Shown here: one piece after another, positions 1 to 64,000 of the stretch | Layout of the letters: each line of letters starts with the position of its first letter | Position numbering within the stretch: position 1 is the stretch's first letter | Assembly (NCBI GenBank): GCA_022844265.1 | Contig: JALHMA010000001.1 | Span: forward strand, 18,260 to 82,259 | DNA from: Saprospiraceae bacterium | GTDB taxonomy: Bacteria; Bacteroidota; Bacteroidia; Chitinophagales; Saprospiraceae | Direction of reading: 5' to 3' | DNA: 64,000 bases | Translations under genes and position numbers: made by a program | The notes under the pieces: model-generated | Told to the model about the DNA's origin: nothing | What the model saw: the letters and a program-made list of their open reading frames with translations, nothing else | The model's database searches: none

Positions 1-388
1 GGAAGTTTTCCATGCCCTGTGTCTCAGGCATTGCTGCAAACGTTCCATCCTGGTGAAAGCGCCGTCCGTGGTAGCCGCAGATAATACCGCGCTCCAACTT
101 GCCGGGATGTTCCACCAGGATTTTGCCGCGGTGGGTACAGACATTGGACATACACCGCAAAGTTTGATGTGCATCGCGCAACAGCAACAGCGGTTCTTCG
201 ATAAAATTGTCCATAAATTGAAACGGCATGGCATCGTGCGGCACCCGCACAATATCTTCAGCGCCTACGATCATTTGCCAGGATCGGGCAAAAACGGCTT
301 CCCGGCAGGTTTCAAACTGTTCGGGATCATTGTAAAACCGGCCCGGAAGTGTAGCGGCGCGGTTGATATTTGCGTCGATGTCAAACAT
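1..388 (-). CDS. Rieske [2Fe-2S] domain oxygenase-like protein, N-terminal part (gene runs off the left edge)
   Basis: Absent from the ORF track because it has no stop in the window. My reverse-strand translation from the ATG (complement of 386-388) reads MFDIDANINRAATLPGRFYNDPEQFE...CTHRGKILVEHPGKLERGIICGYHGRRFHQDG, which contains a CxH-x17-CxxH Rieske motif. Confidence 0.8.
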   Translation of the reverse strand, partial: MFDIDANINRAATLPGRFYNDPEQFETCREAVFARSWQMIVGAEDIVRVPHDAMPFQFMDNFIEEPLLLLRDAHQTLRCMSNVCTHRGKILVEHPGKLERGIICGYHGRRFHQDGTFAAMPETQGMENF

Positions 389-451
389 GTATATTTATTT
401 TTTTAAATCCGTGTCCAATCTGTCCAATCCGTGTTCCATCACTCGAAATCC

Positions 452-2161
452 TCAAAAACCCCTGGCGGCATCGCCTCCCCGGGGGTCGGCAACTCCCTGC
501 CAGGTACCGTCGGGCAGGCGAATGATCGCTTCCACGCGTCCGATGGGCTCTCTGAGGTAAATCGTATGTCCCATGGCTTTCAGTTTTGCCAGCAGTTCCT
601 CCGGCATAGTGTTTTCTTCCACCGCAATCTGATCGGGTAACCACTGGTGGTGAAAACGCCCGGCTTTTACAGCGTCCGGCAATGACATTCCAAACTGGGA
701 AACATTGACAATCACCTGGAAAACACTGGTGGGGATGGTTGTTCCACCTGGTGTACCTACCACCATCCATACTTTGTTCTTTTGGGTGACAATAGTCGGA
801 GTCATACTGCTTAGCGGGCGTTTATGACCGACTATGGCATTGGCTTTGCCTCCTATTGCGCCATACAGGTTGGGTGCGCCGGGTTTTGCGCTGAAGTCGT
901 CCATTTCATTGTTCAAAATAAACCCTGCGCCGGTTACCACTGCCCGGCTGCCATAACTGTCGTTGAGGGTAGTGGTGACCGACACAGCGTTGCCTTCCGC
1001 ATCGACGATAGAATAATGCGTGGTTTCTTCACTTTCTTTTACCGTTCCAGCCACTACTGCGCTACTGGGAGTAGCCATTTTTTTATCGAAATCCTTCATT
1101 CTCTTTTTTAAATAGGCACGGGAGACGATCTGGCTGACAGGCACTTTCCAGAAATCCGGATCGCCGATGTGTTCTGCCCGGTCGGCGTAGGCGCGGCGTT
1201 CGGCTTCGGCCATCAGGTGAACAGATTCCGGTGTGTGAAAGCCGAGGGATTTAATCTTGAACTGACCGACCATGCCGAGCAACTGCTGTAAAATGATACC
1301 ACCGCTGCTGGGCGGGGGCATGGTAACGATGTGGCATTCGCCAAAGTCAAATTCCAGCGGCTTGCGCCAGACACTGTGGTAATTTTTAAGGTCTTCAGCA
1401 GTGATCAATCCTTTTTTTTGCGACATGGTGCGTTCGATCAGGGCTGCGATCCCGGCGGTATAAAAACCGTCGCGCCCTTTTTCTGCAATCGTTCGGAACG
1501 TATTCGCCAGATCTTTCTGAATCAGCCAGTCGCGAAATTCCCAGGGTTGCTGACTAACAAAAGCAGGGATCAGGGGGCTGTTGTTCAAAAAAACGTTTCG
1601 TTCCGCATTCAGATCATTCGCTTCATCTTCGGTGAGTTGGAAACCTTTATCAGCCAATTCAATGGCGGGCGCTACCAGGTCTTTCCAGGGAAGACGACCG
1701 TATTTCTGGTGCGCTTCCCACATGCCGTCTACCGTGCCGGGAACGCCTGCTGCCAGTACGCCAAAGCGGCTTTTGTCGGGTACGACTTCGCCAAGGGAGT
1801 CTAAATACATACCTTCTGTTGCGGCGGCGGGCGCTTTTTCGCGGTAATCCAGGGCTTCTGTCCGGCCATTTTTATCCCTGTAAATTAAAAAACCACCGCC
1901 GCCGATGTTGCCTGCCTGCGGATAAACGACTGCCAGCGCAAACTGTACTGCCACCGCAGCATCGATGGCATTTCCTCCGGCGCGCAACACATCGACCCCT
2001 ACCTGGGTAGCCAGGGGATGCGCCGTGACAACCATAGCGCTGTCGCCTGTCGCTACTTTTTCATAAACGTAGGGGAAAGGAATATACTTCTGAGCCGGTA
2101 AAACGGCTGCCCAACATATAAGTGTTAAGGCGAGAATCGTGTTTTTGTGAAATAGATTCAT
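452..2161 (-). CDS. ggt: gamma-glutamyltranspeptidase
   Basis: The 571-aa ORF contains TTHYSIVDAEGNAVSVTTTLNDSYGS (autoprocessing Thr region) and GGTTIPTSVFQ, and has an N-terminal signal peptide. I trimmed the start to the ATG at 2161 (MNLFHKN); the track start is a TTG two codons upstream. Confidence 0.9.
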   Translation of the reverse strand: MNLFHKNTILALTLICWAAVLPAQKYIPFPYVYEKVATGDSAMVVTAHPLATQVGVDVLRAGGNAIDAAVAVQFALAVVYPQAGNIGGGGFLIYRDKNGRTEALDYREKAPAAATEGMYLDSLGEVVPDKSRFGVLAAGVPGTVDGMWEAHQKYGRLPWKDLVAPAIELADKGFQLTEDEANDLNAERNVFLNNSPLIPAFVSQQPWEFRDWLIQKDLANTFRTIAEKGRDGFYTAGIAALIERTMSQKKGLITAEDLKNYHSVWRKPLEFDFGECHIVTMPPPSSGGIILQQLLGMVGQFKIKSLGFHTPESVHLMAEAERRAYADRAEHIGDPDFWKVPVSQIVSRAYLKKRMKDFDKKMATPSSAVVAGTVKESEETTHYSIVDAEGNAVSVTTTLNDSYGSRAVVTGAGFILNNEMDDFSAKPGAPNLYGAIGGKANAIVGHKRPLSSMTPTIVTQKNKVWMVVGTPGGTTIPTSVFQVIVNVSQFGMSLPDAVKAGRFHHQWLPDQIAVEENTMPEELLAKLKAMGHTIYLREPIGRVEAIIRLPDGTWQGVADPRGGDAARGF

Positions 2162-2216
2162 GGACAAAATAAAGGAAGTGGTAAATCTTTAAGGCTTCCT
2201 GAGATGCAAACCTATA

Positions 2217-3605
2217 TTAGTTATCGGTTATCCCTGTTGATAATCTGGCTTCCACCCTTTTTAGTGGCAAGGCATTCACTTTTTGTCCCACACTTTTTCC
2301 CAGCCGCAAACCCTCGATGCAGTCCATGCGGTAATGAACGCCCAGCAGCACGCGGGAAGTAGCGTTTTCCTGTGCCATTTCTGTAAAGGAGTGGTAGGTG
2401 CGCGGTTTTCCGGTAAATTCCTGCCGGTTTTCGTGGGTCCTGTCTGTCAAGGTAAAATGCTCGCCCAACTGAGCGGTCAGCACTTCTGCAGCGGCAGCGC
2501 CGAATGCGGAATGTCCGGAAGGGTAGGAGGGGAAGGACGGGTTTTCGTGCAGGGGCGACCAATCTGTTTTCATCACCCGGCGAATGTACGTTTCCGGGCG
2601 TTCCAGGTTGAACGTATATTTTCCATGCCAGGTAACAATCCCCACATCGCATAGTGCAAATGCCGTTTTCAGGTAGGTTTCTATCACTTCCGTAAATGGA
2701 AGATTGGCCTGCTCCAGCGCCTGGTTGGCAATAGAAATCCAGCGCCCTGCCGGGGTGAGGGTAAGACCCGGAATATCGTCGCTCCACAATTCTGCAATCC
2801 AGTGGTTTTCTTTACTGAGGAGATGTGAGACAGATAATACTTCCACTGCTTCCGTATGAAGAGCCGAGCCTGGCGATTCATCGAAAGGAAGTGGCGGCTT
2901 CACCGGAATATCGGAAGTGCTTGCTACAAATGTCCTGGTCTTTCCCCAGTTGGGTAACAGGGCTGGAAGTGGGCGTTTGTTGTTGGGTTGCCAGCACCCC
3001 GCACAGGTATCGGCTACGTAACGGCGATCATAATTAAACAGGAAAGCGTCGTGTCCTTCCTTATCGGTCATTGACCATTGCCAGACGGCTTTACTTACGG
3101 ATTGTCCAAAGGTTTTGGATTGATACAGGATGTGGCTGTCGATAATATCGTGAAAACGCCGGGCATACGTTTCTTCCAGATCATTAATTTGATTTTTCAG
3201 ATTTTGAGGTGTCGTTGGGAAAAAATCGCGCAAGATTTGGGCATAGGCGGCATTCAGACTGGTTGGCAAGTGGAACTGACCTTTTACGGGCACAATAGAT
3301 GGTTTGGCGTAACCCGGGAAGTATTGCGCCATGGAAATATAGCCTTTCATATCAGGCAACGCTGCTTCATAAGCAGCCATTTCTACATAGGCAAACATGC
3401 GGGCGCTCACAGGAGGCCGGTATCCGGGGGTATACCGTTCCAGATCGAGCATCAACTTGTTCCACGCGAGTGTGGCTTCCGCTGCGATCCGGTGCTCCTC
3501 AGACTCTGCTTCCGCAAGTTGACGGCAGCTTTGTCCCAGCACAATACCCAGCAACAAACTTGCTACTAGTATTTTTTTCAGGAAAACAAACCAGTTTTTT
3601 TTCAT
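2217..3605 (-). CDS. PAP2-superfamily / vanadium-dependent haloperoxidase-like lipoprotein
   Basis: All three PAP2 motifs are present: KYTFNLERP (Kx6RP), PSYPSGHS (PSGH) and SRVLLGVHYRMD (SRx5Hx3D). The likely start is the internal MKKNWFVFLKK...GQSC lipoprotein-type signal (ATG at 3605), not the track start at 3671. Confidence 0.75.
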   Translation of the reverse strand: MKKNWFVFLKKILVASLLLGIVLGQSCRQLAEAESEEHRIAAEATLAWNKLMLDLERYTPGYRPPVSARMFAYVEMAAYEAALPDMKGYISMAQYFPGYAKPSIVPVKGQFHLPTSLNAAYAQILRDFFPTTPQNLKNQINDLEETYARRFHDIIDSHILYQSKTFGQSVSKAVWQWSMTDKEGHDAFLFNYDRRYVADTCAGCWQPNNKRPLPALLPNWGKTRTFVASTSDIPVKPPLPFDESPGSALHTEAVEVLSVSHLLSKENHWIAELWSDDIPGLTLTPAGRWISIANQALEQANLPFTEVIETYLKTAFALCDVGIVTWHGKYTFNLERPETYIRRVMKTDWSPLHENPSFPSYPSGHSAFGAAAAEVLTAQLGEHFTLTDRTHENRQEFTGKPRTYHSFTEMAQENATSRVLLGVHYRMDCIEGLRLGKSVGQKVNALPLKRVEARLSTGITDN

Positions 3606-3622
3606 AAGCCCAGACGTAAACG

Positions 3623-3700
3623 GTGTTTGGTGTTTGGTTTTTCGTGTTTGGGGGTACTTCGCTTTTGGCATCTTGTGGTGTAGGTTTACAGGCCTGAAAT
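3623..3700. repeat. Truncated (left-arm only) copy of the GTGTTTGG hairpin element family
   Basis: gtgtttggtgtttggtttttcgtgtttgggggtacttcgcttttggcatcttgtgg...ggcctgaaat aligns with the left arms and loops of the elements at 40718 and 42220. No complementary right arm follows. Confidence 0.6.
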
Positions 3701-3714
3701 ACCCAAGTCCAAAT

Positions 3715-3770
3715 CTCTCACCCTCTCACCCTCTCACCCTCTCACCCTCTCACCCTCTCACCCTCTCACC
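3715..3770. repeat. Perfect octanucleotide microsatellite (CTCTCACC)x7
   Basis: Counted directly: seven head-to-tail perfect copies. It is intergenic, lying 4 nt downstream of the histidine-kinase stop (3775-3777) and about 110 nt upstream of the haloperoxidase-like start at 3605. Confidence 0.95.
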
Positions 3771-3774
3771 TCTG

Positions 3775-5136
3775 TTAAGGGAAACTCAATTTGAACGTCG
3801 TTCCTTTTCCTTGTGCCGACACAACGTCCAATACCACATGGTGGAGTTTCAGAATGCTTTCCACTAAGGAAAGGCCGATGCCGGATCCGCGCACATGGAT
3901 GTTTTGTGAACTTCGATAAAAGGGTTGAAAAATCAGTTGCATATCTTTGGGAGGGATGCCCGGACCGTGATCCGTAATTTCCACATAGTGTTTTCCGGAT
4001 GATTCGAAACCAATTTTTACTTCCACTTTTTTGTCCTGTGAAAACTTGCATCCGTTGTCCATCAGGTTCTGGAAAGCCGAGCGAAGCAGCGATTCGTTGC
4101 CGAGCACACAAAGTTGATCTTCACTTTCAGGGATACCTTCGATATCGAATGAAATATGATAATCCGGATGCAGACGCAGCAGGGCGGCCCTGGTTTGCAG
4201 CATGATTTCATCCAGCCGAACCTGTTCAAAAGTAATATTGGCGCCTTCCGAATGCACACGCGCCAGTTGAAGCAGTTTTTCCGTCACGTCGCTGAGTTCG
4301 CGGGTATCTTCCAGTACGGAAGTCAGCGTGGCGTGGTATTCGGGCGCATTGCGTTTTTTATCAAGCGCTACTTCCAATTGAGAAAGAATAACGGAGAGCG
4401 GATTTTTTAATTCGTGCGATACATTGGAAATAAAACTTTTTTGCATTCGAAAAGCAAACTGAATGCGGTCGAGCAGGCGGTTGAAAGTAATAACAAGCCT
4501 TGAAATCTCATCGTGGTTATTGGACACGTCGAGGCGCGCACTCAGGTCGGAAGGCAAAATATGATCCACCTGGTTGATAATGCGCGACACGGGCGACATG
4601 GCTTGTCCTGCATAGAACCAGCCGCCGGCAGCTACAATTCCGATGCCCATAAAGAAACTGATAATCAGGATATTGCGCAGGTTGCCGAGTTCTTCGGAAT
4701 TAAAAATGGATTCGGCCACGATCAGGTACTCCTTGCCACTGTGGCTGGTATGTCGCACCGCGATCGCATGTAAGTTTCCATGTTGAAAACAGGTTTCTTC
4801 ATTCGATTTGAGTTCGCGCAGCCGGTTGTCAGTCAGCGGTTCTCCATCCCGGTTGAAGGCAAAAACCATTTGTAGTTTGCCATTGTAGATGACCACATTT
4901 TCCCTGAATGGCAGCAATTCGGCGTTTTCAGAATTGTTTTCTGTTGTCAGTATTTGCAATTTTTCTTCTTCATGGAGCACCATTTCGGCGGTCATCAGCG
5001 CTTTAGAGCGCAGGTTGTTATAAAATTCATCCTCCGTGATTTGCCGGAATTTGAAATAAATAAAACAAAGCGACAGCAGAAGGATGCCGGCCACGAGTAT
5101 GATAAATTGTAAAGTAAGTTTTGTACGAATTTGCAT
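3775..5136 (-). CDS. Two-component sensor histidine kinase
   Basis: It has two predicted TM segments, an H-box SHELKNPLS, and N/G boxes (NLMDNGCKF, DHGPGI, GSGIGLSLV). Confidence 0.87.
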   Translation of the reverse strand: MQIRTKLTLQFIILVAGILLLSLCFIYFKFRQITEDEFYNNLRSKALMTAEMVLHEEEKLQILTTENNSENAELLPFRENVVIYNGKLQMVFAFNRDGEPLTDNRLRELKSNEETCFQHGNLHAIAVRHTSHSGKEYLIVAESIFNSEELGNLRNILIISFFMGIGIVAAGGWFYAGQAMSPVSRIINQVDHILPSDLSARLDVSNNHDEISRLVITFNRLLDRIQFAFRMQKSFISNVSHELKNPLSVILSQLEVALDKKRNAPEYHATLTSVLEDTRELSDVTEKLLQLARVHSEGANITFEQVRLDEIMLQTRAALLRLHPDYHISFDIEGIPESEDQLCVLGNESLLRSAFQNLMDNGCKFSQDKKVEVKIGFESSGKHYVEITDHGPGIPPKDMQLIFQPFYRSSQNIHVRGSGIGLSLVESILKLHHVVLDVVSAQGKGTTFKLSFP

Positions 5137-5143
5137 ATCAGGT

Positions 5144-5827
5144 TCAGACTTCTTCTTCCCGCAGGATATAACCGTTTTTAAACTGGGTGTGGATCAATTT
5201 TCTGGCAAAACCTTTTTCAATTTTTTTGCGCAAAAAGTTCACATAGACTTCAATCACATTGGTTCCTGTATCGAAATGCAGGTTCCAGACGCGCTCTGAA
5301 ATCTCGTTTTTGGAGATTACCCTTCCAGGATTACGCAATAAGTATTCCATAAGTGAAAATTCACGCGGTGTCAGGGCAATCTTTTGCCCTTCCCGGAAAA
5401 ACTCCTTGGTTTCGAGGTTCATTTCCAGATCGGCGAAGCGCAGGCTGGGCGACGACTGGTAAGTATCAACCGGCCGCCGGGCCAATGCCCGGATACGCAT
5501 GAGCAATTCACGAAATTCAAAAGGTTTCGTCAAATAATCATCCGCGCCGGCTTCAAAACCACTAACTTTGTCATCTGTTTGTCCCAACGCACTTAACAAA
5601 ATAACAGGTGTCCGGTTACCGGTGTTGCGAAGTTGAAGTAATAAATCGATACCATTTAGTTCAGGCAGGATAATATCTGAAATAATGACGGCGTATTCAT
5701 TGCCCACAGCCAACTGGTATCCGGACAATCCATCTAACGCTGCATCCACCTCGATCTGGTGTTCTTCCAGCCCTTTTTTAAGGGAACGGGCCATTTTGGG
5801 TTCATCTTCTATCAGTAACACTTTCAT
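5144..5827 (-). CDS. OmpR/PhoB-type response regulator
   Basis: The receiver domain reads MKVLLIEDEP...DIILPELNG and is followed by a winged-helix output domain (LTPREFSLMEYLLRNPGRV...GYIL). The start is trimmed to ATG 5827. The gene sits 7 nt upstream of the kinase gene. Confidence 0.9.
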   Translation of the reverse strand: MKVLLIEDEPKMARSLKKGLEEHQIEVDAALDGLSGYQLAVGNEYAVIISDIILPELNGIDLLLQLRNTGNRTPVILLSALGQTDDKVSGFEAGADDYLTKPFEFRELLMRIRALARRPVDTYQSSPSLRFADLEMNLETKEFFREGQKIALTPREFSLMEYLLRNPGRVISKNEISERVWNLHFDTGTNVIEVYVNFLRKKIEKGFARKLIHTQFKNGYILREEEV

Positions 5828-5997
5828 ATCAACGGGTATTGGCTTGCAAAACACGACAAAAAACAAGGTATGCAGTGCCCAAATATAGGCAATGTGCAGA
5901 TTTTAAGCGCTTTTTAATCTGAATTTGAACTGTTTGGTGAAAAGTGGCCGGTACTTTGCTACGCCTCCCTGCAATGTTTCACGTAAAAAACTAAATT

Positions 5998-7380
5998 ATG
6001 CAATTTTTGAAAAGTTACACACCTCTAGTCCTTTTGGCATTCCTCGTTATGGGCGTTTTAATCCCCGCTTGTAAAGATGCAGACCCCGCTGCTTCGGTTG
6101 ATGCCAAATCGGTAAAAACATTTGACAACAAAGTTGTCTACGACTGGAACGAGTTGTTCCTTCAAATCGAACGCTATGCTGCGGGTTATCGCCCCGGCCC
6201 TGCGCCACGCGCTATTGCTTACATGGGCCTTTCTGCCTGGGAAGCCTGTATCACCGGTATGCCGGAGTACAATTCTGTAGCCAATCTGTATGCCGGACTC
6301 AGCATTCCCGCTGCCGGATCGGAAGAGTACCACTGGCCAACAGTGATCAACGCTTCCTATGGCTACCTGATGCCCCGTTTTTTCCCGAATACTGCGGACA
6401 ACCTGCGCCAGAGAATGGTAGCACTGGAAAATCAGTACAACGACAGAGGCGAAGCGGAAGTCAGCCCGGAGATATTCAAACGCTCTAAAGAATACGGCGA
6501 ATCTGTGGCAGCAGCAGTTTGGGCGTATTCCAAAACGGATCTGGTTGGCCACGATCACTACCTCGATCCATTCCAGGGTTACAACTGGCAGGATCACTAT
6601 GACAGCGATGGCGACTGGAAACCTACTTTCCCCGGCCCCGGCAAACCCATGGGTGGCGTTTGGGGCGGTGCACGCGTATTCGCACTGACTGAAAAAATTT
6701 GCCGTCCACCGATAGAGTATTCCGCTTCCAGCACTTCCGAGTTGTATTCTCAGGCTTTGGAAGTATACGCACAAAATACACCTACACTGTCCTATGAAGA
6801 CGAATGGGTGGGTGAATTCTGGAGCGATGACCTCCTCAACCTGACTTTCAGCCCCGGCCCACGCTGGCTGGCTGTCGGCGACCAGGTACTGTCAGATGAA
6901 AACAGCGATCTGGAAACAGCGCTCTATATGACCGTTAAAGTAGGTATGGCGCTGAATGACGCTTCTGTAGGCGCGTGGTATTCCAAATACTACTACAACG
7001 TAGAACGCCCGCAGTCGTACATCAACCGTGTATTCGATCCTTCCTGGAAACCAGCGTTGTACAACCCGCTGACAGGTGAGGAAGGTGTAACACCATCTTT
7101 CCCTGCTTATCCTTCCGGCCACGCTACTATGGGCGCTGCAGGCGCCGAAATATTGGGCGACGTTTTCGGATATGCCTATGCCATGACCGACCGTTGCCAT
7201 GAGAATCGCTCGGAATTTGAAGGTGTTCCACGTAGTTTCGGCAGTTTCTTCGAAATGGCGCAGGAAAATGCGTGGTCGCGTGTTCCACTGGGCGTTCACT
7301 TCCGCATGGACTGCGAAGAAGGTGTTCGTTTCGGTACAGGTATCGGCCGTCAGGTGAATAGACTGCCCTGGAAAAAATAA
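5998..7380 (+). CDS. PAP2-superfamily / vanadium-dependent haloperoxidase-like lipoprotein (paralog of 2217-3605)
   Basis: It carries KYYYNVERP, PAYPSGHATMG and SRVPLGVHFRMD, plus a lipoprotein-type signal ending LIPAC. The architecture matches the first paralog. Confidence 0.75.
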   Translation: MQFLKSYTPLVLLAFLVMGVLIPACKDADPAASVDAKSVKTFDNKVVYDWNELFLQIERYAAGYRPGPAPRAIAYMGLSAWEACITGMPEYNSVANLYAGLSIPAAGSEEYHWPTVINASYGYLMPRFFPNTADNLRQRMVALENQYNDRGEAEVSPEIFKRSKEYGESVAAAVWAYSKTDLVGHDHYLDPFQGYNWQDHYDSDGDWKPTFPGPGKPMGGVWGGARVFALTEKICRPPIEYSASSTSELYSQALEVYAQNTPTLSYEDEWVGEFWSDDLLNLTFSPGPRWLAVGDQVLSDENSDLETALYMTVKVGMALNDASVGAWYSKYYYNVERPQSYINRVFDPSWKPALYNPLTGEEGVTPSFPAYPSGHATMGAAGAEILGDVFGYAYAMTDRCHENRSEFEGVPRSFGSFFEMAQENAWSRVPLGVHFRMDCEEGVRFGTGIGRQVNRLPWKK

Positions 7381-7498
7381 AACCACAGCGTAAGAAACAT
7401 AAATGGAGGGAAGGGGCTGTCAGCAATGGCGGCCTCTTTTTTGTAACCCTCAACCCCCATAGCCATCAACAATTCAACATTCTCAACACGTTCAAGAT

Positions 7499-7960
7499 AT
7501 GTTTCAAAAAATCTACTGGCTTTTACTACTCGTATGCTGGGGCAGCGCTTGCCGGCAGGAAGCGCCTAAACAATTTGAAAAAGTTGATAAATATGAGACT
7601 GGCGTCGTGTCCCGCCGCACTTCTTTTGTCGATGGAAAAAAAGAAGGCAAAATGACCGATTACTACGGTGATGGTAAATTAATGGCCGAACGCTGGTTTC
7701 ACAATGACAAGCAAGAAGGGCGCACCGTGGTTTATTACCCTAGTGGAAAAATCAAGGAAGTGCAATACTTCCAAGCGGGCGCTCACCACGGTGGAGACAC
7801 GCTTTGGTACGAAAACGGCCAGGTTCAGTTTACGGTCAACTTTGAAAATAACCTGAAAAACGGCTATTTGTACAAGTGGTCGCCCGAAGGAGAAATGATT
7901 TTTAACTCCCGTTACCGGAATGATACGCTCATTGAAGTAAAAGGGGAGCCGATTAAATAA
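7499..7960 (+). CDS. MORN-repeat (YwqK-like) secreted protein
   Basis: There is a signal peptide followed by repeated G-K/Q-x-G-x-x-x-Y-Y/W-x-N/D-G units (KKEGKMTDYYGDGK, KQEGRTVVYYPSGK, GDTLWYENGQ, LKNGYLYKWSPEG). Confidence 0.6.
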   Translation: MFQKIYWLLLLVCWGSACRQEAPKQFEKVDKYETGVVSRRTSFVDGKKEGKMTDYYGDGKLMAERWFHNDKQEGRTVVYYPSGKIKEVQYFQAGAHHGGDTLWYENGQVQFTVNFENNLKNGYLYKWSPEGEMIFNSRYRNDTLIEVKGEPIK

Positions 7961-8084
7961 AAGGCAAGAAGCAAAGGGCAAACATGAGTCCATCCCTCTA
8001 TGCTTCAACCCTATTTTAAGCGACTTTTAAGGCCGTTATTGGGTCTTGGGACTTTCCTTTGTACGCTCTTGTAAAATCCAGATT

Positions 8085-10262
8085 ATGTTGAAAAAGCTAC
8101 TATTCAGCGCTGTCGGACTGATGGCGGCCTCTATATTAATTGCCCAGGAAAAAGCGGATACGCTTACTTCGGTACATCTGCGCATGATAGATGTAAATGC
8201 ACAGATAGAACAAATTGCCCGCCTTCCACAATCACAGGGCGCCTATCTCTGGGCCGGCAAAAAGAATGAAGTCATCAACCTTCAGCATATGGACGCCAAT
8301 ATCGCCGAAAAAACGGCCCGCCAGATTTTTGCAAAGGTGCCGGGTGTTTTTGTGTACGATATGGATGGTACGGGCAATCAAACTAATATCAGCACGCGGG
8401 GGCTCGATCCGCACAGGGGCTGGGAGTTCAATATCCGCACCAACGGCACAATGACCAATTCGGATATCTACGGTTATCCGGCCAGCCATTTTAGTCTGCC
8501 TATGGAGGCGGTCGGTCGTATCGAATTGATTCGCGGTACCGGCGCGCTGCAATACGGCGCACAGTTTGGCGGCATGTTGAATTATGTACTGAAGCAGCCC
8601 GATACTTCAAAGTCCATTGGCTGGGAAACCATTAATTCAATGGGTTCTTACGGTCTTTTGAGCACCTACAACGCTCTTGGAGGCAAAATCGGAAAATTAC
8701 AGTATTACGCCTTTTACAGCAAACGAATATCCGACGGATACCGCGACAACAGTGAGTCGGACTACGACGGTCAGGGAATTGTGTTGAAATACGCGGCAGG
8801 TAAAAACCTGACGATTGGCGCCGAATTGCTGCGCTCTCATTACATCTACCACATTCCGGGGCCGCTCACAGACGCCATGTTCCAGTCCAACCCCCGCCAG
8901 TCGACCCGTGCGCGCAATTATTACAGTCCTGAAATTTATGTGCCTTCCCTGTCCCTGGAATGGAAAACAGGCGCCCGTAGCATCCTCGCCTGGAAGGCAT
9001 CAGCCGTTTTGGGCGAACGCCGCAGCGTGATGATCGACCGCACGGCTAATATTGCAGACACCATCAACCGCACCACTTTTGACTACAACCCGCGGGTGGT
9101 GGATATTGACGGCTTTAACAGTTACACTACTGAACTGCGTTTTTTGCAGCATTATACCTTGCGGGGCAATACTTCTACACTCTCGGCAGGCGCGCAATAC
9201 ATCAACAACGACCTGAACCGTCGACAGCAAGGTAAAGGCACGACCGGTTCCGATTATGATTTAACTATTCTCCCCAACAGTTGGGGACGCGACCTGCACC
9301 TGAAAAGCCAGAATATAGCGCTATTCATTGAAAACAAATTTCAACTGAGCCGCCGGTTCTCCCTCAGTCCGGGCATTCGATACGAGACAGGCGATACCAG
9401 ACTTTCGGGCGTGACCACCTATTACGACCCGAATGAACTGCCTAACACGATCAAACGCAATTTTCCTTTACTGGGAATAAGTACTGATTACCAGTTGAAC
9501 AGTCGACAAAACATCTACGCCGGTTTCTCCCAGGCTTATCGCCCGGTTATTTTTAAAGATATTATTCCAGCCTCGGTTCTGGAACGTTCGGATAAAAACC
9601 TGAAAGATGCGTTCGGCTATAATGCGGAATTAGGCTGGCGCGGCGCTGCCGGTGGTTTCAAATGGGATTTGAGCGTGTTCCGTTTGCAGTACAATAATCG
9701 CCTCGGAAGCGTGTCGTTACAGGAAGGCAATACCTTTTATATCCTGCGCACCAACATCGGCAATACGGTCACACATGGCCTGGAAGCATTCGTTGAATAT
9801 GGTTTCCATCTCTCGGATGCCGTTCGCTGCAATATTTTTACTTCAACAGCCTTCTTTGATGCAAAATATGAAAATGCAGCGATTCGTTCCGGCGATAAAA
9901 ACATCGACGTATCAGGCAACAGGGTAGAGAGTGTGCCTGACGTGATTTCCCGCAATGGCGCCAGTTTAAAATATAAAAAATTCAGCGTCTCTGCCTTGTA
10001 CAGTTATACGGCAGAAACTTTTGCAGATCCGCAAAATACGGTAGCGCCTTCCGCTACCGGGGCGGTAGGGCTGGTTCCCGCTTATGGCCTGCTGGATGTA
10101 AATGCTTCTTATCGCTTCTATCCCAATATGGCCTTGCGCTTGAGCGTCAACAATATCACCAATGAACAATATTTTACCAAACGCCCGACATTTTATCCGG
10201 GGCCTGGCATCTGGCCTTCAGACGGACGAAGCGCAGTATTAACTTTATCGGTAAAGTTGTAA
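8085..10262 (+). CDS. TonB-dependent outer-membrane receptor
   Basis: The plug region reads IELIRGTGALQYGAQFGGMLN. A long beta-barrel follows, ending in an aromatic C-terminal motif (LTLSVKL). The start is trimmed to MLKKLLFSAVGL. Confidence 0.85.
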   Translation: MLKKLLFSAVGLMAASILIAQEKADTLTSVHLRMIDVNAQIEQIARLPQSQGAYLWAGKKNEVINLQHMDANIAEKTARQIFAKVPGVFVYDMDGTGNQTNISTRGLDPHRGWEFNIRTNGTMTNSDIYGYPASHFSLPMEAVGRIELIRGTGALQYGAQFGGMLNYVLKQPDTSKSIGWETINSMGSYGLLSTYNALGGKIGKLQYYAFYSKRISDGYRDNSESDYDGQGIVLKYAAGKNLTIGAELLRSHYIYHIPGPLTDAMFQSNPRQSTRARNYYSPEIYVPSLSLEWKTGARSILAWKASAVLGERRSVMIDRTANIADTINRTTFDYNPRVVDIDGFNSYTTELRFLQHYTLRGNTSTLSAGAQYINNDLNRRQQGKGTTGSDYDLTILPNSWGRDLHLKSQNIALFIENKFQLSRRFSLSPGIRYETGDTRLSGVTTYYDPNELPNTIKRNFPLLGISTDYQLNSRQNIYAGFSQAYRPVIFKDIIPASVLERSDKNLKDAFGYNAELGWRGAAGGFKWDLSVFRLQYNNRLGSVSLQEGNTFYILRTNIGNTVTHGLEAFVEYGFHLSDAVRCNIFTSTAFFDAKYENAAIRSGDKNIDVSGNRVESVPDVISRNGASLKYKKFSVSALYSYTAETFADPQNTVAPSATGAVGLVPAYGLLDVNASYRFYPNMALRLSVNNITNEQYFTKRPTFYPGPGIWPSDGRSAVLTLSVKL

Positions 10263-10292
10263 AAATCACGCTCGTTTGGATTTTGAAAAAGG

Positions 10293-10329
10293 AGCCGCCT
10301 GCGATGATTCGGGGCGGCTTCTTTTTTTT
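10293..10329 (+). terminator. Rho-independent terminator downstream of the TonB receptor gene
   Basis: The stem pairs agccgcc (10293-10299) with ggcggct (10313-10319) and is followed by ttcttttttttg. An upstream A-tract makes it potentially bidirectional. Confidence 0.7.
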
Positions 10330-10338
10330 GAAAAAAAA

Positions 10339-10357
10339 TTGTGTGCTATTGACACAT
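10339..10357. promoter_or_regulatory. Candidate AraR-type operator (19-bp palindrome TTGTGTGCTATTGACACAT)
   Basis: It shares the TTGTGT-N7-ACACA dyad with the site at 11229-11247. It lies about 100 nt upstream of the Nudix regulator gene and 17 nt upstream of a TAccTTTG box. Confidence 0.5.
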
Positions 10358-10373
10358 ATCAAAATCTAATTTT

Positions 10374-10381
10374 TACCTTTG
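10374..10381 (+). promoter_or_regulatory. Candidate Bacteroidota -7 promoter box (TACCTTTG)
   Basis: This is an exact match to the TAnnTTTG consensus established for Bacteroidetes sigma-A promoters, 74 nt upstream of ATG 10455. Confidence 0.4.
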
Positions 10382-10454
10382 TTTCAGAACATTGCTTTTA
10401 TAAGGTTTTAGATGACAAGCAGTGTGTTTTCAGACCCTTTTTTGATTTTAAAAT

Positions 10455-11165
10455 ATGATGACTCGATATCCTCACAATACGCGCATTCTGGTTGCAACGG
10501 ATTGTATTATTTTCGGGTTTGACGGAGAACAACTGAAGCTGCTGATCATCAAACGAAATTTTGAACCTGAGGAAGGCAATTGGTCGCTGATGGGAGGTTT
10601 TTTGCATGAGAACGAAGACCTTGAAGTTGGAGCCAAACGAATTTTAAACGACCTGACTGGATTAAACAATATTTATGTGGAACAGCTGGGCGCATTCGGA
10701 AAAGTACATCGCGATCCTGTAGAGCGCACTTTGTCGGTAGCGTTTTTTGCGCTGATCAACATCTACGATCACGACCAGGAAGCGGTAAAAGCGCACAACG
10801 CCAAATGGTTCAGCCTGAAAGAAATACCCGCGTTGATTTTTGATCACGACGAGATGGTATCGATGGCTTTGGATCACCTCCGATACAACGCAGCCTTGCA
10901 CCCAATCGGTTTTGAGTTACTCCCCGAAGAATTTACAATTCCACAGTTGCAGAAACTGTACGAGGCGATTTATGATATGCAACTCGACCGCAGGAATTTT
11001 AGCCGGAAAATTCTTTCAACAGGCCTTTTAATCGATACAGGCTGGAAAAACATACATTCCACCACTAAAAAAGCGATTATGTATCGGCTCGATAAAGTAA
11101 AATACCAAAAAAAATTCTATGCTTTCTGGAATTTCATACCCAATCCTAATCCAAATCATGGTTGA
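10455..11165 (+). CDS. araR: Nudix-domain, NrtR-family transcriptional regulator (AraR-like)
   Basis: The N-terminal Nudix fold has a degenerate Nudix box (GGFLHENEDLEVGAKRILNDLTGL). A C-terminal winged-helix-like region follows (FTIPQLQKLYEAIY...RNFSRKIL). It lies immediately upstream of the arabinose cluster, matching the published Bacteroides AraR arrangement. Confidence 0.7.
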   Translation: MMTRYPHNTRILVATDCIIFGFDGEQLKLLIIKRNFEPEEGNWSLMGGFLHENEDLEVGAKRILNDLTGLNNIYVEQLGAFGKVHRDPVERTLSVAFFALINIYDHDQEAVKAHNAKWFSLKEIPALIFDHDEMVSMALDHLRYNAALHPIGFELLPEEFTIPQLQKLYEAIYDMQLDRRNFSRKILSTGLLIDTGWKNIHSTTKKAIMYRLDKVKYQKKFYAFWNFIPNPNPNHG

Positions 11166-11228
11166 GTTATTTGCGAAAAATCCTTGATTGTCAGACGTTT
11201 AAGCACTGGCATCTTTTTTTTAAATTTA

Positions 11229-11247
11229 TTGTGTCAAAATGACACAA
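11229..11247. promoter_or_regulatory. Candidate AraR-type operator (perfect palindrome TTGTGTCAAAATGACACAA)
   Basis: Perfect 8+3+8 dyad located 37 nt upstream of the first ara-cluster ATG (11284). Confidence 0.55.
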
Positions 11248-11283
11248 ATATAATTTTTGATTACACCGATTAATTAATTGAAT

Positions 11284-13257
11284 ATGAAGAAGCAAATTAT
11301 AATCTTCTTTTGTGTTGCAAGCCTTTTTTCCAGATTGCAAGCACAATCGCCGGCAGTTTTCAAGGTGGATGTGGCGCATCCGGGCGCCGACATATCACCG
11401 AGCATGTGGGGGCTTTTTTTTGAAGACATCAATATGGGCGCCGACGGCGGTTTGTACAGTGAATTGGTGAAAAACCGTTCTTTCGAGTTTTTTAAACCCA
11501 TGATGGGCTGGAAGGAAATAAAAAAGGAAGGAGAAACGGGTAAAATACTGTTGCAAAACCGCCAGGAAAAAAACAGTGCGAACCCGCGCTTTATCCAGGT
11601 GACTGCCAATGCTTCAGCAGGCACATTCGGGCTGATAAATGAAGGTTTTCGGGGCATGGGCTTCAAAAAGGGCGTTTCCTACGACTTTTCTCTTTGGTCG
11701 CGACCACTTTCAGGCAACCTGCAACTGCGCGTGGAATTGCTGAACGCTGCTTCGGAAGTGATTGGAACAGCCGATTTGCCGCTACAGGCCAATAAGGAAT
11801 GGCAGCGCCAGACTGTTCGACTGCAATGTTCGGCAACCGAGCAAAAAGGTAGCCTGCGTATCTGGTTTATGGGGAATGGCGCTGCGGAAATGGATATGAT
11901 TTCACTTTTTCCGACGGATACCTGGAAAAATCGCCCGGGTGGCCTGCGGGCTGATCTGGTGCAACTTTTAGCCGATATGAAACCGGGTTTTTTACGTTTT
12001 CCCGGCGGTTGTATTGTTGAAGGCCACGACCTTACGGAGCGTTATCAATGGAAAAAAACCATCGGTCCGGTAGAGGAACGAACTTCGCTCATTAACCGCT
12101 GGAATTACGAGTTTGCACACCGGCCGACGCCCGATTATTTTCAATCCTTCGGACTCGGTTTTTACGAATATTTCCAACTCTGCGAAGACATTGGCGCCGA
12201 ACCACTGCCCATCCTCAACTGCGGCATGGCCTGCCAGTTCAATACTTCCGAGGTGGTGCCGCTGGACCAACTTGATCCCTATGTGCAGGACGCGCTCGAT
12301 TTGATCGAATTTGCCAATGGCGATACCAATACGCCCTGGGGAAAACTGCGTGCGGAGCTCGGTCACCCGGCGTCGTTCGGACTTAAATTTTTGGGCGTTG
12401 GCAATGAACAGTGGGGAGAACAATACATCGAAAGATTTCAGGTATTTCAAAAAGCAATTAAATCTAAATACCCGAATATCAGCCTGATAACCAGTGCTGG
12501 TCCATTTCCCGACAGCGAACAGTTTCATTACCTTTCCAAAGCTCTTGCTGAACTCAACGCCGACATTGTAGACGAACATTACTACCAGGTACCCGGGTGG
12601 TTTTTGAACAATGCTACCCGCTATGACAAATACGACCGGAAAGGCCCAAAAATATTTGCGGGTGAATACGCTGCGCAAAGCAAACAGACGGTTAGCCCGG
12701 ACAATAAAAACACCTGGCGATGTGCGCTGTCAGAAGCGGCATTTATGACCGGACTCGAACGAAATGCGGATATCGTGCGCCTGGCCTCCTATGCTCCGCT
12801 CATGGCGCATGTAGATGGCTGGCAATGGAAACCGGATATGATCTGGATGGATAACCTGCGTTCCTTCGGTACGCCGAATTATTATGTTCAAAAATTGTAT
12901 GCCACCAACCGGGGCGATCAAATTGTACCAATTTTATATAAAAATGCACCTGCAACAGGTCAGGACAGCCTGTACGCCTCGGCTGCTTTTGACAAGGTCA
13001 ATAATGAAGTGATTGTAAAAATCGTAAACGCCGCAGGTAAAGCGCAAACAAGCGAAATCCTGCTGGATGGCGCAGGAAAACTGCATGCGACAGCCAGGCT
13101 TACCCTGATGCAGAGTAATGACCTGGAAGTGGAAAATTCTTTGGATCAACCCTTTCTCATCAGTCCGGCAGAACATACGTTGGCCGTGAAAAACGGAAAA
13201 CTGAATGCCACCCTTGCCCCCTATTCATTTTCGGTATTTCGGGTAAAATTGCGTTGA
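11284..13257 (+). CDS. GH51-type alpha-L-arabinofuranosidase with N-terminal CBM-like domain
   Basis: It has a signal peptide, FLRFPGGC, GVGNEQWG (catalytic acid/base Glu region) and FAGEYA (nucleophile region). The start is trimmed to the ATG (MKKQIIIFF). Confidence 0.8.
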   Translation: MKKQIIIFFCVASLFSRLQAQSPAVFKVDVAHPGADISPSMWGLFFEDINMGADGGLYSELVKNRSFEFFKPMMGWKEIKKEGETGKILLQNRQEKNSANPRFIQVTANASAGTFGLINEGFRGMGFKKGVSYDFSLWSRPLSGNLQLRVELLNAASEVIGTADLPLQANKEWQRQTVRLQCSATEQKGSLRIWFMGNGAAEMDMISLFPTDTWKNRPGGLRADLVQLLADMKPGFLRFPGGCIVEGHDLTERYQWKKTIGPVEERTSLINRWNYEFAHRPTPDYFQSFGLGFYEYFQLCEDIGAEPLPILNCGMACQFNTSEVVPLDQLDPYVQDALDLIEFANGDTNTPWGKLRAELGHPASFGLKFLGVGNEQWGEQYIERFQVFQKAIKSKYPNISLITSAGPFPDSEQFHYLSKALAELNADIVDEHYYQVPGWFLNNATRYDKYDRKGPKIFAGEYAAQSKQTVSPDNKNTWRCALSEAAFMTGLERNADIVRLASYAPLMAHVDGWQWKPDMIWMDNLRSFGTPNYYVQKLYATNRGDQIVPILYKNAPATGQDSLYASAAFDKVNNEVIVKIVNAAGKAQTSEILLDGAGKLHATARLTLMQSNDLEVENSLDQPFLISPAEHTLAVKNGKLNATLAPYSFSVFRVKLR

Positions 13258-13290
13258 TTTGCTCCTAAACATCCAACAACAAAAAGTAAA

Positions 13291-14781
13291 ATGTTTGATT
13301 TAAAGAAAATGGAGGTGTGGTTTGTCACGGGCAGCCAGCACCTGTATGGTGAAGAAACGTTGCGAAAAGTGGCGGAACATTCTCAAACAATTGCCCGCGC
13401 ACTGGATACTTCGGCCCAAATACCGGTTCGGGTGGTGTTCAAACCGGTGGTGAAGACGCCTGATGAAATTTACCAACTCTGCCAGGCTTCCAATACTGAT
13501 CCGAATTGTATCGGGATTGTCGCCTGGATGCATACGTTTTCCCCGGCTAAAATGTGGATTCGCGGTCTACAAACACTGCAAAAACCAATGTGCCACCTGC
13601 ATACGCAGTTCAACCGCGACATTCCATGGGGCAATATCGATATGGATTTTATGAACCTGAACCAGTCGGCGCATGGCGACCGGGAGTTCGGTTTTATGGT
13701 TTCCCGCTTGCGGCTGCGGCGAAAGGTAGTGGTCGGTCATTGGCAAGACCCGCAGGTACACGATCGGCTGAGCGTCTGGATGCGGGCCGCCGCAGCGCGA
13801 TTTGATTGGCAGGGCGCAAAATTTGCCCGGTTTGGCGACAATATGCGCCAGGTTGCGGTGACGGAAGGCGATAAAGTGGAAGCGGAAATCCAGTTCGGCT
13901 ACTCCGTAAATGGTTATGGCGTTGGCGATTTGGCAAAGTTGATCCGTGAAGTGTCAGATGGCGCCGTTCAACAACTCGTCGATGAATACAATGAAATGTA
14001 TCAACTGTCTTCCGCTCTGCGCAAAGGCGGTGCGGCGCATAACTCCCTGAAAGAAGCAGCCCGTATTGAAATCGGGATGCGCCAATTCCTGGAAGCGGGC
14101 GGTTTTAAAGGATTTACGGATACTTTTGAAGACCTGCACGGTTTAGTACAACTTCCGGGTATTGCCTCGCAGCGCCTTATGGCAGAAGGATACGGCTTCG
14201 GCGCTGAAGGCGACTGGAAAACGGCCGCATTGGTTCGCGCCGCGAAGGTCATGGCTGCCGGTTTGCCCGGCGGTAACTCGTTTATGGAGGATTATACCTA
14301 TCATTTTGATCCTGATAATCAGTTGGTGTTGGGCGCTCACATGCTCGAAATATGCCCTTCCATCGCTTCCGGCAAGCCTGCCTGTGAGATACACCCGCTC
14401 GGTATTGGCGGCAAGGCAGACCCCGTCCGGCTTGTATTCGATGTGGCTGGCGGTGCGGCGCTGAACGCATCGCTGATTGATATGGGCAATCGTTTCCGCC
14501 TCCTCGTCAATGAAGTGGAAGCCGTGGCGCCGACAGAAAAACTGCCCAATTTGCCCATTGCGCGCGTGTTGTGGAAATCATTACCTGACTTGAATACGGC
14601 CTGTGCAGCATGGATTTATGCGGGCGGCGCGCACCACACCGTGTTCAGCCAAAACCTGACGACGGAATACTTTGAGGATTTTGCTGAAATGTTCGACCTC
14701 GAACTGACGGTGATTGATGCAAAAACGGAGTTGCGGCAGTTTAAAAATGAGTTGAGGTGGAGCGAAGCTATTTATAAATGA
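13291..14781 (+). CDS. araA: L-arabinose isomerase
   Basis: The protein is 496 aa and begins [18 protein letters not shown]. It also contains [16 protein letters not shown] and MLEICPSIA, all typical of AraA. Confidence 0.95.
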
Positions 14782-14920
14782 TGAATGATGAGTGATGAAT
14801 GATGAGTGATGAATGATGAGTGATGAATGATGAATGCCGGGCGCGAAGCCAAACATTTATCATTCATCATTCCCTATTCATCATTCATCACTCATCATTT
14901 ATCATTCATAATTCATCATT
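14779..14920. repeat. Long word-repeat hairpin at the araA|araB junction
   Basis: The left arm is built of TGATGA[AG] words (14779-14836) and the right arm of their complement (14854-14920). The loop is ccgggcgcgaagccaaa. The element begins inside the araA stop codon and ends 4 nt before the araB ATG. Confidence 0.85.
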
Positions 14921-14924
14921 AACT

Positions 14925-16556
14925 ATGAATTATGTTATCGGACTTGACTACGGCACCGACTCCGTTCGCGCCCTGATTGCAGATGCTGCCGACGGGCGGG
15001 AAGTGTCTTCTGCCGTTTTTTACTACCCGCGCTGGAAGGCCGGGAAATACTGCAATCCGGGGGCTTCCATGTTTAGGCAGCATCCGCTCGATTACCTGGA
15101 AGGTTTGGAAGCATCTGTAAAAATGGCTTTGTCGCAGGCGCCTAAAGAAGTGGCTGACAACGTAGTCGGCATATCGGTCGATACAACAGGCTCCACGCCC
15201 GTTGCTGTCGACAAAAATGGTACGCCCTTGGCGTTGCTGCCCGAATTTGCGGAGAACCCGCACGGTATGTTCGTGCTCTGGAAAGACCATACCGCCAATG
15301 CGGAAGCAGAAGAAATTAACACCCTGGCACACCGTTGGGAAATCGATTTTACCAAGTATGTCGGCGGCATATATTCTTCCGAATGGTTTTGGGCAAAAAT
15401 CCTGCGAACCCTGCGGGTAGATGAAGCCGTCCGAAATGCCGCTTTTTCCTGGGTGGAGCATTGCGACTGGCTGTCCGCAGTGCTGCATGGAGATACGAAC
15501 CCGTTGACCCTGAAACGTTCCCGCTGTGCAGCCGGACATAAAGCCATGTGGCACGAAGAATTCGGGGGATTGCCGAGCGAGGCTTTTCTGACGCAACTCG
15601 ATCCGCTACTGGCAGGACTTCGCGATCGGCTTTACCGCCAAACCTACTCGTCAGATATGCCGATGGGTACGATTTCAAAGGAATGGGCACAGCGTCTGGG
15701 TTTACCCGAAAACGTGGTCGTGGGGGTCGGCGCGTTCGATGCCCACATGGGTGCTGTCGGGGCTGGGATCGAGCCGTATTCCCTGGTTCGGGTAATGGGA
15801 ACTTCTACCTGCGATATGTTGATTGCGCCCAACGAAGAGGTTGGCAACTTGCTCATTCGCGGCATTTGCGGACAAGTGGATGGCTCTATTTTGCCCGGCA
15901 TGCTGGGAATGGAAGCCGGTCAATCGGCTTTCGGCGACGTATATGCCTGGTTTCAAAACCTGCTGGCCTGGCCGCTGCGCGAATTTTTAAGCGAAGAAGA
16001 GGCCGAAAAAATGGTACATAAAATAATCCCGGCCCTGTCCGAAAAAGCCGCATTGTTGCCTGTTACGGAACACGATGCGGTAGCGCTTGACTGGTTCAAC
16101 GGCCGCCGTACACCTGATGCGAATCATACGTTGAAAGCAGCCATAGCAGGCTTGAATCTCGGTACGGACGCACCTCAAATATTTAAAGCGCTGGTGGAAT
16201 CCACGGCATTCGGCGCCAGGCGTATTGTCGAACGTTTCCAGTCCGAAGGCGTTCCGATCCGGCAGGTTATCGGCATTGGCGGAGTATCAAAAAAATCACC
16301 TTTTGTGATGCAAAACCTTGCTAATGTGTTGAATATGCCTATCAAAATTGTAGAATCAGAACAAGCCTGCGCACTGGGCGCGGCGATTTGCGCGGCGACG
16401 GCGGCGGGTGTTTACCAGACTATGGCTGCTGCACAGACTGCGATGGCTTCCGGTTATGATGCTACATTTCATCCACAACAGGATAGGGTAGCGGTGTATG
16501 AAAAATTGTATCAGAAGTATTTGGCACTGGGTGGTTTTGTTGAAAATCAATATTAG
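14925..16556 (+). CDS. araB: Ribulokinase
   Basis: It starts MNYVIGLDYGTDSVRAL (FGGY kinase N-terminus) and contains GTSTCDM and GIGGVSKKSPFVMQ. The upstream 35 codons of the track ORF (IIHHSLFIIHHSS...) are a translation of the hairpin and are excluded. Confidence 0.9.
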   Translation: MNYVIGLDYGTDSVRALIADAADGREVSSAVFYYPRWKAGKYCNPGASMFRQHPLDYLEGLEASVKMALSQAPKEVADNVVGISVDTTGSTPVAVDKNGTPLALLPEFAENPHGMFVLWKDHTANAEAEEINTLAHRWEIDFTKYVGGIYSSEWFWAKILRTLRVDEAVRNAAFSWVEHCDWLSAVLHGDTNPLTLKRSRCAAGHKAMWHEEFGGLPSEAFLTQLDPLLAGLRDRLYRQTYSSDMPMGTISKEWAQRLGLPENVVVGVGAFDAHMGAVGAGIEPYSLVRVMGTSTCDMLIAPNEEVGNLLIRGICGQVDGSILPGMLGMEAGQSAFGDVYAWFQNLLAWPLREFLSEEEAEKMVHKIIPALSEKAALLPVTEHDAVALDWFNGRRTPDANHTLKAAIAGLNLGTDAPQIFKALVESTAFGARRIVERFQSEGVPIRQVIGIGGVSKKSPFVMQNLANVLNMPIKIVESEQACALGAAICAATAAGVYQTMAAAQTAMASGYDATFHPQQDRVAVYEKLYQKYLALGGFVENQY

Positions 16557-16563
16557 AAATCAA

Positions 16564-16693
16564 ATGAAACACGGTTTTTTTACCACATAGTTCACATAGG
16601 GGTTTCACATAGATCACATAGCAAAATGATATGGACTATGTGATCTATGTGAAACCCCTATGTGAACTATGTGGTAAAAAAACCGTGTTTCAT
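16564..16693. repeat. Perfect 58-bp inverted repeat with 14-nt loop at the araB|abfA junction
   Basis: I checked base by base that 16564-16621 is the exact reverse complement of 16636-16693. The arms contain the word CACATAG four times. The element ends 14 nt before ATG 16708. Confidence 0.95.
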
Positions 16694-16707
16694 AAAAAAC
16701 ATCAACC

Positions 16708-18243
16708 ATGAAAAAAACGGTCTTACTGATCCTCATTTCAGGCGCTTTTCAGGCGCTTTTCTCCCAGAATCAAATCACCCTGAACGCTGACCTGGGCCGT
16801 GATACCATCAGCCGTCACATCTACGGGCACTTTGCCGAACACCTCGGACGCTGCATCTACGGCGGATTTTACGTAGGTGAAAGCAATACAAAAATCCCCC
16901 ACCGCGACGGTGTACGTACCGACCTGATTGAAGCGTTGAAAAAAATGAAAGTAGGTAACCTGCGCTGGCCGGGCGGTTGTTTTGCCGATACTTACCACTG
17001 GAAAGACGGCATAGGCCCAAAAGACAAACGACCAAGTATGAAAAATGTCTGGTGGGGTGGGGTGACCGAAGACAATAGTTTCGGCACACACGACTTCCTG
17101 AACCTCTGCGAAGCCATCGACGCGGAGCCTTATCTGGCAGGGAACGTGGGCAGCGGTACGGTGAAGGAATTGTCCGACTGGGTGGAATACACCAACCAGG
17201 ATTCCGGTAGCCCGATGACTGAGCTTCGCAAAGCCAATGGCCGCGAAAAACCCTGGAATGTCAAAATATGGGGCGTAGGCAATGAAGCCTGGGGCTGCGG
17301 CGGCAACATGAAGCCCGAGTACTATGCCAATATTTACCGGCAATATGCCACTTTTATGACCGACTGGGGCAACAGCGCCAAACTTTTCCGGGTAGCCTCA
17401 GGCGCCAGTGACGATGATTACAATTGGACGGAAGTGCTCATGCGCGATATCCCGCACAAGATGCTGGAAGGCGTGGCATTGCACCATTATTCTGTGATCG
17501 ACTGGGGTAAAAAAGGCTCCGCGACTAATTTTTCTGAAGAACTGTATTTCAAAACCATGAAAACGGCGCTGGATATGGAGGAATTTGTCACGCGCCACTC
17601 GACCATCATGGACAAATATGATCCGAAGAAAAAAGTTGCGCTCGTTGTAGATGAATGGGGCGGCTGGTACGATGTGGAACCTGGCACCAATCCGGGCTTT
17701 TTGTACCAGCAAAATACCATGCGCGATGCCATGATTGCCGGCACAACGCTGAATATTTTTCACAACCATTGCGACCGTGTTCGCATGGCCAACCTCGCCC
17801 AAACAGTCAATGTACTGCAAGCCGTCATATTAACGGAGGGCGAAAAAATGCTGCTCACGCCGACGTATCACGTACTGGAAATGTACAATGTACACCAGGA
17901 TGCGCTGCTTTTGCCGATTGATGTGAGGGTAAGTAACTATATTTTCGGTACGGAAAAACTGCCTGCCGTTTCTGTTTCAGCCAGCCGCAACAAGGCAGGG
18001 AAAGTGCATATTTCTTTGGTGAATATTGACCCGAATCGTTCGCAGGAAGTCTCGATTTCGTTGCGCGGCGTAGCAGCAAAAAATGTATCAGGGCGTATTT
18101 TGAGTTCCCCTAAAGTACAGGATCACAATACGTTCGATCAACCGGATCGTATCAAACCGGTAGATTTTAAGGGTGCAAGCATCAGCGGTGATGTACTTAA
18201 ATTAACCATGCCTCCGGTATCGGTGGTGGTGCTGGCGTTGTAG
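16708..18243 (+). CDS. abfA: GH51 alpha-L-arabinofuranosidase
   Basis: It contains [22 protein letters not shown] and VDEWGGWY, the canonical AbfA catalytic regions. Confidence 0.9.
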
Positions 18244-18274
18244 AAGACTGATAACTAATACAATAGCACACAAG

Positions 18275-18368
18275 TTTTTTTGAGTATTCGAGTATGCGAG
18301 GATTTGAGTATAAATGATTCGTTATCAGTCAGATACTCGAATACTCAAATCTTCAAATACTCAAAAAA
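18275..18368. repeat. GAGTAT/ACTCGAATACTC hairpin element, copy 1 (abfA|araD junction)
   Basis: The 53-nt core at 18302-18354 is identical to 30142-30194. The arms are tttttgagtattcgagtat... and ...atactcgaatactcaaa. A 12-nt direct repeat actgataactaa flanks it (18247-18258 and 18373-18384). Confidence 0.85.
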
Positions 18369-18387
18369 GTTAACTGATAACTAAACA

Positions 18388-19095
18388 ATGGGCAAATACA
18401 AGTCATTAAAAGAAGCGGCCTACGAAGCCAACATGGAGATACTCCACCAGAAATTAGCCATTTACACTTTTGGCAATGTATCGGCCATTGATCGTGCGGC
18501 GGGCATCGTTGCCATCAAACCCAGCGGGGTGCCGTATTTGGAACTGAAGCCGGAAGATATGGTGCTGGTGGATTTGGACAATACGGTGGTGGAAGGTAGT
18601 AAACGGCCCTCTTCCGATACAAAAACGCATGTTCTTTTGTACCGTCATTTTGAAAAAATCGGCGGTATTTGCCATACGCATTCCACCTACGCTGTGGCCT
18701 GGGCGCAGGCCATGCGGGCCATTCCCAACCTGGGTACCACCCATGCCGATCACCTGGTGGCTGCCGTTCCGGTCACGGAAGTGATGTCCGATGATATGAT
18801 TTTGGGAGATTATGAGCATGAAACCGGCAATCAGATATTAAATGTGTTCAAAAAACACAATCTTTCGCCCGAAGAAGTGGAAATGGTGCTGGTGGCCTGT
18901 CACGGCCCTTTTACCTGGGGAAAGGACGCCGCCAAGGCAGTCTACAATGCCACCGTGCTGGAAGAACTGGCAAAAATGGCTTACCTGACCCTGCAAATCA
19001 ACCCTGCAACGCCTCCCATCAAACAGACCCTGATAGACAAACATTATTTTAGGAAACACGGCCAGGGCGCTTATTATGGGCAAAGCGGATATTAG
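18388..19095 (+). CDS. araD: L-ribulose-5-phosphate 4-epimerase
   Basis: The protein is 235 aa and has class II aldolase/AraD motifs (GNVSAIDR, ICHTHSTYA, GHGPFTWG). Confidence 0.93.
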   Translation: MGKYKSLKEAAYEANMEILHQKLAIYTFGNVSAIDRAAGIVAIKPSGVPYLELKPEDMVLVDLDNTVVEGSKRPSSDTKTHVLLYRHFEKIGGICHTHSTYAVAWAQAMRAIPNLGTTHADHLVAAVPVTEVMSDDMILGDYEHETGNQILNVFKKHNLSPEEVEMVLVACHGPFTWGKDAAKAVYNATVLEELAKMAYLTLQINPATPPIKQTLIDKHYFRKHGQGAYYGQSGY

Positions 19096-19200
19096 TTATT
19101 CGTTATCAGTTATTCGTTATTCGTGTGCTAACCCTCGGCTTTTATTTTTCACCCGATCAAAGGTTACCACACGAATAACAAATAACTAATAACGAATAAC
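19095..19200. repeat. Word-repeat hairpin (GTTATTC words) at the araD|transporter junction
   Basis: The 33-nt arms at 19095-19127 and 19168-19200 are complementary at 31 of 33 positions. The 40-nt loop has extra internal pairing (taacc/ggtta, tcgg/ccga). Confidence 0.85.
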
Positions 19201-19235
19201 TAACAAAAACATTAACCAACAACAATCTTCAAACA

Positions 19236-20852
19236 ATGCAAGGATTTGACACACTTGACTGGATCGTTATTGGAGTGTACTTTCTCCTCCTAATGGGGAT
19301 AGCGCTCTGGGTAATCCGGCAAAAACAGAACAACACGGAAGACTACTTTCTGGCAGGCCGCAACATTGGCTGGTTTGTGGTAGGCGCTTCCATTTTTGCT
19401 TCCAACATCGGCTCTGAACACGTCGTAGGGCTTGCCGGCGCAGGTGCGGGTGGTAAAATTCCGATGCTCATTTATGAACTGCACGCGTGGCTGGTGCTGG
19501 CTTTGGGCTGGATTTTCCTGCCTTTTTACCTGCGCAGCGGTGTTTTTACCATGCCTGAGTTTTTGGAACGGCGTTTTAACTCCAAAACACGCTGGTTTCT
19601 GACTGTTTTTTCCCTGCTGGCTTATGTACTCACCAAGGTTTCGGTGACGGTGTATGCGGGCGGTATTGTCATTGCGTCGCTGTTGCATATTGATTTTTGG
19701 TTTGGAGCGCTCCTCACCGTGGTACTTACAGGCGCTTACACCGTGCTGGGCGGTATGCGGGCGGTGGTGTATACCGAGGCATTACAAACCGTTGTGCTGG
19801 TGATCGGCGCCGGTACCCTGACCTTTGTCGGCCTGAACGCTGTAGGCGGCTGGGACGGTATGAGAAGTTCGCTGGAACCCGGATACCTGAACATGTGGCG
19901 GCCTGCCGATGACCCTGAATTCCCCTGGCCCTCCCTGGTGATTACCAGTACGATTGTGGGTATCTGGTACTGGTGTACCGATCAGTATATCGTACAGCGC
20001 GCCCTGGCGGCACAAAATATTACCCAGGGTCGGCGCGGTACCATTTTCGGTGCATTGCTCAAGCTGTTGCCTGTTTTTCTGTTCCTCATTCCCGGTGTGG
20101 TTGCTTTGGCCTTGAAAAACAGGGGCGAACTGAGTTGGGACACACCCGATCAGGCTTTTGCCAGCTTGCTGATGGAGAAAATGCCCTCCGGATTGAGAGG
20201 GTTGGTAGCAGCCGGCTTGCTGGCAGCGCTGATGAGTTCATTGGCTTCGGTGTTTAATTCATGTTCCACGCTGTTTACGGTGGACGTTTACAGAAAACTG
20301 TATCCCGACACTCCGGAGAAAAAATTGGTAAATGTCGGGCGCGTGGCTACCGCCATCGTTGTAGTGTTGGGTATTGCCTGGATACCGATTATGCAAAACA
20401 TTTCCGGGGTGCTGTATGAATACCTGCAGTCGGTGCAGTCTTATATCGCGCCGCCGATAACCGCTGTTTTCCTGCTGGGTATTTTCTCTAAACGAATCAA
20501 CGCCCAGGGCGCCATGGCTACGCTGGTCGCCGGTTTATCAGTAGCAGCGGTGCGACTTGTCCTGGAATTGAACCGCCATTCGCTGGACCCCGATGGTATG
20601 CTCTTCGCATTTGCCAACATGAACTTCCTCACATTTGCTGCCTGGTTCTTCCTGTTTTCCATTACAGTTTGTGTAGTTGCCAGTTTACTGACGCCTGCGC
20701 CTTCCGCTGCTCAGGTAGAAGGGCTTACTTTCGGAACCCTCAGCAAACAGCAAAAAGCAGACAACCGCAGCAGTTACAATATCTGGGATATCCTGGTTTC
20801 CCTGCTTGTTATTGGAATCGTGGTGTATGTTATGGTTAGTTTCACCGGATAA
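19236..20852 (+). CDS. Sodium:solute symporter (SGLT/SSS family), probable arabinose/pentose transporter
   Basis: The protein is 538 aa and multi-TM, with SSS signatures (GRNIGWFVVGASIFASNIGSEH, YTVLGGMRAVVYTE). Substrate assignment rests on its position inside the ara cluster. Confidence 0.88.
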   Translation: MQGFDTLDWIVIGVYFLLLMGIALWVIRQKQNNTEDYFLAGRNIGWFVVGASIFASNIGSEHVVGLAGAGAGGKIPMLIYELHAWLVLALGWIFLPFYLRSGVFTMPEFLERRFNSKTRWFLTVFSLLAYVLTKVSVTVYAGGIVIASLLHIDFWFGALLTVVLTGAYTVLGGMRAVVYTEALQTVVLVIGAGTLTFVGLNAVGGWDGMRSSLEPGYLNMWRPADDPEFPWPSLVITSTIVGIWYWCTDQYIVQRALAAQNITQGRRGTIFGALLKLLPVFLFLIPGVVALALKNRGELSWDTPDQAFASLLMEKMPSGLRGLVAAGLLAALMSSLASVFNSCSTLFTVDVYRKLYPDTPEKKLVNVGRVATAIVVVLGIAWIPIMQNISGVLYEYLQSVQSYIAPPITAVFLLGIFSKRINAQGAMATLVAGLSVAAVRLVLELNRHSLDPDGMLFAFANMNFLTFAAWFFLFSITVCVVASLLTPAPSAAQVEGLTFGTLSKQQKADNRSSYNIWDILVSLLVIGIVVYVMVSFTG

Positions 20853-20865
20853 GCATAGGGCAAAA

Positions 20866-20948
20866 TTATTGAGATATTAAGATATTGGGATATTCTATTG
20901 ACAATCAATAAATGGAGTGATCATATCCCAATATCTTAATATCAATAA
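20866..20948. repeat. Word-repeat hairpin (GATATT words) at the transporter|galM junction
   Basis: ttattgagatattaagatattgggatat (20866-20893) pairs with atatcccaatatcttaatatcaataa (20923-20948), with a 2-nt bulge. Confidence 0.8.
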
Positions 20949-20989
20949 ATATCATACTTGCACTTAAAAATTGAAAATATACATCAGCC

Positions 20990-22141
20990 ATGAAAAAAAT
21001 TGACCTGGCCCTCTGTATTGTACTTTTCGGAACTCTCTTTGCATTGTATTGCTGCAAACAAACCGCTCCCACGCCCAAGGCCACGATTGAAAAGAGTGCT
21101 TTTGGCGCCTTGCCCGATGGGCGAACGGCCGATTTGTACACCTTGCGGAATGAGCAGGGCATGACCGTACAGATTACCAATTTCGGCGGCGCCATTACTT
21201 CCTGGACGGCCCCGGATAAAACGGGCAAATACGAGGATATTACACTGGGTTGTGATTCACTTGCCGGCTACCTGCGCGGCACCCCTTTTTTTGGAGCGTT
21301 GATCGGACGGTACGGCAATCGCATCGCCAAAGGGAAATTCACACTGGATAGCGCCACGTATTCATTAGCAACCAATAATATCGGCAATCACCTGCACGGC
21401 GGCATCGTCGGTTTTGATAAGGTATTGTGGTCGGCTAAGGTAATCGAACATGAAAGACCAACGCTGCAACTCACGTATGTGTCAAAAGATGGCGAGGAAG
21501 GTTATCCCGGCGAACTGTCTGTCGAAGTGATATACACTTTGCTAAAGGAAAATGCCTTAAGTATACACTATTCAGCGACTACAGACAAACCAACGGTAGT
21601 GAACCTGACCAACCATGCGTATTTCAACCTCGCGAACGGGGGCAAAGGCGATATTCTTCAACATGAATTGATGTTGAGTGCCGATGCTTTCTTACCGGTG
21701 GACAGTACGCTGATCCCGACGGGTGAACAGCGCCCGGTGAAAGGAACGGTATTCGATTTTACGCAGCCCACAAAAATCGGTGCGCGTATCGACGATACCG
21801 CTGATGTTCAGATCAAATACGGGTTGGGTTATGACCATTGCTGGGTATTCAATAAGGCGCACAGTAGTACGGCGCAATTGATTGCTACCCTGTACGAACC
21901 CACTTCGGGTCGCCTGCTGGAGGTATTGACTACAGAACCCGCCATCCAGTTTTATTCGGGCAATTTTCTGGATGGAACAGTGATCGGAAAAGGTGGCGTG
22001 GCGTATCAAAAACGCTCCGGTCTTTGCCTCGAAACACAACATTTTCCGGATTCGCCCAACAAGCCGGATTTTCCGAGCACGGTGCTGCGGCCGGGGGAAA
22101 AGTACCAGACGACAACGGTGTACCGATGCTCTGTTAAATAA
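20990..22141 (+). CDS. galM: Aldose 1-epimerase (mutarotase)
   Basis: It has a signal/lipoprotein-like N-terminus and contains GRYGNRIAKGKF, NHLHGG, NLTNHAYFNL and CLETQHFPDSPN. Confidence 0.9.
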   Translation: MKKIDLALCIVLFGTLFALYCCKQTAPTPKATIEKSAFGALPDGRTADLYTLRNEQGMTVQITNFGGAITSWTAPDKTGKYEDITLGCDSLAGYLRGTPFFGALIGRYGNRIAKGKFTLDSATYSLATNNIGNHLHGGIVGFDKVLWSAKVIEHERPTLQLTYVSKDGEEGYPGELSVEVIYTLLKENALSIHYSATTDKPTVVNLTNHAYFNLANGGKGDILQHELMLSADAFLPVDSTLIPTGEQRPVKGTVFDFTQPTKIGARIDDTADVQIKYGLGYDHCWVFNKAHSSTAQLIATLYEPTSGRLLEVLTTEPAIQFYSGNFLDGTVIGKGGVAYQKRSGLCLETQHFPDSPNKPDFPSTVLRPGEKYQTTTVYRCSVK

Positions 22142-22267
22142 GTGTGTATGGTGTTTCGTGTTTAGTGTTTGGGGCTTCGCCTTTGGCGACTGTAGGTAAT
22201 TCAGCCAAAATACACACAGTCGCCAAAGGCGAAGCGCCCTAAACACTAAATACCAAACACGAAACAC
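22142..22267. repeat. GTGTTTGG-family hairpin element (galM|amidohydrolase convergent junction)
   Basis: The left arm is gtgtgtatggtgtttcgtgtttagtgtttggggcttcgcctttggcgactgt. The right arm is acagtcgccaaaggcgaagcgccctaaacactaaataccaaacacgaaacac. The element fills the gap between the two stop codons exactly. Confidence 0.9.
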
Positions 22268-22268
22268 T

Positions 22269-25200
22269 TTAATGTCCGCAAACGCACCTAGCTTCCTGGC
22301 AGCTATGGCTCATACCCGCGCCGCTCGTGTGGCTACCCGGCATTTCAAACCAGAATTTGTTCCGTTTTTTATTGTAGTTACCGATTTCATCGAGCGTTGC
22401 AGCATCGAACAAACGACCATTGACCATTACATAACGAATTGATTCCGAGTTTTTTATATCGTCCAACGGGTTTTGGTCGAGCACAATCAGGTCAGCGAGT
22501 TTACCGGCTTTCAGCGAGCCGATTTCTTTGTCCATGCCGAGGTGTATGGCCCCGTTGATGGTCGCGCATTTCAAAGCCTGCAGGTTGCTCATGCCGCCTT
22601 GTTGCAGCATCCAGAGTTCCCAGTGCGCACCGAGTCCGTTGAGTTGGCCGTGCGCGCCGAGGTTGATGTTGACGCCGGCGTCCTGGAGTTTTTTACAGGA
22701 TTGACTGACTAGAATGTGGCCATTCAGGTATTCTTCTTCCGGCGCCATGGTGCGGTGGCGGCTGCGTTCGTCGAGGATATGTTTCGGCGTGAACTGGAGC
22801 AGCCGCTCTTTTTTCCATACTTCCGTATTCTGGTACCAGAAGTATTCGCCGGTAAGGCTGCCGTAGTTCACAATCAGGGTAGGGGTGTTGTGCGTTCCGG
22901 TTTTGCTCCATAAATTGATCACATCGGAGTACAGCGGCGCCACGGGCAGGTTGTGCTCGACAGAACTATGACCGTCTACCACTTCCGTCAGGTTGTGGTG
23001 AAAGAAAGAACCGCCTTCGGGCACCACGAGCATACCCAGTTCCCGGGCGGCAGCGATGACCTGCTGGCGCTGATCGCGGCGCGGCTGGTTATAACTTTTT
23101 ACGGATAAAGCGCCCCAGGCTTTGGTGCGGCGCAGCGCGGATCGCGCGTCTTCCAGCGAATTAATGGGCGCTTTAAAATCGCCGTCAGCGCCGTACAGGA
23201 TAGTGCCGGTGGAAAAAAGTCTCGGCCCGATCATGTGTCCTGCCTTGAGCATTTCGGCGTTGCTGAACGCCATTTCGGAGTTGACGGAAGGGTCGTGCTG
23301 CGTGGTGACACCATAGGCGAGTTGGGCGTAGTACTCCCATTGTTTTTGCGGATTCAGACCAAATCGGAAATTTCCGGGGTGTGCGTGAACGTCCAGCATG
23401 CCCGGCATAATGGTTTTGCCACTGCAATCGATGATTTTAGGGTTATTGACCCGGAATCGTGCTGCCTGGTATTCCGTTTGAGAGCCGACAAAAGTGATTT
23501 TATTGCGTTCCACCACCAATACGCCGTTTTCAATCACGCGGTCGTTTTCCATTGTGATGATGCGGGCATTTTCAAAAACAAGCGCGCCCTCCGGCATGTC
23601 GCTTTGCAGGGTCAGGCCAATTTTCAGACCGGCGGTGTCCAGCGGCGGCAAGGTATCCGGCGCGCCTTCGACGAATGCAAAACGTTTGTCCAGGTTGATG
23701 GTGAAATATTCATCACCGAGCGTGTAGTGCAGTTTTTTGGAGTCGCCACTCCAGTGCAGGTTGTAGCCCGCGTCGCGGCTGACTTGTGCAACCGGCACAG
23801 CCTTCGTGTCGGCGGCGAGGTCCACCGTTTTTCCGGCAGGCGGCAAAGCACAGATGTATGTTTTATGCAATTCGCTGAATGCCAGCCATTTGCCGTCGGG
23901 TGAGGCCGTCCATTGATTGGCGTATTTGCCTTTAAAATGGATGCGCTCATCCTTTCCGTTCAAGTCATAAGATTTCAAGGATTTGTCCAATGCGCCGAAC
24001 AAGGCGCCGCCGGTGTTGACATAAATACGTTTTCCATCGGCGGAAAATCGCGGGTATTCGCCGCCTTCAGCGATAAACCGCAGGTTTTTCCCATCCGAAT
24101 CCACGACATAAATACCGGGTTTCTCGGTCATGGCGGGGCCCATTTCGTCGTCGCCATTTTGCATCCTGAAAACAACCTGTTTGCCATCCGGAGAAAAAGA
24201 AGGGGTGCGGTAAATACCGGGAGCAGTGATGAGGCTACGCAAAGCGGTGGCATCTTTTCCGGTTTGCTGCCAGATCAGCAGATCGCCTTTTTTTTCGTCG
24301 TTCCAGATAACAAAAGCGATGGAGCGGCCATCGGGTGAAAAGGCCGGTTCTGCCTGCACATCATCCTCCCGCAATCCGCTGCCCGTGGGGAACATCAGGT
24401 TTGTTTTCCCGTCCGGCAGCATTTTTTTATACAAACGACCTGCGGCATTAAAAAGCAGGATTTTGCCGTCTGGGCTGGTTACGGCATTGCGAATGGCATG
24501 GGCGGTAAAGCTCGGTTCGAAAGCCTTGTTTTCAAAACGCAGGGTTTCGGCTACTTTGGTTTTCACTGTGCTGGTAAACGGAATATCGGTCACTACCGGT
24601 TTGGAGCCGGTAGCCAAAGAAGCCATTTCCGGCAGCGCTATCTTCCTGATTTTTCCTCCTGCCCAGATGACGATAGATTTTCCGTCGGGCATCCAGGAGA
24701 ATCCCGGGTAGCACCCGAAAGTCGTCCAGGCTTCCTGCTGGTCTTTGTCCAAAGCATCGTACACGGGGTATTCCAGGCCCGTTTCCAGGTTGCGGATACA
24801 CAAAACCGTTTTAGTATAATCACGGCGTACGAAAGCCAGCCATTTGCCGTCGCCTGATACCTGCGGTCGGCAAGCGCCCCCGGAGCCCCCGGTCACGGTT
24901 TCCACCTTGTCTTCCTGGCGGTCGTAGCGGCGGATGGCAAAAATCTGGGTATTCGGGTTTTTATTGTATTGAAAAGCGCCGCCGCCGTACATGTCTTCGC
25001 TGAAATAGATATAGCGGCCATCACGGCTTGCGGAAGGTTCATTGACGTCCTGCTGATCGTTTTTACGTTTGGTGAGTTGTACGCCCTCTCCGCCGGCAGT
25101 ATGGTACATCCAGAGTTCGCCGGCCCCCAGCGAACGGGTATTGGTGAAATGTTTGCGGGCGACGATGTACTGATTGTCCAGCCAGACTGCATTGTTGAGC

Positions 25201-25622
25201 AGGCGGAAACTTTCTTTGGTGATTTGTTTGGCGTTCGTGCCGTTGTTGTTCATCATCCAGATATTATCGCCACCGCCGGCATCCGAAGTGAACAGAATTT
25301 TTTTGCCGTCGGGCGAAAAACGCGGCTGCACTTCCCAGGCAATACCCGAACGGATGCAGGTAGATGCTCCTCCTGCGATGGGAAGCGTGTAAATATCGCC
25401 CAACATGTCAAAGACAAGGGTTGTGCCATCCGGAGAAACATCCAGGCTCATCCAGGAACCTTCGGCTGTGGTGAATTCCACGTCTTTGTAGGCCTGGCCG
25501 GCGGGTTTGCTCACATCCCACTTGGGCTTTTCCTGTGCGGGCAGCAGGAAAGTTCCCAAAAGGGCAAAAATGAGCGGGATAAAACGTGCTTGTGATTTAA
25601 ATGAAAAAGAAAATGACGTCAT
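22269..25622 (-). CDS. TolB-like beta-propeller + amidohydrolase fusion protein (secreted)
   Basis: The N-terminal two thirds carry repeated SPDG/SADG-K-x-I/L-x-F WD40-like propeller blades. The C-terminal part is a metal-dependent amidohydrolase (MPGMLDVHAHPG, LGAHG...). The start is trimmed to MTSFSFSFKSQARFIPLIF (signal peptide). Confidence 0.8.
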   Translation of the reverse strand: MTSFSFSFKSQARFIPLIFALLGTFLLPAQEKPKWDVSKPAGQAYKDVEFTTAEGSWMSLDVSPDGTTLVFDMLGDIYTLPIAGGASTCIRSGIAWEVQPRFSPDGKKILFTSDAGGGDNIWMMNNNGTNAKQITKESFRLLNNAVWLDNQYIVARKHFTNTRSLGAGELWMYHTAGGEGVQLTKRKNDQQDVNEPSASRDGRYIYFSEDMYGGGAFQYNKNPNTQIFAIRRYDRQEDKVETVTGGSGGACRPQVSGDGKWLAFVRRDYTKTVLCIRNLETGLEYPVYDALDKDQQEAWTTFGCYPGFSWMPDGKSIVIWAGGKIRKIALPEMASLATGSKPVVTDIPFTSTVKTKVAETLRFENKAFEPSFTAHAIRNAVTSPDGKILLFNAAGRLYKKMLPDGKTNLMFPTGSGLREDDVQAEPAFSPDGRSIAFVIWNDEKKGDLLIWQQTGKDATALRSLITAPGIYRTPSFSPDGKQVVFRMQNGDDEMGPAMTEKPGIYVVDSDGKNLRFIAEGGEYPRFSADGKRIYVNTGGALFGALDKSLKSYDLNGKDERIHFKGKYANQWTASPDGKWLAFSELHKTYICALPPAGKTVDLAADTKAVPVAQVSRDAGYNLHWSGDSKKLHYTLGDEYFTINLDKRFAFVEGAPDTLPPLDTAGLKIGLTLQSDMPEGALVFENARIITMENDRVIENGVLVVERNKITFVGSQTEYQAARFRVNNPKIIDCSGKTIMPGMLDVHAHPGNFRFGLNPQKQWEYYAQLAYGVTTQHDPSVNSEMAFSNAEMLKAGHMIGPRLFSTGTILYGADGDFKAPINSLEDARSALRRTKAWGALSVKSYNQPRRDQRQQVIAAARELGMLVVPEGGSFFHHNLTEVVDGHSSVEHNLPVAPLYSDVINLWSKTGTHNTPTLIVNYGSLTGEYFWYQNTEVWKKERLLQFTPKHILDERSRHRTMAPEEEYLNGHILVSQSCKKLQDAGVNINLGAHGQLNGLGAHWELWMLQQGGMSNLQALKCATINGAIHLGMDKEIGSLKAGKLADLIVLDQNPLDDIKNSESIRYVMVNGRLFDAATLDEIGNYNKKRNKFWFEMPGSHTSGAGMSHSCQEARCVCGH

Positions 25623-25700
25623 AACGGATAGGTGGTGAAAGATAAGTTGTGTTTGGCGACGCATAAATAAGGAGATTTTGCAAACTCTGTGAAAACTCCG

Positions 25701-26099
25701 ATGTTTGATGCTGTTATGAAGTCCGATGATATTCTCGATGATTTTGATTTTGAAGGAAGCGGCCACCCGCTTTGGGCCGAAGAAGGGGAAGTCGTGGCCA
25801 AATTCTATTCACCTTTAGAGGCAGAAATGGCTGCTGCGCGGCTCCGCTCGGAGGGCATACACTGTTTTCTGGCCAATACCATTTCGCAAACCGTGTTGCC
25901 CCATTTGCAAATTGTAGCGCGTTTGCATGTACGCCCGGTAGATTCTGCGCGGGCACGAGAAATTTTGCAGGAGGCCGTTATTGAAACGGCTATGCCGACC
26001 CAAAGTGACGGGGGCAAAATGGCCTTATTTATCCTGTCCGTGCTGATCGGGCTGATTCTGGCGCTTATTTTGGTGCGCGCCATGTGGGGAGATTTTTAA
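25701..26099 (+). CDS. DUF2007-like small protein with C-terminal TM helix
   Basis: AKFYSPLEAEMAAARLRSEGIHCFL...ARLHVRPVDSARAREIL resembles the putative signal-transducing DUF2007 fold. The start is ambiguous between GTG 25689 and ATG 25701. Confidence 0.5.
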   Translation: MFDAVMKSDDILDDFDFEGSGHPLWAEEGEVVAKFYSPLEAEMAAARLRSEGIHCFLANTISQTVLPHLQIVARLHVRPVDSARAREILQEAVIETAMPTQSDGGKMALFILSVLIGLILALILVRAMWGDF

Positions 26100-27685
26100 A
26101 CGTTGTACTTGATGATTTCTTCCGACAGCGATTTTCCGGTAATCCGGTGATCGAGCCAGGCCAGCACTGGGCCGTAAATAAACAGGGCCTGGTTTTTTTC
26201 GAAATGGGCTTCCAGTTTGGCGCGATGCTTCATGGTTGTCTTCTCAATAGCACCCTGTTGTGGCATGGCAGCGTATCTCAAACCAGTGAGGAGGTCGTGC
26301 ATAAATTTATTTTTCGGTTCATTGCGCTTGTATCTTCTGATGAGGTTTTCGATCAAAGCCGCTCCGTTGTGCTTAATATCTATTTCAATCAGACAGATAA
26401 TTTGTAGTATTTCACTGATCTGAAATGGCTGGGGCAGAGCCTGGTTGCGCGGCAGGTCGAGTATAAGGCTAACCCATTTCAGGGCAATTTCAAAATTTGA
26501 GTTTAAAAAATAAGCCTGAACACAACAATATCGAATAGCGCTCATACGGTTGTAACTTATCAGACTTTGTCGTTTTTGAAGATTTTCTTCTAACTTTTGC
26601 TCTTGAATATAAATACAGGCCTCCCTGAATTGATTAAACCGGATAAAGGAGAGCATCCTGAAATAACAAATACTTCTGTACCGGTGTATCTCTTCCTTTT
26701 TGTTTTTATCTTCCACAAACGAGGATTCCAGTTGTTTAATGCTTTCCAAATTTTTTAATCGCAGACACGAAGCCAGGTAGTTTTCCAAAGTGCTGACATA
26801 AATAACCGGCTCTTCTTCTTTTAAAACTTTTCCTTCATCTGAAATAAGAGCCAGGTTCTTTTTTAGATTATGCAACGCATTTGATAAATTTGCCTGTACC
26901 GAGTCTTTCTGCGCGCTTTTCCGGTCGATGGCAGCTTGTAATTCAAAATAGTATTGCATTTCCACCAGCCTCCAGTGATGTAACCTGGGCGAAAGCCCGT
27001 CTAAATCGTCATCTTGTTTCACCCGAATGGAATCCATAATATGTTGGATATCGGAAGGAACTTCATCTACCTTTGTTTTAGCGGCTACCAACAACTTTTG
27101 GGACTGCAAAAAAGTGGTGTAGGTTTCCTGGATATTGTCCAGGGTGTATTGCAACTCTTCCTGCATTTCTGCCAGCTTCCACGGAACATTGCCCAACCTG
27201 TTGGTGATCCTTGCCTCCCATATCTGTAACTCGAGGAGATATACCGGACGATCCATTTCATACGCCAGCCGTTTTGCTTCCCGTATGACCTTATAACATT
27301 CAATATACAGTTCCTGATAAAACAAGAAGTAGATATCATGGAATGCCTGGAACAGTCGGGTATGCCGGGGTGGCATGGTTCCGGGAGTAGCCCGGATACT
27401 TTCCATAATTTTTTCAAACAGGTAATTGGCCAGGGCATTTAATGTGGTTTTTTTTCCAAATTTATTGCTTTCCAACAGGTCAGATGGCAATTCAGTCACA
27501 TCCTTGTCAGAGATGATGAAATGGCTGATATGATCAAACATCTGGATATACTTCTCATCGTGTTGCTCCGACCAAAACCGGGTATATTTTTTAAAATCCC
27601 TTTTTTGGGTTGGTGTTAATGACCGGATTAAACGATAAAGACTTTGAAGGATGTTCGCACCTCGGAATTTTGAAACCTGCTTCAT
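26096..27685 (-). CDS. Uncharacterised 529-aa all-helical (TPR-like) protein
   Basis: This is a long uninterrupted ORF in a locally AT-rich stretch, with no signal peptide or TM segment. The sequence periodicity suggests helical hairpins. I recognise no catalytic motif. Its stop overlaps the stop of the convergent gene by 2 nt. Confidence 0.6.
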   Translation of the reverse strand: MKQVSKFRGANILQSLYRLIRSLTPTQKRDFKKYTRFWSEQHDEKYIQMFDHISHFIISDKDVTELPSDLLESNKFGKKTTLNALANYLFEKIMESIRATPGTMPPRHTRLFQAFHDIYFLFYQELYIECYKVIREAKRLAYEMDRPVYLLELQIWEARITNRLGNVPWKLAEMQEELQYTLDNIQETYTTFLQSQKLLVAAKTKVDEVPSDIQHIMDSIRVKQDDDLDGLSPRLHHWRLVEMQYYFELQAAIDRKSAQKDSVQANLSNALHNLKKNLALISDEGKVLKEEEPVIYVSTLENYLASCLRLKNLESIKQLESSFVEDKNKKEEIHRYRSICYFRMLSFIRFNQFREACIYIQEQKLEENLQKRQSLISYNRMSAIRYCCVQAYFLNSNFEIALKWVSLILDLPRNQALPQPFQISEILQIICLIEIDIKHNGAALIENLIRRYKRNEPKNKFMHDLLTGLRYAAMPQQGAIEKTTMKHRAKLEAHFEKNQALFIYGPVLAWLDHRITGKSLSEEIIKYNV

Positions 27686-27849
27686 AGTGTTAATATTTTA
27701 ATTTATCTAATTGATTATTAATTGTTTGTAAAAGTATAATATATTTTTGAAGTTTAAAAAAAAGGATGATCTAGTATTGAAATTTCCTTCCCGACCCTTG
27801 TTTGACGGTGGCTACCAACAGTAGATTTGCATCATTAAACTTTCCTGCT

Positions 27850-28278
27850 ATGGCTATTGTAAAAAACAACTATAGCACGCTTCAGGTAATCGACCCCTAT
27901 TACATCACTATTGAGCAGAGCGCTGCACAGGCAGATCTGATCATTGTTATAGATACTATCAATAACAATGAACCCGGCAAGATCAATGTGCAACTGACCG
28001 GCGATGTGATTTGGCTGCAAATGGAAGTAGGCCACATCCTGACTGTTTTGTCCGGGCAGCCGAATGGTATTACAGCCTTCACGCCCTCTGTTGAATATTT
28101 GAACAAGGCTCGTTTGAGACTAAAAACTGCTGAAGTATTTGTCATCGAATACAACAGCACTGCCAAGGATGACAGTTTGCACCGCACCGCAGTTACCGGT
28201 TATCAAATGGGTACTTACGATAAGGCAGTCATAAAACTTGATACCAAGAACGACTTGATTACTGTATATCAAATGTAG
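27850..28278 (+). CDS. Uncharacterised 142-aa protein (beta-rich, cytoplasmic)
   Basis: The ORF has an ATG at 27850 (the track start 27802 is a TTG). It is divergent from the 529-aa gene across a 164-nt AT-rich spacer containing a TATTTTTG box (27742-27749). No family was recognised. Confidence 0.5.
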   Translation: MAIVKNNYSTLQVIDPYYITIEQSAAQADLIIVIDTINNNEPGKINVQLTGDVIWLQMEVGHILTVLSGQPNGITAFTPSVEYLNKARLRLKTAEVFVIEYNSTAKDDSLHRTAVTGYQMGTYDKAVIKLDTKNDLITVYQM

Positions 28279-28490
28279 ATAACATGTTAAGTAGATGAAA
28301 ATTTAAGAACACTCTGTATAACACAGTGCCAAATGAAAGCCAATAATCCAAGCGTAAGGAGTTGCATCATGTCAGGAGGTATGCTTCATTTCACCTCTAT
28401 CATTGACCTGTGATGGATTGCAGCTCTGCCCAATTAACCTGATGTTGCGCTTGTTATGGCTAATAAACTCCCGAGTACCCCATTACCATC

Positions 28491-28518
28491 AGCCACGCTG
28501 CAAAGCGTGGCTTTTTTT
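28491..28518 (+). terminator. Rho-independent terminator
   Basis: The stem pairs agccacgc with gcgtggct around the loop tgcaaa and is followed by seven T residues. It lies 213 nt after the stop of the 142-aa gene. Confidence 0.8.
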
Positions 28519-28607
28519 ATGCCTGTCGCCTGGAAAGGCATGAAGTTTGTTACTATTCCCGAATCCGGCGTAATATTGCCTTTGAAGTCAAAACAATCCG
28601 TCCAACT

Positions 28608-29210
28608 ATGAGAATTTCAGTTTCGTTTATTTTAATCGCATATTGCCTGACTTTGAATCTTCTCCACGCCCAGAATCCAGTTCCTTCTTCTCTGAAATCA
28701 ATTGCGGGCGTCGTTTCCGATTCATTTGGTACGCCTGTTGTCACGGTGGAAGCGTTTATGCGGGAAGCCATGGCACTGGAGCAAAATGAAGGCATCCCTG
28801 CCAGCGTTTTTATCGGGCTGGCAATTCTTGAATCAGCCGGATTCAGCAGCTATTTATACCAGAAAGCGAAAAATCCGTTTGGTATGAAAGCAACGGCTAT
28901 CTGGAAAGGAGAGAAATTTATGATGTGGCACGAAGGGAAAATGACGCCATTCCGGCAATATGCGGATCCGGCCGAAGCAGTACGTGATTTCGCCGGTTTT
29001 CTGCGCAGCCGCAAGTGGTTTGCTGATGCACTGCGTTGTCCTTCCGGCGATAGCGAATGTTTTTTAGCAGGTCTTTCTCCCAAAACAGGCAAAAAAAGTT
29101 GGGAATACGAACCCGGTTATGCGCGCGATCCCGAATGGGCAAATAAAATCCGTCGGGTTATCGGGACGTACCGTTTGCAGGAGCTGTCTGGAGGAGATTT
29201 AAACAAATAG
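28608..29210 (+). CDS. Glucosaminidase-domain (FlgJ/muramidase-like) peptidoglycan hydrolase
   Basis: It has a signal peptide and contains IGLAILESAGFSSYLYQKAKNPFGMKA and GYARDPEWANKI, typical of the mannosyl-glycoprotein endo-beta-N-acetylglucosaminidase domain. Confidence 0.7.
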   Translation: MRISVSFILIAYCLTLNLLHAQNPVPSSLKSIAGVVSDSFGTPVVTVEAFMREAMALEQNEGIPASVFIGLAILESAGFSSYLYQKAKNPFGMKATAIWKGEKFMMWHEGKMTPFRQYADPAEAVRDFAGFLRSRKWFADALRCPSGDSECFLAGLSPKTGKKSWEYEPGYARDPEWANKIRRVIGTYRLQELSGGDLNK

Positions 29211-29274
29211 CAAGGGGCAAAAGGCAAGGGGCAAAAAACGACCACTCGGGTTACTATTGCTTTTGCCTTTTGCT
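29211..29274. repeat. Short word-repeat hairpin (GGCAAAA/GGGGCAA words) between convergent genes
   Basis: gcaaaaggcaa (29217-29227) pairs perfectly with ttgccttttgc (29263-29273). The inner continuation is imperfect. Confidence 0.45.
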
Positions 29275-30075
29275 TCACCAAGTCTGGTTCTGATTCCAGA
29301 ACGGCGGAAAAAAGCGCTGATGCTCGTCCCCTGAGGATTGTTCTTTTTCTGCTTCCAGTCTGCGCGCTTCCGCTTCTGCGAAGCGCTCGGCTTTTGTTTT
29401 ATCAAAAATATCGCGGGGCAAAAAGTATTGTTTTTCCTGATTGCGCTCGTCAGCAAAAGGGTCATCAGGGTGCGCTTCTTCTTCCTCCAGTTCACTTTTA
29501 AACCAGAAGGAGGTAAAAATGCCCACCAGACTGCCCAATAAATGGCTTTCCCAGGAAATACCTTCCTGTTCCGGCAGAATCCCCATAAACATCCCGCTGT
29601 ACAGGATCATAACGATGGCTGCCAGCATAATGGAGCGCAGACTGCGGCGAAAAATACCATTCCAGAAAATAAAAGATACGAGACCATACACAATTCCGCT
29701 GGCCCCGATGTGCGAGACGGGTCTTGCAAACAACCAAACCGAAAGCCCTGTCAGTAAATAGATCGTCCAAAAAGAACGCATGGCAACTTTGCGATAGAAA
29801 TACAAAGTCATAGCGGTCAGTACAAACAAAGGCAGACTGTTGGATGCCAGGTGTCCCCAGCTGCCATGTACCAACGGACCGGTTAAAATACCCTGCAAAC
29901 CCCAAATACGGCGCGACATGATGCCATACATACCCGGATCGAAACCGGATATCCATTGATACAATTGTACCAGCCAGATCATGGCCACCACAAAAAGCGG
30001 GAATCGGATACTATCGTAAAAATGTTTTCGGGTCAGTTCGAGGCTGTCCGTCTCACTATCAATAAAAGCGCTCAA
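29275..30075 (-). CDS. Rhomboid-family intramembrane serine protease
   Basis: It contains the HGSWGHLASNS (HxxxN) and GASGIVYGL (GxSG) motifs and multiple TM helices. The start is a TTG at 30075, and no better ATG is available. Confidence 0.85.
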   Translation of the reverse strand: MSAFIDSETDSLELTRKHFYDSIRFPLFVVAMIWLVQLYQWISGFDPGMYGIMSRRIWGLQGILTGPLVHGSWGHLASNSLPLFVLTAMTLYFYRKVAMRSFWTIYLLTGLSVWLFARPVSHIGASGIVYGLVSFIFWNGIFRRSLRSIMLAAIVMILYSGMFMGILPEQEGISWESHLLGSLVGIFTSFWFKSELEEEEAHPDDPFADERNQEKQYFLPRDIFDKTKAERFAEAEARRLEAEKEQSSGDEHQRFFPPFWNQNQTW

Positions 30076-30113
30076 TGGTAAGTCGTTATCCGTTATTAAG
30101 TACTGTGTTATCT

Positions 30114-30211
30114 AAATTTTTGAATATTCGAGGATGCGAGTATTTGAGTATAAATGATTCGTTATCAGTCAGATACTCGAATACTCAAATCTTCGGATAC
30201 TCAAAAAAATT
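30114..30211. repeat. GAGTAT/ACTCGAATACTC hairpin element, copy 2
   Basis: The 53-nt core at 30142-30194 is identical to 18302-18354. A 10-nt direct repeat tattaagtac flanks it (about 30093-30102 and 30222-30231). Confidence 0.85.
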
Positions 30212-30245
30212 AGGGACTATCTATTAAGTACAAGTACGATATTTT

Positions 30246-30890
30246 TTACCGACCCAGCCCCAACTGAATACCCACACCAAAAACGGGACCACCCATTGGC
30301 AGGGTTTGCGCTTTGGGCACCACTCGTAAACTGAGGTCGTCACTCACATCGAAACTGTGTAAATGCGCATCCACAAATGCGTCAGCAGCGGTCAATAAAT
30401 ACACCAAACCCAAAGCAAGGGAAGTTTGTTCAACATATCGCCGCCATTGATCGCGGTATTTTTTCATGGAGGTTGCGTCGATACGATCATAAGGCGCTTC
30501 GGTAGGGTTGGTATTGTCGTCGCCGTCTACCAGCAATTTGTAATTATCGCGCAACTTGCGAAACTGCTTTACATTTTCCACCTCAAACCAGACCATACCG
30601 CCCAGCGCACCGTACACGATGGGCAGTTTCCACCAGCTCTTGTTGTAAGCCTGGCCGGCGCCGGGCAAAGCCAGCGACAAAAATGCGGCTTTTCGCGGAT
30701 TGGGATATTTATCCGTAAAAAAACGGCGTACAAATCCGTCGCGTTCTATCGGGACCACTCCACCGGAATCGGCCGCAGCCATAGCCGTTGAATCGGGCAA
30801 TACAATGACCGGTGCGGCAGGCTCCTGGGCATACAACATCGGTGTGCTTAAGATGACCGATAAGAGGAGGAGGAGGTTTCGAAATTTCAT
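30246..30890 (-). CDS. DUF5683-domain protein
   Basis: It has a signal peptide and contains AFLSLALPGAGQAYNKSWWKLPIVYGALGG, characteristic of the Bacteroidota DUF5683 family. Confidence 0.65.
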   Translation of the reverse strand: MKFRNLLLLLSVILSTPMLYAQEPAAPVIVLPDSTAMAAADSGGVVPIERDGFVRRFFTDKYPNPRKAAFLSLALPGAGQAYNKSWWKLPIVYGALGGMVWFEVENVKQFRKLRDNYKLLVDGDDNTNPTEAPYDRIDATSMKKYRDQWRRYVEQTSLALGLVYLLTAADAFVDAHLHSFDVSDDLSLRVVPKAQTLPMGGPVFGVGIQLGLGR

Positions 30891-30920
30891 TTGACAAAGG
30901 TAAGGATTTATGGGTTTATT

Positions 30921-31030
30921 GGTTGATGAGGTTTATAAAGGTTGATGAGGTTGATATACATCTACTCGATAAGGCTCCCTTTCGAGTGGCTGTATATCAA
31001 CCTCATCAACCTTTATAAACCTCATCAACC
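30921..31030. repeat. GTTTATAA/GGTTGATGAG hairpin element
   Basis: The perfect 38-nt arms are 30921-30958 and 30993-31030. The 34-nt loop contains actcgat...cgagtggct, which is shared with the element at 58067-58179. Confidence 0.9.
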
Positions 31031-31039
31031 TACTTAGGT

Positions 31040-31666
31040 TTAATCCTCGTCGTTTCTCCGGTAGTCTTTGTTTGTTTTGCGTTTGTGGAAGCGCCCCCAG
31101 GAGAAACCGAATTTAAGACTTGCCTGGCCGTAAGCGCCCTCTATTTGCGCATCCTGGATAGCGGCAATGTCGTTGTCGTTGACGAAGCGGTACCCGCCTT
31201 CGAGACCGAGGCGGAACCAGCGGAAAACGTTGATTTCAACCCCTGCGGAAGGTTGCATGACAAAAACCCGGTCCTCCGCTCCGGAAAGATTGATTTTACC
31301 GCGCCCGAAATCAAAGTTGACTACCGGGTGTATGGCTTTATAGGGGATAAAAGCATAACCGAGTTTAAAAGTGTTCCACTTGAAGTCGAAACGTTGATTT
31401 TCAGCGCCTTGCCAGTTGAATGGGTCCGATACGCGGTAATTGCCCCAACCAACGGTCAAGGATTTTCCGAATTCAAAACCGAAAAAACCGCCCCGGTTAA
31501 ACTGGTCTGAATTACCGTAGGAAGTGTACTGATGATGATAGCCTCCCCAGATGCCGGAGAAACCCCAACCCCGTTCGCCCAGAACGGTTTCCTCTCGTTG
31601 TCCAAAAGAGAGGGTGGCAGAAAGAAGCAGAGAAAGAACGAACAAAAAGGACTTGGTGTGCTTCAT
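31040..31666 (-). CDS. Outer-membrane beta-barrel (porin-family) protein
   Basis: It has a signal peptide, an alternating aromatic/glycine beta-strand pattern and a terminal aromatic-rich strand. The family assignment is tentative. Confidence 0.55.
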   Translation of the reverse strand: MKHTKSFLFVLSLLLSATLSFGQREETVLGERGWGFSGIWGGYHHQYTSYGNSDQFNRGGFFGFEFGKSLTVGWGNYRVSDPFNWQGAENQRFDFKWNTFKLGYAFIPYKAIHPVVNFDFGRGKINLSGAEDRVFVMQPSAGVEINVFRWFRLGLEGGYRFVNDNDIAAIQDAQIEGAYGQASLKFGFSWGRFHKRKTNKDYRRNDED

Positions 31667-31718
31667 AAGAGATGGTTCTGTTTATTTGATGTGAAGAAAA
31701 ACTGCTGCTGATCGATTA

Positions 31719-31780
31719 TTTGAAGATTCGAGTATTCGACTAATTACGAATGCCAATACTCGTATACTCGAATCTTCAAA
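31719..31780. repeat. GAGTAT-family hairpin, copy 3 (diverged)
   Basis: tttgaagattcgagtat (31719-31735) pairs perfectly with atactcgaatcttcaaa (31764-31780). Confidence 0.75.
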
Positions 31781-31847
31781 TACTCCATAAAACACTCGAC
31801 GTTGAAACTGACAACAAGGTTACAGGCAAGGCTGCATTTTCACAATA

Positions 31848-31883
31848 GAAAAAGGTGAATGCAGCGCTGCATTCACCTTTTTC
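31848..31883. terminator. Perfect 18+18 palindrome, probable bidirectional terminator
   Basis: The sequence is gaaaaaggtgaatgcagc|gctgcattcacctttttc, with A/T tracts on both sides. It lies 30 nt downstream of the minus-strand gene ending at 31913. Confidence 0.75.
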
Positions 31884-31912
31884 TAACTTACTTTAACCAG
31901 ATTTAACCAAAA

Positions 31913-33058
31913 TCAGGGTTTCAAAACCACTAATCTTTTGGTTCCAATGATGTTTCCTTTGCTGTCAACGAGGCTGTAGAGATAAGTGCCTTTTCTGAAA
32001 TCTTCCAGTTCGAGGGTTACCGAACGGTTGCCGGTAATCACATAATTTTGTTTCCACACCACTCTCCCGATGATATTGAAAATTTTAAGGGTGTATTCTT
32101 CCGGAGGTAAATTGGTGCAATCGAAACGAACGCGTTCGACGGCAGGATTTGGGAAAGCCTGGATATTGGCTGCCCCCGGCGCATCCGCTTCGGGAGCGGC
32201 CACGGTTTCATTGTTTAAAAAACGCACAGATTCTACCGTTGAAAGGTCGTTGCTCATAGTGGCTACGGCGATTTCCTGTTTTTCCGTTCCGCTGTAAAAG
32301 CGGTAAGTGAGCGTGGTATCCGTACCGATAAAATTACCCAGGCCACCGCCACCTCCGCCACCGCCGAGGACTGAAGACAAGTCTATCCAGCCCAGAAAGG
32401 GCACTTTGACATCCAGGTTGGTAGTGGTGTAGTCTGTACGCTTCTGGCGCAAAACAGGATAGGAACCGCCAGGTATCTGGCAGGTACCCCAGCCGTCGAC
32501 AACTTCCAGGCGCTGGGTATTGATTCGAACCCGAATCGAATCAGGCTGTACAGGCAAGCCTGCAAGCAAGGCTGCGGGCAGCTGATCAGCCGAAAATGGC
32601 AGGTTAAGATTTGCCGTTTGTTGGTGAATATCGAAAAAATTCAGCGGCGCGCGGCGCTCGACAATTGTCGGGCTGAATTTTGCCTGCACCTGTATACCAA
32701 GGTTGGCGGGGTCGGCGCCGGCATAACCCATATTCTGCACCTGGGTATTGGTGATATTGTAAAACGTTTCTCCGTTGGCGCCGATAACAGCGAGGTCCGC
32801 CTCGGGAAAACCCATCGAAAAGACCCCTGCATTTGCGGACTGATAGACGATTTCAGTTGTTTCAGACGCCTCGAGGCTGCTAAAATCCCATAACTGGCCG
32901 CCACCGGGAGGGGTAGCCGGCTGAATATTAGCAGCATCCATGTCGAAAGCAATTTTGAACGTATCGCCTACAGCAGGAAAGGTGGCCGCAGTAATGGTAA
33001 TTTGGGCGGAAGAACTGAAGCACAGGGCAGTGAAGAGGGCCAGTAACATTCGTCTCAT
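31913..33058 (-). CDS. T9SS C-terminal-sorting-domain secreted protein
   Basis: The C-terminus FPNPAVERVRFDC...YTLKIFNIIGRVVWKQ...GTYLYSLVDSKGNIIGTKRLVVLKP is a Por/T9SS CTD. The start is trimmed to the MRRMLLALFTALCFSSSAQ signal. Confidence 0.7.
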   Translation of the reverse strand: MRRMLLALFTALCFSSSAQITITAATFPAVGDTFKIAFDMDAANIQPATPPGGGQLWDFSSLEASETTEIVYQSANAGVFSMGFPEADLAVIGANGETFYNITNTQVQNMGYAGADPANLGIQVQAKFSPTIVERRAPLNFFDIHQQTANLNLPFSADQLPAALLAGLPVQPDSIRVRINTQRLEVVDGWGTCQIPGGSYPVLRQKRTDYTTTNLDVKVPFLGWIDLSSVLGGGGGGGGLGNFIGTDTTLTYRFYSGTEKQEIAVATMSNDLSTVESVRFLNNETVAAPEADAPGAANIQAFPNPAVERVRFDCTNLPPEEYTLKIFNIIGRVVWKQNYVITGNRSVTLELEDFRKGTYLYSLVDSKGNIIGTKRLVVLKP

Positions 33059-33202
33059 CGGATGGTTTGATAGTTGAAAATAAAGTTGATTAAACAGGAA
33101 CTTGTCCATGGCTTCAAAGGTACGCCGGTTTTTGATGCAAAAAATGCAGGGGATGAAAAATGCATGACATTATCAAAAAATTAATCGAAACCCCGAACTG
33201 TT

Positions 33203-35017
33203 TTATAACGCTTGTAATTCTACTAATTTTCGGTAAATGTGTCCCTCAGCCATCAGCTGTTCATGTGTGCCGCGTTCTACAATTTTCCCCTGATCCAGCA
33301 CGAGGATTTCGTCGGCGTCCAGCACGGTACTCAACCGGTGCGCAATAACCAGGGCAGTTCTGTTTTCCAGCAAGCGTTCCAGGGCGTATTGTACAAGTTG
33401 TTCAGACTCCGAATCGAGGGCAGACGTTGCCTCGTCGAGGATTAAAATCGGCGGATTTTTCAACAAGGCCCGTGCAATGGTCAGGCGCTGGCGTTGTCCG
33501 CCGCTCAGTTTGCTGCCGCGGTCGCCGATATTAGAGTGGTATCCTTCGGGCATTTGTACGATGAATTCATGCGCATTCGCCGCTTTGGCGGCCGCTTCAA
33601 TGGCTTCATCTGTTATGTTTTCATTGCCGAATGCGATATTGTTGCGCACTGTATCATTGAATAACACGGCTTCCTGACTGACAATGCCCATGAGCGCACG
33701 CAGGTCGCGGGTGCGCAACTGGCGAATATCGATCCCGTCCACCAGAATCTGACCGGCGCCCACGTCGTAAAAGCGGGGCAGCAAATCGGCAATCGTACTT
33801 TTCCCGGCGCCGGAAGCGCCTACCAGAGCCACCATTTTTCCACGCGGAATACGCAGATTGATGTTTTCCAGCGCAGCCCGCTCTGCATTCTGGTATTGAA
33901 AAGACACGTTTTTAAATTCAATCTCCTCTTTAAATGACTTGATTTCCAGTGCGTTTTCACTGTCCCGGATCAGGAGGTCGGCATTTAAGACAGATTGAAC
34001 GCGTTCCACAGCCCCCATGCCCTTACGTATGCTGTAAATAGCAGAAGAAAAGGATTTGGCCGGGTCGATGACATTGAAAAAGGCGTAGAGGAAGGTGATA
34101 AACGTTTCGGCAGACAACGTGCCCGAAAAAACCTGCTTCGATCCGTACCACAGCAACACGGATACTACGGTGATGCCCAGAAACTCGGACAGGGGAGAGG
34201 CAATGTCGCGGCGGCGGTATATGCGCGTCAGGGTACTTGCATAAGCGCGGTTTTCCTTCGCAAAACGCTCGCGCTGATAAGCCTCCGCATTAAACCCCTT
34301 GATAATCCGAAGACCTCCCAGCGTTTCTTCCACAAGTGAAACAATATAACCCAGCCGCGTTTGCGCTTCCCCCGATTGCTTGCGCAGGGTGCGCCCGATG
34401 CCACCGATAATGAGGCCTGTAAAAAGCAGCAGACCGAAAACAAACATGGTCAGCGACGGAGAGATGTACAACATAAAAGCCAGGCTCCCCACTATGACAA
34501 TGGGTTCGCGTACAATGGCTTCCATGACGCCGACAATGCTCCACTCGATTTCCTGGACATCTGCCGTGAAACGACTCATCAGGTCGCCTTTTCTTTCATT
34601 GGAAAAAAAAGAAAGCGGCAAATCCAGCATTTTATTCACCATTTTTTGCCTGAAATCGCGGACAATGCCGTTGCGCACCGGCGCCAGAAAATACAGCGAA
34701 AGATACCGGAACAGGTTTTTACCCAAGAATACCAGCACCAGCATGCAGCACACCATCAGCAGTGCTTTTTCCCGGCCTTGTTCGGCTATTAACTGGTTGA
34801 AAAACAACTTGCTGCGGATTTCAAATCCCTCAAAACTGCTTCCCGTAGGACCGGCCGTGCCTGCATCGGAGGGCGCTTCCCGATTGAAGAGTATTTGTAA
34901 AAACGGCTGTAATACAGGGATGCTGACGACCATAAAAACTGACATCAGCAAATTGCACAACACTGCCAGTGCAAGTAGTTTTTTGTAGGGCGCGTAATAG
35001 CGTAACAGTTGAAACAT
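33203..35017 (-). CDS. ABC transporter, fused permease/ATPase (MsbA-like lipid exporter)
   Basis: It has six N-terminal TM helices, Walker A GASGAGKST, the signature LSGGQRQR and Walker B ILILDEATSALD. The start is trimmed to MFQLLRYYAPYKK, which removes the overlap with hemF. Confidence 0.9.
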   Translation of the reverse strand: MFQLLRYYAPYKKLLALAVLCNLLMSVFMVVSIPVLQPFLQILFNREAPSDAGTAGPTGSSFEGFEIRSKLFFNQLIAEQGREKALLMVCCMLVLVFLGKNLFRYLSLYFLAPVRNGIVRDFRQKMVNKMLDLPLSFFSNERKGDLMSRFTADVQEIEWSIVGVMEAIVREPIVIVGSLAFMLYISPSLTMFVFGLLLFTGLIIGGIGRTLRKQSGEAQTRLGYIVSLVEETLGGLRIIKGFNAEAYQRERFAKENRAYASTLTRIYRRRDIASPLSEFLGITVVSVLLWYGSKQVFSGTLSAETFITFLYAFFNVIDPAKSFSSAIYSIRKGMGAVERVQSVLNADLLIRDSENALEIKSFKEEIEFKNVSFQYQNAERAALENINLRIPRGKMVALVGASGAGKSTIADLLPRFYDVGAGQILVDGIDIRQLRTRDLRALMGIVSQEAVLFNDTVRNNIAFGNENITDEAIEAAAKAANAHEFIVQMPEGYHSNIGDRGSKLSGGQRQRLTIARALLKNPPILILDEATSALDSESEQLVQYALERLLENRTALVIAHRLSTVLDADEILVLDQGKIVERGTHEQLMAEGHIYRKLVELQAL

Positions 35018-35069
35018 CGCAAGTCGGATCAGCAAAAAGAGCCGCAAAGGACGGATAAATTTGCGGCAT

Positions 35070-35966
35070 TTAATAGACCACCCAATCCACTCCTTTTCGC
35101 AGCCAGGCCTGCGTTTGGGCTTCCGCACTATCGGGCGTCGGCTGCAGGTTGTAGCCCCAGGAAGCAACGGGCGGCATACTCATTAAAATGGATTCTACGC
35201 GGCCATTGGTTTCCAGTCCGAACTTCGTACCCCTGTCCCAGACCAGGTTGAACTCCACATAGCGGCCCCGGCGCAACATCTGCCAGCGCTTTTCGGGTTC
35301 ACCCCAGGAGAGATTTCTGGATTTTTCGAGTAAAGGCACATACGAAGGCACAAAGGTTTGTCCGACCGAATAGGTAAATGCAAAGAGTTGCTCCTGGCTC
35401 ATGCCCGTTTTTTCATCTAAATAATCGAAAAAAACACCTCCAACGCCCCGGGTTTCCTGACGGTGCCGGATAAAAAAGTACTCGTCTGCCGTTTCTTTAA
35501 ATTTGGGATAAAAATCGGGGTGAAAACGATCGCAGGTATTTTTCAATTGCCGGTGAAAAAAAGCGGCGTCTTCGGGGACTACATAATGCGGCGTCAGGTC
35601 GATGCCGCCGCCAAACCACCATTGTCCGTTGCCCGTTTCAAAATACCGCACATTCATATGAATAATGGGCGCCATCGGGCTGTGCGGATGCAATACGATG
35701 GATACGCCGGTGGCAAAAAAAGTAGTGGGCGGCAGGTTCATGGCTTTGGCCGTAATTTCGGGCAGAGGACCATGCACAGCGCTGAACATAACGCCGCCTT
35801 TTTCGATGACTGCGCCCGTTATGACGCGACTGCGTCCGCCGCCGCCTTCCGGGCGCAACCAGTTGTCTTCTGTGAAACTGCCCCCGCCATCGGCTTGTTC
35901 CAGTTGCCGGCAAATATCGTCCTGCAGGATGCGAAATTGTTCTGCTATATATTCTTTTGTATGCAT
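35070..35966 (-). CDS. hemF: Oxygen-dependent coproporphyrinogen III oxidase
   Basis: It contains WFGGGIDLTP, RGVGGVFFDYL and GRYVEFNLVWDRGTKFGL, typical HemF motifs. The start is trimmed to MHTKEY. Confidence 0.9.
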   Translation of the reverse strand: MHTKEYIAEQFRILQDDICRQLEQADGGGSFTEDNWLRPEGGGGRSRVITGAVIEKGGVMFSAVHGPLPEITAKAMNLPPTTFFATGVSIVLHPHSPMAPIIHMNVRYFETGNGQWWFGGGIDLTPHYVVPEDAAFFHRQLKNTCDRFHPDFYPKFKETADEYFFIRHRQETRGVGGVFFDYLDEKTGMSQEQLFAFTYSVGQTFVPSYVPLLEKSRNLSWGEPEKRWQMLRRGRYVEFNLVWDRGTKFGLETNGRVESILMSMPPVASWGYNLQPTPDSAEAQTQAWLRKGVDWVVY

Positions 35967-35976
35967 GGGTTGTTTT

Positions 35977-37146
35977 TCAACGGATGAAAAACGCGTAACC
36001 GACCGCGAAGAAAAACGTATCGCCAACCAGTATTGGATTTTTTTTCCCCAGATTCATCCACCGGTATCCGACACGCGCCCGAATAGCGCCGTATCCTTTG
36101 GCCGGATTTTCAAAAACTTCGGATTCATCGATGTCATGCAGTTTAACATCAAAACTGAGGCTTGTATTGAGTACTTCGCTTCTGAAATTAAATCCCGGGT
36201 ATTCACTTATCGTGTTGCCATCGTCATCTTCCACCGTGGTAGGTTTAAGGGCTGCAAATCCAATCCCAACGGAAGGGGAAATGCGAAAATCAGGCTTGTT
36301 GATGATCGCAAAACCCACATCAAGCGATGGCGTCAAATATGTAGAGGACTCTCCCTTAGGCCAGACATCACCCGGGGCTCTTTCGATATCGCGGCCCAGT
36401 TTTTGGCCGGTTATAGCCATGCGAAACATATAACTCCAGCGTTTCTGCCAGAGCATGATGCCGAAATCAACGCCGAAAGAAGGTTGCAGGGTGCGCTCTA
36501 ACTGGTCGCGCCAGTTGCCCTGAGTCAGTAAAAAGTCTAAGCCGAAACCGACAGGATTTTCGGGTCTTTTTTTGATTTTGGGTTTGATATAGGAGACGTA
36601 ATTCCCGAAGCGCGAATCCGGATATAGTTTTAAAAACGCTTCCAGGCGCGCAGCCCATTCCGCCTGGTCGTGTTCGAGCCGGAGCAGGTATTCGAGCAGC
36701 AGGGTAGTGAAGGCTTTTTCTTCTTCATTCAGAAAGGCTTTCTGAATACTCTGGAACATATCAAAACGCCTTTCGTGCAATACATAATCCAGCCATTCAA
36801 ACATGCTGTCCTGCGGCGGCTGGTTCCTCAGGTCATCAATCGTGCGCTCCATTTCACTAAAATTGGCGACTTCCTCAAAGAGGTTGCCATACGATTCTGT
36901 CCAGTAGTAGAGCAACCAGCGTTCGTCCCATACCAGGCCTATGTATTCTATATTTTCCAGGTTGCGCAATGAATCCATCCACAGGCCGACGCTTACATAA
37001 TCTTCAGCAAGAAAAGAAGCGATCAACTCCTTGCGCGCTGCAACGATTTTTTCGCCGGCAGACAAACGGGTGGAAACGCTGTCAGTCTGGGCGACTGCAA
37101 AAAAACTTACAATATTGAATAAGAGTGTAAAAAGAAAGTACTTCAT
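35977..37146 (-). CDS. Uncharacterised secreted protein (helical N-domain + beta-barrel-like C-domain)
   Basis: It has a signal peptide MKYFLFTLLFNIVSFFAVAQ and the C-terminus ends in an aromatic strand (FFFAVGYAFFIR). No family was recognised. Confidence 0.5.
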   Translation of the reverse strand: MKYFLFTLLFNIVSFFAVAQTDSVSTRLSAGEKIVAARKELIASFLAEDYVSVGLWMDSLRNLENIEYIGLVWDERWLLYYWTESYGNLFEEVANFSEMERTIDDLRNQPPQDSMFEWLDYVLHERRFDMFQSIQKAFLNEEEKAFTTLLLEYLLRLEHDQAEWAARLEAFLKLYPDSRFGNYVSYIKPKIKKRPENPVGFGLDFLLTQGNWRDQLERTLQPSFGVDFGIMLWQKRWSYMFRMAITGQKLGRDIERAPGDVWPKGESSTYLTPSLDVGFAIINKPDFRISPSVGIGFAALKPTTVEDDDGNTISEYPGFNFRSEVLNTSLSFDVKLHDIDESEVFENPAKGYGAIRARVGYRWMNLGKKNPILVGDTFFFAVGYAFFIR

Positions 37147-37161
37147 AATGCTGATTTGGAA

Positions 37162-37965
37162 TTAATAAATAGATCCTTCAAATACCTGCTGTGCCGGTCC
37201 GCAAAGCCAAATGTCGGTGAAACTTCCATCTTTACGGGCATGAAATCGTACAGATAGACGACCTCCTTTTGCTATTACAGGCACTTCTGCGATGTTGTCA
37301 AGACTTTTTTTATGGTGTAGATACGATGCAATAGCTGCTGCGGTTATCCCGGTGCCGCAGGCGAGGGTTTCGTCTTCCACGCCGCGCTCGTAGGTGCGGA
37401 TATACAATCCGTTATCTGCTTTCTCCACCAGATTAACATTGATGCCTTCCTTTTTAAAACGCTCGGAATAACGCACTGCCCGGCCCTCCGAAACCATGTC
37501 TTTTTGATCCAGAAGTGTTGTAAAACACACATAATGTGGTGAACCGGTATTTAAAACATAAATATCGCCGTTTGTTTCAACAGCCGCCACATCCCTCATT
37601 TTGAGTTCGATCCAGGTCTCTTGTCCTTGATCTTCTGAGGCGGAGATAAACGCTTCGTGTTCGCCGTCGATAGCCATAAAACGGCAATACTCGTCTACCA
37701 TTCCGAGGTGCCGGGCAAAGGCGGCGATGCAACGTCCGCCATTGCCGCACATACTGCTTTCGCGGCCGTCGGCATTGAAATAGATCATTTCAAAATCGTA
37801 GCCGGCCTTGCTCTCCAGCAGGATAAGTCCATCCGCTCCGATACCGAAACGGCGGTTACACATCAGTTCGATGCGGGAGGTGTCGGCGCGTGTCAGCCAC
37901 TGCGCGGCTCGTTGGTCGAGCATGATAAAATCATTTCCTGCTCCCTGGTATTTCCAGAATTTCAT
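37162..37965 (-). CDS. dapF: Diaminopimelate epimerase
   Basis: It begins MKFWKYQGAGNDFIMLD and has both catalytic Cys motifs, MCGNGGRC and ACGTG. Confidence 0.92.
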   Translation of the reverse strand: MKFWKYQGAGNDFIMLDQRAAQWLTRADTSRIELMCNRRFGIGADGLILLESKAGYDFEMIYFNADGRESSMCGNGGRCIAAFARHLGMVDEYCRFMAIDGEHEAFISASEDQGQETWIELKMRDVAAVETNGDIYVLNTGSPHYVCFTTLLDQKDMVSEGRAVRYSERFKKEGINVNLVEKADNGLYIRTYERGVEDETLACGTGITAAAIASYLHHKKSLDNIAEVPVIAKGGRLSVRFHARKDGSFTDIWLCGPAQQVFEGSIY

Positions 37966-38265
37966 ATTGTTTGTAGATTTGGCAGCAATTTTGCCGGGTC
38001 AAAATTGCTGTGCTCTGCGCATGAAAAAGGTTTTTAAATTCAAAAAACTTTGTTAAGATTAGTTAAGAATGGATAATTGACCTGTTTGTGCTCAACTATT
38101 TACCCTGGCTTTTGTCCATTTTAAAACTAAGCACGAAAAAACAGCGTTCTTGCTGAATGTTCAGTTATATTTTGATAGTTAGGCATATCAGGCACAACAG
38201 TTTAGATTAAATTTTTTACAAATGCATGATTATCAACACAGATAACCAATAACGGATTACTAATT

Positions 38266-39702
38266 ATGAGAAAATACCTGCCTCTTGCCATTACCTGTGT
38301 GTTGAGTTCATTGTTGTCTGTACTCATTTACAGTCAGTTTGCACGCCCAAACCAGGTCGTATGGAACAGTGAAGAAGGAGACGTTCGTTATACCGGATTG
38401 GTAGATAAATTGTTCAGCAACCGCTCCAACAGCCAGTTCCAGTCTTCGGCGCCTACTAATTTTATCGAATCCGCAGCTGTTGTCACACCAGCCGTTGTAA
38501 ATATCCGGGCATTGCTGGAGACGGGCAATAGCCTGTGGGGTGGTGGCGCCCTGACGGGTTCATCCGGTTCCGGGGTGATCATGTCGCCGGATGGCTATAT
38601 TGTTACCAATCACCATGTGGTGGAAAAAAGTACGGATATAAAGGTGACCCTGGCAGATAAACGCACCTATAAAGCCAAAATGGTTGGTTCAGACCCATCG
38701 ACCGATATTGCGTTGTTAAAAATAGAAGCGGGTGAACTGCCTTTTATCGTTTTTGGAAACAGCGATTCCGTGCTTGTAGGCGAATGGGTACTGGCTGTGG
38801 GTAATCCGTTTAACCTGGAAAGTACCGTTACGGCGGGTATCGTGAGCGCTAAAGGTCGTAACATCAACATCCTCGGCGGCGGCGCCAGTATTGAATCCTT
38901 TATCCAGACAGATGCTGCCGTAAATCCGGGTAACAGCGGGGGCGCACTGGTCAATACCGTTGGCGAATTGATTGGAATAAATACGGCAATTATAACGGAA
39001 TCAGGAAGTTATGAAGGCTACTCTTTTGCAGTGCCTTCCAACCTGGTGCAAAAAGTTATCCGCGATATAAGGGAATTCGGCATCGTTCAACGCGCTTACC
39101 TCGGCGTGGGAATTCAAGACCTGGACAGCGAAACCTCACAGGAAATCGGGCTGCCCAATGCGGAAGGCGTATTGGTCAACAGGATTGCCAAAGCAGGGGC
39201 CGCTTCGGATGCCGGACTACTGGAAGGCGATGTTATTATCGGCCTGAATGGTACCCGGGTACGCAGTACTTCGGAATTGCAGGAATACGTCGGACGATAC
39301 CGCCCCGGCGATCAGGTAGCGCTCGAATACTGGCGAAAAGGAAAAAAGAACCGGATTGCGCTCATTCTGAAAGACGGAAACAATTCCATCGGTACAGTAC
39401 GGGTAAAAGGGGATGAACTGGATGAAGAACTGGGAATCGTTATGCGCGACCTTACCGTGGAAGAACGCCGCAGAATTCGTATCAAAGGCGGCGCCATCGT
39501 TTCCAGTATTCGCCGTGGCAGCATTGTGTATGAAACCAATATGCAACCGGGTTTTGTGATTACCAGTGTCAATGGCGACCGGGTTTCGAATGTTATGGAA
39601 GTAGTGGAAGCCATCAAAAACGTCTATAACAGCCTCACCCTGGATGGTTATTACGAAGGCGAACCGGATTTGTATTCCTACCGTTTCAAGAAAAACGAAT
39701 AA
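38266..39702 (+). CDS. htrA: HtrA/DegP-family periplasmic serine protease with two PDZ domains
   Basis: The catalytic triad context is TNHHVV, DIALLKI and GNSGGALVN. PDZ-like regions follow. Confidence 0.9.
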   Translation: MRKYLPLAITCVLSSLLSVLIYSQFARPNQVVWNSEEGDVRYTGLVDKLFSNRSNSQFQSSAPTNFIESAAVVTPAVVNIRALLETGNSLWGGGALTGSSGSGVIMSPDGYIVTNHHVVEKSTDIKVTLADKRTYKAKMVGSDPSTDIALLKIEAGELPFIVFGNSDSVLVGEWVLAVGNPFNLESTVTAGIVSAKGRNINILGGGASIESFIQTDAAVNPGNSGGALVNTVGELIGINTAIITESGSYEGYSFAVPSNLVQKVIRDIREFGIVQRAYLGVGIQDLDSETSQEIGLPNAEGVLVNRIAKAGAASDAGLLEGDVIIGLNGTRVRSTSELQEYVGRYRPGDQVALEYWRKGKKNRIALILKDGNNSIGTVRVKGDELDEELGIVMRDLTVEERRRIRIKGGAIVSSIRRGSIVYETNMQPGFVITSVNGDRVSNVMEVVEAIKNVYNSLTLDGYYEGEPDLYSYRFKKNE

Positions 39703-39716
39703 GTAACCTTTTACTT

Positions 39717-40262
39717 ATGTTGAAACGTTTGCACCTGCTCGGGGCGCCCGGCTCGGGTGTGACTTCATTGGGTAAAGAATTATCTACCCGCCTGTCCTGC
39801 AGGCACCTCGATACGGACGATTATCATTGGTTTACGGAAGACGTCTTGCCTTATCGCCGCCGTAGAAACCCTGATCATCGCCGACAATTGCTTTCCCGCG
39901 ATCTGGATGCCTCTGAAAACTGGGTGCTGTCCGGCTCGTTGTGTGGATGGGGCGATGTATTTATTCCCCGTTTTGATGCGGTCATTTATCTCTGGGCGCC
40001 GGCCGACGTGCGTATTGCACGTATTCAGGCCCGCGAATGGAAGCGTTATGGTCCCGAAAGGCTTGCCCCGGGGGGCGATCTGCACCAGGTTTTTGAAAAA
40101 TTCATGTCCTGGGCGGCTGCGTATGATGATGCACATGAAAACATCAGAAGTCGTACTAAAGAACTGGAATGGCTGGAATCGCTGCCTTGTCCGGTAATAA
40201 AAATAGAAGTGGGAATGCCGCTGTCTGTTATAGCCGATCAGGTATTGGAAACACTTTTATAG
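39717..40262 (+). CDS. P-loop NTPase (adenylate-kinase-like / AAA-family small kinase)
   Basis: It has a Walker A motif LLGAPGSGVTSLGKEL and is 181 aa. The specific substrate is unknown. Confidence 0.6.
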   Translation: MLKRLHLLGAPGSGVTSLGKELSTRLSCRHLDTDDYHWFTEDVLPYRRRRNPDHRRQLLSRDLDASENWVLSGSLCGWGDVFIPRFDAVIYLWAPADVRIARIQAREWKRYGPERLAPGGDLHQVFEKFMSWAAAYDDAHENIRSRTKELEWLESLPCPVIKIEVGMPLSVIADQVLETLL

Positions 40263-40340
40263 CCTCAACCCTCTCTCAACAACTCAACCTCTCAACCTCT
40301 CAACCCTCAACCCTCAACAACTCAACCTCTCAACAAATTA
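40263..40340 (+). repeat. C/A-rich CTCAAC word tract with no complementary arm
   Basis: The sequence cctcaaccctctctcaacaactcaacctctcaacctctcaaccctcaaccctcaacaactcaacctctcaac contains about 10 CTCAAC words. It forms the whole leader upstream of the mscL ATG at 40349. Confidence 0.8.
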
Positions 40341-40348
40341 AACAGCGT

Positions 40349-40717
40349 ATGTGGACCCAACTCAGAACCTTTCTCATGCGGGGAAGTATTCTCGAATTAG
40401 CCGTAGGTGTCATCATTGGTGCGGCATTTGGTAAAATTGTCTCAGCCCTGGTAGATAATATTTTGATGCCCCTGATCGGCATTGCCATGGGCGGTGTAAA
40501 TTTTCAAGCACTCAGCGCTAAAATACTTGGTGTAGATATTGGCTTCGGCGCCTTTTTGCAGGCGATCTTTGATTTTACGCTGATCGGCGTAGTCTTGTTT
40601 TTGCTGCTGCGGATAGCGGGAAAAAATCCTGTACCTGAGCCTCCGCCTCCACCAGCAATTACCACCGAAGAATTGCTGACGGAAATCCGCGATTTATTGA
40701 AAGAACGTGGGAAATAG
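40349..40717 (+). CDS. mscL: Large-conductance mechanosensitive channel
   Basis: FLMRGSILELAVGVIIGAAFGKIVSALVDNILMPLIG is canonical MscL. The track ORF start at 40169 translates the low-complexity tract and overlaps the previous gene, so I reject it. Confidence 0.9.
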   Translation: MWTQLRTFLMRGSILELAVGVIIGAAFGKIVSALVDNILMPLIGIAMGGVNFQALSAKILGVDIGFGAFLQAIFDFTLIGVVLFLLLRIAGKNPVPEPPPPPAITTEELLTEIRDLLKERGK

Positions 40718-40856
40718 TGTTTGGTGTTTAGGATTTGGTGTTTAGGGCGCTTCGCCCTTGGTCTGTGTGGATTGTTTGGCCTGAATCCCCACAGATGCCA
40801 AGGGCGAAGCGCCCTAAACACCAAACACTAAACACCAAATCCTAAACACCAAACAC
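40718..40856. repeat. GTGTTTGG-family hairpin element (mscL|amidohydrolase convergent junction)
   Basis: The arms are built of GTGTTT[AG]G words plus the core gggcgcttcgcccttgg/ccaagggcgaagcgccc. The right arm carries about two extra heptamers. The element fills the gap from stop to stop. Confidence 0.9.
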
Positions 40857-42100
40857 TACTTCAGCACTGTCCCGTTCTTTACTTTAAATGCGGAAGCCCT
40901 GATTTTCAGGATATTGGTAAACGGATCACCATTTAATACCAGAAAACTCGCTTCATAACCTTCTTTCAGTTTGCCGATTTTCCGGTTTGGGAAAATAGCG
41001 CCGGGGGTGTTTTCACAAACGATCCTGAGCAAATCGGGGCCATTTTGTTTGGACAAACCATTCAGGTAATTGATTTCGCTGCGGAGGGTGCGTTGCGGAT
41101 CGTCTGATGCGATAATCAGGTTGACCCCGCTGCTCATTAAACGGCTAAACATTTTGGTGTGAAAATCCTTTACCGCAGGCCGTGGAGTGGCGGATTGTGC
41201 ATGAGACAACAGCGTGGCAACGGGCGTTCTTTTCTTGGATAATTTTTTAAGATCGTTATTGGAAATCATAAACCTGGCCGGATCACCCGAACCGTCCCAG
41301 TTATGTCCCGGCAGGTTTGCAAATCCATCCACCCCGATTTTTATTCCAATCTCAACATCAGTGCCTGTTTCTACCCAGGCCAGAACGCGCAGTTTCGCTT
41401 TATGCGCCTTTTTCACGACGGCTTTTGCCATGTCGACAGAAAGTCCTTTACTTTCTTTACCGCCATTGATCTGTGCATCCAGCAGGTAAATCATCAGGAC
41501 GTCCGGTTTTTGCGCAATGATTTTTTCCCAGTTGGCATCCAGCGCGTCTTTGTTATCTGCAAACCAATAAGCGTCGCCCAGCAATTTGCGACCGGTTTTG
41601 ATCTTGTTGTAAGCATTTGACCATTCGGCCGGATTGGGGACATCCTGTGCGGGGCCTTCAAATTTGAGAAACGGTTCGCCCAGGGAACAGGTTATGGCGC
41701 CGTTGGTGAAAATGGCATCGGGTGTATTGGATTTGTTCATCAAAGGCTGAACCGTTTTGCGGCCTTCCTGGGTATTATTCAAAATCTGCACGTAAAATAC
41801 ACCTTCATCCAGGTATTGTTTCGCCATGTTCGCTGCAGAACGGTTGCCGGAAATACTGGAACAACCGGCATCGGCCATCGGAGGAATCACCCAGTGCCCA
41901 TCCAGATCGACGATGGAATCTATCTTAACTGGGGCTTTTTGAGTGAGTAATCCGTTGCTGACATACCAGGTTGCTTTGACAAATTCAAGTCCGGTAAACC
42001 ATTGTCCGTTTTTGTATTCGTAATTTTTTCCGGCAGACTGGGCAGATGAAAACTGGCTTAAAAGGCAAAAAACAAGCGTGGAGAAGAGTAACTTCTTCAT
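40856..42100 (-). CDS. Secreted amidohydrolase-superfamily-like protein
   Basis: It has a signal peptide (MKKLLFSTLVFCLL). The C-terminus GYEASFLVLNGDPFTNILKIRASAFKVKNGTVL resembles the amidohydrolase composite-domain ending. The metal-binding HxH motif is not evident, so the call is tentative. Confidence 0.45.
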   Translation of the reverse strand: MKKLLFSTLVFCLLSQFSSAQSAGKNYEYKNGQWFTGLEFVKATWYVSNGLLTQKAPVKIDSIVDLDGHWVIPPMADAGCSSISGNRSAANMAKQYLDEGVFYVQILNNTQEGRKTVQPLMNKSNTPDAIFTNGAITCSLGEPFLKFEGPAQDVPNPAEWSNAYNKIKTGRKLLGDAYWFADNKDALDANWEKIIAQKPDVLMIYLLDAQINGGKESKGLSVDMAKAVVKKAHKAKLRVLAWVETGTDVEIGIKIGVDGFANLPGHNWDGSGDPARFMISNNDLKKLSKKRTPVATLLSHAQSATPRPAVKDFHTKMFSRLMSSGVNLIIASDDPQRTLRSEINYLNGLSKQNGPDLLRIVCENTPGAIFPNRKIGKLKEGYEASFLVLNGDPFTNILKIRASAFKVKNGTVLK

Positions 42101-42219
42101 AAGGTAAGTTGATTCGCTAATAAATAAGGTGAGTAAACAGCGTTCAGGGCTAAAAACAAACGGCAAAAGTAGCAGGACTGGCGGGCTTCTTCAGCAGGTT
42201 AACAAACTGTTCAGGAATC

Positions 42220-42360
42220 GTGTTTGGTGTTTAGTGTTTGGTATTTAGTGTTTGGGGCGCTTTGCCTTTGGCATCTGTGGGAATTCAGGCCAAAGCAACT
42301 CACAGATGCCAAAGGCGAAGCACCCTAAACACCAAATACCAAATACCAAATACCAAACAC
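42220..42360. repeat. GTGTTTGG-family hairpin element downstream of mtgA
   Basis: The left arm is gtgtttggtgtttagtgtttggtatttagtgtttggggcgctttgcctttggcatctgtg. The right arm is cacagatgccaaaggcgaagcaccctaaacaccaaataccaaataccaaataccaaacac. Confidence 0.9.
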
Positions 42361-42361
42361 G

Positions 42362-43153
42362 TCATTTCCCCGGCTTTTTTGGCGTATTCGGCTCCTCATA
42401 ATCTATTTTGCCGCCCCACATGCGCATTTGACTCAGTATCCATTGCTGGCGTTTACGCACATCCGAACTCGGTTGATTGACCTTGTAAATCAGCGGATTA
42501 GGCAGCACTGCCGCAAGCATAGCCGCTTCTTGTCGGTTGAGATCTTTAGCGGTTTTTTTGAAATAGTGCTGTGCGGCTGCCTCTGCGCCATAAATCCCGT
42601 CGCCGAATTCGATCACATTCAGGTAACTCGACATGATGCGTTCTTTACTCCAGATGGTTTCAATCAGGAAAGTAAAATACACTTCCAGACCTTTGCGAAT
42701 CCAGGAACGGCTGGGCCAGAGAAACACATTTTTGGCCGTCTGCTGGCTGATCGTACTTGCTCCGCGCTTGCGTTTGTGGGTTTTGTTGTATTTGTAAGCC
42801 TTTTCGATGGCTTCGAAATCAAAACCTTCGTGTTCCAGAAAATCCTGGTCCTCCGCACACACCACGGCCAATTGCAGGTGGGGCGACAGCTCTCTGAGCG
42901 GTACCCAGTAGTTGTCTAGCCGCACATCGCGCTCCGGATCCCAGGCCTGCTCCCAGGTACGCTGCAACATGAGCGGCGTCAAAGGCACCGGCAACAAGGT
43001 ATACAGCAATGTCATACCGATCGTAATGCCGAAAAACCAAAGGGTCAGCCGGATCAACATGTTGCGGAGGTATCTGCCCCAAAGCGGGTTACCTGCTTCG
43101 TTTTTGGGAATGTTGCGATACCAGCTGCGGAGAATACGTTTCAAAAAGTTCAA
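42362..43153 (-). CDS. mtgA: Monofunctional peptidoglycan glycosyltransferase (GT51)
   Basis: It contains EDQDFLEHEGFDFEAI, GASTISQQTAKN and RKGLEVYFTFLIE. The start is a TTG at 43153, and an internal ATG start is possible. Confidence 0.88.
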   Translation of the reverse strand: MNFLKRILRSWYRNIPKNEAGNPLWGRYLRNMLIRLTLWFFGITIGMTLLYTLLPVPLTPLMLQRTWEQAWDPERDVRLDNYWVPLRELSPHLQLAVVCAEDQDFLEHEGFDFEAIEKAYKYNKTHKRKRGASTISQQTAKNVFLWPSRSWIRKGLEVYFTFLIETIWSKERIMSSYLNVIEFGDGIYGAEAAAQHYFKKTAKDLNRQEAAMLAAVLPNPLIYKVNQPSSDVRKRQQWILSQMRMWGGKIDYEEPNTPKKPGK

Positions 43154-43191
43154 TGTTCCAGATTTTACCGGGCAAAAATAGTATACTCCTT

Positions 43192-45672
43192 TTAAAACTC
43201 AACTATGATCCCGATACTCGGTGTCGGTGTAGCATCTTCCACGCGCAGGATAAGTGGTTTGCCATTCGAACCGTCTGCCCGGAGTGCCTGGCCGTCAGTG
43301 GTATCAAAACCAGAATTGTCGCTGGTTCGTGCAAAAGTAAACTGTGGATATGCCGGATTTTTGGTTAAAAAGGCATTTTGAATATCAAAGAAAATATCCA
43401 AAGTAGCCCTGCGATAATTCCATTTTTTATCGATCCTGAAGTCAAACTGGCTGAAATTTCTGAGTCTTTCGGTATTCAGGCGCGTCAGATCGGGAATACC
43501 TCTGCCAACAGTCGAGTAATTGACCTGACTTGCTTCCAAGTCGAAGGGTGTGAAAGGAACACCACCCTGAAAACGGTATTTGAGCCCGATTTCCCAGTTG
43601 CGGCGGAATTTCCGGCCCAGGGTAAGAGAAAGCAAGTGACGATTGTCCCAGGAAGAGACAATCAATTTTCCGTCGGCATTGCTGAATTTGGACCAGAAAA
43701 GGGTATACGCGCCAACAAAAAAGAGGTTTTTTGTCAGTTTTTGTTGCGCAAAAAGTTCTAAACCATACGATTCGCCGCTTCCGTTGCTGTTGAGTTGTTC
43801 GTTGCCGATAATACCGAAGTCTCCCCCTTGGTTGGCCAGCGAGAGGCCATTGGTTGTACTGACGAGGTAATTACCATACCGTTTGTAAAAACTTTCCAGC
43901 GTCAGGCGAAGTGCCGGCGTCGGAACATATTCCAGTCCTGCCACCAGGTGATCCGAATAGGTATAAGGCAGGTTCTGATTGACCAGCACATCGTTTTCAT
44001 CGCGGAAACCCAGCGCGGTGTATGGGGCGATTTTGTAATAACGGCCTGCCGTGGCATTCAATTTCCATTGGGGAGCAAGGCCGTAACTCAAGCTGATGCG
44101 CGGACTAATGGTTTGCAGCATATTTGCGCCATCGTCGCTGAAAGAATTGCCGTCGGCCCGGATGCCCAGCGATACGCTCAGACGTTCCTTGAATAAAGTG
44201 CGGTTGACCTGGCCAAACAGGCCGAATTTGAAAAAATCAATATCCGTAGCAAAATTGGCAACGACTTCAGATTGAACAATTTGGCCGCTCGAATCGCGTA
44301 TTTCCGGGCGTATTCTGTTGAATGTCTGGTTGTTGTACTTGACGTACTGCGCCATGGCTCCAGCCGAAAATTTCCAGTCGCCGATAAATTTATTCAGGTC
44401 GAAACGGAGTTTATTTTCGATTTCCTGGCTGTTGAGTTTCAGGGTTCGTTTGGATTCATCGTCTTGTTTGCCGTCGTAGTTTTCGGCAAATTGATCGAGT
44501 TGGTTGTCAAACATATTCCGGCTGAAAGTCAGGTTCCAGTAGCCGTTTTCTACCAGCCTCTTTAAGGTGAAGCCCTGGGTGTAGTTCCACTGGTTGATGG
44601 TTGGATTGGAACCGAGTATGTAGATATTTTCTGGAGTAGCATCTGAGGGCGCTACAAAAAAGAACTCATCGATCGCGCCTACACCGATCGCCGTCAGGGT
44701 GGTTTTGCTGTTTATTTTATGCGTGATTTTGTACTGGAAGTCCCAGTAATCGGGCCGGATAGGCAAGTCGAGCGCCTGAAAAAGAAATTGCAGGTAAGAG
44801 CGGCGCGCGGAGGCAAGGAAAGTGGTTTTACCGTTTTTTCGGCCCAGCGGCCCCTCGCCCGTAAGCGCCACTTCCGTAGCACTCACCCTGAAATTTCCCT
44901 GAAAACGTTCGGGGTTTCCGTCGCGCTGGCGAAACTGCAAAACAGAAGACAGTGGGTTGTCATACCGCGCATTGAAGGCGCTGGAGGATAGTGTAGCATC
45001 TTCCAGAAAAGAAACGTTCAAAATGCCGGCGGGACCGCCGGAAGCGCCCTGCGTGGCAAAGTGGTTGATGACCGGAATTTCTACCCCGTCTAAGTAAAAA
45101 ACGTTTTCACTGGGACCTCCGCCCCTGATAATCAGGTCGTTGCGAAATCCGCCAACCGAACCGGAAGTGCCGCCGACACCCGGGAGTGTTTGTACCACCC
45201 TGGAGATATCGAAGTTGCCGCCGGGATTGCTTTTGATTTCTTCTACACTCAGGTTTTGTATGGAAAGCGGCGTTTCCGTCGAAGCGATGCGCACACTTTT
45301 ATTTTCCGAAACCACCACTTCTCCCAGCGTTTTGGAATCGGATTCCAGTTCAAAGTTCAGGAAAGCGGTATTCCCCGTCGTCAGTACCACGTTGTAACGT
45401 GTAACCGTTGAATACCCTAAGTAAGTGGCCGAAACGGTGTAACTTTTGGGCGGGATTCCCCCGATGCTGAACCTGCCATCGACATCGGTTGTTGCGCCTG
45501 AAACGATATCCGAAGCATCCAGCGACAGAATACGCACCGTGGCGCCTGTCAGGGCTTCCTGAGTTATCTTATCTTTGACCGTTCCCGATAAAACAGCCGT
45601 GTTTTGGGCGTGTAGCGTGATCCCCTGGAAAACGAATATCAACACACCGGCGATGGTTAAAACTTGTTTCAT
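43192..45672 (-). CDS. TonB-dependent receptor with N-terminal carboxypeptidase-regulatory-like domain
   Basis: It has a signal peptide, the domain LSGTVKDKITQEALTGATVRIL...Y.VSATYLGY, a plug region and a long barrel ending IGIIVEF. Confidence 0.85.
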   Translation of the reverse strand: MKQVLTIAGVLIFVFQGITLHAQNTAVLSGTVKDKITQEALTGATVRILSLDASDIVSGATTDVDGRFSIGGIPPKSYTVSATYLGYSTVTRYNVVLTTGNTAFLNFELESDSKTLGEVVVSENKSVRIASTETPLSIQNLSVEEIKSNPGGNFDISRVVQTLPGVGGTSGSVGGFRNDLIIRGGGPSENVFYLDGVEIPVINHFATQGASGGPAGILNVSFLEDATLSSSAFNARYDNPLSSVLQFRQRDGNPERFQGNFRVSATEVALTGEGPLGRKNGKTTFLASARRSYLQFLFQALDLPIRPDYWDFQYKITHKINSKTTLTAIGVGAIDEFFFVAPSDATPENIYILGSNPTINQWNYTQGFTLKRLVENGYWNLTFSRNMFDNQLDQFAENYDGKQDDESKRTLKLNSQEIENKLRFDLNKFIGDWKFSAGAMAQYVKYNNQTFNRIRPEIRDSSGQIVQSEVVANFATDIDFFKFGLFGQVNRTLFKERLSVSLGIRADGNSFSDDGANMLQTISPRISLSYGLAPQWKLNATAGRYYKIAPYTALGFRDENDVLVNQNLPYTYSDHLVAGLEYVPTPALRLTLESFYKRYGNYLVSTTNGLSLANQGGDFGIIGNEQLNSNGSGESYGLELFAQQKLTKNLFFVGAYTLFWSKFSNADGKLIVSSWDNRHLLSLTLGRKFRRNWEIGLKYRFQGGVPFTPFDLEASQVNYSTVGRGIPDLTRLNTERLRNFSQFDFRIDKKWNYRRATLDIFFDIQNAFLTKNPAYPQFTFARTSDNSGFDTTDGQALRADGSNGKPLILRVEDATPTPSIGIIVEF

Positions 45673-45784
45673 AAAAGAATGTTATTTTATTTTATTTTTA
45701 AATTATGGTTCAAAAACATACTTTTGTGGAAACTGTTTTGCTTTTTCTAAAAAAAGTAAAAATTTAATTTAGCGTTCTCTCCAA

Positions 45785-45970
45785 CTTAGAGTTGTGCTAA
45801 AAGGCCCAGCGGGCCTATATCTTTGTAGCAGTGTTGGATTTAATTTGGTACCCGGCCCAGCGGGCCGGTATTTATTCGATAAAGATACCGGCCCGCTGGG
45901 CCGGATAGAATTTTCTTTGGCGTTACTACAAAGATATAGGCCCGCTGGGCCTTTTGACACAACCCCAAGT
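45785..45970. repeat. Nested GC-rich palindrome carrying four copies of GGCCCAGCGGGCC
   Basis: The outer perfect 30-nt stem pairs 45799-45828 with 45926-45955. The inner perfect 20-nt stem pairs 45852-45871 with 45885-45904. The 13-mers lie at 45803, 45854, 45890 (reverse complement) and 45939 (reverse complement). Confidence 0.9.
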
Positions 45971-46038
45971 TTAGCGCCGATTTTGATGCGTTTGTCCTGA
46001 GGGAAGGGTGAGGCCGGCAAAAGTAAATACTTGTAACT

Positions 46039-46686
46039 ATGAAATACGAACTCCTGCAAACATTACTTCCATACCTCGATGCCTACGAACGGGCCTACCC
46101 GAAACAGCAGGATGCCCGGCATTTTGCGGTGTGGCTGGCCCGGCAATCCGCAGATGAAGCCCAAGTAGCGACGCGAAACGCTGAGGAAGGCCCTGTACAA
46201 AGCGAGTCGGTGGAAATTGGTAAACTATTGGTGTACCTAAACCGCTATGCCAAAAACTACGCAAAAAAAGCATTGGAAGGTTCTCCCCTGGGCGGGATGG
46301 ATGAGTTTGTGTACCTCGCTATTCTGCTGTACGAAGGCGCTGTGACTAAAAGTGAACTGATTTACCGCAACCGACACGAAAAACCGACCGGTATGGAAAT
46401 CATCCGGCGCTTGCTGACGGCAGGGTTTGTCGAACAATCGGACGACCCTGATGACCGCCGCAGCAAACGCCTGCGCATTACGGAAACCGGAAAAGCCGTT
46501 TTTGGACAGGTAGTGGAACGTATGGATTTTGTATCGGAATTACTCACCGGCAACCTGAACAGCGCCGAAAAAATGCTGCTGCTGCAAATTCTGGAAAAAC
46601 TGGAAGGCTTTCACCAACTCATACTGGCAAAAACGAAAGGCGGCGATTTTGAAGAAACCGTGCGGGTGGTGCGGAGCAACCCGTAA
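46039..46686 (+). CDS. MarR-family winged-helix transcriptional regulator
   Basis: MDEFVYLAILLYEGAVTKSELIYRNRHEKPTGMEIIRRLLTAGFVEQSDDPDDRRSKRLRITETGK is a typical MarR wHTH with the DxRR wing. Confidence 0.7.
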   Translation: MKYELLQTLLPYLDAYERAYPKQQDARHFAVWLARQSADEAQVATRNAEEGPVQSESVEIGKLLVYLNRYAKNYAKKALEGSPLGGMDEFVYLAILLYEGAVTKSELIYRNRHEKPTGMEIIRRLLTAGFVEQSDDPDDRRSKRLRITETGKAVFGQVVERMDFVSELLTGNLNSAEKMLLLQILEKLEGFHQLILAKTKGGDFEETVRVVRSNP

Positions 46687-46759
46687 ATAAGTAGTTGTCC
46701 GTTATTAGTTATTGGTTATTCGTCTTGATAATCAAGCATTTGCAAAGAATTTAAGCAAG

Positions 46760-46900
46760 ACTAATTTTGCACACCTACTTAACATTTGTGCATGGGCTAA
46801 GCCGAGCATACGTTTACTAAACTTAAAAAGTTTAGTAAACGTCGCCAAATAGAATGCTCAAAACCTTTTGGAGCGATGTACAACTAATTTTGCACACCTA
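46760..46900. promoter_or_regulatory. 18-nt direct repeat pair (each with a TAATTTTG -7 box) bracketing a perfect 15+3+15 palindrome
   Basis: The repeat actaattttgcacaccta occurs at 46760-46777 and 46883-46900. The palindrome acgtttactaaactt-aaa-aagtttagtaaacgt lies at 46810-46842. The esterase ATG at 46904 follows the second repeat after 3 nt. Confidence 0.6.
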
Positions 46901-46903
46901 ATT

Positions 46904-47824
46904 ATGAAAAATTTCCTGCTCTTTTCCCTGCTTCTGTGTCTGTGCGCGCAACTGTCTGCACAACTGCCCCAGACTGCATCCGGCACGGTACAACGTTTTG
47001 AAAATTTCCCTTCCAAATACGTCAGTCCCAGGCATGTCGACGTCTGGCTGCCGGATGGTTACTCCACCCGGGAGAAGTATGCGGTGCTGTACATGCACGA
47101 CGGACAAATGTTGTTCGATTCCGCCACTACCTGGAATAAACAGGAATGGGGCGTGGATGAAACAATGAGCCGACTGCTCGCAGCAGGGAAAATCAGAAAC
47201 TGCATCGTGGTGGGTATCTGGAACAGCGGCAAAACGCGCCACTCCAATTATTTTCCTCAAAAACCTTTTGAATCCTTGCCCGAAAGCCTCCAGGACTCTC
47301 TCCTGTATCTTGCCAAACGAGACCAGCAATCGGGTTTGTTCTCAATCGCGGTTAACTCCGACCACTACCTGCATTTTCTGGTGCACGAACTCAAACCATT
47401 CATCGACAGCCGTTTTTCAACCAAAAAAGATCGGAAAAACACCTTTATCGCCGGATCGAGTATGGGCGGCCTGATCTCCATGTACGCCATCTGCGAATAC
47501 CCGAAAGTATTCGGCGGCGCTGCCTGCCTGTCCACCCACTGGCCGGGCACTTTTGCGGTGGAAAACAACCCGATCCCCGACGCTTTTATACAGTACATGC
47601 GCACTCATTTGCCCAGCCCGAAAACGCATACATTTTACTTTGATTACGGTACTGCTACCCTGGATGCGCTCTACGAACCGTTTCAAATCAAGGCCGATCA
47701 GGTCATGGCTGCCAAAGGTTATACCGCTAAAAACTGGATCACCCGGAAATTTGAAGGGGAAGATCATTCGGAAAGGGCATGGCGGGGGAGGCTGGGGATT
47801 CCGCTGGAGTTTATTTTGAAGTAG
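46904..47824 (+). CDS. Secreted alpha/beta-hydrolase esterase (enterochelin-esterase-like 'putative esterase' family)
   Basis: It has a signal peptide and a nucleophile elbow GSSMGG within FIAGSSMGGLISMY. It contains VLYMHDGQMLFD. Confidence 0.7.
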   Translation: MKNFLLFSLLLCLCAQLSAQLPQTASGTVQRFENFPSKYVSPRHVDVWLPDGYSTREKYAVLYMHDGQMLFDSATTWNKQEWGVDETMSRLLAAGKIRNCIVVGIWNSGKTRHSNYFPQKPFESLPESLQDSLLYLAKRDQQSGLFSIAVNSDHYLHFLVHELKPFIDSRFSTKKDRKNTFIAGSSMGGLISMYAICEYPKVFGGAACLSTHWPGTFAVENNPIPDAFIQYMRTHLPSPKTHTFYFDYGTATLDALYEPFQIKADQVMAAKGYTAKNWITRKFEGEDHSERAWRGRLGIPLEFILK

Positions 47825-48030
47825 TTATGAGTTATGAGTTATGAGTTATGAGTTATGAGTTATGAGTTATTGGAGTTTCATGCTGGAATGGGAAAATGGA
47901 GGTTGCATTCTTTCCCGTTCCAGCATGAAACTCCAATAACTCATAACTCATAACTCATAACTCATAACTCATAACTCATAACTCATAACTTATAACTCAT
48001 AACTCATCATTCATAACTCATAACTCATAA
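47825..48030. repeat. Heptamer-array hairpin: (TTATGAG)x6 ... core stem ... (CTCATAA)x13
   Basis: Counted directly. Six perfect TTATGAG units span 47825-47866. The core stem pairs ttattggagtttcatgctggaa with ttccagcatgaaactccaataa. Thirteen CTCATAA-type units (10 perfect) span 47940-48030. Confidence 0.95.
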
Positions 48031-48041
48031 TGATTTTCCCC

Positions 48042-48049
48042 TACCTTTG
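48042..48049 (+). promoter_or_regulatory. Candidate -7 promoter box (TACCTTTG) for the GH20 gene
   Basis: Exact TAnnTTTG match 58 nt upstream of ATG 48107 and 12 nt after the hairpin array. Confidence 0.4.
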
Positions 48050-48106
48050 TCCCGCAACACGGAAAGTTGCAAAAACCAATCAATACAAAATAAATCATTC
48101 TTTTTC

Positions 48107-50005
48107 ATGCAGAAACATCTCGTTCTACTTGCACTCGTGTTCGTATCCTCCCTTCTTCCAGCCCAAAATAACAATATTATTCCGCAGCCGGTAGCGTTTA
48201 CCTATACGCGCAGCCTGCCGTTCAAACTCACAGCAGCGACCACCATCGGCGGCAACAATGCCGAAGCGCAGCGTGTTGCGCGGCAATTGGCCGACCAGAT
48301 TTCCCGCGCTACGGGTTTTAAGTTTACCATTCGCAAACAGGGCGCTATTCAACTGACCCTGAACGCCACACCCAATGCCGAAATCGGTGATGAAGGTTAC
48401 ACCCTGAGCGTTACAAATACAGGTGTAAAAATCAACGCCAACAAAGAAGCCGGTTTGTTCTACGGCGCGCAATCGTTGCTGCAATTGCTGCCGCCGGAGA
48501 TTGAAAGCGCGGAGGTGGTTTCCGCCAAATGGACCATTCCTGCCTGTAAAATTACCGACTACCCGCGTTTCGGATGGCGGGGCATGATGCTCGATGTGAG
48601 CCGTCATTTCTTTTCCAAAGAGGACGTCAAACGCTACATCGACCGCATGGCGCGTTATAAATACAACGTGTTTCACTGGCACCTGACCGACGACGAAGGC
48701 TGGCGGATCGAAATCAAGTCGCTGCCCAAATTGACCCAGATCGGCGCGTGCCGCGTGCCGCGTTACGGCAAATGGGGCACGCATGAGGCGCCCAAAGAAG
48801 GTGAAGCCGCTACCGACTGCGGTTTTTATACCCAGGATGAAATCAGGGAAATCGTCGCTTATGCAGCAGAACGCCATGTCCAGATTTTACCGGAAATAGA
48901 CGTGCCGGGACACAGTACAGCCGCAGTGGCTTCTTACCCGGAATTGAGCTGCACCCAGGATCCGAATATTAAAGTCAGCCCGGGACATAAATTTGCCGAA
49001 TGGTACGGCAACGGCCAGTTTAAAATGCTGGTAGACAATACCTTAGACCCTTCCAGCGAACAAGTGTATTCCTTTTTGGACAAGGTGTTTACGGAAGTGG
49101 CTGCCTTGTTTCCATTCGGTTACATCCACGCCGGCGGCGACGAATGCTACCACGGCTACTGGGAAAATGACCCGGACTGTAAAGCCCTGATGGCAAAAGA
49201 GGGTTTAAAAACGACCCACGAACTGCAAAGTTATTTCACCAAACGGGTGGAAAAAATTATCCAGTCCAAAGGCAAAAAACTGATGGGCTGGGATGAAATC
49301 CTGGAAGGCGGACTGGCCCCGGAAGCGGCAGTAATGAGCTGGCGCGGTCTGGAAGGCGGTATCGAAGCCGCCAAACTGGGACACTATGTGGTCATGTCGC
49401 CCAACGATTATGTGTATATCGACCTCCTGCAGGGCGAACCTGCCGTGGAACCCGATCAGACCAGTTACAAAACGGTGCGCCTGCAAAAAGCCTATTCTTT
49501 TGAGCCGGTACCGGAGGGCATCGACCCTAAATTCATCCTGGGCGGCCAGGCTAATCTCTGGACAGAAAAAGTGCCCACCATCCGCCAGGCAGAGTACATG
49601 ACCTACCCGAGGGCCTGGGCCATCGCCGATCTGTACTGGAGCCAGAAAGAGGCCAGAAACTGGGATGCCTTTACCCAACGCATGGAAAATCACATGGAGC
49701 GTTTCGATCATGCAGGCGCCAATTACGCCCGCAGCGCATTCGACCCTATCGTGACAGGCAGCATGGTAAACGGTAAACTATACGCCAATATTACGACCGA
49801 GGTGAACGGTCTGGACATCTATTACACGTTGGATGAATCCATTCCCGATAAATATTCCCGTAAGTACACCGGCCCGGTGGAAATTCCGGATGGCAAAGCC
49901 GTGACGCTGAAAGTGGCGAGTTTCCGAAACGGACAATCGTCGGGCAAAATGGTGCCGCTGTCGAGGGATGAGATTGTGAAAAGGGTGAAGCGGATTGATC
50001 CTTAA
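48107..50005 (+). CDS. GH20 beta-N-acetylhexosaminidase
   Basis: It contains GMMLDVSRHF, FHWHLTDDEGWRIE and IHAGGDEC (catalytic D-E pair region). The start is trimmed to the MQKHLVLLALVF signal. Confidence 0.9.
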   Translation: MQKHLVLLALVFVSSLLPAQNNNIIPQPVAFTYTRSLPFKLTAATTIGGNNAEAQRVARQLADQISRATGFKFTIRKQGAIQLTLNATPNAEIGDEGYTLSVTNTGVKINANKEAGLFYGAQSLLQLLPPEIESAEVVSAKWTIPACKITDYPRFGWRGMMLDVSRHFFSKEDVKRYIDRMARYKYNVFHWHLTDDEGWRIEIKSLPKLTQIGACRVPRYGKWGTHEAPKEGEAATDCGFYTQDEIREIVAYAAERHVQILPEIDVPGHSTAAVASYPELSCTQDPNIKVSPGHKFAEWYGNGQFKMLVDNTLDPSSEQVYSFLDKVFTEVAALFPFGYIHAGGDECYHGYWENDPDCKALMAKEGLKTTHELQSYFTKRVEKIIQSKGKKLMGWDEILEGGLAPEAAVMSWRGLEGGIEAAKLGHYVVMSPNDYVYIDLLQGEPAVEPDQTSYKTVRLQKAYSFEPVPEGIDPKFILGGQANLWTEKVPTIRQAEYMTYPRAWAIADLYWSQKEARNWDAFTQRMENHMERFDHAGANYARSAFDPIVTGSMVNGKLYANITTEVNGLDIYYTLDESIPDKYSRKYTGPVEIPDGKAVTLKVASFRNGQSSGKMVPLSRDEIVKRVKRIDP

Positions 50006-50050
50006 CCTGACATCCCGAACTATCTCCCGTCTCTGTTGTTTGTTGCAACC

Positions 50051-50683
50051 ATGAAGCATTTTACCCAAACAGACATACAGCACCTGGAGCGTTTTTACCG
50101 GGCCAACCTCATCAATTCCGTCAGCGGATACAAACCGGCCAATCTGATCGGCACGGTGTCCGCTGACGGCGTTACCAACCTGGCGATATTCAGTTCGGTT
50201 GTTCACTTGGGCGCCGATCCGGCTTTGCTGGCATTTATCCAGCGACCGCTGGGGGAGCAGGGACATACCTACCACAATATCAAGGAAAACGGTTGTTACA
50301 CGATCAACCACGTGAACCGGCAGATTGTGGAACGCGCACATTACACTTCGGCCAAGTTCGATGCGGATGTCTCCGAGTTTGAGGCCTGCGGACTGACTCC
50401 AGAGTGGCTGGCGGGTTTTCACGCGCCTTTTGTGCTGGAAAGTCAGGTCAAAATCGGGATGCGATTCGTGCAGGAAATTCCCATAGCGCTGAACAATACG
50501 ATTATGGTGATCGGCCAGATTGAACACCTGTTTATTGCGGAACACGCAATTCGGGATAACGGCAGCATAGCCCTCGATCAGGTGGACGGCGTGTGTATTT
50601 CCGGCCTGGAAAGTTATTATAACACTTCCCACCTGGCGGCGTTTCCGTATGCTAAAATATCTGCGTTGCCTGATTTTATTTAG
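50051..50683 (+). CDS. Flavin reductase-like (FMN-binding split-barrel) protein
   Basis: [23 protein letters not shown]...[15 protein letters not shown] resembles the flavin-reductase-like domain. The stop lies 2 nt before the next ATG. Confidence 0.6.
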
Positions 50684-50685
50684 TG

Positions 50686-50838
50686 ATGAAAAAACAACAT
50701 CTCCCGGAAAAGCAATGCATCGTATGCGGGCGGCCATTCACATGGCGCAAAAAATGGGAAAAAGTATGGGAAGAGGTTAAGTATTGTAGTGACCAGTGCC
50801 GGATGAACAAAACAAAAAAGAAGGAATCGCCCTCATGA
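50686..50838 (+). CDS. DUF2256-like Cys4 zinc-ribbon mini-protein (50 aa), absent from the ORF track
   Basis: My translation is [50 protein letters not shown], with the pattern C-x2-C-x19-C-x3-C. Its TGA overlaps the next gene's ATG (ATGA at 50835-50838). Confidence 0.65.
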
Positions 50839-52319
50839 ATGTAACAATTGTGTTTCCGCATCAATTGTTCCGGTCGCACCCGGCTGTGGAACCTGGTCGG
50901 CCGGTGCTGTTGGTGGAAGAATACCTGTTTTTTAATCAATACAACTTTCATAAACAGAAACTGCTGCTGCACCGGGCCTCCATGCAGTTTTACCGCGATT
51001 TTTTGAGTCGTCAAGGCATCGAGGTCAGGTATATCGATGCGCAGGATGTGCTTTCTGACGTCCGGCAATTGCTGCCTGCACTCCACAAATCCGGTGTGCG
51101 CAGCATTCACCTTGCCGATCCGGTGGACAATTGGCTGGAGCGCCGCTTACAGCGTGGTGCGCAGGAGTTGGGCCTGACGATCGTGGAATATCCGACGCCA
51201 CTTTTCCTGAATGACAAATCGGAACTGGATCTTTTTTTTAAAGGTAAAAAGCGCTTTTTTCAAACCGATTTTTACATCCAGCAGCGCAAGCAGCGGCAAA
51301 TATTGCTGGAACCCGGCCAAAAACCTTTAGGCGGCAAATGGACCTACGACGCAGACAACAGGCTTAAATACCCTAAAGGGAAAACGCCGCCGACTGTAAA
51401 TTTTCCTGCTCAAAATGAGTACGTGCGTTCAGCAATCGCGCATGTAAATGTTTGTTATCCAGGGAATTATGGACAGATGGAGTCCGCCATGACGTACCCG
51501 ACTACTTTTGAAGAAGCCGAAACCTGGCTGGATGATTTTCTGAAAACACGTTTTCGTGAATTTGGTGAATACGAAGACGCCATGGTCGGCCCGGAGCGCA
51601 TCCTGCACCACAGCGTTTTGACACCCATGCTCAATATTGGCCTGTTGACGCCGCAACAGATTGTAGAAAAAAGCCTCGCTTATGCGGCGAAACATGATAT
51701 TCCCCTCAATTCCTGCGAGGGTTTTATCCGGCAGATTACAGGCTGGCGCGAGTTTATTCGGGGTGTGTATGTGTACAAAGGCACTGAGGAGAGAAGCACC
51801 AATTACTGGAAATGTACGCGTAAAATTCCGCCCGCCTTCTGGAACGCGACAACAGGTATTGCGCCCCTGGATGCCGTGATTAAAAAGGTGCTGGAAACAG
51901 GTTATTGCCACCATATTGAAAGACTTATGGTGCTGGGGAATTTCGTGCTCCTGTGCGAATTTGACCCGGATGAAGTGTATCGCTGGTTTATGGAACTGTT
52001 TATCGACGCTTATGATTGGGTGATGGTACCCAATGTGTATGGTATGAGCCAGTTTGCCGACGGCGGAATGATGGCTACCAAACCCTATATCAGCGGCAGC
52101 AACTACCTGCTAAAAATGAGCGATTTTGCCAAAGGCGACTGGCAAGAGATTTGGGACGGCCTTTTTTGGCGCTTTATGCACGTCCACCGTGATTTTTTCC
52201 TGCAAAATCCGCGCCTGGGCATGCTCGTCCATACTTTTGATAAAATGAATCCGGAAAAAAGAGCGGAGCATTTGCGCGTAGCGGAGACGTATTTGGCGGG
52301 ACTGGACAAAGGGGTGTAA
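50835..52319 (+). CDS. Cryptochrome/photolyase-family protein of the PhrB/CryB-related (COG3046-type) group
   Basis: It contains [33 protein letters not shown] and [21 protein letters not shown]. The start is trimmed to [12 protein letters not shown]. Confidence 0.8.
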
Positions 52320-52320
52320 A

Positions 52321-52388
52321 ATTTTTTTCCTCGCCAGGTGTTCCTTCTCTTCCCGTTCACCCAAGCCCAGCGCCGCGCGTGGTGTTTT
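52321..52388. repeat. Left copy of an imperfect ~70-nt inverted repeat bracketing the 52387-52923 gene
   Basis: atttttttcctcgccaggtgttccttctcttcccgttcacccaagcccagcgccgcgcgtggtgtttt is the imperfect reverse complement of 53236-53306. A 20-nt block is identical (acaccacgcgcggcgctggg), and the gaacacctgg and aacggga blocks also match. Confidence 0.75.
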
Positions 52389-52923
52389 AAAACTTGATGT
52401 TTCCTTCAATGGAATCGTCCATCGTTTTGCCCATGAAAGCGCCCATGGCAGTTTTGAACAATGCTATCCCCTGTCCGTGTTTCGTGTCCCAATAGTAGCC
52501 GGATGTAGGTTTGACTTTGATCACTGTAATTCTCGGGTCGTCTTTACCTTCCGTAAACCATGCTTTCATTAGCGGCTCCCATAATTCCTCGATTCGGGCT
52601 TTGTCGGTTGTGATTTCGGCCTTCCCGTAGACATTCAGAAAATCGGAGTATTTGCTACCCTGAAACAACATCTGTACGGATGCATTTCCAGCGATTTCCA
52701 CGTTTTTATCACTGTCTACGGCGCTCATGAACCAAAAATTGCCTTCGTCATCTACTTCTTGAACCGACATGGGCCGCGTTGCGAAGGGGCCACCGCTTTG
52801 TAGATCGGTGCAAAAGAAACAGGTGCTGCCTTTTTCCGCCAGTTCCTGCATTTTTTCAACGGCTTCCGAGCCGAACAGGTTTTTATGGTTGTCTTCCGAT
52901 TGATTTTTATTGATGCTGTCCAT
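52387..52923 (-). CDS. Pyridoxamine 5'-phosphate oxidase-like / general stress protein 26 family
   Basis: The protein is 178 aa and contains FFCTDLQSGGPFATRPMS...DDEGNFWFMS...ITVIKVKPTSGYYWD, a split-barrel FMN-binding fold typical of GSP26. Confidence 0.75.
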   Translation of the reverse strand: MDSINKNQSEDNHKNLFGSEAVEKMQELAEKGSTCFFCTDLQSGGPFATRPMSVQEVDDEGNFWFMSAVDSDKNVEIAGNASVQMLFQGSKYSDFLNVYGKAEITTDKARIEELWEPLMKAWFTEGKDDPRITVIKVKPTSGYYWDTKHGQGIALFKTAMGAFMGKTMDDSIEGNIKF

Positions 52924-53078
52924 AGTGTATATAGTTTTACCAACTTTACCTGAAATAACTATGCCAGCAGCACTTACGGGTAATCTGCTTCTTGTGCTGA
53001 CCGCGACAGGGGTATGTTGGGGAATTATGACTACAATTCCGCCGCCGCAGGTAGTTCCTTGCCTACCTATTCACCGAA

Positions 53079-53306
53079 GCCCAGCGCCGCGGCAGTGTCT
53101 TTTTCGACCTGCCGCCAAGGTGCAACGCAATGCTGCGTATTGTTAAATGCATACTTTCAGAAGATGAATGGTAGTAAATGGCTTGTATTGGGAAGCACAA
53201 AAAAATATTCTGCTGTACTTTTGCGGCAGGTCGAAAAAGACACCACGCGCGGCGCTGGGGCGTCGGTTGGAGTGGAACGGGAACACCTGGAGAGGCGAAA
53301 AAATTT
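53079..53306. repeat. Long-loop hairpin (37-nt arms, 107-nt loop) whose right arm merges with the right copy of the bracketing inverted repeat
   Basis: gcccagcgccgcggcagtgtctttttcgacctgccgc (53079-53115) pairs with gcggcaggtcgaaaaagacaccacgcgcggcgctgggg (53223-53260). The interval 53236-53306 mirrors 52321-52388. Confidence 0.8.
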
Positions 53307-53356
53307 CAGGTTTCAATTTTATGGTTTATTGCGATATTTCGCAAAATATCCATTGT

Positions 53357-54220
53357 ATGGAAGAAAAGGTCGATCCATCCGTCGTTGAAGCACGGGAACT
53401 TTGTGCCAGTTGCGGGGCAAAGTTGAAAGGCGACTATTGCCGGAAATGTGGTGAAAAGAAAATTGTGCCGGAACGCGATTTCAGCATCCGAAAATTTTTG
53501 AATCAGAGCCTGTGGCATTTGGCCCATTTTGATTCAAAATTACTGAAAAGTATCTGGCTATTGTTTTCAAAACCCGGTTTTCTGACTGCCGAATGGATTG
53601 CAGGTCGGCGCGTGGGTTATATGAAACCCATACAGTTATTCCTGGTAGCCAACCTGCTTTTTTACTTTTTTCTGCCGACTATCACTGCGCATTTTACAGG
53701 CCCTCACGATCTTATCGAAGGGTACCGGGAGCATAATCGTCTGATGAACATGTTCCAGTATGATTTTGCCACTGCCCTTGGTAACAAATCGGCGGAAATG
53801 GACATTGACGAAGCAACATTGAGCGCTGAAGTCATGGAAGCGGCCGCTGACAGGTCAAAAACAGGACTGTTTCTTTTGATTCCCTTGTGGGGTACGGTTA
53901 TTTTCTGGTTGTTCCGGCAAAAAATTCCCTGGCTGGCGCCGCACCTGATATTTGCCATGCACGCGCTAACCTTTTATATTCTCCTTGATTTAAGTATTCA
54001 CCCTGTTTTATACCTGTTGGGTATTACACATGTTGGAAAGTATATTTTTTTGTTTCTGTTGCTTTCTTTTCCCGTATACCAGGCTTTGGCAGCCCGCAGG
54101 GTTTATGGTGATACATGGCCGATTACAATCGTAAAAACCGTCGGAACTGCCGCTGTTTTTGTATTGCTGATACAGATGTATCGCCAGATTGTAACCATTT
54201 CGGCCTTGGCTACTTTGTAG
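53357..54220 (+). CDS. DUF3667-like membrane protein with N-terminal zinc ribbon
   Basis: It begins MEEKVDPSVVEARELCASCGAKLKGDYCRKCGEKK and is followed by several TM helices. The upstream 63 codons of the track ORF translate the hairpin region and are excluded. Confidence 0.65.
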   Translation: MEEKVDPSVVEARELCASCGAKLKGDYCRKCGEKKIVPERDFSIRKFLNQSLWHLAHFDSKLLKSIWLLFSKPGFLTAEWIAGRRVGYMKPIQLFLVANLLFYFFLPTITAHFTGPHDLIEGYREHNRLMNMFQYDFATALGNKSAEMDIDEATLSAEVMEAAADRSKTGLFLLIPLWGTVIFWLFRQKIPWLAPHLIFAMHALTFYILLDLSIHPVLYLLGITHVGKYIFLFLLLSFPVYQALAARRVYGDTWPITIVKTVGTAAVFVLLIQMYRQIVTISALATL

Positions 54221-54225
54221 AAAAC

Positions 54226-56994
54226 CTACGATTTCACAATCTTCCCCGATCGCTTCCAGCCTTTTCCACGGATATCATACACGTAAATCCCCGGCGGAAG
54301 CGCCTGCATATCAATCCGTTCGTTGTTTCCCTGCAAGGTATTTTGTTGCAGCATTTTTCCCTGTAAATCGAATAAACGCCAGATCGCGCCGCCTGCCTGT
54401 ACGCCTGTAATTTGGACGGTAGCGACATCGCGAACCGGGTTGGGGCGGCATTGCACCTGAATGGTATTCACCGGTTCGTTGTTGGCGGTAACAGGCAAAA
54501 CATTGCTGGAATACAAGCCATTGGCATGTGTCCCCACAACTACCAGGCCATCAGAAGCGCGTGTTTCCACGGCTTCCACCACCACGCGCCCGATGAGATC
54601 GGCGCCCTCCAGCACCCATTGGGTGCCCGGCACTGAATTGCTGACGTGCGACAACAGCGTGTCGGTGCTGTAAAGTCCCAGACTGGTGCCGCAGTAATAT
54701 TTGCGTTTGCCATCTGGTAGAGGCAAAATGGATACGGCACGTGTGGATGGGCCGGTTCCAATTCCGCTGACGCCCGGTTCCAGGTTTCCTCCCACTTTTA
54801 TCCAGCTCTGCCCGGCATTGGTGCTGTAAAAAAGGCTGTAAACATTGTAGTTGGAGTAGGCAACCAGGACGTGGTCAGCATTTTCAGGGTCGACGGCAAT
54901 GCTGGAGACATAGGTAGTATTGAGTACGGCGGGATTGGCCAGAGGCACCCAGGAGGGCGTACCCGTATTGGCATTATCAATGCGATACAGACCTCTTCTG
55001 CTGGTGCCGAAATACACGCGGTGTGCAGGATTGGCTTGCGACACTGCAATAGCCGAGATCACATTGGGATTGCCGCTGGTACTGGCAAGCAGCGTATCGG
55101 GGAAGGCCATCCAGCCCTGGGCAATGGAATCCCATTCGCCGGTCAACTGAATGCTGCCCAGCGCGTTTTGCCGGTACAGGCGCCGTTGTGCAGGCAGGTA
55201 CAATACTTCGGGATCATTCGGGTCGGTGGCCAGTGGATTGATAAACAGGTAGTCGTCTTTTTTGGGCCCGATCGGGTCAATGCGCCGGAAGGCCGTTACA
55301 TTTCCCGCATCATCAATGGCCACTTTGGCTACCCGGCCCTGTTGGATGGAAAGAATGTAAAAAGACTTGTCCGGCCCAATAGCCCCGTAGGAACCGTCTC
55401 CGTTGACGGTTTGTACCCAGGTTGCCGTCGGGTCGTCGCTGTTGCCAAAGAAATTCCCATTGTCCTGCAGACCGGTTACAATCGTAGGGTCGTTAGCGGC
55501 ATTTTTGTCAATAATAACGGTGTAGCACTGTGTGGTGCGGTAGCCGTTGTTCAGCGATGTCCAGACGACCTCAGGCGCGCCGGCGTCATCCGTGCGGTGT
55601 ATGCCTCCGTCGCTGCCTGTCAGCATCACATTCGGGTTGGAAGGCAGGAACAACAAATCGTGCTGGTCGGGGTGGTGGTTGGGGTAAATTTCAAAAAATG
55701 GCAGGTAAGTGCCCGGTTTGTACCCGCCGATATGTGTGCTGTTGTTGGGACTGGAAAATCCGTCGGTGGAACGGTACAGGTTGGTGCCGCCCACAAAAAC
55801 ATGGTTGGTGCCAGGTTGTACTTTTACCACCAGGTCGTAACCTCCCTGCGCTGCAAAACGGTCGAATTCGGTGCCGATATTGGGAAGATTCGCCGAAAGG
55901 TTTTCCCATTGGCCGCCGGAACCGCTGCCGGTTCCACTCAGGTAGGTGTATTTCCAAAGGCTGGTCCAGTCGTTGCTTCCTAAATATTCATTGAAATGAC
56001 CGGCGCCGGGCGTGGAGCCTAGAAAGTACACTTCATTTTCATTGTTCGGGTTGATACCGATCACAAAACGCTCGAATACCGCTGGAAAACCGGCGCTGGT
56101 ATCCGGGTTTATTTTTGCCCAGCCGGTACCGGTTTGACTTCTCCATAAACCGCCGTTTACACCATCGCTGCTCATGGTGGCATATAATACGCCTGACTGA
56201 CTGACCGCCACATCCGAAGCATAAGAACTGGAGGAATTGAGCGTTACCGACCAGGTGCTTCCACCATTTGTACTTCTGTAAATGGTACCGTAGGTGGCAG
56301 CATACACTTCATCCAGCGTTGCGGCAGGATTGGTGGCAATACGCCAGCAGCCTTGCCAGAATTCCGTAAAATCTTCCAGGTTGCCATTGTCAGTTGTGCC
56401 CAGTGGCGTCCAGTTCAGTCCGCCGTCGATGCTTTTAAATGCGCCGTCGCCGAGATAGTACGCCCCGGTTGCACCTGCGCTGTTGCCGTATAGTTCGCCG
56501 GTAAGATAATACCAGGTGTCCGTATGACCGGGCCGCGTGTCCTGCGCAATACTCACACAACTGGGGTGGGCATTTAGAGGTGTGCGCCGCGACCAGCTCT
56601 GGCCGCCGTCTTCACTGAGCCAGATACCACCTGAAACGCCGCCTGCGATAATCCTGTTTTCATTGGTCACATCCACCGCAAGGGCGCGGGTGCGCCCGCC
56701 GATATTCCAGGGCCCGCGCGATTCCCAGTCCGGGCCGGATCGCTCGCTGGCGGCCATGGGCAGTTGGGCTGCAAAGAGGCGCTCCCGAAAAGAAATGCCT
56801 ACAGGAATTTGCCCGGTTTCCGGGTCGGCCAATCGCATACGTTCCCATTCCCGGCGCAAGGACTTGTTTTCTTCAGCGCCGCCTCCACCGGGTATTACAC
56901 GATTGCCGGAAGGTGTTTGAGGCATGTTAAGGATAAAAAAAAGGCCTGCTCCAAGGCATAGCAACAGGGCAACAGCGGGTATCGCTTTTTTCAT
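54226..56994 (-). CDS. BNR/Asp-box (sortilin/VPS10- or GH74-like) beta-propeller protein with T9SS C-terminal domain
   Basis: It has multiple S-x-D/N-x-G-x-x-W boxes (SEDGGQSWS, SIDGGLNWT, STNGGSTWS, STNAGQSWI). The C-terminus VQCRPNPVRDVATVQI...GIYVYDIRGKGWKRSGKIVKS is a Por CTD. The start is trimmed to MKKAIPAVALLL. Confidence 0.75.
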   Translation of the reverse strand: MKKAIPAVALLLCLGAGLFFILNMPQTPSGNRVIPGGGGAEENKSLRREWERMRLADPETGQIPVGISFRERLFAAQLPMAASERSGPDWESRGPWNIGGRTRALAVDVTNENRIIAGGVSGGIWLSEDGGQSWSRRTPLNAHPSCVSIAQDTRPGHTDTWYYLTGELYGNSAGATGAYYLGDGAFKSIDGGLNWTPLGTTDNGNLEDFTEFWQGCWRIATNPAATLDEVYAATYGTIYRSTNGGSTWSVTLNSSSSYASDVAVSQSGVLYATMSSDGVNGGLWRSQTGTGWAKINPDTSAGFPAVFERFVIGINPNNENEVYFLGSTPGAGHFNEYLGSNDWTSLWKYTYLSGTGSGSGGQWENLSANLPNIGTEFDRFAAQGGYDLVVKVQPGTNHVFVGGTNLYRSTDGFSSPNNSTHIGGYKPGTYLPFFEIYPNHHPDQHDLLFLPSNPNVMLTGSDGGIHRTDDAGAPEVVWTSLNNGYRTTQCYTVIIDKNAANDPTIVTGLQDNGNFFGNSDDPTATWVQTVNGDGSYGAIGPDKSFYILSIQQGRVAKVAIDDAGNVTAFRRIDPIGPKKDDYLFINPLATDPNDPEVLYLPAQRRLYRQNALGSIQLTGEWDSIAQGWMAFPDTLLASTSGNPNVISAIAVSQANPAHRVYFGTSRRGLYRIDNANTGTPSWVPLANPAVLNTTYVSSIAVDPENADHVLVAYSNYNVYSLFYSTNAGQSWIKVGGNLEPGVSGIGTGPSTRAVSILPLPDGKRKYYCGTSLGLYSTDTLLSHVSNSVPGTQWVLEGADLIGRVVVEAVETRASDGLVVVGTHANGLYSSNVLPVTANNEPVNTIQVQCRPNPVRDVATVQITGVQAGGAIWRLFDLQGKMLQQNTLQGNNERIDMQALPPGIYVYDIRGKGWKRSGKIVKS

Positions 56995-57191
56995 AAACGG
57001 ACAATTTGGAGGCAAGATAGTGCGCCTGTGCACACTATGGGGCAATTGATTTTGTCGCAAACAATCCTTCCTTAAATATTTTTAAAACTATTTGTTGTAA
57101 TTAATATACAAAATGTTTTACTTTGTCCCGTCAATGGAATTTTAAACATCACCAGCCACACAAATTATTTACCACTAACCATTTTCAATAT

Positions 57192-58013
57192 ATGGCACGT
57201 TTGCAACAAGTCCGCACCACTTACAACAGCAGCAGGGTGGCCACGACCGAATCTGCTGCCGGCGAATGGATACAGGAGCCGGTTTTATGGAAATTGGTCG
57301 TCATTACCGCACTGGCATATTTGCTATGGAGCGATAAAATTTCCATCGTACTGGGACCCATCTCCGATGAAAACACGGTATCGACTTCCCAGGCCGTGCG
57401 GGCTAATTTTCTGGATATGGCGGTTGCGCAACATCCGCAGAAACGTTTAAAAAAACAGGAATTTCAGGTCGAATTGGCCCCGGGAACATTGAATAACACC
57501 ACGTTTTCCATCGATCCGGCGTACGCAAAACGGCATACTGTAGCTGCAAAAGAAGTGGCTGACCGCCAGTTGAGGTGCCGCGATTACGTGGAGCGGTTTG
57601 CGCCTATTGCCCGGGCTGAAATGCGAAAATTTGGTATTCCTGCCAGTATTATCCTGGCGCAGGGGCTGCTGGAGAGCAATGCAGGCGAAAGCGAGTTGTC
57701 GCGCACTACGAACAACCATTTTGGCATGAAATGTTTTTCAAAACGATGTAAACGGGGACATTGCGCCAATTTTTCCGATGATTCGCACAAAGACTTTTTT
57801 GTCAAATACGGGAATGCCTGGGGCAGTTATCGGGCGCATTCCGAGTTTTTGAAGAAAACCAAACGGTATCGCTCGCTTTTTCAACTGGAGCCGACCGATT
57901 ATCGGAACTGGGCAATTGGATTGGAGCAATCCGGCTATGCGACGGATAAACAATATGCGGAGAAACTGATGGCGCTGGTTCAGTCGCTGGGATTGGATCG
58001 CTTTGATGGGTAA
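57192..58013 (+). CDS. Glucosaminidase-domain (FlgJ-like) peptidoglycan hydrolase, membrane-anchored
   Basis: It contains PASIILAQGLLESNAGESELSRTTNNHFGMKC and GYATDKQYAEKL, plus one TM helix near the N-terminus. The start is trimmed to MARLQQV. Confidence 0.7.
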   Translation: MARLQQVRTTYNSSRVATTESAAGEWIQEPVLWKLVVITALAYLLWSDKISIVLGPISDENTVSTSQAVRANFLDMAVAQHPQKRLKKQEFQVELAPGTLNNTTFSIDPAYAKRHTVAAKEVADRQLRCRDYVERFAPIARAEMRKFGIPASIILAQGLLESNAGESELSRTTNNHFGMKCFSKRCKRGHCANFSDDSHKDFFVKYGNAWGSYRAHSEFLKKTKRYRSLFQLEPTDYRNWAIGLEQSGYATDKQYAEKLMALVQSLGLDRFDG

Positions 58014-58066
58014 GTGCGAAGTCGACAGTGCGAAGTCACCACATCAGTGTGGGATCGGTTTAAGTA

Positions 58067-58179
58067 GGGTTTATAAGTTTATGGGTTTATGAGTTTATAA
58101 AAGCCACTCGATGAGGGAGACAATATCTCACTATCCGAGTGGCTTTTATAAACTCATAAACCCATAAACTTATAAACCC
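58067..58179. repeat. GTTTATAA-family hairpin: perfect 44-bp stem, 25-nt loop
   Basis: I checked that 58067-58110 is the exact reverse complement of 58136-58179. It lies between the convergent glucosaminidase and secG genes. It shares the words tttatgggttta, gtttataaa and ccactcgat/cgagtggct with 30904-31030. Confidence 0.95.
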
Positions 58180-58193
58180 CCAAAAAAGGATTC

Positions 58194-58460
58194 TTATTGA
58201 GATTGGAGCGGAATTTCTGCGCCGCCTGTTGCGCCACCACCCACAGTGAGTGCTGCTACAACACAAAGGATCAGAAGGGTAGCGCCTAAAACCCATGTTG
58301 CTTTTTCAACAAAGTCAGTAGAACGCGCTGCGCCGAAAAGCTGCTGGGCCTGGCCGCCAAAATTGGGATCAATACCGCCGCCTTTAGAATTTTGGATCAA
58401 TATAACTGCAATCAAAAGAACGCTCACGATGGCAATCAGTACCGCAAAAGTGGATAACAT
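58194..58460 (-). CDS. secG: Preprotein translocase subunit SecG
   Basis: It begins MLSTFAVLIAIVSVLLIAVILIQNSKGGGI. It is 88 aa with two TM helices. Confidence 0.85.
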   Translation of the reverse strand: MLSTFAVLIAIVSVLLIAVILIQNSKGGGIDPNFGGQAQQLFGAARSTDFVEKATWVLGATLLILCVVAALTVGGGATGGAEIPLQSQ

Positions 58461-58465
58461 GTTGT

Positions 58466-59263
58466 CTAATTTTTAAGTTTTTCAATTTCGGCGGCAAAGT
58501 ACGCACTTTTTTCGGGAAACGCCAAACATAGTCGTTCGTACATTAAAATGGCCTTCTCTTTGTAGCCCTGTTTCACCAATAATTTTGCAAGTGTTTCTGA
58601 AATCACGTCCCTGTTTTCAGATACGCTGCGTTCCGCCAATTGCTGTGCGATGCCTTTTTCTGCGGGCAGGGCAGGGGCTTTCGAGGTTTTTGGCAATGGC
58701 GCCTGTTCGGTTTGTGGTTTTCTGGGTTCCAATACCGGCGGCTGAAAACGATTTACCCAGTCTGCAAAAGGTTCCGGCACCGTTTTTTGAACAGGCGGCG
58801 GCGGGGTTGTCATGCGGATTTCCGGTATATCGGTACTGCTTTCGGCAACTGGTGTTTTTTCTTTTTCAGTTGATTCTGCCGGTGGAGCGGTCATCGCAGC
58901 AGCTGCCGCTACTTCCGTCTGTTTTTCTTCCCTGGGAACCGGGCTGAGCGCTTCCAGTTCCTGGCGAACCGTTTCAATCGGCTTGAGTTCGAGCACCTCT
59001 TCTTTTTCCAGCATTTTTTGAGGTACAATGGCCTTCGGCGCCATGAGCACAAAAAGTTGCGTGCGATCGAGGCTATACATGGCCGCTGCGTTCAGGGTAC
59101 GGGCTGCTTCCGGGTGTTCTATTTTATCCGCCTTCAAGGCAAGCAGGTAGCGCAGGTTATGGGCATAAGGATAAGCCAGTGCAAGCGTTTTGAGTTCCTC
59201 ATAGGAAATATTCGCCAGCAGTTCCGGGTCGTTAAGTATGCGAAAAAAGCGTTCCTGAGTCAT
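58466..59263 (-). CDS. Uncharacterised protein (Pro/Glu-rich middle, TPR-like C-terminus)
   Basis: The ORF is 265 aa and lies 5 nt upstream of secG. The C-terminus reads [35 protein letters not shown]. No family name can be assigned from sequence alone. Confidence 0.5.
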
Positions 59264-59356
59264 GTGTAAGGTGTTTGGTGTTTCGTTTTTGGTGTTTCAT
59301 ATCCGGAATGCTCAAAGCAACGCAGCCCAAACCCCAAACACCAAAAACCAGACACC
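59264..59356. repeat. Degenerate GTGTTTGG-family element
   Basis: ggtgtttggtgtttcgtttttggtgttt partially pairs with aaaccccaaacaccaaaaaccagacacc. It fills the lptE-like|hypothetical junction. Confidence 0.6.
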
Positions 59357-59364
59357 CAAAAATA

Positions 59365-59862
59365 CTACCAGTCATTAAAAGCTGCATTAAAAATATCTTC
59401 CAGCAATTGATCGCCGATCTGCCGAACCAGTTGGTCCTGCACCGTCAGTAAATCGGTCGAATTGGAAAATTCAGCGAAGTGACTGAAATCGCGCTCATTG
59501 GGCCAGCCTTTTTTTTCATTTTTATTATTGATAAAACCGACACGCATCCTGATTTCCAGGCGGTTAAGCGAAATCTGTTCGCCCGGTTTCGGCGCTACCG
59601 GTATCACGCGAAAGTCTGTTATTTTACCTGTAAACTCAACATCCGCTTCGGTGGTATTGAGTTGCAGACGCGTTTCGGAACGGACTTTATCTTTGATGCG
59701 CTCTCCAAAATCCAGGCCCAGCGTAGGCGGCGCATTGGCGGCAATGGTCTCAAAATTGCGCACGTAAAATGTATTTACGTCAGGATCGATGGAGATGCCT
59801 TTGAAGGAATAACAACCGAGTGTCGACAGGACAAACAAAAGCAGAAAAACACGAAGTATCAT
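59365..59862 (-). CDS. LptE-like LPS-assembly lipoprotein
   Basis: It has a lipobox LSTLGC, is 165 aa, and sits in the gene order lptE-hypothetical-secG. The assignment rests partly on that context. Confidence 0.5.
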   Translation of the reverse strand: MILRVFLLLFVLSTLGCYSFKGISIDPDVNTFYVRNFETIAANAPPTLGLDFGERIKDKVRSETRLQLNTTEADVEFTGKITDFRVIPVAPKPGEQISLNRLEIRMRVGFINNKNEKKGWPNERDFSHFAEFSNSTDLLTVQDQLVRQIGDQLLEDIFNAAFNDW

Positions 59863-59938
59863 GGGCGCAATTTTTTCCTGGAGAACGTTTTGAGGGCTGT
59901 TTATGATGCTTTTTAAGGCAAATGTAATTCCTTCCTCC

Positions 59939-61477
59939 TTATTCCCACTCGATGGTAGCGGGCGGTTTGGTGGAAATATCGAATACGACCCGGTTGATCC
60001 CTTTTACGTTATTGATGATTTCACTGCTTACTTCAGCCAGGAAATCATAAGGCAATCTGCTCCATTCAGCCGTCATGCCATCGGTGGAGCTCACGGCGCG
60101 CAGCGCAATGGCTTGTTCGTAGGTGCGCTCGTCGCCCATCACACCCACAGAGTAGATGGGTAACAGGATAGCGCCGGCCTGCCAGACTTCTTCATACAAG
60201 CCCTGTTCGCGCAGTTTATTGATAAAAATGGCGTCTGCTTCCTGTAACAGACTTACTTTTTCAGGTGTGATATCGCCCAAAATACGAATGCCCAGACCCG
60301 GCCCCGGGAAAGGGTGGCGGTTCAGAATATCGGTGGGTACTTCCAGTTCTTTCCCGACCCGCCGCACCTCGTCTTTAAACAACATACGGAGCGGCTCCAC
60401 GATTTTGAGTTTTAGTTTTTCCGGTAGCCCGCCCACATTGTGGTGGCTTTTGATGGTCACGGAAGGGCCGTGTACGCTGACAGACTCAATAACGTCGGGA
60501 TAAATAGTGCCCTGTCCCAGCCAGGCCGCTTCGGGGTGCGCCACCGACTCTTCTTCAAAAATATCAATGAAGGCCTTGCCGATAATTTTGCGCTTTTTCT
60601 CCGGGTCGCTTTCTCCGGCCAGGGCATCCCAGAAACGCTTCCGGGCATCCACGCCTTCGATGTTCAGCCCCATATTTTTGTAGGAATCCAGCACTTGCGC
60701 ATACTCGTTTTTGCGCAGCAAGCCATTGTCTACAAAGAAACAAAACAATTGTTTGCCGATAGCGCGGTGGAGCAGGGTAGCGGCCACCGTAGAATCGACC
60801 CCGCCGGACAATGCCATGATTACCTTTTCATGGCCAATTTGTTCGCGCAGCTGCGATATAGTACCTTCTACAAAATGCGCCGGCGTCCAGTCGCCCGCAC
60901 ATCCGCAAATATCGTGTACAAAGTTCTTTAATATTTCAAAGCCTTCGAGGCTGTGGTACACTTCGGGGTGAAACTGAATGCCGTAAACCGGATGTTGGAA
61001 ACGATCCGTTTTCGACCGGAATGCCGCGTAAGGAATGGTATCGGAATTACCCAGGACTTCAAAACCTTCCGGCAGGCGGACAATCGTATCGCTGTGGCTC
61101 ATCCATACTTGCGAGCGTTTGGAAATACCTGCAAAAAACGGGTCGTTCGGAGCATGGTGTTGCAGCATTATTTTTCCATACTCCCGCTTTTCGGAGCGCC
61201 CGACTTCGCCGCCGTAAAAATCGGCGGTAAGTTGCGCTCCGTAACAGATTCCCAGCATCGGTTTGTGACCGGCTATCAAATCCAGGTCAATACGCAGCGC
61301 ATCGGGCTGACGAACGGAAAATGGACTTCCTGATAATATAACACCCTGAACGTCAGGTGTTAATGCAGAAATTTTATGGTAAGGAACAATTTCGCAGTAA
61401 ACGTTCATTTCCCGAATTCTGCGGGCAATCAACTGGGTGTACTGGGAACCAAAATCAAGAATAAGGATTTTTTGCAT
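59939..61477 (-). CDS. guaA: GMP synthase (glutamine-hydrolysing)
   Basis: It begins [23 protein letters not shown] and contains [16 protein letters not shown] and the C-terminus KPPATIEWE. The start is trimmed from the track ORF. Confidence 0.95.
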
Positions 61478-61693
61478 GAATAATATTGTTGGTCTGTAAG
61501 CAGATGCGCATTTTGCTTTTTGCAATTTTGCACTTTTACTTATCGGTCAGACGTATACGCAGGAAATTTATGTAACAACAGGATGAAAGTGCAAAGGTAG
61601 GGAAAGCGATGCTGCCAAAGGAGTGTGTCTGAAAAATGTTCACTAGTGTGGCATTTCCCTCATTTTGTATCTTTACGCCAACATAAGAAAAGG

Positions 61694-61764
61694 GCAAAAT
61701 TGCAAAGCGCAAAAAGCAATGTAACGCATTGATTTGCATTGCTTTTTGCGCTTTACAATTTTGC
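61694..61764. repeat. 28-nt-arm hairpin in the guaA/cysM divergent region
   Basis: gcaaaattgcaaagcgcaaaaagcaatg (61694-61721) pairs with cattgctttttgcgctttacaattttgc (61737-61764) with one mismatch. A T-rich tail follows. It ends 20 nt before the cysM ATG. A partial third copy lies at about 61507-61535. Confidence 0.8.
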
Positions 61765-61784
61765 TCTTTTATTTACCTTGACAC

Positions 61785-62669
61785 ATGGCAACGATCAGCG
61801 ACATTATTGGAAACACCCCTTTGGTGGAAATACGGCATTCGGTACAAAAACCAGGCGTAAAAATATTCGGGAAACTGGAAGGGCAAAACCCCGGCGGAAG
61901 CGTGAAGGACAGGGCCGCTTACGGTATGATAAAGGGCGCACTGGAACGGGGTGATTTAAGACCCGGCATGAAACTCATTGAAGCGACCAGCGGCAATACA
62001 GGTATTGCGCTGGCCATGATTGCGCGGCTTTTTGGCGTCGAAATCACACTCATCATGCCTGATAACTCAACGGAAGAACGCGTGCAGACGATGGAAGCGT
62101 ACGGCGCGGAGGTAATCTTAACCCCAGCTGTCCAAACCATTGAATATTCCAGGGAATTGGCCGAAAGCATGGCCGAGAAAGGAGATTATCTGTTGCTCAA
62201 TCAATTTGCCAATCCGGACAACTGGCGGGCACATTATGCCACTACCGGTCCGGAAATCTGGCGGGATACAGCCGGCGCCATTACCCATTTTGTGTCATCT
62301 ATGGGCACTACCGGCACCATCATGGGTGTGTCACGGTATTTAAAAGAACAAAATCCGCAGGTGCAAATCGTAGGCGTTCAACCCACGGATGGTTCCAATA
62401 TTCCCGGTATCCGGCGTTGGTCGCCGGCCTATTTGCCCAAAATATTTGAACCTGCCCGTGTGGATACCGTCATCGACGTATCGCTGGATGAAGCGACCGG
62501 GATGATGCGGCGTTTAGCACGGGAAGACGCTGTGTTCGCAGGCGTCAGCAGCGGCGGCGCTGTTGCGGCAGTTGGGAAACTGGTGGAAGGTCTGGAGGAA
62601 GGTATCGTCGTGTGTATTATCTGCGACCGGGGCGACCGATATTTATCCTCCGGTGTCTTTGGAAAATAA
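61785..62669 (+). CDS. cysM: Cysteine synthase (O-acetylserine sulfhydrylase, CysM-like)
   Basis: It contains IGNTPLVEI, KLEGQNPGGSVKDRAA (PLP lysine) and IEATSGNTGIALAM. The CysM versus CysK assignment is tentative. Confidence 0.85.
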   Translation: MATISDIIGNTPLVEIRHSVQKPGVKIFGKLEGQNPGGSVKDRAAYGMIKGALERGDLRPGMKLIEATSGNTGIALAMIARLFGVEITLIMPDNSTEERVQTMEAYGAEVILTPAVQTIEYSRELAESMAEKGDYLLLNQFANPDNWRAHYATTGPEIWRDTAGAITHFVSSMGTTGTIMGVSRYLKEQNPQVQIVGVQPTDGSNIPGIRRWSPAYLPKIFEPARVDTVIDVSLDEATGMMRRLAREDAVFAGVSSGGAVAAVGKLVEGLEEGIVVCIICDRGDRYLSSGVFGK

Positions 62670-62670
62670 A

Positions 62671-62691
62671 AGGCCGCTTTTAGCGGGGCCT
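62671..62691 (+). terminator. Weak terminator-like hairpin after cysM
   Basis: The stem pairs aggccgc with gcggggcct (with a bulge) and is followed by a T-rich gcggtttgctttgg. Confidence 0.4.
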
Positions 62692-62775
62692 GCGGTTTGC
62701 TTTGGAAAATCATTTGTACTTTTGCTTAGCCTCCCAGCTGATCCACGAACCGTCACGTCAACTACCCACCGCTCT

Positions 62776-64000
62776 ATGTTCCGTCATCTTGCAGGCTGCC
62801 TATTCTTTGCAATTCTGTGTGCCAGGGCTAATGCACAATGCCCTATCAGTGTTTCAGCCGGGCCTGATATTGTGCGATGCACTTCGCCGGCCTCCGTCCA
62901 ACTATCAGGTAATATCACAGGGAGTCACCTTGGCTTTACCTGGTCGCCCACAACCGGAATGACGGGAAGTAATACCTTAAATCCGACGGTTAATGTATCA
63001 CAGACAACAAATTATATATTAACGGCTACGGCGCTGGATGCTTCGACCAACCTCATTGTCAACGGCAATTTTGAGCAGGGTACAACCGGATTTACCAACG
63101 ATTATATACATAATCCGGGTGACCTCTGGCCGGAAGGCGTGTATGACGTACTGACCAATCCGAACGCCGCTCACCCCAATTTTCCCAACTGTGGCGACCA
63201 TACCAGCGGCTCAGGGAATATGTTGGCTGTCAATGGATCCAGTACGCCAGGCGTGGATGTGTGGTGCCAAACGGTCAGCGTTTCTCCGAATACACAATAT
63301 GTTTTTACCGCCTGGGCAACTTCTTTGGTCGCATCTTCTCCTGCCCGACTGCAATTTTCTATTAACGGGGCCACGCTTGGTACTATTTTTAATGTTTCCC
63401 CCCAGACCTGTAACTGGCAAAATTTCTATGCCGTCTGGAACAGCGGCGCCTCTACCACCGCAAATATTTGTATCGTCAATCAGAATACGGCGCAGAGTGG
63501 CAATGACTTTGCCGTAGACGATATTGTATTTTCACCTACCTGTCGGGTTTCCGATACCGTTCGGGTGGAGGTTGTGAACGTGCGGGCCATGGCGCCAACG
63601 CCCAATGTTTTTCTTCCCTGCATTGGCGGTACCATTACTTTAAGTGGAGCAGGTTCTACAGTCGGCCCTGGCGTTACCTATCAATGGCAAACATCAGACG
63701 GTAATATTGTCTCCGGGGCGAATACCCTGAATCCGGTGGTCAACAGCACAGGTTCGTATATATTGACGGTCAGAATGGTAACGCCCAGCGGGGTAATTTG
63801 CGAACAATCCGCTACGGTCAATGTGTTTTTCCCGTCTAATCCACTGACTGCCATTATTTTGTCGCCGCCGCAACTCAGTTGTGGTGTGCCTACCGTCACT
63901 TTAATTGGCAATGCCACGCCCAGCCTGGCAAACCTGGTTTATCAATGGTCCGTAATGACGACCGGAAATATTGTAGGCAGTACAACAAACAAAAACGCTA
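62776..64000 (+). CDS. Large secreted cell-surface protein (Ig-like/PKD-like repeats plus CBM-like jelly-roll), N-terminal part; runs off the right edge
   Basis: Absent from the ORF track because it has no stop. My translation begins MFRHLAGCLFFAILCARANAQCPISVSAGPDIV. It continues through NGNFEQGTTGFTNDY...GNMLAVNGS...NDFAVDDIVFSP (CBM-like). Repeated G-x-x-Y-x-W-x-...-N-x-L-N-P-x-V modules are typical of gliding/T9SS giant adhesins. Confidence 0.7.
   Translation, partial: MFRHLAGCLFFAILCARANAQCPISVSAGPDIVRCTSPASVQLSGNITGSHLGFTWSPTTGMTGSNTLNPTVNVSQTTNYILTATALDASTNLIVNGNFEQGTTGFTNDYIHNPGDLWPEGVYDVLTNPNAAHPNFPNCGDHTSGSGNMLAVNGSSTPGVDVWCQTVSVSPNTQYVFTAWATSLVASSPARLQFSINGATLGTIFNVSPQTCNWQNFYAVWNSGASTTANICIVNQNTAQSGNDFAVDDIVFSPTCRVSDTVRVEVVNVRAMAPTPNVFLPCIGGTITLSGAGSTVGPGVTYQWQTSDGNIVSGANTLNPVVNSTGSYILTVRMVTPSGVICEQSATVNVFFPSNPLTAIILSPPQLSCGVPTVTLIGNATPSLANLVYQWSVMTTGNIVGSTTNKNA

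Follow-up and report, generated by a model that had tools for sequence, protein, structure and literature searches.

The arabinose cluster of this Saprospiraceae bacterium raises the question of what kind of element fills six consecutive gene junctions, each with one long hairpin, and whether these hairpins serve the cluster at all. We analysed a stretch of 64,000 nucleotides, here called the window, and confirmed the cluster genes as araA, ribulokinase (araB), a GH51 arabinofuranosidase (abfA), araD, an SSS transporter and galM; upstream of them lies a NUDIX/AraR-type regulator. Re-detection put the six hairpins where the earlier note had placed them, its distances from hairpin end to the next start codon (4, 14, 19, 35 and 41 nt) were correct, and in all six the arms are built from tandem words of 7-9 nt; Tandem Repeats Finder detected arrays of period 7-9 in the 5' and the 3' arm alike. 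The proposed folding check against shuffled controls also favoured the hairpins, with 0 of 200 dinucleotide shuffles matching the native folding at any of them (Table 1).

We think it probable that the six are copies of lineage-specific intergenic palindromic repeats, mobile or duplicative, that are reshaped in place and tolerated in operon transcripts. The host lineage is a Saprospiraceae/Lewinellaceae clade represented by metagenome-assembled genomes only. At the centre of an element lie a core and loop, unique or particular to its family; on either side a 7-9 nt word is repeated in tandem, the two arrays being inverted relative to each other.

Table 1. Hairpins, inverted repeats and word arrays in the window. 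Gap lengths are for the arabinose junctions; z-scores are from 200 dinucleotide shuffles.
Position	Site	Gap (nt)	Description	dG (kcal/mol)	z
3622..3770			half family A element, (GGTGTTT)x4 and core, then unrelated direct array (CTCTCACC)x7
14777..14920	araA/araB	143	arms (TGATGAA/TGATGAG)n, loop GCCGGGCGCGAAGCC	-88.8	-14.7
16564..16693	araB/abfA	151	perfect 58-bp palindrome, CACATAG words	-100.2	-22.7
18275..18368	abfA/araD	144	family B; GAGTATTC words, loop AAATGATTCGTTATCAGTCAG	-33.7	-3.9
19092..19203	araD/SSS	140	5' arm GTTATTC/GTTATCA words, 3' arm ATAACNA words (TAACTGA-like)	-49.6	-12.9
20866..20948	SSS/galM	137	GATATT words	-35.1	-4.6
22142..22267	galM/convergent gene	127	family A; GTGTTTRG words, core GGGGCTTCGCCTTTGGCGACTGT	-77.2	-13.1
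30117..30207	between two minus-strand genes		family B copy, 87/92 identical to 18275
30921..31030			word hairpin, GGTTGATGAGG / GTTTATAAA words, core ACTCGATAAGG	-84.8
31717..31782	gap shared with canonical terminator 31846-31885		diverged family B-like hairpin
40275..40336 (+)	upstream of true mscL start (about 40349)		direct-only array (CTCAACAA/CTCAACCT)x8, no inverted partner
40715..40862	convergent gap, mscL/hypothetical gene		family A copy
42219..42361	ends at stop codon (42362) of upstream minus-strand gene		family A copy
45783	divergent gap		nested GGCCCAGCGGGCC palindrome
47823..48030			largest word hairpin of the window, 73-nt arms, 72/73 matching	about -130
53095	divergent gap		inverted repeat, 107-nt loop, no words
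58067..58179	convergent gap		word hairpin, GTTTATRA words, core CCACTCGATGAGGG
59270..59362			short GGTGTTT-word hairpin, linked to family A
61688..61770	divergent gap		loosely word-type hairpin, GCAAAAN words; the window's only word hairpin in a divergent gap

The hairpins are not confined to the arabinose genes. An inverted-repeat scan of the window found 19 long inverted repeats, and 18 of them are intergenic although only 10.6% of the window is (binomial p=5e-17). The earlier note had counted the same architecture about 19 times. That number holds for long inverted repeats, but only about 14-15 of them are of the tandem-word type, and of its three divergent-gap examples just the one at 61688 is even loosely so. 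In a larger set of 44 hairpins, period 7 is dominant (27/44), followed by period 8 (14/44). The hairpin at 47823 has (AGTTATG)x6.9 on its 5' side and (ATAACTC)x13.6 on its 3' side, so array expansion there was one-sided.

The note had also given every junction its own word. This is true inside the arabinose cluster. Outside it, however, the window has further copies of some words and cores, and several of the hairpins belong to dispersed families. GTGTTTRG words with a GGCGCTTCGCC core occur at 22142, 40715 and 42219, with relatives at 59270 and 3622 (family A); GAGTATTC words with an identical 21-nt loop occur at 18275 and 30117 (family B). By blastn clustering, each family has 6 copies in the window, L161 and L164 taken together (L numbers denote relatives). 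At non-orthologous junctions, family B copies of the window match those of L164 at 88/91 and 83/85 positions (97-98%); abfA of the same pair has 85% identity over the whole gene and only 67% at third codon positions. Family B loops occur in both orientations. There are no transposase, RAYT or integrase genes in the 64 kb, and we did not find a consistent target-site duplication or terminal tag (a possible TAA at SSS/galM only), so in calling the elements mobile we go by the distribution of their copies. Close relatives have 0.19-0.33 hairpins per kb and most other Bacteroidota loci 0-0.1, which bears out a wide occurrence within this lineage.

Comparing orthologous junctions in six relatives (76-97% protein identity), as had been proposed, we saw both presence/absence and word turnover: at the same junctions there are family swaps, clean presence/absence, changes in word number, mirrored arm changes and inverted spacers. 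At araA/araB the occupant is TGATGAA-type in the window, L001 and L165, GTGTTT-type in L161 and L168, and families A and B in L164. The first TGA of this array doubles as the araA stop codon (14779-14781), and the last codons of araA track the occupant, reading SEAIYK-stop or SEKVFGV-stop; an element can provide the final codons and stop of the upstream gene. At araD/SSS, L161, L165 and L168 share the word type with an inverted centre, and L164 has family B instead. The SSS/galM hairpin lies within 115 nt that the window shares with L168 and that L161 lacks; the L161 gap is 22 nt, as against 137 nt in both of the others. L164, L165 and L168 lack the family B hairpin at abfA/araD, and at this junction, araB/abfA and SSS/next the hairpin is missing in several close relatives. 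Hairpin-free, tight versions of the arabinose junctions in relatives measure 22, 48, 58, 20 and 7 nt. The araB/abfA hairpin has a degenerate version in L001, and decayed copies are seen at L001 6637-6706, as a 3' arm at araA/araB in L161 and as a remnant at araB/abfA in L164. Judged by sequence comparison, near-identical non-orthologous copies, clean presence/absence and replacement of one family by another in the same gap show that the elements have spread as DNA, and a repeat-generating or mobilising activity, one of the options in the earlier note, would fit.

Some of this replacement is explicable without transposition, as the hairpin type at araA/araB co-varies with the N-terminus of araB (MNY vs MKY) and entire junction alleles could have passed from strain to strain by homologous recombination. 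Three junctions are always occupied, by different families (araA/araB in 7/7 genomes, araD/next in 6/6, galM/convergent gene in 5/5). This is not obviously expected of pure junk and may reflect site-level selection for a hairpin, or an insertion hot spot.

The same alignments show, as far as orthologues can, that elements are reshaped where they stand: word number changes, arms are mirrored even for indels, and central spacers flip. L001 has 28 nt more TGATGAA words at araA/araB than the window, and word numbers differ in the L165 orthologue also. Between the window and L168, the spacers that separate the words of the CACATAG hairpin have changed, and each change in one arm has its mirror image in the opposite arm of the same genome's hairpin. 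Spacers are inverted in three orthologous comparisons, araA/araB (window vs L001 and L165), araD/SSS, and the loop at galM/convergent gene (window vs L168); the araD/SSS centres of L161 and L165 are 52/58 identical as reverse complements versus 36/53 in the forward direction. Changes in word number would come from replication slippage. Since homogenised arms and inverted spacers are the published signature of template switching (PMC8604942), we propose that the polymerase may switch templates between inverted-repeat arms (quasipalindrome mutagenesis; see also PMC7202029). If so, template switching would have acted repeatedly on hundreds of long palindromes.

What survives of these elements is filtered. 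Among word hairpins across 2.4 Mb of Bacteroidota loci, only 2/41 lie in divergent gaps, which make up 27% of intergenic length (p=2.7e-4), and the upstream stop codon is a median of 9 nt away, the next start codon 37 nt. These figures do not support the earlier statement that the hairpins are not purely a 3'-end signal. The arms are also polar: the 5' arm is G-rich and C-poor, with G exceeding C in 38/42 word hairpins (38 vs 4, p=6e-8), and the 3' arm is G-poor. In the window, the 5' arm is rich in stop codons, and 12/13 3' arms contain 0-1 start codons. Survivors thus sit at or over the upstream stop, avoid divergent promoter gaps and have polar arms. The galM hairpin adjoins the stop codons of both convergent genes. 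Arm polarity and stop-codon proximity make function, instead of mere tolerance, possible.

The note had doubted that these are simple terminators and we agree, as the stems are long and AT-rich, a T-tract 3' of the hairpin is absent at 6/6 arabinose hairpins, and canonical GC-stem plus T-tract terminators are found elsewhere in the window (7408-7444, 10286-10329, 28490-28518, 31846-31885). It had also seen no TAnnTTTG (the Bacteroidota -7 box) between hairpins and next genes, and we found none on the + strand of the five co-directional gaps. Because of this, and because relatives have hairpin-free junctions of 7-58 nt, read-through from gene to gene is likely. U-tract-less ('I-shaped') terminators, with a promoter for each arabinose gene, would suit the location downstream of genes, convergent gaps included, and long stems can pause RNA polymerase. 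We nevertheless consider them quite unlikely: several hairpins carry a T-run on their 5' side and an A-run on their 3' side (T7 and A7 at araB/abfA), the reverse of terminator polarity, one canonical terminator shares its gap with a word hairpin, and the relatives' short junctions leave no room for promoters. A selected intercistronic RNA element is a possibility to be taken more seriously, though we doubt it; its stems would either stop 3'-5' exonucleases or serve as RNase III cleavage sites, giving per-cistron stability and tuned operon expression. Such a role has been proposed for REP at malE-malF, for cyanobacterial STRR hairpins at hupS-hupL and for the RNase III sites that separate early genes of phage T7. 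The position after the stop codon, the scarcity in divergent gaps, the polar arms, the three junctions filled in every genome examined and the pairing preserved through two-sided changes all speak for it, and STRR hairpins (below) have been proposed to raise transcript stability or couple translation (PMC2670836). Against it, the hairpins are facultative at the other junctions, some have decayed, and loops lie in both orientations relative to transcription. The sense strand folds no better than the antisense (4 better, 6 worse, 2 equal) and so shows none of the G.U signature that selection acting on the sense RNA would leave, and mirrored indels over short divergence favour a copying mechanism over stepwise compensatory selection. 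The two readings overlap in part, since a repeat can be co-opted.

REP elements or REPINs proper, moved by a RAYT (an IS200/IS605-like tyrosine transposase) whose gene lies in another part of the genome, would account for dense intergenic palindromes in several families with a gene 3'-end bias and strain variability, which are REP-typical (PMC3733652). We find this unlikely. The elements are 80-170 nt versus 20-40 bp for REP units, inspection of their ends revealed no GTAG or CGTC tag, the window has no RAYT, and at least 8 unrelated words or cores in 64 kb would demand many cognate enzymes. Sites acting as DNA are very improbable, whether protein-binding or insulator sites (operator arrays) or integron attC-like recombination sites between cassettes. 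A different 57-141 bp hairpin at each junction does recall a cassette array, and the tandem words are iteron-like, but words vary among sites and orthologues, so no single binding protein fits; moreover, no RYYYAAC/GTTRRRY core sites and no integrase are visible in the window, and arabinose gene order is conserved across Bacteroidota, which is not cassette-like. Long perfect palindromes can also arise from amplification or long-read errors, e.g. as fold-back chimeras. Six assemblies made independently (NCBI, JGI, ENA) have orthologous hairpins at these junctions, which refutes assembly artefact here. Mobile, reshaped repeats are still the best reading; they would be transcribed with the arabinose genes in one polycistronic mRNA, which would tolerate them. 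Their role may go no further than protecting RNA 3' ends or directing processing, by analogy with what has been suggested for REP and STRR; we infer that they are neither terminators nor arabinose-specific regulators.

As real copies of a fast-changing, lineage-specific repeat class, the hairpins are closer to known intergenic repeats than to dedicated arabinose control, and the claim that they match no named class is not supported. By analogy, their closest known kinds would be cyanobacterial STRR hairpins, REP/BIME elements and MITEs. STRR are heptamer-repeat hairpins between co-transcribed genes of filamentous cyanobacteria, e.g. hupS-hupL, for which a role in transcript stability or translational coupling is proposed (PMC2670836). 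The likeness lies in tandem 7-bp units able to form a hairpin, an intergenic position that includes co-transcribed genes, and many copies per genome. However, the cyanobacteria have three fixed heptamers and the Saprospiraceae (Bacteroidota) many words, with much longer stems (up to 73 bp, and 97 bp in L165), family-specific non-repetitive cores, and mobility, spacer flipping and arm homogenisation as far as sequences document them. REP/BIME/REPIN elements are likewise abundant intergenic palindromes of several families, with a 3'-end and co-directional/convergent bias, strain-variable and probably transcribed, and mRNA stabilisation or termination has been proposed as their role (PMC3733652, PMC3116915); the Saprospiraceae elements are larger and differ in their tandem-word arms and in the missing tag and RAYT. 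Hairpin MITEs (Correia/CREE, ERIC, RUP, Nezha) share the length of 90-170 nt, near-complete self-complementarity, dispersed near-identical copies, presence/absence polymorphism and co-transcription with neighbours, but here the arms consist of short tandem words, boundaries shift by slippage, and there is no consistent target-site duplication or recognised parent insertion sequence. Template-switch mutagenesis (PMC8604942, PMC7202029) predicts the arm homogenisation and spacer inversion seen between orthologues, but it is a mutational mechanism and no element class.

Heptanucleotide over-representation (PMC4692102; PMC4679880) and TAACTGA direct repeats (MacGregor 2015, PMC4679880) have been described, and intergenic heptamer arrays of a few Bacteroidetes are already on record. 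These share the 7-nt units and the intergenic position near a neighbouring ORF. They are direct arrays, whereas in the Saprospiraceae an array has an inverted counterpart on the far side of a core, and together they make a long palindrome. TAACTGA-like arrays close 5' of start codons are present in the window at 18370-18384 before araD and in the 3' arm of 19092 before the SSS gene, and also in L161, L165 and L168.

All six of the hairpins that the earlier note had placed in consecutive gaps of the arabinose cluster are real. Each has a word array on the left, its reverse complement on the right and a short unique sequence between the two arms (see the table). The repeat finder gave an arm complementarity of 100% over 58 nt for araB/abfA, 93% over 42 nt for araD/SSS and 88% over 60 nt for araA/araB, and with Tandem Repeats Finder both arms of every one of the six came out as arrays of period 7-9. 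Folding energies lay between -33.7 and -100.2 kcal/mol (z of -3.9 to -22.7), and 0 of 200 shuffles were as good. NCBIfam upheld the gene names of the cluster, and the gaps measure, in order, 143, 151, 144, 140, 137 and 127 nt. Such hairpins are well beyond chance expectation, but in the arabinose cluster of this strain six of them simply happen to follow one another; close relatives have three to five in the cluster, and partly different ones.

We scanned the window for gapless inverted repeats (score of at least 14, loop of at most 130 nt) because in a sliding-window MFE the AT-rich hairpins did not stand out from coding sequence, which is GC-rich. The scan found 19 elements, or 0.30 per kb, and 18 of them are intergenic (p=5e-17), while intergenic DNA makes up 10.6% of the window on a gene map that we checked against Pfam and NCBIfam. 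The earlier count of about 19 recurrences is therefore correct for inverted repeats, but only about 14-15 of them are word hairpins, that is, palindromes whose arms are tandem runs of a 7-9 nt word. Rfam covariance models run over the whole window gave no match at the gathering threshold, and no tRNA or tmRNA genes were found in it.

Inverted repeats and terminators of the window, with the occupants of the arabinose junctions in homologous loci of relatives (L numbers; positions are those of the window unless a locus is named)
Feature	Position	Description
araA/araB hairpin	14777-14920	TGATGAA-type in window, L001, L165; GTGTTT-type (family A-like) in L161, L168; family A plus a family B copy in L164; CACATAG-type in L002
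araB/abfA hairpin	16564-16693	CACATAG-type in window, L168; ACGGAT-word hairpin in L161, L165; 58-nt remnant in L164
abfA/araD hairpin	18275-18368	Family B in window; different 224-nt structure in L161 (11537-11760); small GC hairpin only in L164, L165, L168
araD/SSS hairpin	19092-19203	GTTATC/TAACTGA-type in window, L161, L165, L168; family B in L164
SSS/galM hairpin	20866-20948	Hairpin in window, L168; 22 nt in L161
galM/convergent gene hairpin	22142-22267	GTGTTT-type in window, L161, L164, L168; 253-nt ACGGAT-type palindrome in L165 (15900-16152)
Family A	22142, 40715, 42219; related 59270; half copy 3622	Arms GTGTTTRG, core GGCGCTTCGCC..TTGGC
Family B	18275, 30117; diverged copy 31717	Arms GAGTATTC, loop AAATGATTCGTTATCAGTCAG
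Nested palindrome, not word-type	45783-45971	Four GGCCCAGCGGGCC motifs; divergent gap upstream of MarR gene
Perfect 21-bp inverted repeat without words	53095-53243	107-nt spacer; straddles annotated DUF3667 gene start
Perfect 15-bp palindrome, not word-type	46810-46842	
Ordinary terminator	7408-7444	GC stem then T-tract
Ordinary terminator	10286-10329	GC stem then T-tract
Ordinary terminator	28490-28518	GC stem then T-tract
Ordinary terminator, not word-type	31846-31885	GC stem then T-tract; canonical, bidirectional

The doubt that these are plain terminators was well placed. A consensus scan calls none of the six, and their AT-rich stems of 17-58 bp have no T-tract at the 3' side. Since canonical terminators are present elsewhere in the window, we treat the word hairpins as a separate class, and the one at 31717 has a canonical terminator on one side and the next gene on the other. 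The TAnnTTTG box is indeed absent from the plus strand of the five co-directional ara gaps. With no promoter boxes, no terminator tails and tight hairpin-free junctions (7-58 nt) in relatives, the sequences suggest that the ara hairpins are co-transcribed with their genes.

Alignment and blastn clustering do not agree with the view that every hairpin is unique. We found two dispersed families, A and B (see the table), and the hairpins at 30921 and 58067 have words and a CCACTCGATnAGG core in common. Because the hairpins at 18275 and 22142 are members of these families, two of the six ara hairpins are not unique. The family B copies of the window and of L164 are at different junctions and are identical at 88/91 and 83/85 positions (97-98%), whereas abfA is 85% identical between the two loci overall and 67% at third codon positions. 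Neutral intergenic DNA is expected to be far more diverged than this, so the near-identity points to active copying or recent movement between lineages. There are also cases of one element inside another. L164 has a family B copy nested within a family A arm, and L161 has a palindrome of about 370 nt (3198-3757) with a TTTTTTTACCACA-type hairpin at its centre, between the stop codon of a TonB receptor and a canonical terminator. The window keeps this terminator (10286-10329) but lacks the insertion.

For a target-site duplication, four filled/empty comparisons showed nothing consistent, and neither did the flanks of families A and B. The SSS/galM comparison has a possible TAA duplication. ACTGATAACTAA flanks the family B copy at 18275 (18247-18258 and 18373-18384). 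The pair may be a target duplication of 12 bp, or the two parts of a TAACTGA-type heptamer array that was split; a TAACTGA-type array stands before araD in relatives that lack family B at abfA/araD. The 64-kb window holds no transposase, integrase or RAYT genes.

When we compared families A and B with a plasmid collection, only partial matches were found, to tandem arrays in Psychrobacter, Acinetobacter and Neisseria records, and we judged these to be chance word similarity. Many small Psychrobacter and Acinetobacter plasmids (H1-H15) have multi-copy tandem arrays in which 37-43 nt match family B words (ATACTCnAATACTC). These arrays are probably iterons that resemble family B by chance. At 3622-3770 of the window, a half element of family A, with (GGTGTTT)x4 and the core, is fused to an unrelated perfect array, (CTCTCACC)x7. 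This composite overlaps the annotated 5' end of a PAP2-family ORF (2217-3671), which makes the start of this ORF doubtful.

By its AraB and AbfA homologues the window belongs with Saprospiraceae/Lewinellaceae metagenome-assembled genomes, and relatives with the same cluster were collected. Compared with the window, AbfA is 97% identical in L161 and L168, 96% in L001 (AraB 92%), 91% in L165, 90% in L164 and 85% in L081, and AraB is 76% identical in L002. Long inverted repeats occur at 0.19-0.33 per kb in the close relatives, against 0-0.1 in most other Bacteroidota loci. The specific cores are restricted to this clade among the loci compared, and hairpins made of other words are sporadic in more distant loci (L087, L091, L097, L107 and L154).

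The earlier note had proposed to look at orthologous junctions for presence/absence and word turnover, and we found both, junction by junction. The L165 palindrome between galM and the convergent gene has 97-nt arms with ACGGAT-type words and nested GC hairpins, and its whole gap folds at -210.9 kcal/mol. At araA/araB, the outer words of the occupant supply the final 4-5 codons of araA and its stop codon, so that the protein ends in ..SEAIYK* (window 14767-14781), ..SEKVFGV* (L161 8071-8085) or ..NERVYSV* (L164 8014-8028), and thus the elements remodel protein C-termini. At araB/abfA, the leader ..GTGTTTCATAAAAAACATCAACC-ATG is conserved regardless of which hairpin is present, and at SSS/galM the 115-nt length difference starts directly after the stop codon TAA. 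This turnover among relatives tells us that the hairpins are facultative, replaceable and short-lived. Across L001, L161, L164, L165 and L168, the type at araA/araB (TGATGAA or GTGTTT) co-varies with the N-terminus of AraB (MNY or MKY) and not with AbfA identity, which suggests that alleles of this junction recombined between strains. Part of what looks like hairpin replacement may therefore be allelic exchange via homologous recombination.

The hairpins are also reshaped in place. The run of TGATGAA words at araA/araB is 28 nt longer in L001 than in the window, and the window's 5' arm has a 14-nt unit repeated 3.9 times at 100% identity with no mirror in the 3' arm. The two word arrays of the 47823 hairpin have 6.9 and 13.6 copies. 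Between the CACATAG hairpins of the window and L168, the nucleotides between the words differ, indels included, and each 3' arm mirrors the 5' arm of its own genome. The central spacer is inverted at araA/araB (window versus L001 and L165), at araD/SSS (L161 versus L165) and at galM/convergent gene (window versus L168), and family B copies have it in both orientations. Polymerase template switching between inverted-repeat arms is described as homogenising arms and inverting the spacer (PMC8604942), and quasipalindrome mutagenesis is such a template-switch process (PMC7202029). Template switching between the arms would give both the arm homogenisation and the spacer inversion that we see. Inter-arm recombination with gene conversion would give the same picture. 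The suggestion that a repeat-generating process is at work was right, and it fits the dispersed families and the turnover.

The idea that the hairpins are not tied to gene 3' ends did not survive a count over about 2.4 Mb of loci. There we found 31 word hairpins in co-directional gaps, 8 in convergent and 2 in divergent ones, and the three kinds of gap make up 61%, 12% and 27% of the intergenic length, so divergent gaps are depleted (p=2.7e-4). In co-directional gaps the hairpins adjoin the upstream stop codon (median distance 9 nt; 12 of the 31 touch or overlap it), whereas the next ORF starts a median of 37 nt away. A palindrome is the same on both strands, and any difference between its arms is therefore intrinsic. 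The 5' arm has more G than C in 38 word hairpins and less in 4 (p=6e-8). In the window, stop codons are frequent in the 5' arms, and 12 of 13 hairpins have at most one start codon in the 3' arm. C is absent from stop codons, and every start codon has a G. We infer that the polarity comes from a selection filter at gene junctions, because only hairpins with a G-rich 5' arm would fit between a reading frame on the left and a leader without Shine-Dalgarno sequence on the right. Alternatively, the same polarity might arise because nascent RNA that is C-rich and exposed would load Rho and is therefore avoided.

Among described elements, the cyanobacterial STRR hairpin is the closest kind. STRR are 7-bp tandem units, capable of forming hairpins, that are located between hupS and hupL in several genera (PMC2670836). 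The word hairpins are likewise tandem heptanucleotides for the most part (of 44, 27 have period 7 and 14 have period 8), intergenic, hairpin-forming and between genes that appear to be co-transcribed. However, STRR are a restricted set of heptamers in heterocystous cyanobacteria, whereas here we have Saprospiraceae/Lewinellaceae with at least 8 different words in 64 kb. Xanthomonas and Nostoc have heptamer arrays in intergenic DNA, often beside the upstream ORF (PMC4692102), and in Beggiatoaceae, cyanobacteria and five Bacteroidetes TAACTGA arrays are known that precede start codons (MacGregor 2015, PMC4679880). TAACTGA-type sequence precedes the start at only two of the six junctions, as TTAACTGATAACTAAACA-ATG before araD (18370-18387) and as an ATAACNA 3' arm before SSS; L161, L165 and L168 have longer arrays.

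The word hairpins share their genomic behaviour with REP/BIME/REPIN and hairpin MITEs, but not size, end tags or a known enzyme. Like REP/REPIN they are high-copy, intergenic and biased to gene 3' ends, and like MITEs they have near-identical dispersed copies and presence/absence polymorphism (family B; SSS/galM). A REP/REPIN unit is an imperfect palindrome of 20-40 bp, while word hairpins are 80-170 nt with arms of 17-73 bp. One end of a REP/REPIN bears a tag, GTAG or CGTC, that is unpaired (PMC3733652); no end tetranucleotide is shared by the flanks of all window hairpins, which end in word arrays or T/A runs. We rejected strict REP/RAYT membership on the unit size and the missing tag. Integron attC sites were rejected because there are no R''/R' core sites (RYYYAAC / GTTRRRY) at the hairpin ends and no integrase in the window. 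We also rejected intrinsic terminators, operator arrays and an assembly artefact as identities of the word hairpins. In the literature on Saprospiraceae or Haliscomenobacter we found no description of them.

Roles in protecting or processing 3' ends have been proposed for both REP (PMC3733652) and STRR (PMC2670836), and the word hairpins might be selected for such a role. Three junctions are occupied in every genome examined, which leaves room for it. On the other hand, a comparison of sense and antisense folding (a test of G.U tolerance) gave no consistent asymmetry and loops are found in both orientations, so there is no sign of selection on one transcript. We think that a selected role is rather unlikely, and it would partly overlap the main explanation, that of mobile or duplicative palindromes reshaped in place and tolerated in transcripts. 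More speculatively, the word hairpins could be an undescribed non-autonomous class of "tandem-word palindromes", with arms that are rebuilt, spread by recognition of structure and domesticated as junction modules; we regard this as unlikely. If it were so, heptamer slippage and arm-to-arm template switching would keep rebuilding the arms, and a putative structure-recognising activity would spread them. The stop-rich, G-rich 5' arm would close the upstream reading frame and the start-free, G-poor 3' arm would be the leader for the gene that follows, since this phylum has no Shine-Dalgarno initiation. STRR hairpins, TAACTGA arrays and word hairpins would then be one phenomenon with one mechanism.

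If the density holds genome-wide, there is one long palindrome per 3-4 kb, on the order of at least 1000 elements per genome, and few known bacteria would be as rich in palindromes as these MAG lineages. Such palindromes probably fragment the assemblies of these lineages that are made from short reads. The orthologues, at 97%, 96%, 91%, 90% and 76% protein identity, are a natural time course in which single junctions display word expansion, arm homogenisation, spacer inversion, family replacement and decay. This series bears on the origin of heptamer arrays (STRR, long simple-sequence repeats) and on the birth and upkeep of REP-like palindromes. Bacteroidota do without Shine-Dalgarno sequences, and read-through within the operon bears on how they translate cistrons that begin 4-40 nt past a stem of -80 to -100 kcal/mol.

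We made some further observations in the window. In the DUF3667 gene the Pfam domain begins only at residue 122, and the true start may be later than annotated. The 452-nt convergent gap has a long GC-rich part after its hairpin (58180-58465), where a short minus-strand gene may have escaped annotation. The array (CTCAACAA/CTCAACCT)x8 at 40275-40336 is direct only: it is without an inverted partner, and its fold energy is 0. This leader, rich in CA and free of G, fills the gap directly upstream of the true mscL start (in the long ORF, the match to Pfam MscL starts at residue 61). The outer arms of the nested palindrome at 45783-45971 (GTTGTGCTAAAAGG ... CCTTTTGACACAACCCCA) resemble those of the 224-nt L161 structure at abfA/araD, and also the AraR-operator-like palindrome TTGTGTCAAAATGACACAA at 11229. 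TTGTGT..ACACAA palindromes are located at 11229-11247 and 10339-10356, upstream of a GH gene and a NUDIX/AraR-type regulator; they are kept in L161, L164, L165 and L168 and are probably AraR operators.

Follow-up and report, generated by a model that had tools for sequence, protein, structure and literature searches.

Tandem-word palindromes at gene ends in a Saprospiraceae genus: a lineage-restricted repeat family that probably spreads by copying between hairpin sites

Introduction

Few components of bacterial genomes are understood as poorly as short interspersed palindromes, and their spread is mostly unexplained except in the RAYT-REPIN case. REP/REPIN populations with RAYT transposases have been described in Pseudomonas and Enterobacteria (PMC3116915, PMC3733652, PMC5581495). 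The GTGTTTN palindrome family analysed here, which we met in a 64-kb stretch of Saprospiraceae DNA (the window, taken as a whole), resembles them in many respects: it has hundreds of extragenic copies, mostly near gene 3' ends, each forming a hairpin of two inverted halves, and it is non-coding, non-autonomous, vertically inherited, clade-restricted and divided into sequence sub-families. Unlike REP/REPIN populations, however, it has neither an adjacent or co-distributed RAYT nor a GTAG or CGTC tag, its arms are tandem heptamers or octamers in variable number, its copies nest at each other's apex and get replaced by rival families, and its host is a genus of Bacteroidota.

Cyanobacterial STRR heptamer arrays with small dispersed repeats (SDR) nested inside them were reportedly described by Mazel in 1990 and by Elhai in 2008. 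These intergenic tandem heptamers are able to form hairpins whose fold is kept by compensatory changes, and the small repeats lie inside the arrays and also inside copies of themselves; no transposase is known for them. The GTGTTTN family is alike in its heptamer arms and apex self-nesting, a likeness of behaviour with no sequence or taxonomic relationship. It differs in that its words and core move together as a single palindrome of about 126 nt, in another phylum and with other sequences, and to our knowledge no stop-flush contact, centre flips or switch from 7-nt to 8-nt units have been described for STRR/SDR. A second parallel, a working analogy only, comes from the small hairpin-loop inversions ('flip-flop') at the 3' ends of plastid genes, where close relatives carry the loop between inverted arms in either orientation, implying that the arms recombine or exchange templates. 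Each plastid hairpin is local and present in a single copy, in contrast to the dispersed family described here.

TAACTGA heptamer direct repeats, found in Beggiatoaceae, Cyanobacteria and a few Bacteroidetes, closely precede start codons, have essentially no inverted partner and were proposed to be regulator binding sites (PMC4679880). They too are lineage-restricted intergenic heptamer arrays containing stop triplets (PMC4679880), whereas the GTGTTTN elements are palindromes that follow stop codons. Our literature search found nothing specific on repeats of the GTGTTTN kind in Saprospiraceae or Bacteroidetes. Below, we set out why the element is probably a lineage-specific, non-coding and non-autonomous palindromic cassette, REPIN/MITE-like and RAYT-independent, that is spread by copying between hairpin sites at gene ends.

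Results and Discussion

Copies of the palindrome in the window

A sequence-only reading of the window had described four full copies of a dispersed hairpin element. The hairpin sequences are present where it placed them, and three of them are full copies (Table 1). These three, at 22142-22267, 40718-40856 and 42220-42360, are paralogous as it had supposed, aligning over about 85 nt of core together with the arms, with nhmmer E-values of 1e-19 to 1e-20. Folded as single-stranded DNA they reach -48.5, -60.9 and -51.7 kcal/mol, respectively (z-scores of -13.4, -15.3 and -11.5), and none of 200 shuffles folded as well.

Table 1. Positions of the family copies, their parts and associated repeats in the window
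Feature	Position	Strand	Description
Focal copy, left arm	40717-40744		four heptamers: GTGTTTG, GTGTTTA, GGATTTG, GTGTTTA
Focal copy, left half of GC-rich stem	40745-40761		GGGCGCTTCGCCCTTGG
Focal copy, centre (inner mini-hairpin)	40762-40797		in the sister species G041 the orthologue carries the reverse complement
Focal copy, right half of stem	40798-40814		CCAAGGGCGAAGCGCCC
Focal copy, right arm	40815-40856		six NAAACAC heptamers against four on the left
Full copy	42220-42360		5 + 5 heptamers; stem 42255-42272 and 42308-42325; centre 42273-42307
Full copy	22142-22267		left stem one base short
Degenerate relative	59264-59364		GTGTTTN/NAAACAC-like arms, unrelated centre, no GC-rich stem
Left half only	3623-3700		arms, left stem and part of centre, joined to shell remnant TTTACAGGCCTGAAAT
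Octamer array CTCTCACC	3707-3770		outermost arm of a composite shell that encloses full family copies elsewhere

The focal copy overlaps a stop codon at either end. The first G of its left arm is also the final base of the TAG (40715-40717) that ends an mscL-like gene on the + strand, and the last C of its right arm doubles as the opening base of the CTA (TAG) that ends an amidohydrolase-like gene (- strand, 40856-42100). The copy at 22142-22267 fills a convergent gap between the stop of a + strand gene (22139-22141) and that of a - strand gene (22269-22271). Three copies had been said to fill convergent gaps from stop to stop; this is true of two, 22142-22268 and 40718-40855 (both TAG stops overlap the arms). 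The third, 42220-42360, lies between co-directional genes, beginning 1 nt past the TGA stop of an mtgA-like gene (- strand) and lying upstream of the amidohydrolase-like gene, with its end approximately 55-120 nt before the next start. The imbalance between the arms that had been noticed at 40717-40856 (four units on the left, six on the right) was confirmed.

In a metagenomic relative of about 94% identity, found among Logan contigs, 42196-42363 is missing; this allele has lost the element and 24 further nt. Logan contigs break at the elements and yielded that single natural deletion allele and nothing on transcript 3' ends; a clean empty site was not recovered.

The sequence at 59264-59364, of which 59264-59356 had been called a degenerate copy, fills the gap between the stop of one - strand ORF (59365-59862) and the first ATG of another (58466-59263); it has kept the heptamer arms, but its centre is unrelated (HMM E = 0.009, fold z = -2.96). 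At 3623-3700 there is indeed a left half, which does not fold alone (z = +1.05), and it is part of a larger composite that recurs at 11 loci; the adjoining octamer array stops 4 nt short of the stop of a - strand gene (3775-5136). The proposed link to the araA|araB hairpin through GCGAAGC proved weak, since this 7-mer is found 1118 times against about 739 expected.

A genome-wide family confined to one lineage

The core is not confined to the window, and the paralogy is not due to chance: a genome search found 275 loci in the 6.05-Mb source MAG (G000, 561 contigs), about one per 29 kb, of which 206 are near full length. The near-full copies have a median length of 126 nt. Outer arms of one to six GTGTTTN/NAAACAC heptamers each enclose an 18-bp GC-rich stem (GGGCGCTTCGCCTTTGGC and its complement), inside which lies a centre formed by an inner hairpin of about 35 nt with the apex TTTGGCCAAA. 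The 19-mer GGCGAAGCGCCCNAAACAC was found 131 times in the genome, and its non-complemented reverse, used as a control pattern, not once. High copy number, extragenic location, a bias to gene 3' ends and sub-families with common derived indels support the conclusion that the family consists of dispersed, paralogous, non-coding palindromes behaving as REP/MITE-type repeats. To this extent the REP/MITE-like character proposed from the window alone is borne out; the part of that proposal concerning a mobilising gene is taken up below. Thirty-six of the loci lie no more than 150 nt from contig ends, and such palindromes disrupt short-read assemblies.

High copy numbers were observed in 7 of the 114 genomes of the genus, and the family is confined to one subgroup of it. 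The family is absent from 300 sampled Saprospiraceae genomes and from the phage, plasmid and viral collections searched, where two Neisseria entries are weak low-complexity matches; a phage, plasmid or viral carrier was accordingly rejected. Related species carry octamer arms, or a compensated stem in which TTCG/CGAA has become GTTG/CAAC. Horizontal transfer to an actinobacterium (L044) was also considered and discarded, the contig being chimeric: GC content is 71% over the first 2 kb, and the remainder matches contig C174 of the source genome at 94% identity. The palindromes thus helped to reveal a chimeric contig in a public MAG.

Copying, nesting and replacement at shared sites

The closest species, G041, is represented by a long-read genome with about 93% flank identity. 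At this identity, 32 of 44 and 25 of 36 syntenic sites (about 70%) are common to both species, so movement is slow. Unit counts of the arms are unequal in 8 of 11 orthologue pairs, in agreement with the heptamer slippage suggested earlier. The centres, whose orientation could in principle be mis-set by short-read assembly, are inverted in 5 of 12 orthologues; that of 42220-42360 is the exact reverse complement of its G041 counterpart. Most discordant sites carry another tandem-word palindrome family in the same spot, and at several the new family sits inside remnants of the old outer words, as in replacement from inside.

The GTGTTTN family belongs to a set of tandem-word palindrome families that sit inside and displace one another. 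A nested copy lies precisely at the apex of its host, which may be another copy or a different palindrome; of 29 stems that end in TTGGCC, about 22 continue into an inner copy or a foreign palindrome. A short sub-family lacking the left half of the inner hairpin was counted at about 25 loci by eye (36 strict-motif matches), and the three-layer composite recurs at its 11 loci with the identical junction CGTGAATC|GTGTTTN. Copying between loci has therefore taken place, as the same derived deletion or nested composite is present at 11 to about 25 loci. Hairpin sites that already existed could give the appearance of transposition by ectopic gene conversion among themselves. The mutually nesting and replacing families, the centre flips between species and the octamer arms of related species all go beyond what the sequence-only reading had described.

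Position at gene ends and the level at which structure is kept

In an analysis based on gene calls from a crude ORF caller, the median gap from stop codon to element edge was 3 nt; of 202 edges, 61 fell within 0-4 nt and 42 within -1 to -10 nt. Occupancy of intergenic regions by the family is 11.4% between convergent genes, 5.8% between co-directional genes and 3.2% between divergent ones. One copy each fills 27 convergent gaps from stop to stop; the palindrome reaches into both convergent ORFs in just two of the 27, and the concordance of stop codons is modest (16 of 27 against 11.5 expected). A TA/TAG target, as for IS630/Tc1, was considered, TAG being over-represented at 72 of 148 stops when its genome-wide share is 22.6%. 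Other copies, however, adjoin TGA or TAA stops or have non-TA flanks, and families with other words also begin at stops; thus, a sequence-specific target is unlikely.

Such positions could be expected if the elements were host terminators, or hairpins protecting mRNA 3' ends, whose likeness arose by concerted evolution (ectopic gene conversion) with no movement at all. The bias to gene 3' ends is strong, with elements flush with stops, a palindrome acts both ways, which suits convergent genes, and most sites are conserved between the sister species. Moreover, in distant congeners unrelated word-hairpins directly follow the stop of the same amidohydrolase gene even where its neighbours differ, an observation that fits selection for a hairpin at that position no less than it fits invasion. 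On the other hand, 5 of 9 congeners have no long inverted repeat at this locus, 18 copies of the family are on the promoter side of genes, in divergent gaps, 15 share bases with called ORFs, and apex self-nesting and three-layer composites have no obvious purpose in termination.

The fold itself gives no signal of selection on RNA. The stems covary: in MAFFT/RNAalifold counts 95.8% of stem cells are paired, and 93 cells have changed on both sides against 28.6 +/- 6.1 in shuffles, none of 500 reaching the observed value. Folding is more stable for the sense strand in 38 cases and for the antisense in 47 (p = 0.98), there are 232 GU pairs in sense and 235 in antisense, and the motif shows no bias in orientation relative to genes (7 vs 9). 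A T-tail, defined as at least 6 T in the 12 nt past the hairpin, was found in 6 of 86 co-directional cases, downstream composition being A-rich. Selection at the RNA level was rejected as an explanation on these counts, and intrinsic (Rho-independent) terminators on the lack of a U-tract together with stems of 40-60 bp, whose median RNA-parameter MFE of about -75 kcal/mol goes well beyond what termination requires. Within the window, no Rfam family scored as high as its gathering cut-off. Since neither strand asymmetry nor a T-tail nor an orientation bias is seen, we conclude that the structure is kept at the DNA level. Host terminators or protective hairpins are thus an unlikely account of the family as a whole; a role at transcript ends is possible.

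Search for a mobilising protein

No mobilising protein was found for the family by a Pfam Y1_Tnp search or a split-half search. A REP-associated tyrosine transposase elsewhere in the genome had been suggested as a candidate, which would make the elements REPINs, pairs of inverted REPs that a RAYT moves in trans. The population is indeed vertically inherited and clade-restricted, two inverted halves form a hairpin as in REPINs, and Y1_Tnp is represented in the genome by two intact proteins and a fragment. Each stem half also contains a short palindrome, GGCG-AAG-CGCC, of 11 nt, where a typical REP has 20-40 nt. However, neither a GTAG nor a CGTC tag is present at the ends of the consensus GTGTTTN-GGGCGCTTCGCCTTTGGC. 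The Y1 genes (C123:6734-7186 and C3:42264-42716) are flanked not by GTGTTTN/GGCGAAGC copies but by GCGCCCTTTCAGGGCT and CATAGGGTGACGCCCTATG palindromes, which occur only 3-5 times in the genome; the Y1 gene of G041 (C3:34474-34917 of that genome) is flanked by GCCCCAGCGGGGC arrays, and the nearest family copy to the Y1 genes is about 3 kb off. In a genus-wide survey with the C123 gene as sole query, no orthologues of at least 60% identity were present in G348, G398 and G363, the three closest family-rich genomes, which have only paralogues of 37-39% identity, and many family-free genomes carry orthologues at 65-85%. As Y1/RAYT-like genes neither lie beside family copies nor follow the distribution of the family, the RAYT link was rejected, and mobilisation in trans by a RAYT seems very improbable.

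A classical MITE, derived from an IS, with arms and stem as its inverted ends and moved by the DDE transposase of that IS, would agree with the size (about 90-170 nt, within the 50-500 nt of MITEs), the non-coding nature, the copy number of 206 near-full elements, the terminal inverted symmetry and the sub-family structure. It agrees poorly with the rest. Between left and right halves spaced 200-6000 nt apart, no ORF-bearing element and no transposase-like ORF of an autonomous parent was found in the source genome or in 1.17 Mb of G041. The ends are variable (1-6 words per arm) rather than fixed, and the whole element is one palindrome, unlike a stretch of unrelated DNA bounded by short TIRs. 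Direct target duplications were not observed, nor was any consistent direct repeat at stop-codon junctions; the flanks of nested copies are mutually complementary rather than directly repeated, and such copies lie between self-reverse-complementary GGCC...GGCC, where a 4-bp duplication is indistinguishable from palindromic flanks. Taken together, these points leave a classical MITE with very little credence. A GIY-YIG gene at C139, considered as a possible parent, was a false lead from a different repeat (GTGTCATCCTGAGCG...), and it is single copy.

Growth in place at each site by slippage and hairpin-templated repair, with likeness by low-complexity convergence, would suit arms that are slipping simple repeats and the existence of word-hairpins with many different words, but it is scarcely credible, as control patterns and shuffles yield none, and it is effectively refuted by the alignment of a non-repetitive core of about 80 nt, with asymmetric centres and common indels, at about 200 loci (E down to 1e-23).

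A possible mode of spread

If, as we favour, the cassette is copied between hairpin sites, its two arms would interact as DNA, forming a hairpin or cruciform at replication, and template switching or conversion between them may keep their complementarity and flip the centre. New cassettes would enter at hairpin tips, either through an enzyme acting on extruded hairpins or, alternatively, through microhomology-guided template switching, for which the repeated words may serve as landing pads. The palindromes could then be left flush with stops by a bias towards deletions and by selection against harm to ORFs and promoters. The cell likely tolerates the elements or uses them as two-way transcript-end hairpins.

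A broader proposal, which we put forward tentatively and regard as possible rather than probable, is that such families represent a class of palindromic replicators without RAYT or transposase. In this class the words would provide microhomology in many registers, and the cassette would be copied into a stalled or extruded hairpin tip by template switching or by a hairpin-tip enzyme. The sites would be permanent and their content overwritten from inside, with unit length (7 or 8 nt) and stem drifting in concert across the genome.

Conclusions

In a wastewater and freshwater group that is abundant but uncultured, the family offers a natural system that is tractable. Its useful properties include its high copy number, the long-read genome of a sister species, the presence of several competing families, clear DNA-level signatures of hairpin dynamics (flips, slippage and apex nesting), and replacements at fixed sites that can be counted and dated. 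As the palindromes mark gene ends, they also matter for the annotation of such genomes. If their spread needs no dedicated transposase, the family would illustrate how a repeat population can arise and persist across a genome through replication errors alone; any enzyme that does take part would have to recognise hairpin tips.

The GTGTTTN family is a genome-wide population of palindromic elements

The source genome, with the window at C1:18260-82259, is a fragmented MAG of 6.05 Mb (561 contigs, 49.6% GC), in which copies were counted with an iterated nhmmer profile of the family core. The profile returned at least 275 loci, 206 of them near full length; this count is a lower bound because 36 of the loci are no more than 150 nt from a contig end. 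Confinement of the core to the window would have counted against the sequence-only reading, and the core is not confined: the family density is one locus per 29 kb, or 0.42% of the genome. Elements have a median length of 126 nt including arms. Most arms hold 2-4 words (tandem repeat units), and word number is unequal between a copy's two arms in about two thirds of cases. Sub-families are marked by a palindromic centre (GCAACTGTGTG-AATTTGGCCAAAAT-CACACAGTTGC), by an asymmetric centre (GCAGTAGTTGATATTTTGGTCGAATTTTCACAAATGC), or by a short form without the inner hairpin's left half (about 25 loci by eye, 36 matches by strict motif search).

All hairpin elements reported earlier in the window were found at their positions, and the proposed paralogy of three is borne out: tandem GTGTTTN words, the stem GGGCGCTTCGCC(T/C)TTGG(C), a centre of ~35 nt, the complementary stem and NAAACAC words follow in identical order in each. 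Full copies number three rather than the four first counted, since one further element encloses an unrelated centre and another is only a left half (see table). The filling of convergent stop-to-stop gaps, claimed for three copies, holds for two but not for 42220-42360, whose neighbouring genes are co-directional. An Rfam search of the window gave no match. Either a common transcript spans the degenerate copy's hairpin and both adjoining ORFs, or the second ORF truly starts further downstream.

Positions of palindromic elements and related features; unprefixed coordinates refer to the window, and the full copies were folded as single-stranded DNA
Position	Feature	Context	Fold
3623-3700	left half of family element		none
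22142-22267	full copy		single long hairpin, -48.5 kcal/mol, z = -13.4
40718-40856	full copy	mscL-like/amidohydrolase-like gap	single long hairpin, -60.9 kcal/mol, z = -15.3
42220-42360	full copy	1 nt past mtgA-like stop	single long hairpin, -51.7 kcal/mol, z = -11.5
59264-59364	unrelated centre inside retained word arms	59263-59365 is the whole gap, stop codon to first ATG of next same-strand ORF	z = -2.96
14766-14933	further word-palindrome
16564-16693	further word-palindrome
18277-18372	further word-palindrome
30117-30212	further word-palindrome
30921-31030	further word-palindrome
31716-31799	further word-palindrome
47823-48031	further word-palindrome
58067-58179	further word-palindrome
40273-40717	mscL-like gene (about 40340-40717), upstream CTCTCAAC word array	loci L069, L070, L071
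45785-45970	GGCCCAGCGGGCC boxes
Source genome C80:~18373, C142:~7653	identical last four codons and TAG stop (e.g. gaaacgctgaaaTAG both sides)	convergent genes
Source genome C123:6600-7460, C3:42080-43100	private palindromes: GCGCCCTTTCAGGGCT, tandem CATAGGGTGACGCCCTATG units	RAYT-like genes
Source genome C139:9690-10440	two copies of another palindromic repeat, GTGTCATCCTGAGCG[CT]AGCGAAGGACCCGAAAG...	single-copy GIY-YIG nuclease gene between them
G041 C3:34075-34470 region	GCCCCAGCGGGGC arrays	flanking Y1 gene
G218 L073:1290-1491	GGTTTCA word-hairpin	flush with amidohydrolase stop
G023 L080:1412-1482	GGTTATT word-hairpin	flush with amidohydrolase stop

Family elements abut stop codons

By the calls of a crude longest-ORF caller, the 206 near-full copies lie in co-directional (90), convergent (56) and divergent (18) gaps, inside called ORFs (15) or at contig edges (27). 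Among gaps of 40-600 nt, the family occupies 11.4% of the convergent, 5.8% of the co-directional and 3.2% of the divergent ones, which roughly tracks how many gene 3' ends each class has. The distance from the stop codon to the outer edge of the element has a median of 3 nt and a sharp mode at 0-4 nt; lesser classes at -1, -8 and -15 nt represent ORFs stopping at TAG within the first, second or third word. The adjacent stop is TAG in 72 of 148 cases, against 22.6% genome-wide. In 27 convergent pairs a single element makes up the entire gap (76-191 nt), and in two of these (on C80 and C142) the palindrome reaches about 12 nt into both ORFs, so that the gene ends look as though an arm had been copied onto the end of the opposite gene. 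Since families with other words (e.g. the RGTGAGAG shell) likewise start at stop codons, contact with the stop is not a sequence-specific target.

Other word-palindromes share the plan and nest with the family

Hairpins with 7- or 8-periodic arms occur in about 330 intergenic regions of the source genome, and roughly half belong to the GTGTTTN family. Other word-palindromes, in the window and elsewhere, have unrelated words and cores: GATGAAT words with a GACCGAGCGTTATG core, GTGAGTN words with a GGCATCTCGTTAGAAGAA core, AGTTATG, GTTTATR and CACATAG words, and GAGTATTY octamers. Eight further word-palindromes of the window are of the same class as the studied family; their words are GATGAAT/GATGAGT, CACATAG (with perfect 58-nt arms), GAGTATTY octamers, GGTTGATGAGG, AGTTATG and GTTTATR.

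Where ..TTGGCC replaces ..TTGGCA at the end of the stem, an inner copy, GGCC|(C)GTGTTTGG...CCAAACAC(G)|GGCC, or a foreign palindrome, ATTCCCCCGACCCC..., follows in about 22 of 29 cases, and nesting extends to three layers. The ordinary centre, too, has TTTGGCCAAA as its apex. A three-layer composite, in the order (RGTGAGAG)n, GACATCCCGCTTGGC, TTTCAGGCCTGTAATCGTGAATC, a 'C-type' family copy and the mirror of these parts, has an identical junction at 11 loci; the RGTGAGAG shell encloses the GTGAGTN family at 14 or more others. The half copy and CTCTCACC array at 3623-3770 are a remnant of this composite. As nested structures are common to many loci, copying between loci must have occurred, either by transposition or by ectopic conversion between shell-bearing sites.

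Elements change at orthologous sites

Both focal copies (40718-40856 and 42220-42360) have counterparts at matching sites in the closest species, G041. In 8-kb loci around G041 copies, the source genome carries the family at 32 of 44 syntenic sites; in the reverse test, over 1.17 Mb of G041, 25 of 36 sites are common to both. At discordant sites the partner mostly has a different word-palindrome family at the same spot, and at several (e.g. C27, C77, C122/L017) the new family is flanked by remnants of the old one's outermost words. Arm word numbers differ in 8 of 11 orthologue pairs, which supports the earlier suggestion of heptamer slippage. Five of 12 strictly comparable pairs, those of both focal copies among them, have the ~34-nt centre of one partner as the reverse complement of the other's, and the centre of 42220-42360 matches the reverse complement of its orthologue perfectly. 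Short-read assembly may affect centre orientation in the source genome; against misassembly, the G041 genome was assembled from long reads, and at one flipped site G042 agrees with G041.

A relative of ~94% identity lacks 42196-42363 (168 nt, the element plus 24 nt) and has a single T instead, its mtgA-like gene ending in TAG rather than TGA. This deletion allele occurs in several metagenomes (biofilm, bioreactor and soil runs); otherwise, metagenome (Logan) contigs break at family elements. The mscL-like gene and its upstream CTCTCAAC array are present in the source genome and G043 and missing there in G041 and G042, where the element adjoins a different gene. The array shows 7-nt and 14-nt indels between metagenome strains.

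The family is restricted to one clade

An exact 25-nt core-plus-junction pattern, searched in one genome each of 185,579 species, matched four Lewinellaceae/Saprospiraceae MAGs, one 'Dermatophilaceae' contig and nothing else. The latter (L044, JBAOHJ010000003.1) was rejected as a chimera: GC content is 71% in the first ~2 kb and ~51% thereafter, and this second part, a composite family copy included, is 94% identical to source contig C174. None of 300 genomes sampled from the same GTDB family has a copy, and IMG/VR and the phage and plasmid collections searched gave none either. A covariance model run on all 114 genomes of the genus, with rough E-values, gave high copy numbers in seven (G000, i.e. 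the source, G348 = G041, G398 = G042, G363 = G043, G354, G360 and G374), 1-7 weak matches in about 15 others and nothing in the remaining 92. For the amidohydrolase adjoining the focal copies, identity is 91% in G041, 90% in G042, 77% in G043 and 46-57% in other sampled congeners. Diverged versions of the family keep the plan with details altered in concert: in G354 and G360 the arms are octamers (GTGTTTTN) and the stem is GGAGGGCTTCGCTCTTGGCA, and G374 has heptamers with TTCG/CGAA of the stem changed to GTTG/CAAC.

Arm complementarity marks no strand as special

Across 19 stem pairs in an alignment of 67 copies, 95.8% of cells are paired, and nine of the pairs show compensatory double changes. 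Double-change cells numbered 93, against 28.6 ± 6.1 in shuffles (0 of 500 reached 93), and slid-alignment controls lowered pairing to 30-52%. In 103 of 181 copies the two arms carry the same base at the variable seventh position of the innermost word, where 66 would be expected. Of 86 co-directional contexts, 38 have the more stable fold on the sense strand and 47 on the antisense strand (Wilcoxon p = 0.98); GU pair counts are 232 on the sense and 235 on the antisense strand, a T-rich tail follows only 6 of the 86 copies, and the asymmetric sub-families are oriented to genes 7 vs 9 and 3 vs 3. Since no strand is marked as special, complementarity is best explained at the DNA level, via arm-to-arm copying or selection on a symmetric structure; an RNA function of one strand explains it less well.

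It is plausible that the elements act as putative two-way transcript-end hairpins. In two distant congeners (46-57% protein identity), where the neighbouring genes differ, unrelated word-hairpins come after the stop of the same amidohydrolase gene. Such a role, however, leaves nesting, element size and the absence of strand bias unexplained.

Comparison with known systems and a possible mechanism

The earlier REP/MITE-like reading stands in part: the family works like REPINs and MITEs, but it fails the RAYT tests that define the former, and neither a parent element nor a consistent target duplication, as for MITEs, was found. A RAYT elsewhere in the genome had been proposed as a candidate mobiliser. 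Y1_Tnp (RAYT-like) genes do exist there, two intact and one fragment, but none is flanked by the family; the palindromes beside them are different and occur 3-5 times each. RAYT mobilisation was rejected, as orthologues of the C123 gene, the one used as query, are missing from the three family-rich genomes closest to the source, and many family-free genomes have them. The GGCCCAGCGGGCC boxes of the window may be of the GCCCCAGCGGGGC-array type that flanks the G041 gene. No ORF-bearing element bounded by family halves was found in the source genome or in 1.17 Mb of G041. We take the cyanobacterial system of heptamer arrays and nested small repeats to be the closest working likeness; the TAACTGA repeats of Beggiatoaceae, direct and upstream of start codons, are a different thing. 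Our literature search found no description of such repeats in Saprospiraceae.

Pairing of the arms as DNA during replication could give rise to conversion and flips. Cassettes may enter at hairpin tips via an enzyme, or by microhomology-guided template switching using the words, and deletion bias together with selection against ORF damage would leave elements flush with stops. The family is a population of copied palindromic cassettes, confined to one clade and located at gene 3' ends; its members nest at the tips of hairpins and are overwritten by rival families, and both flips of the centre and slippage of the arms occur.
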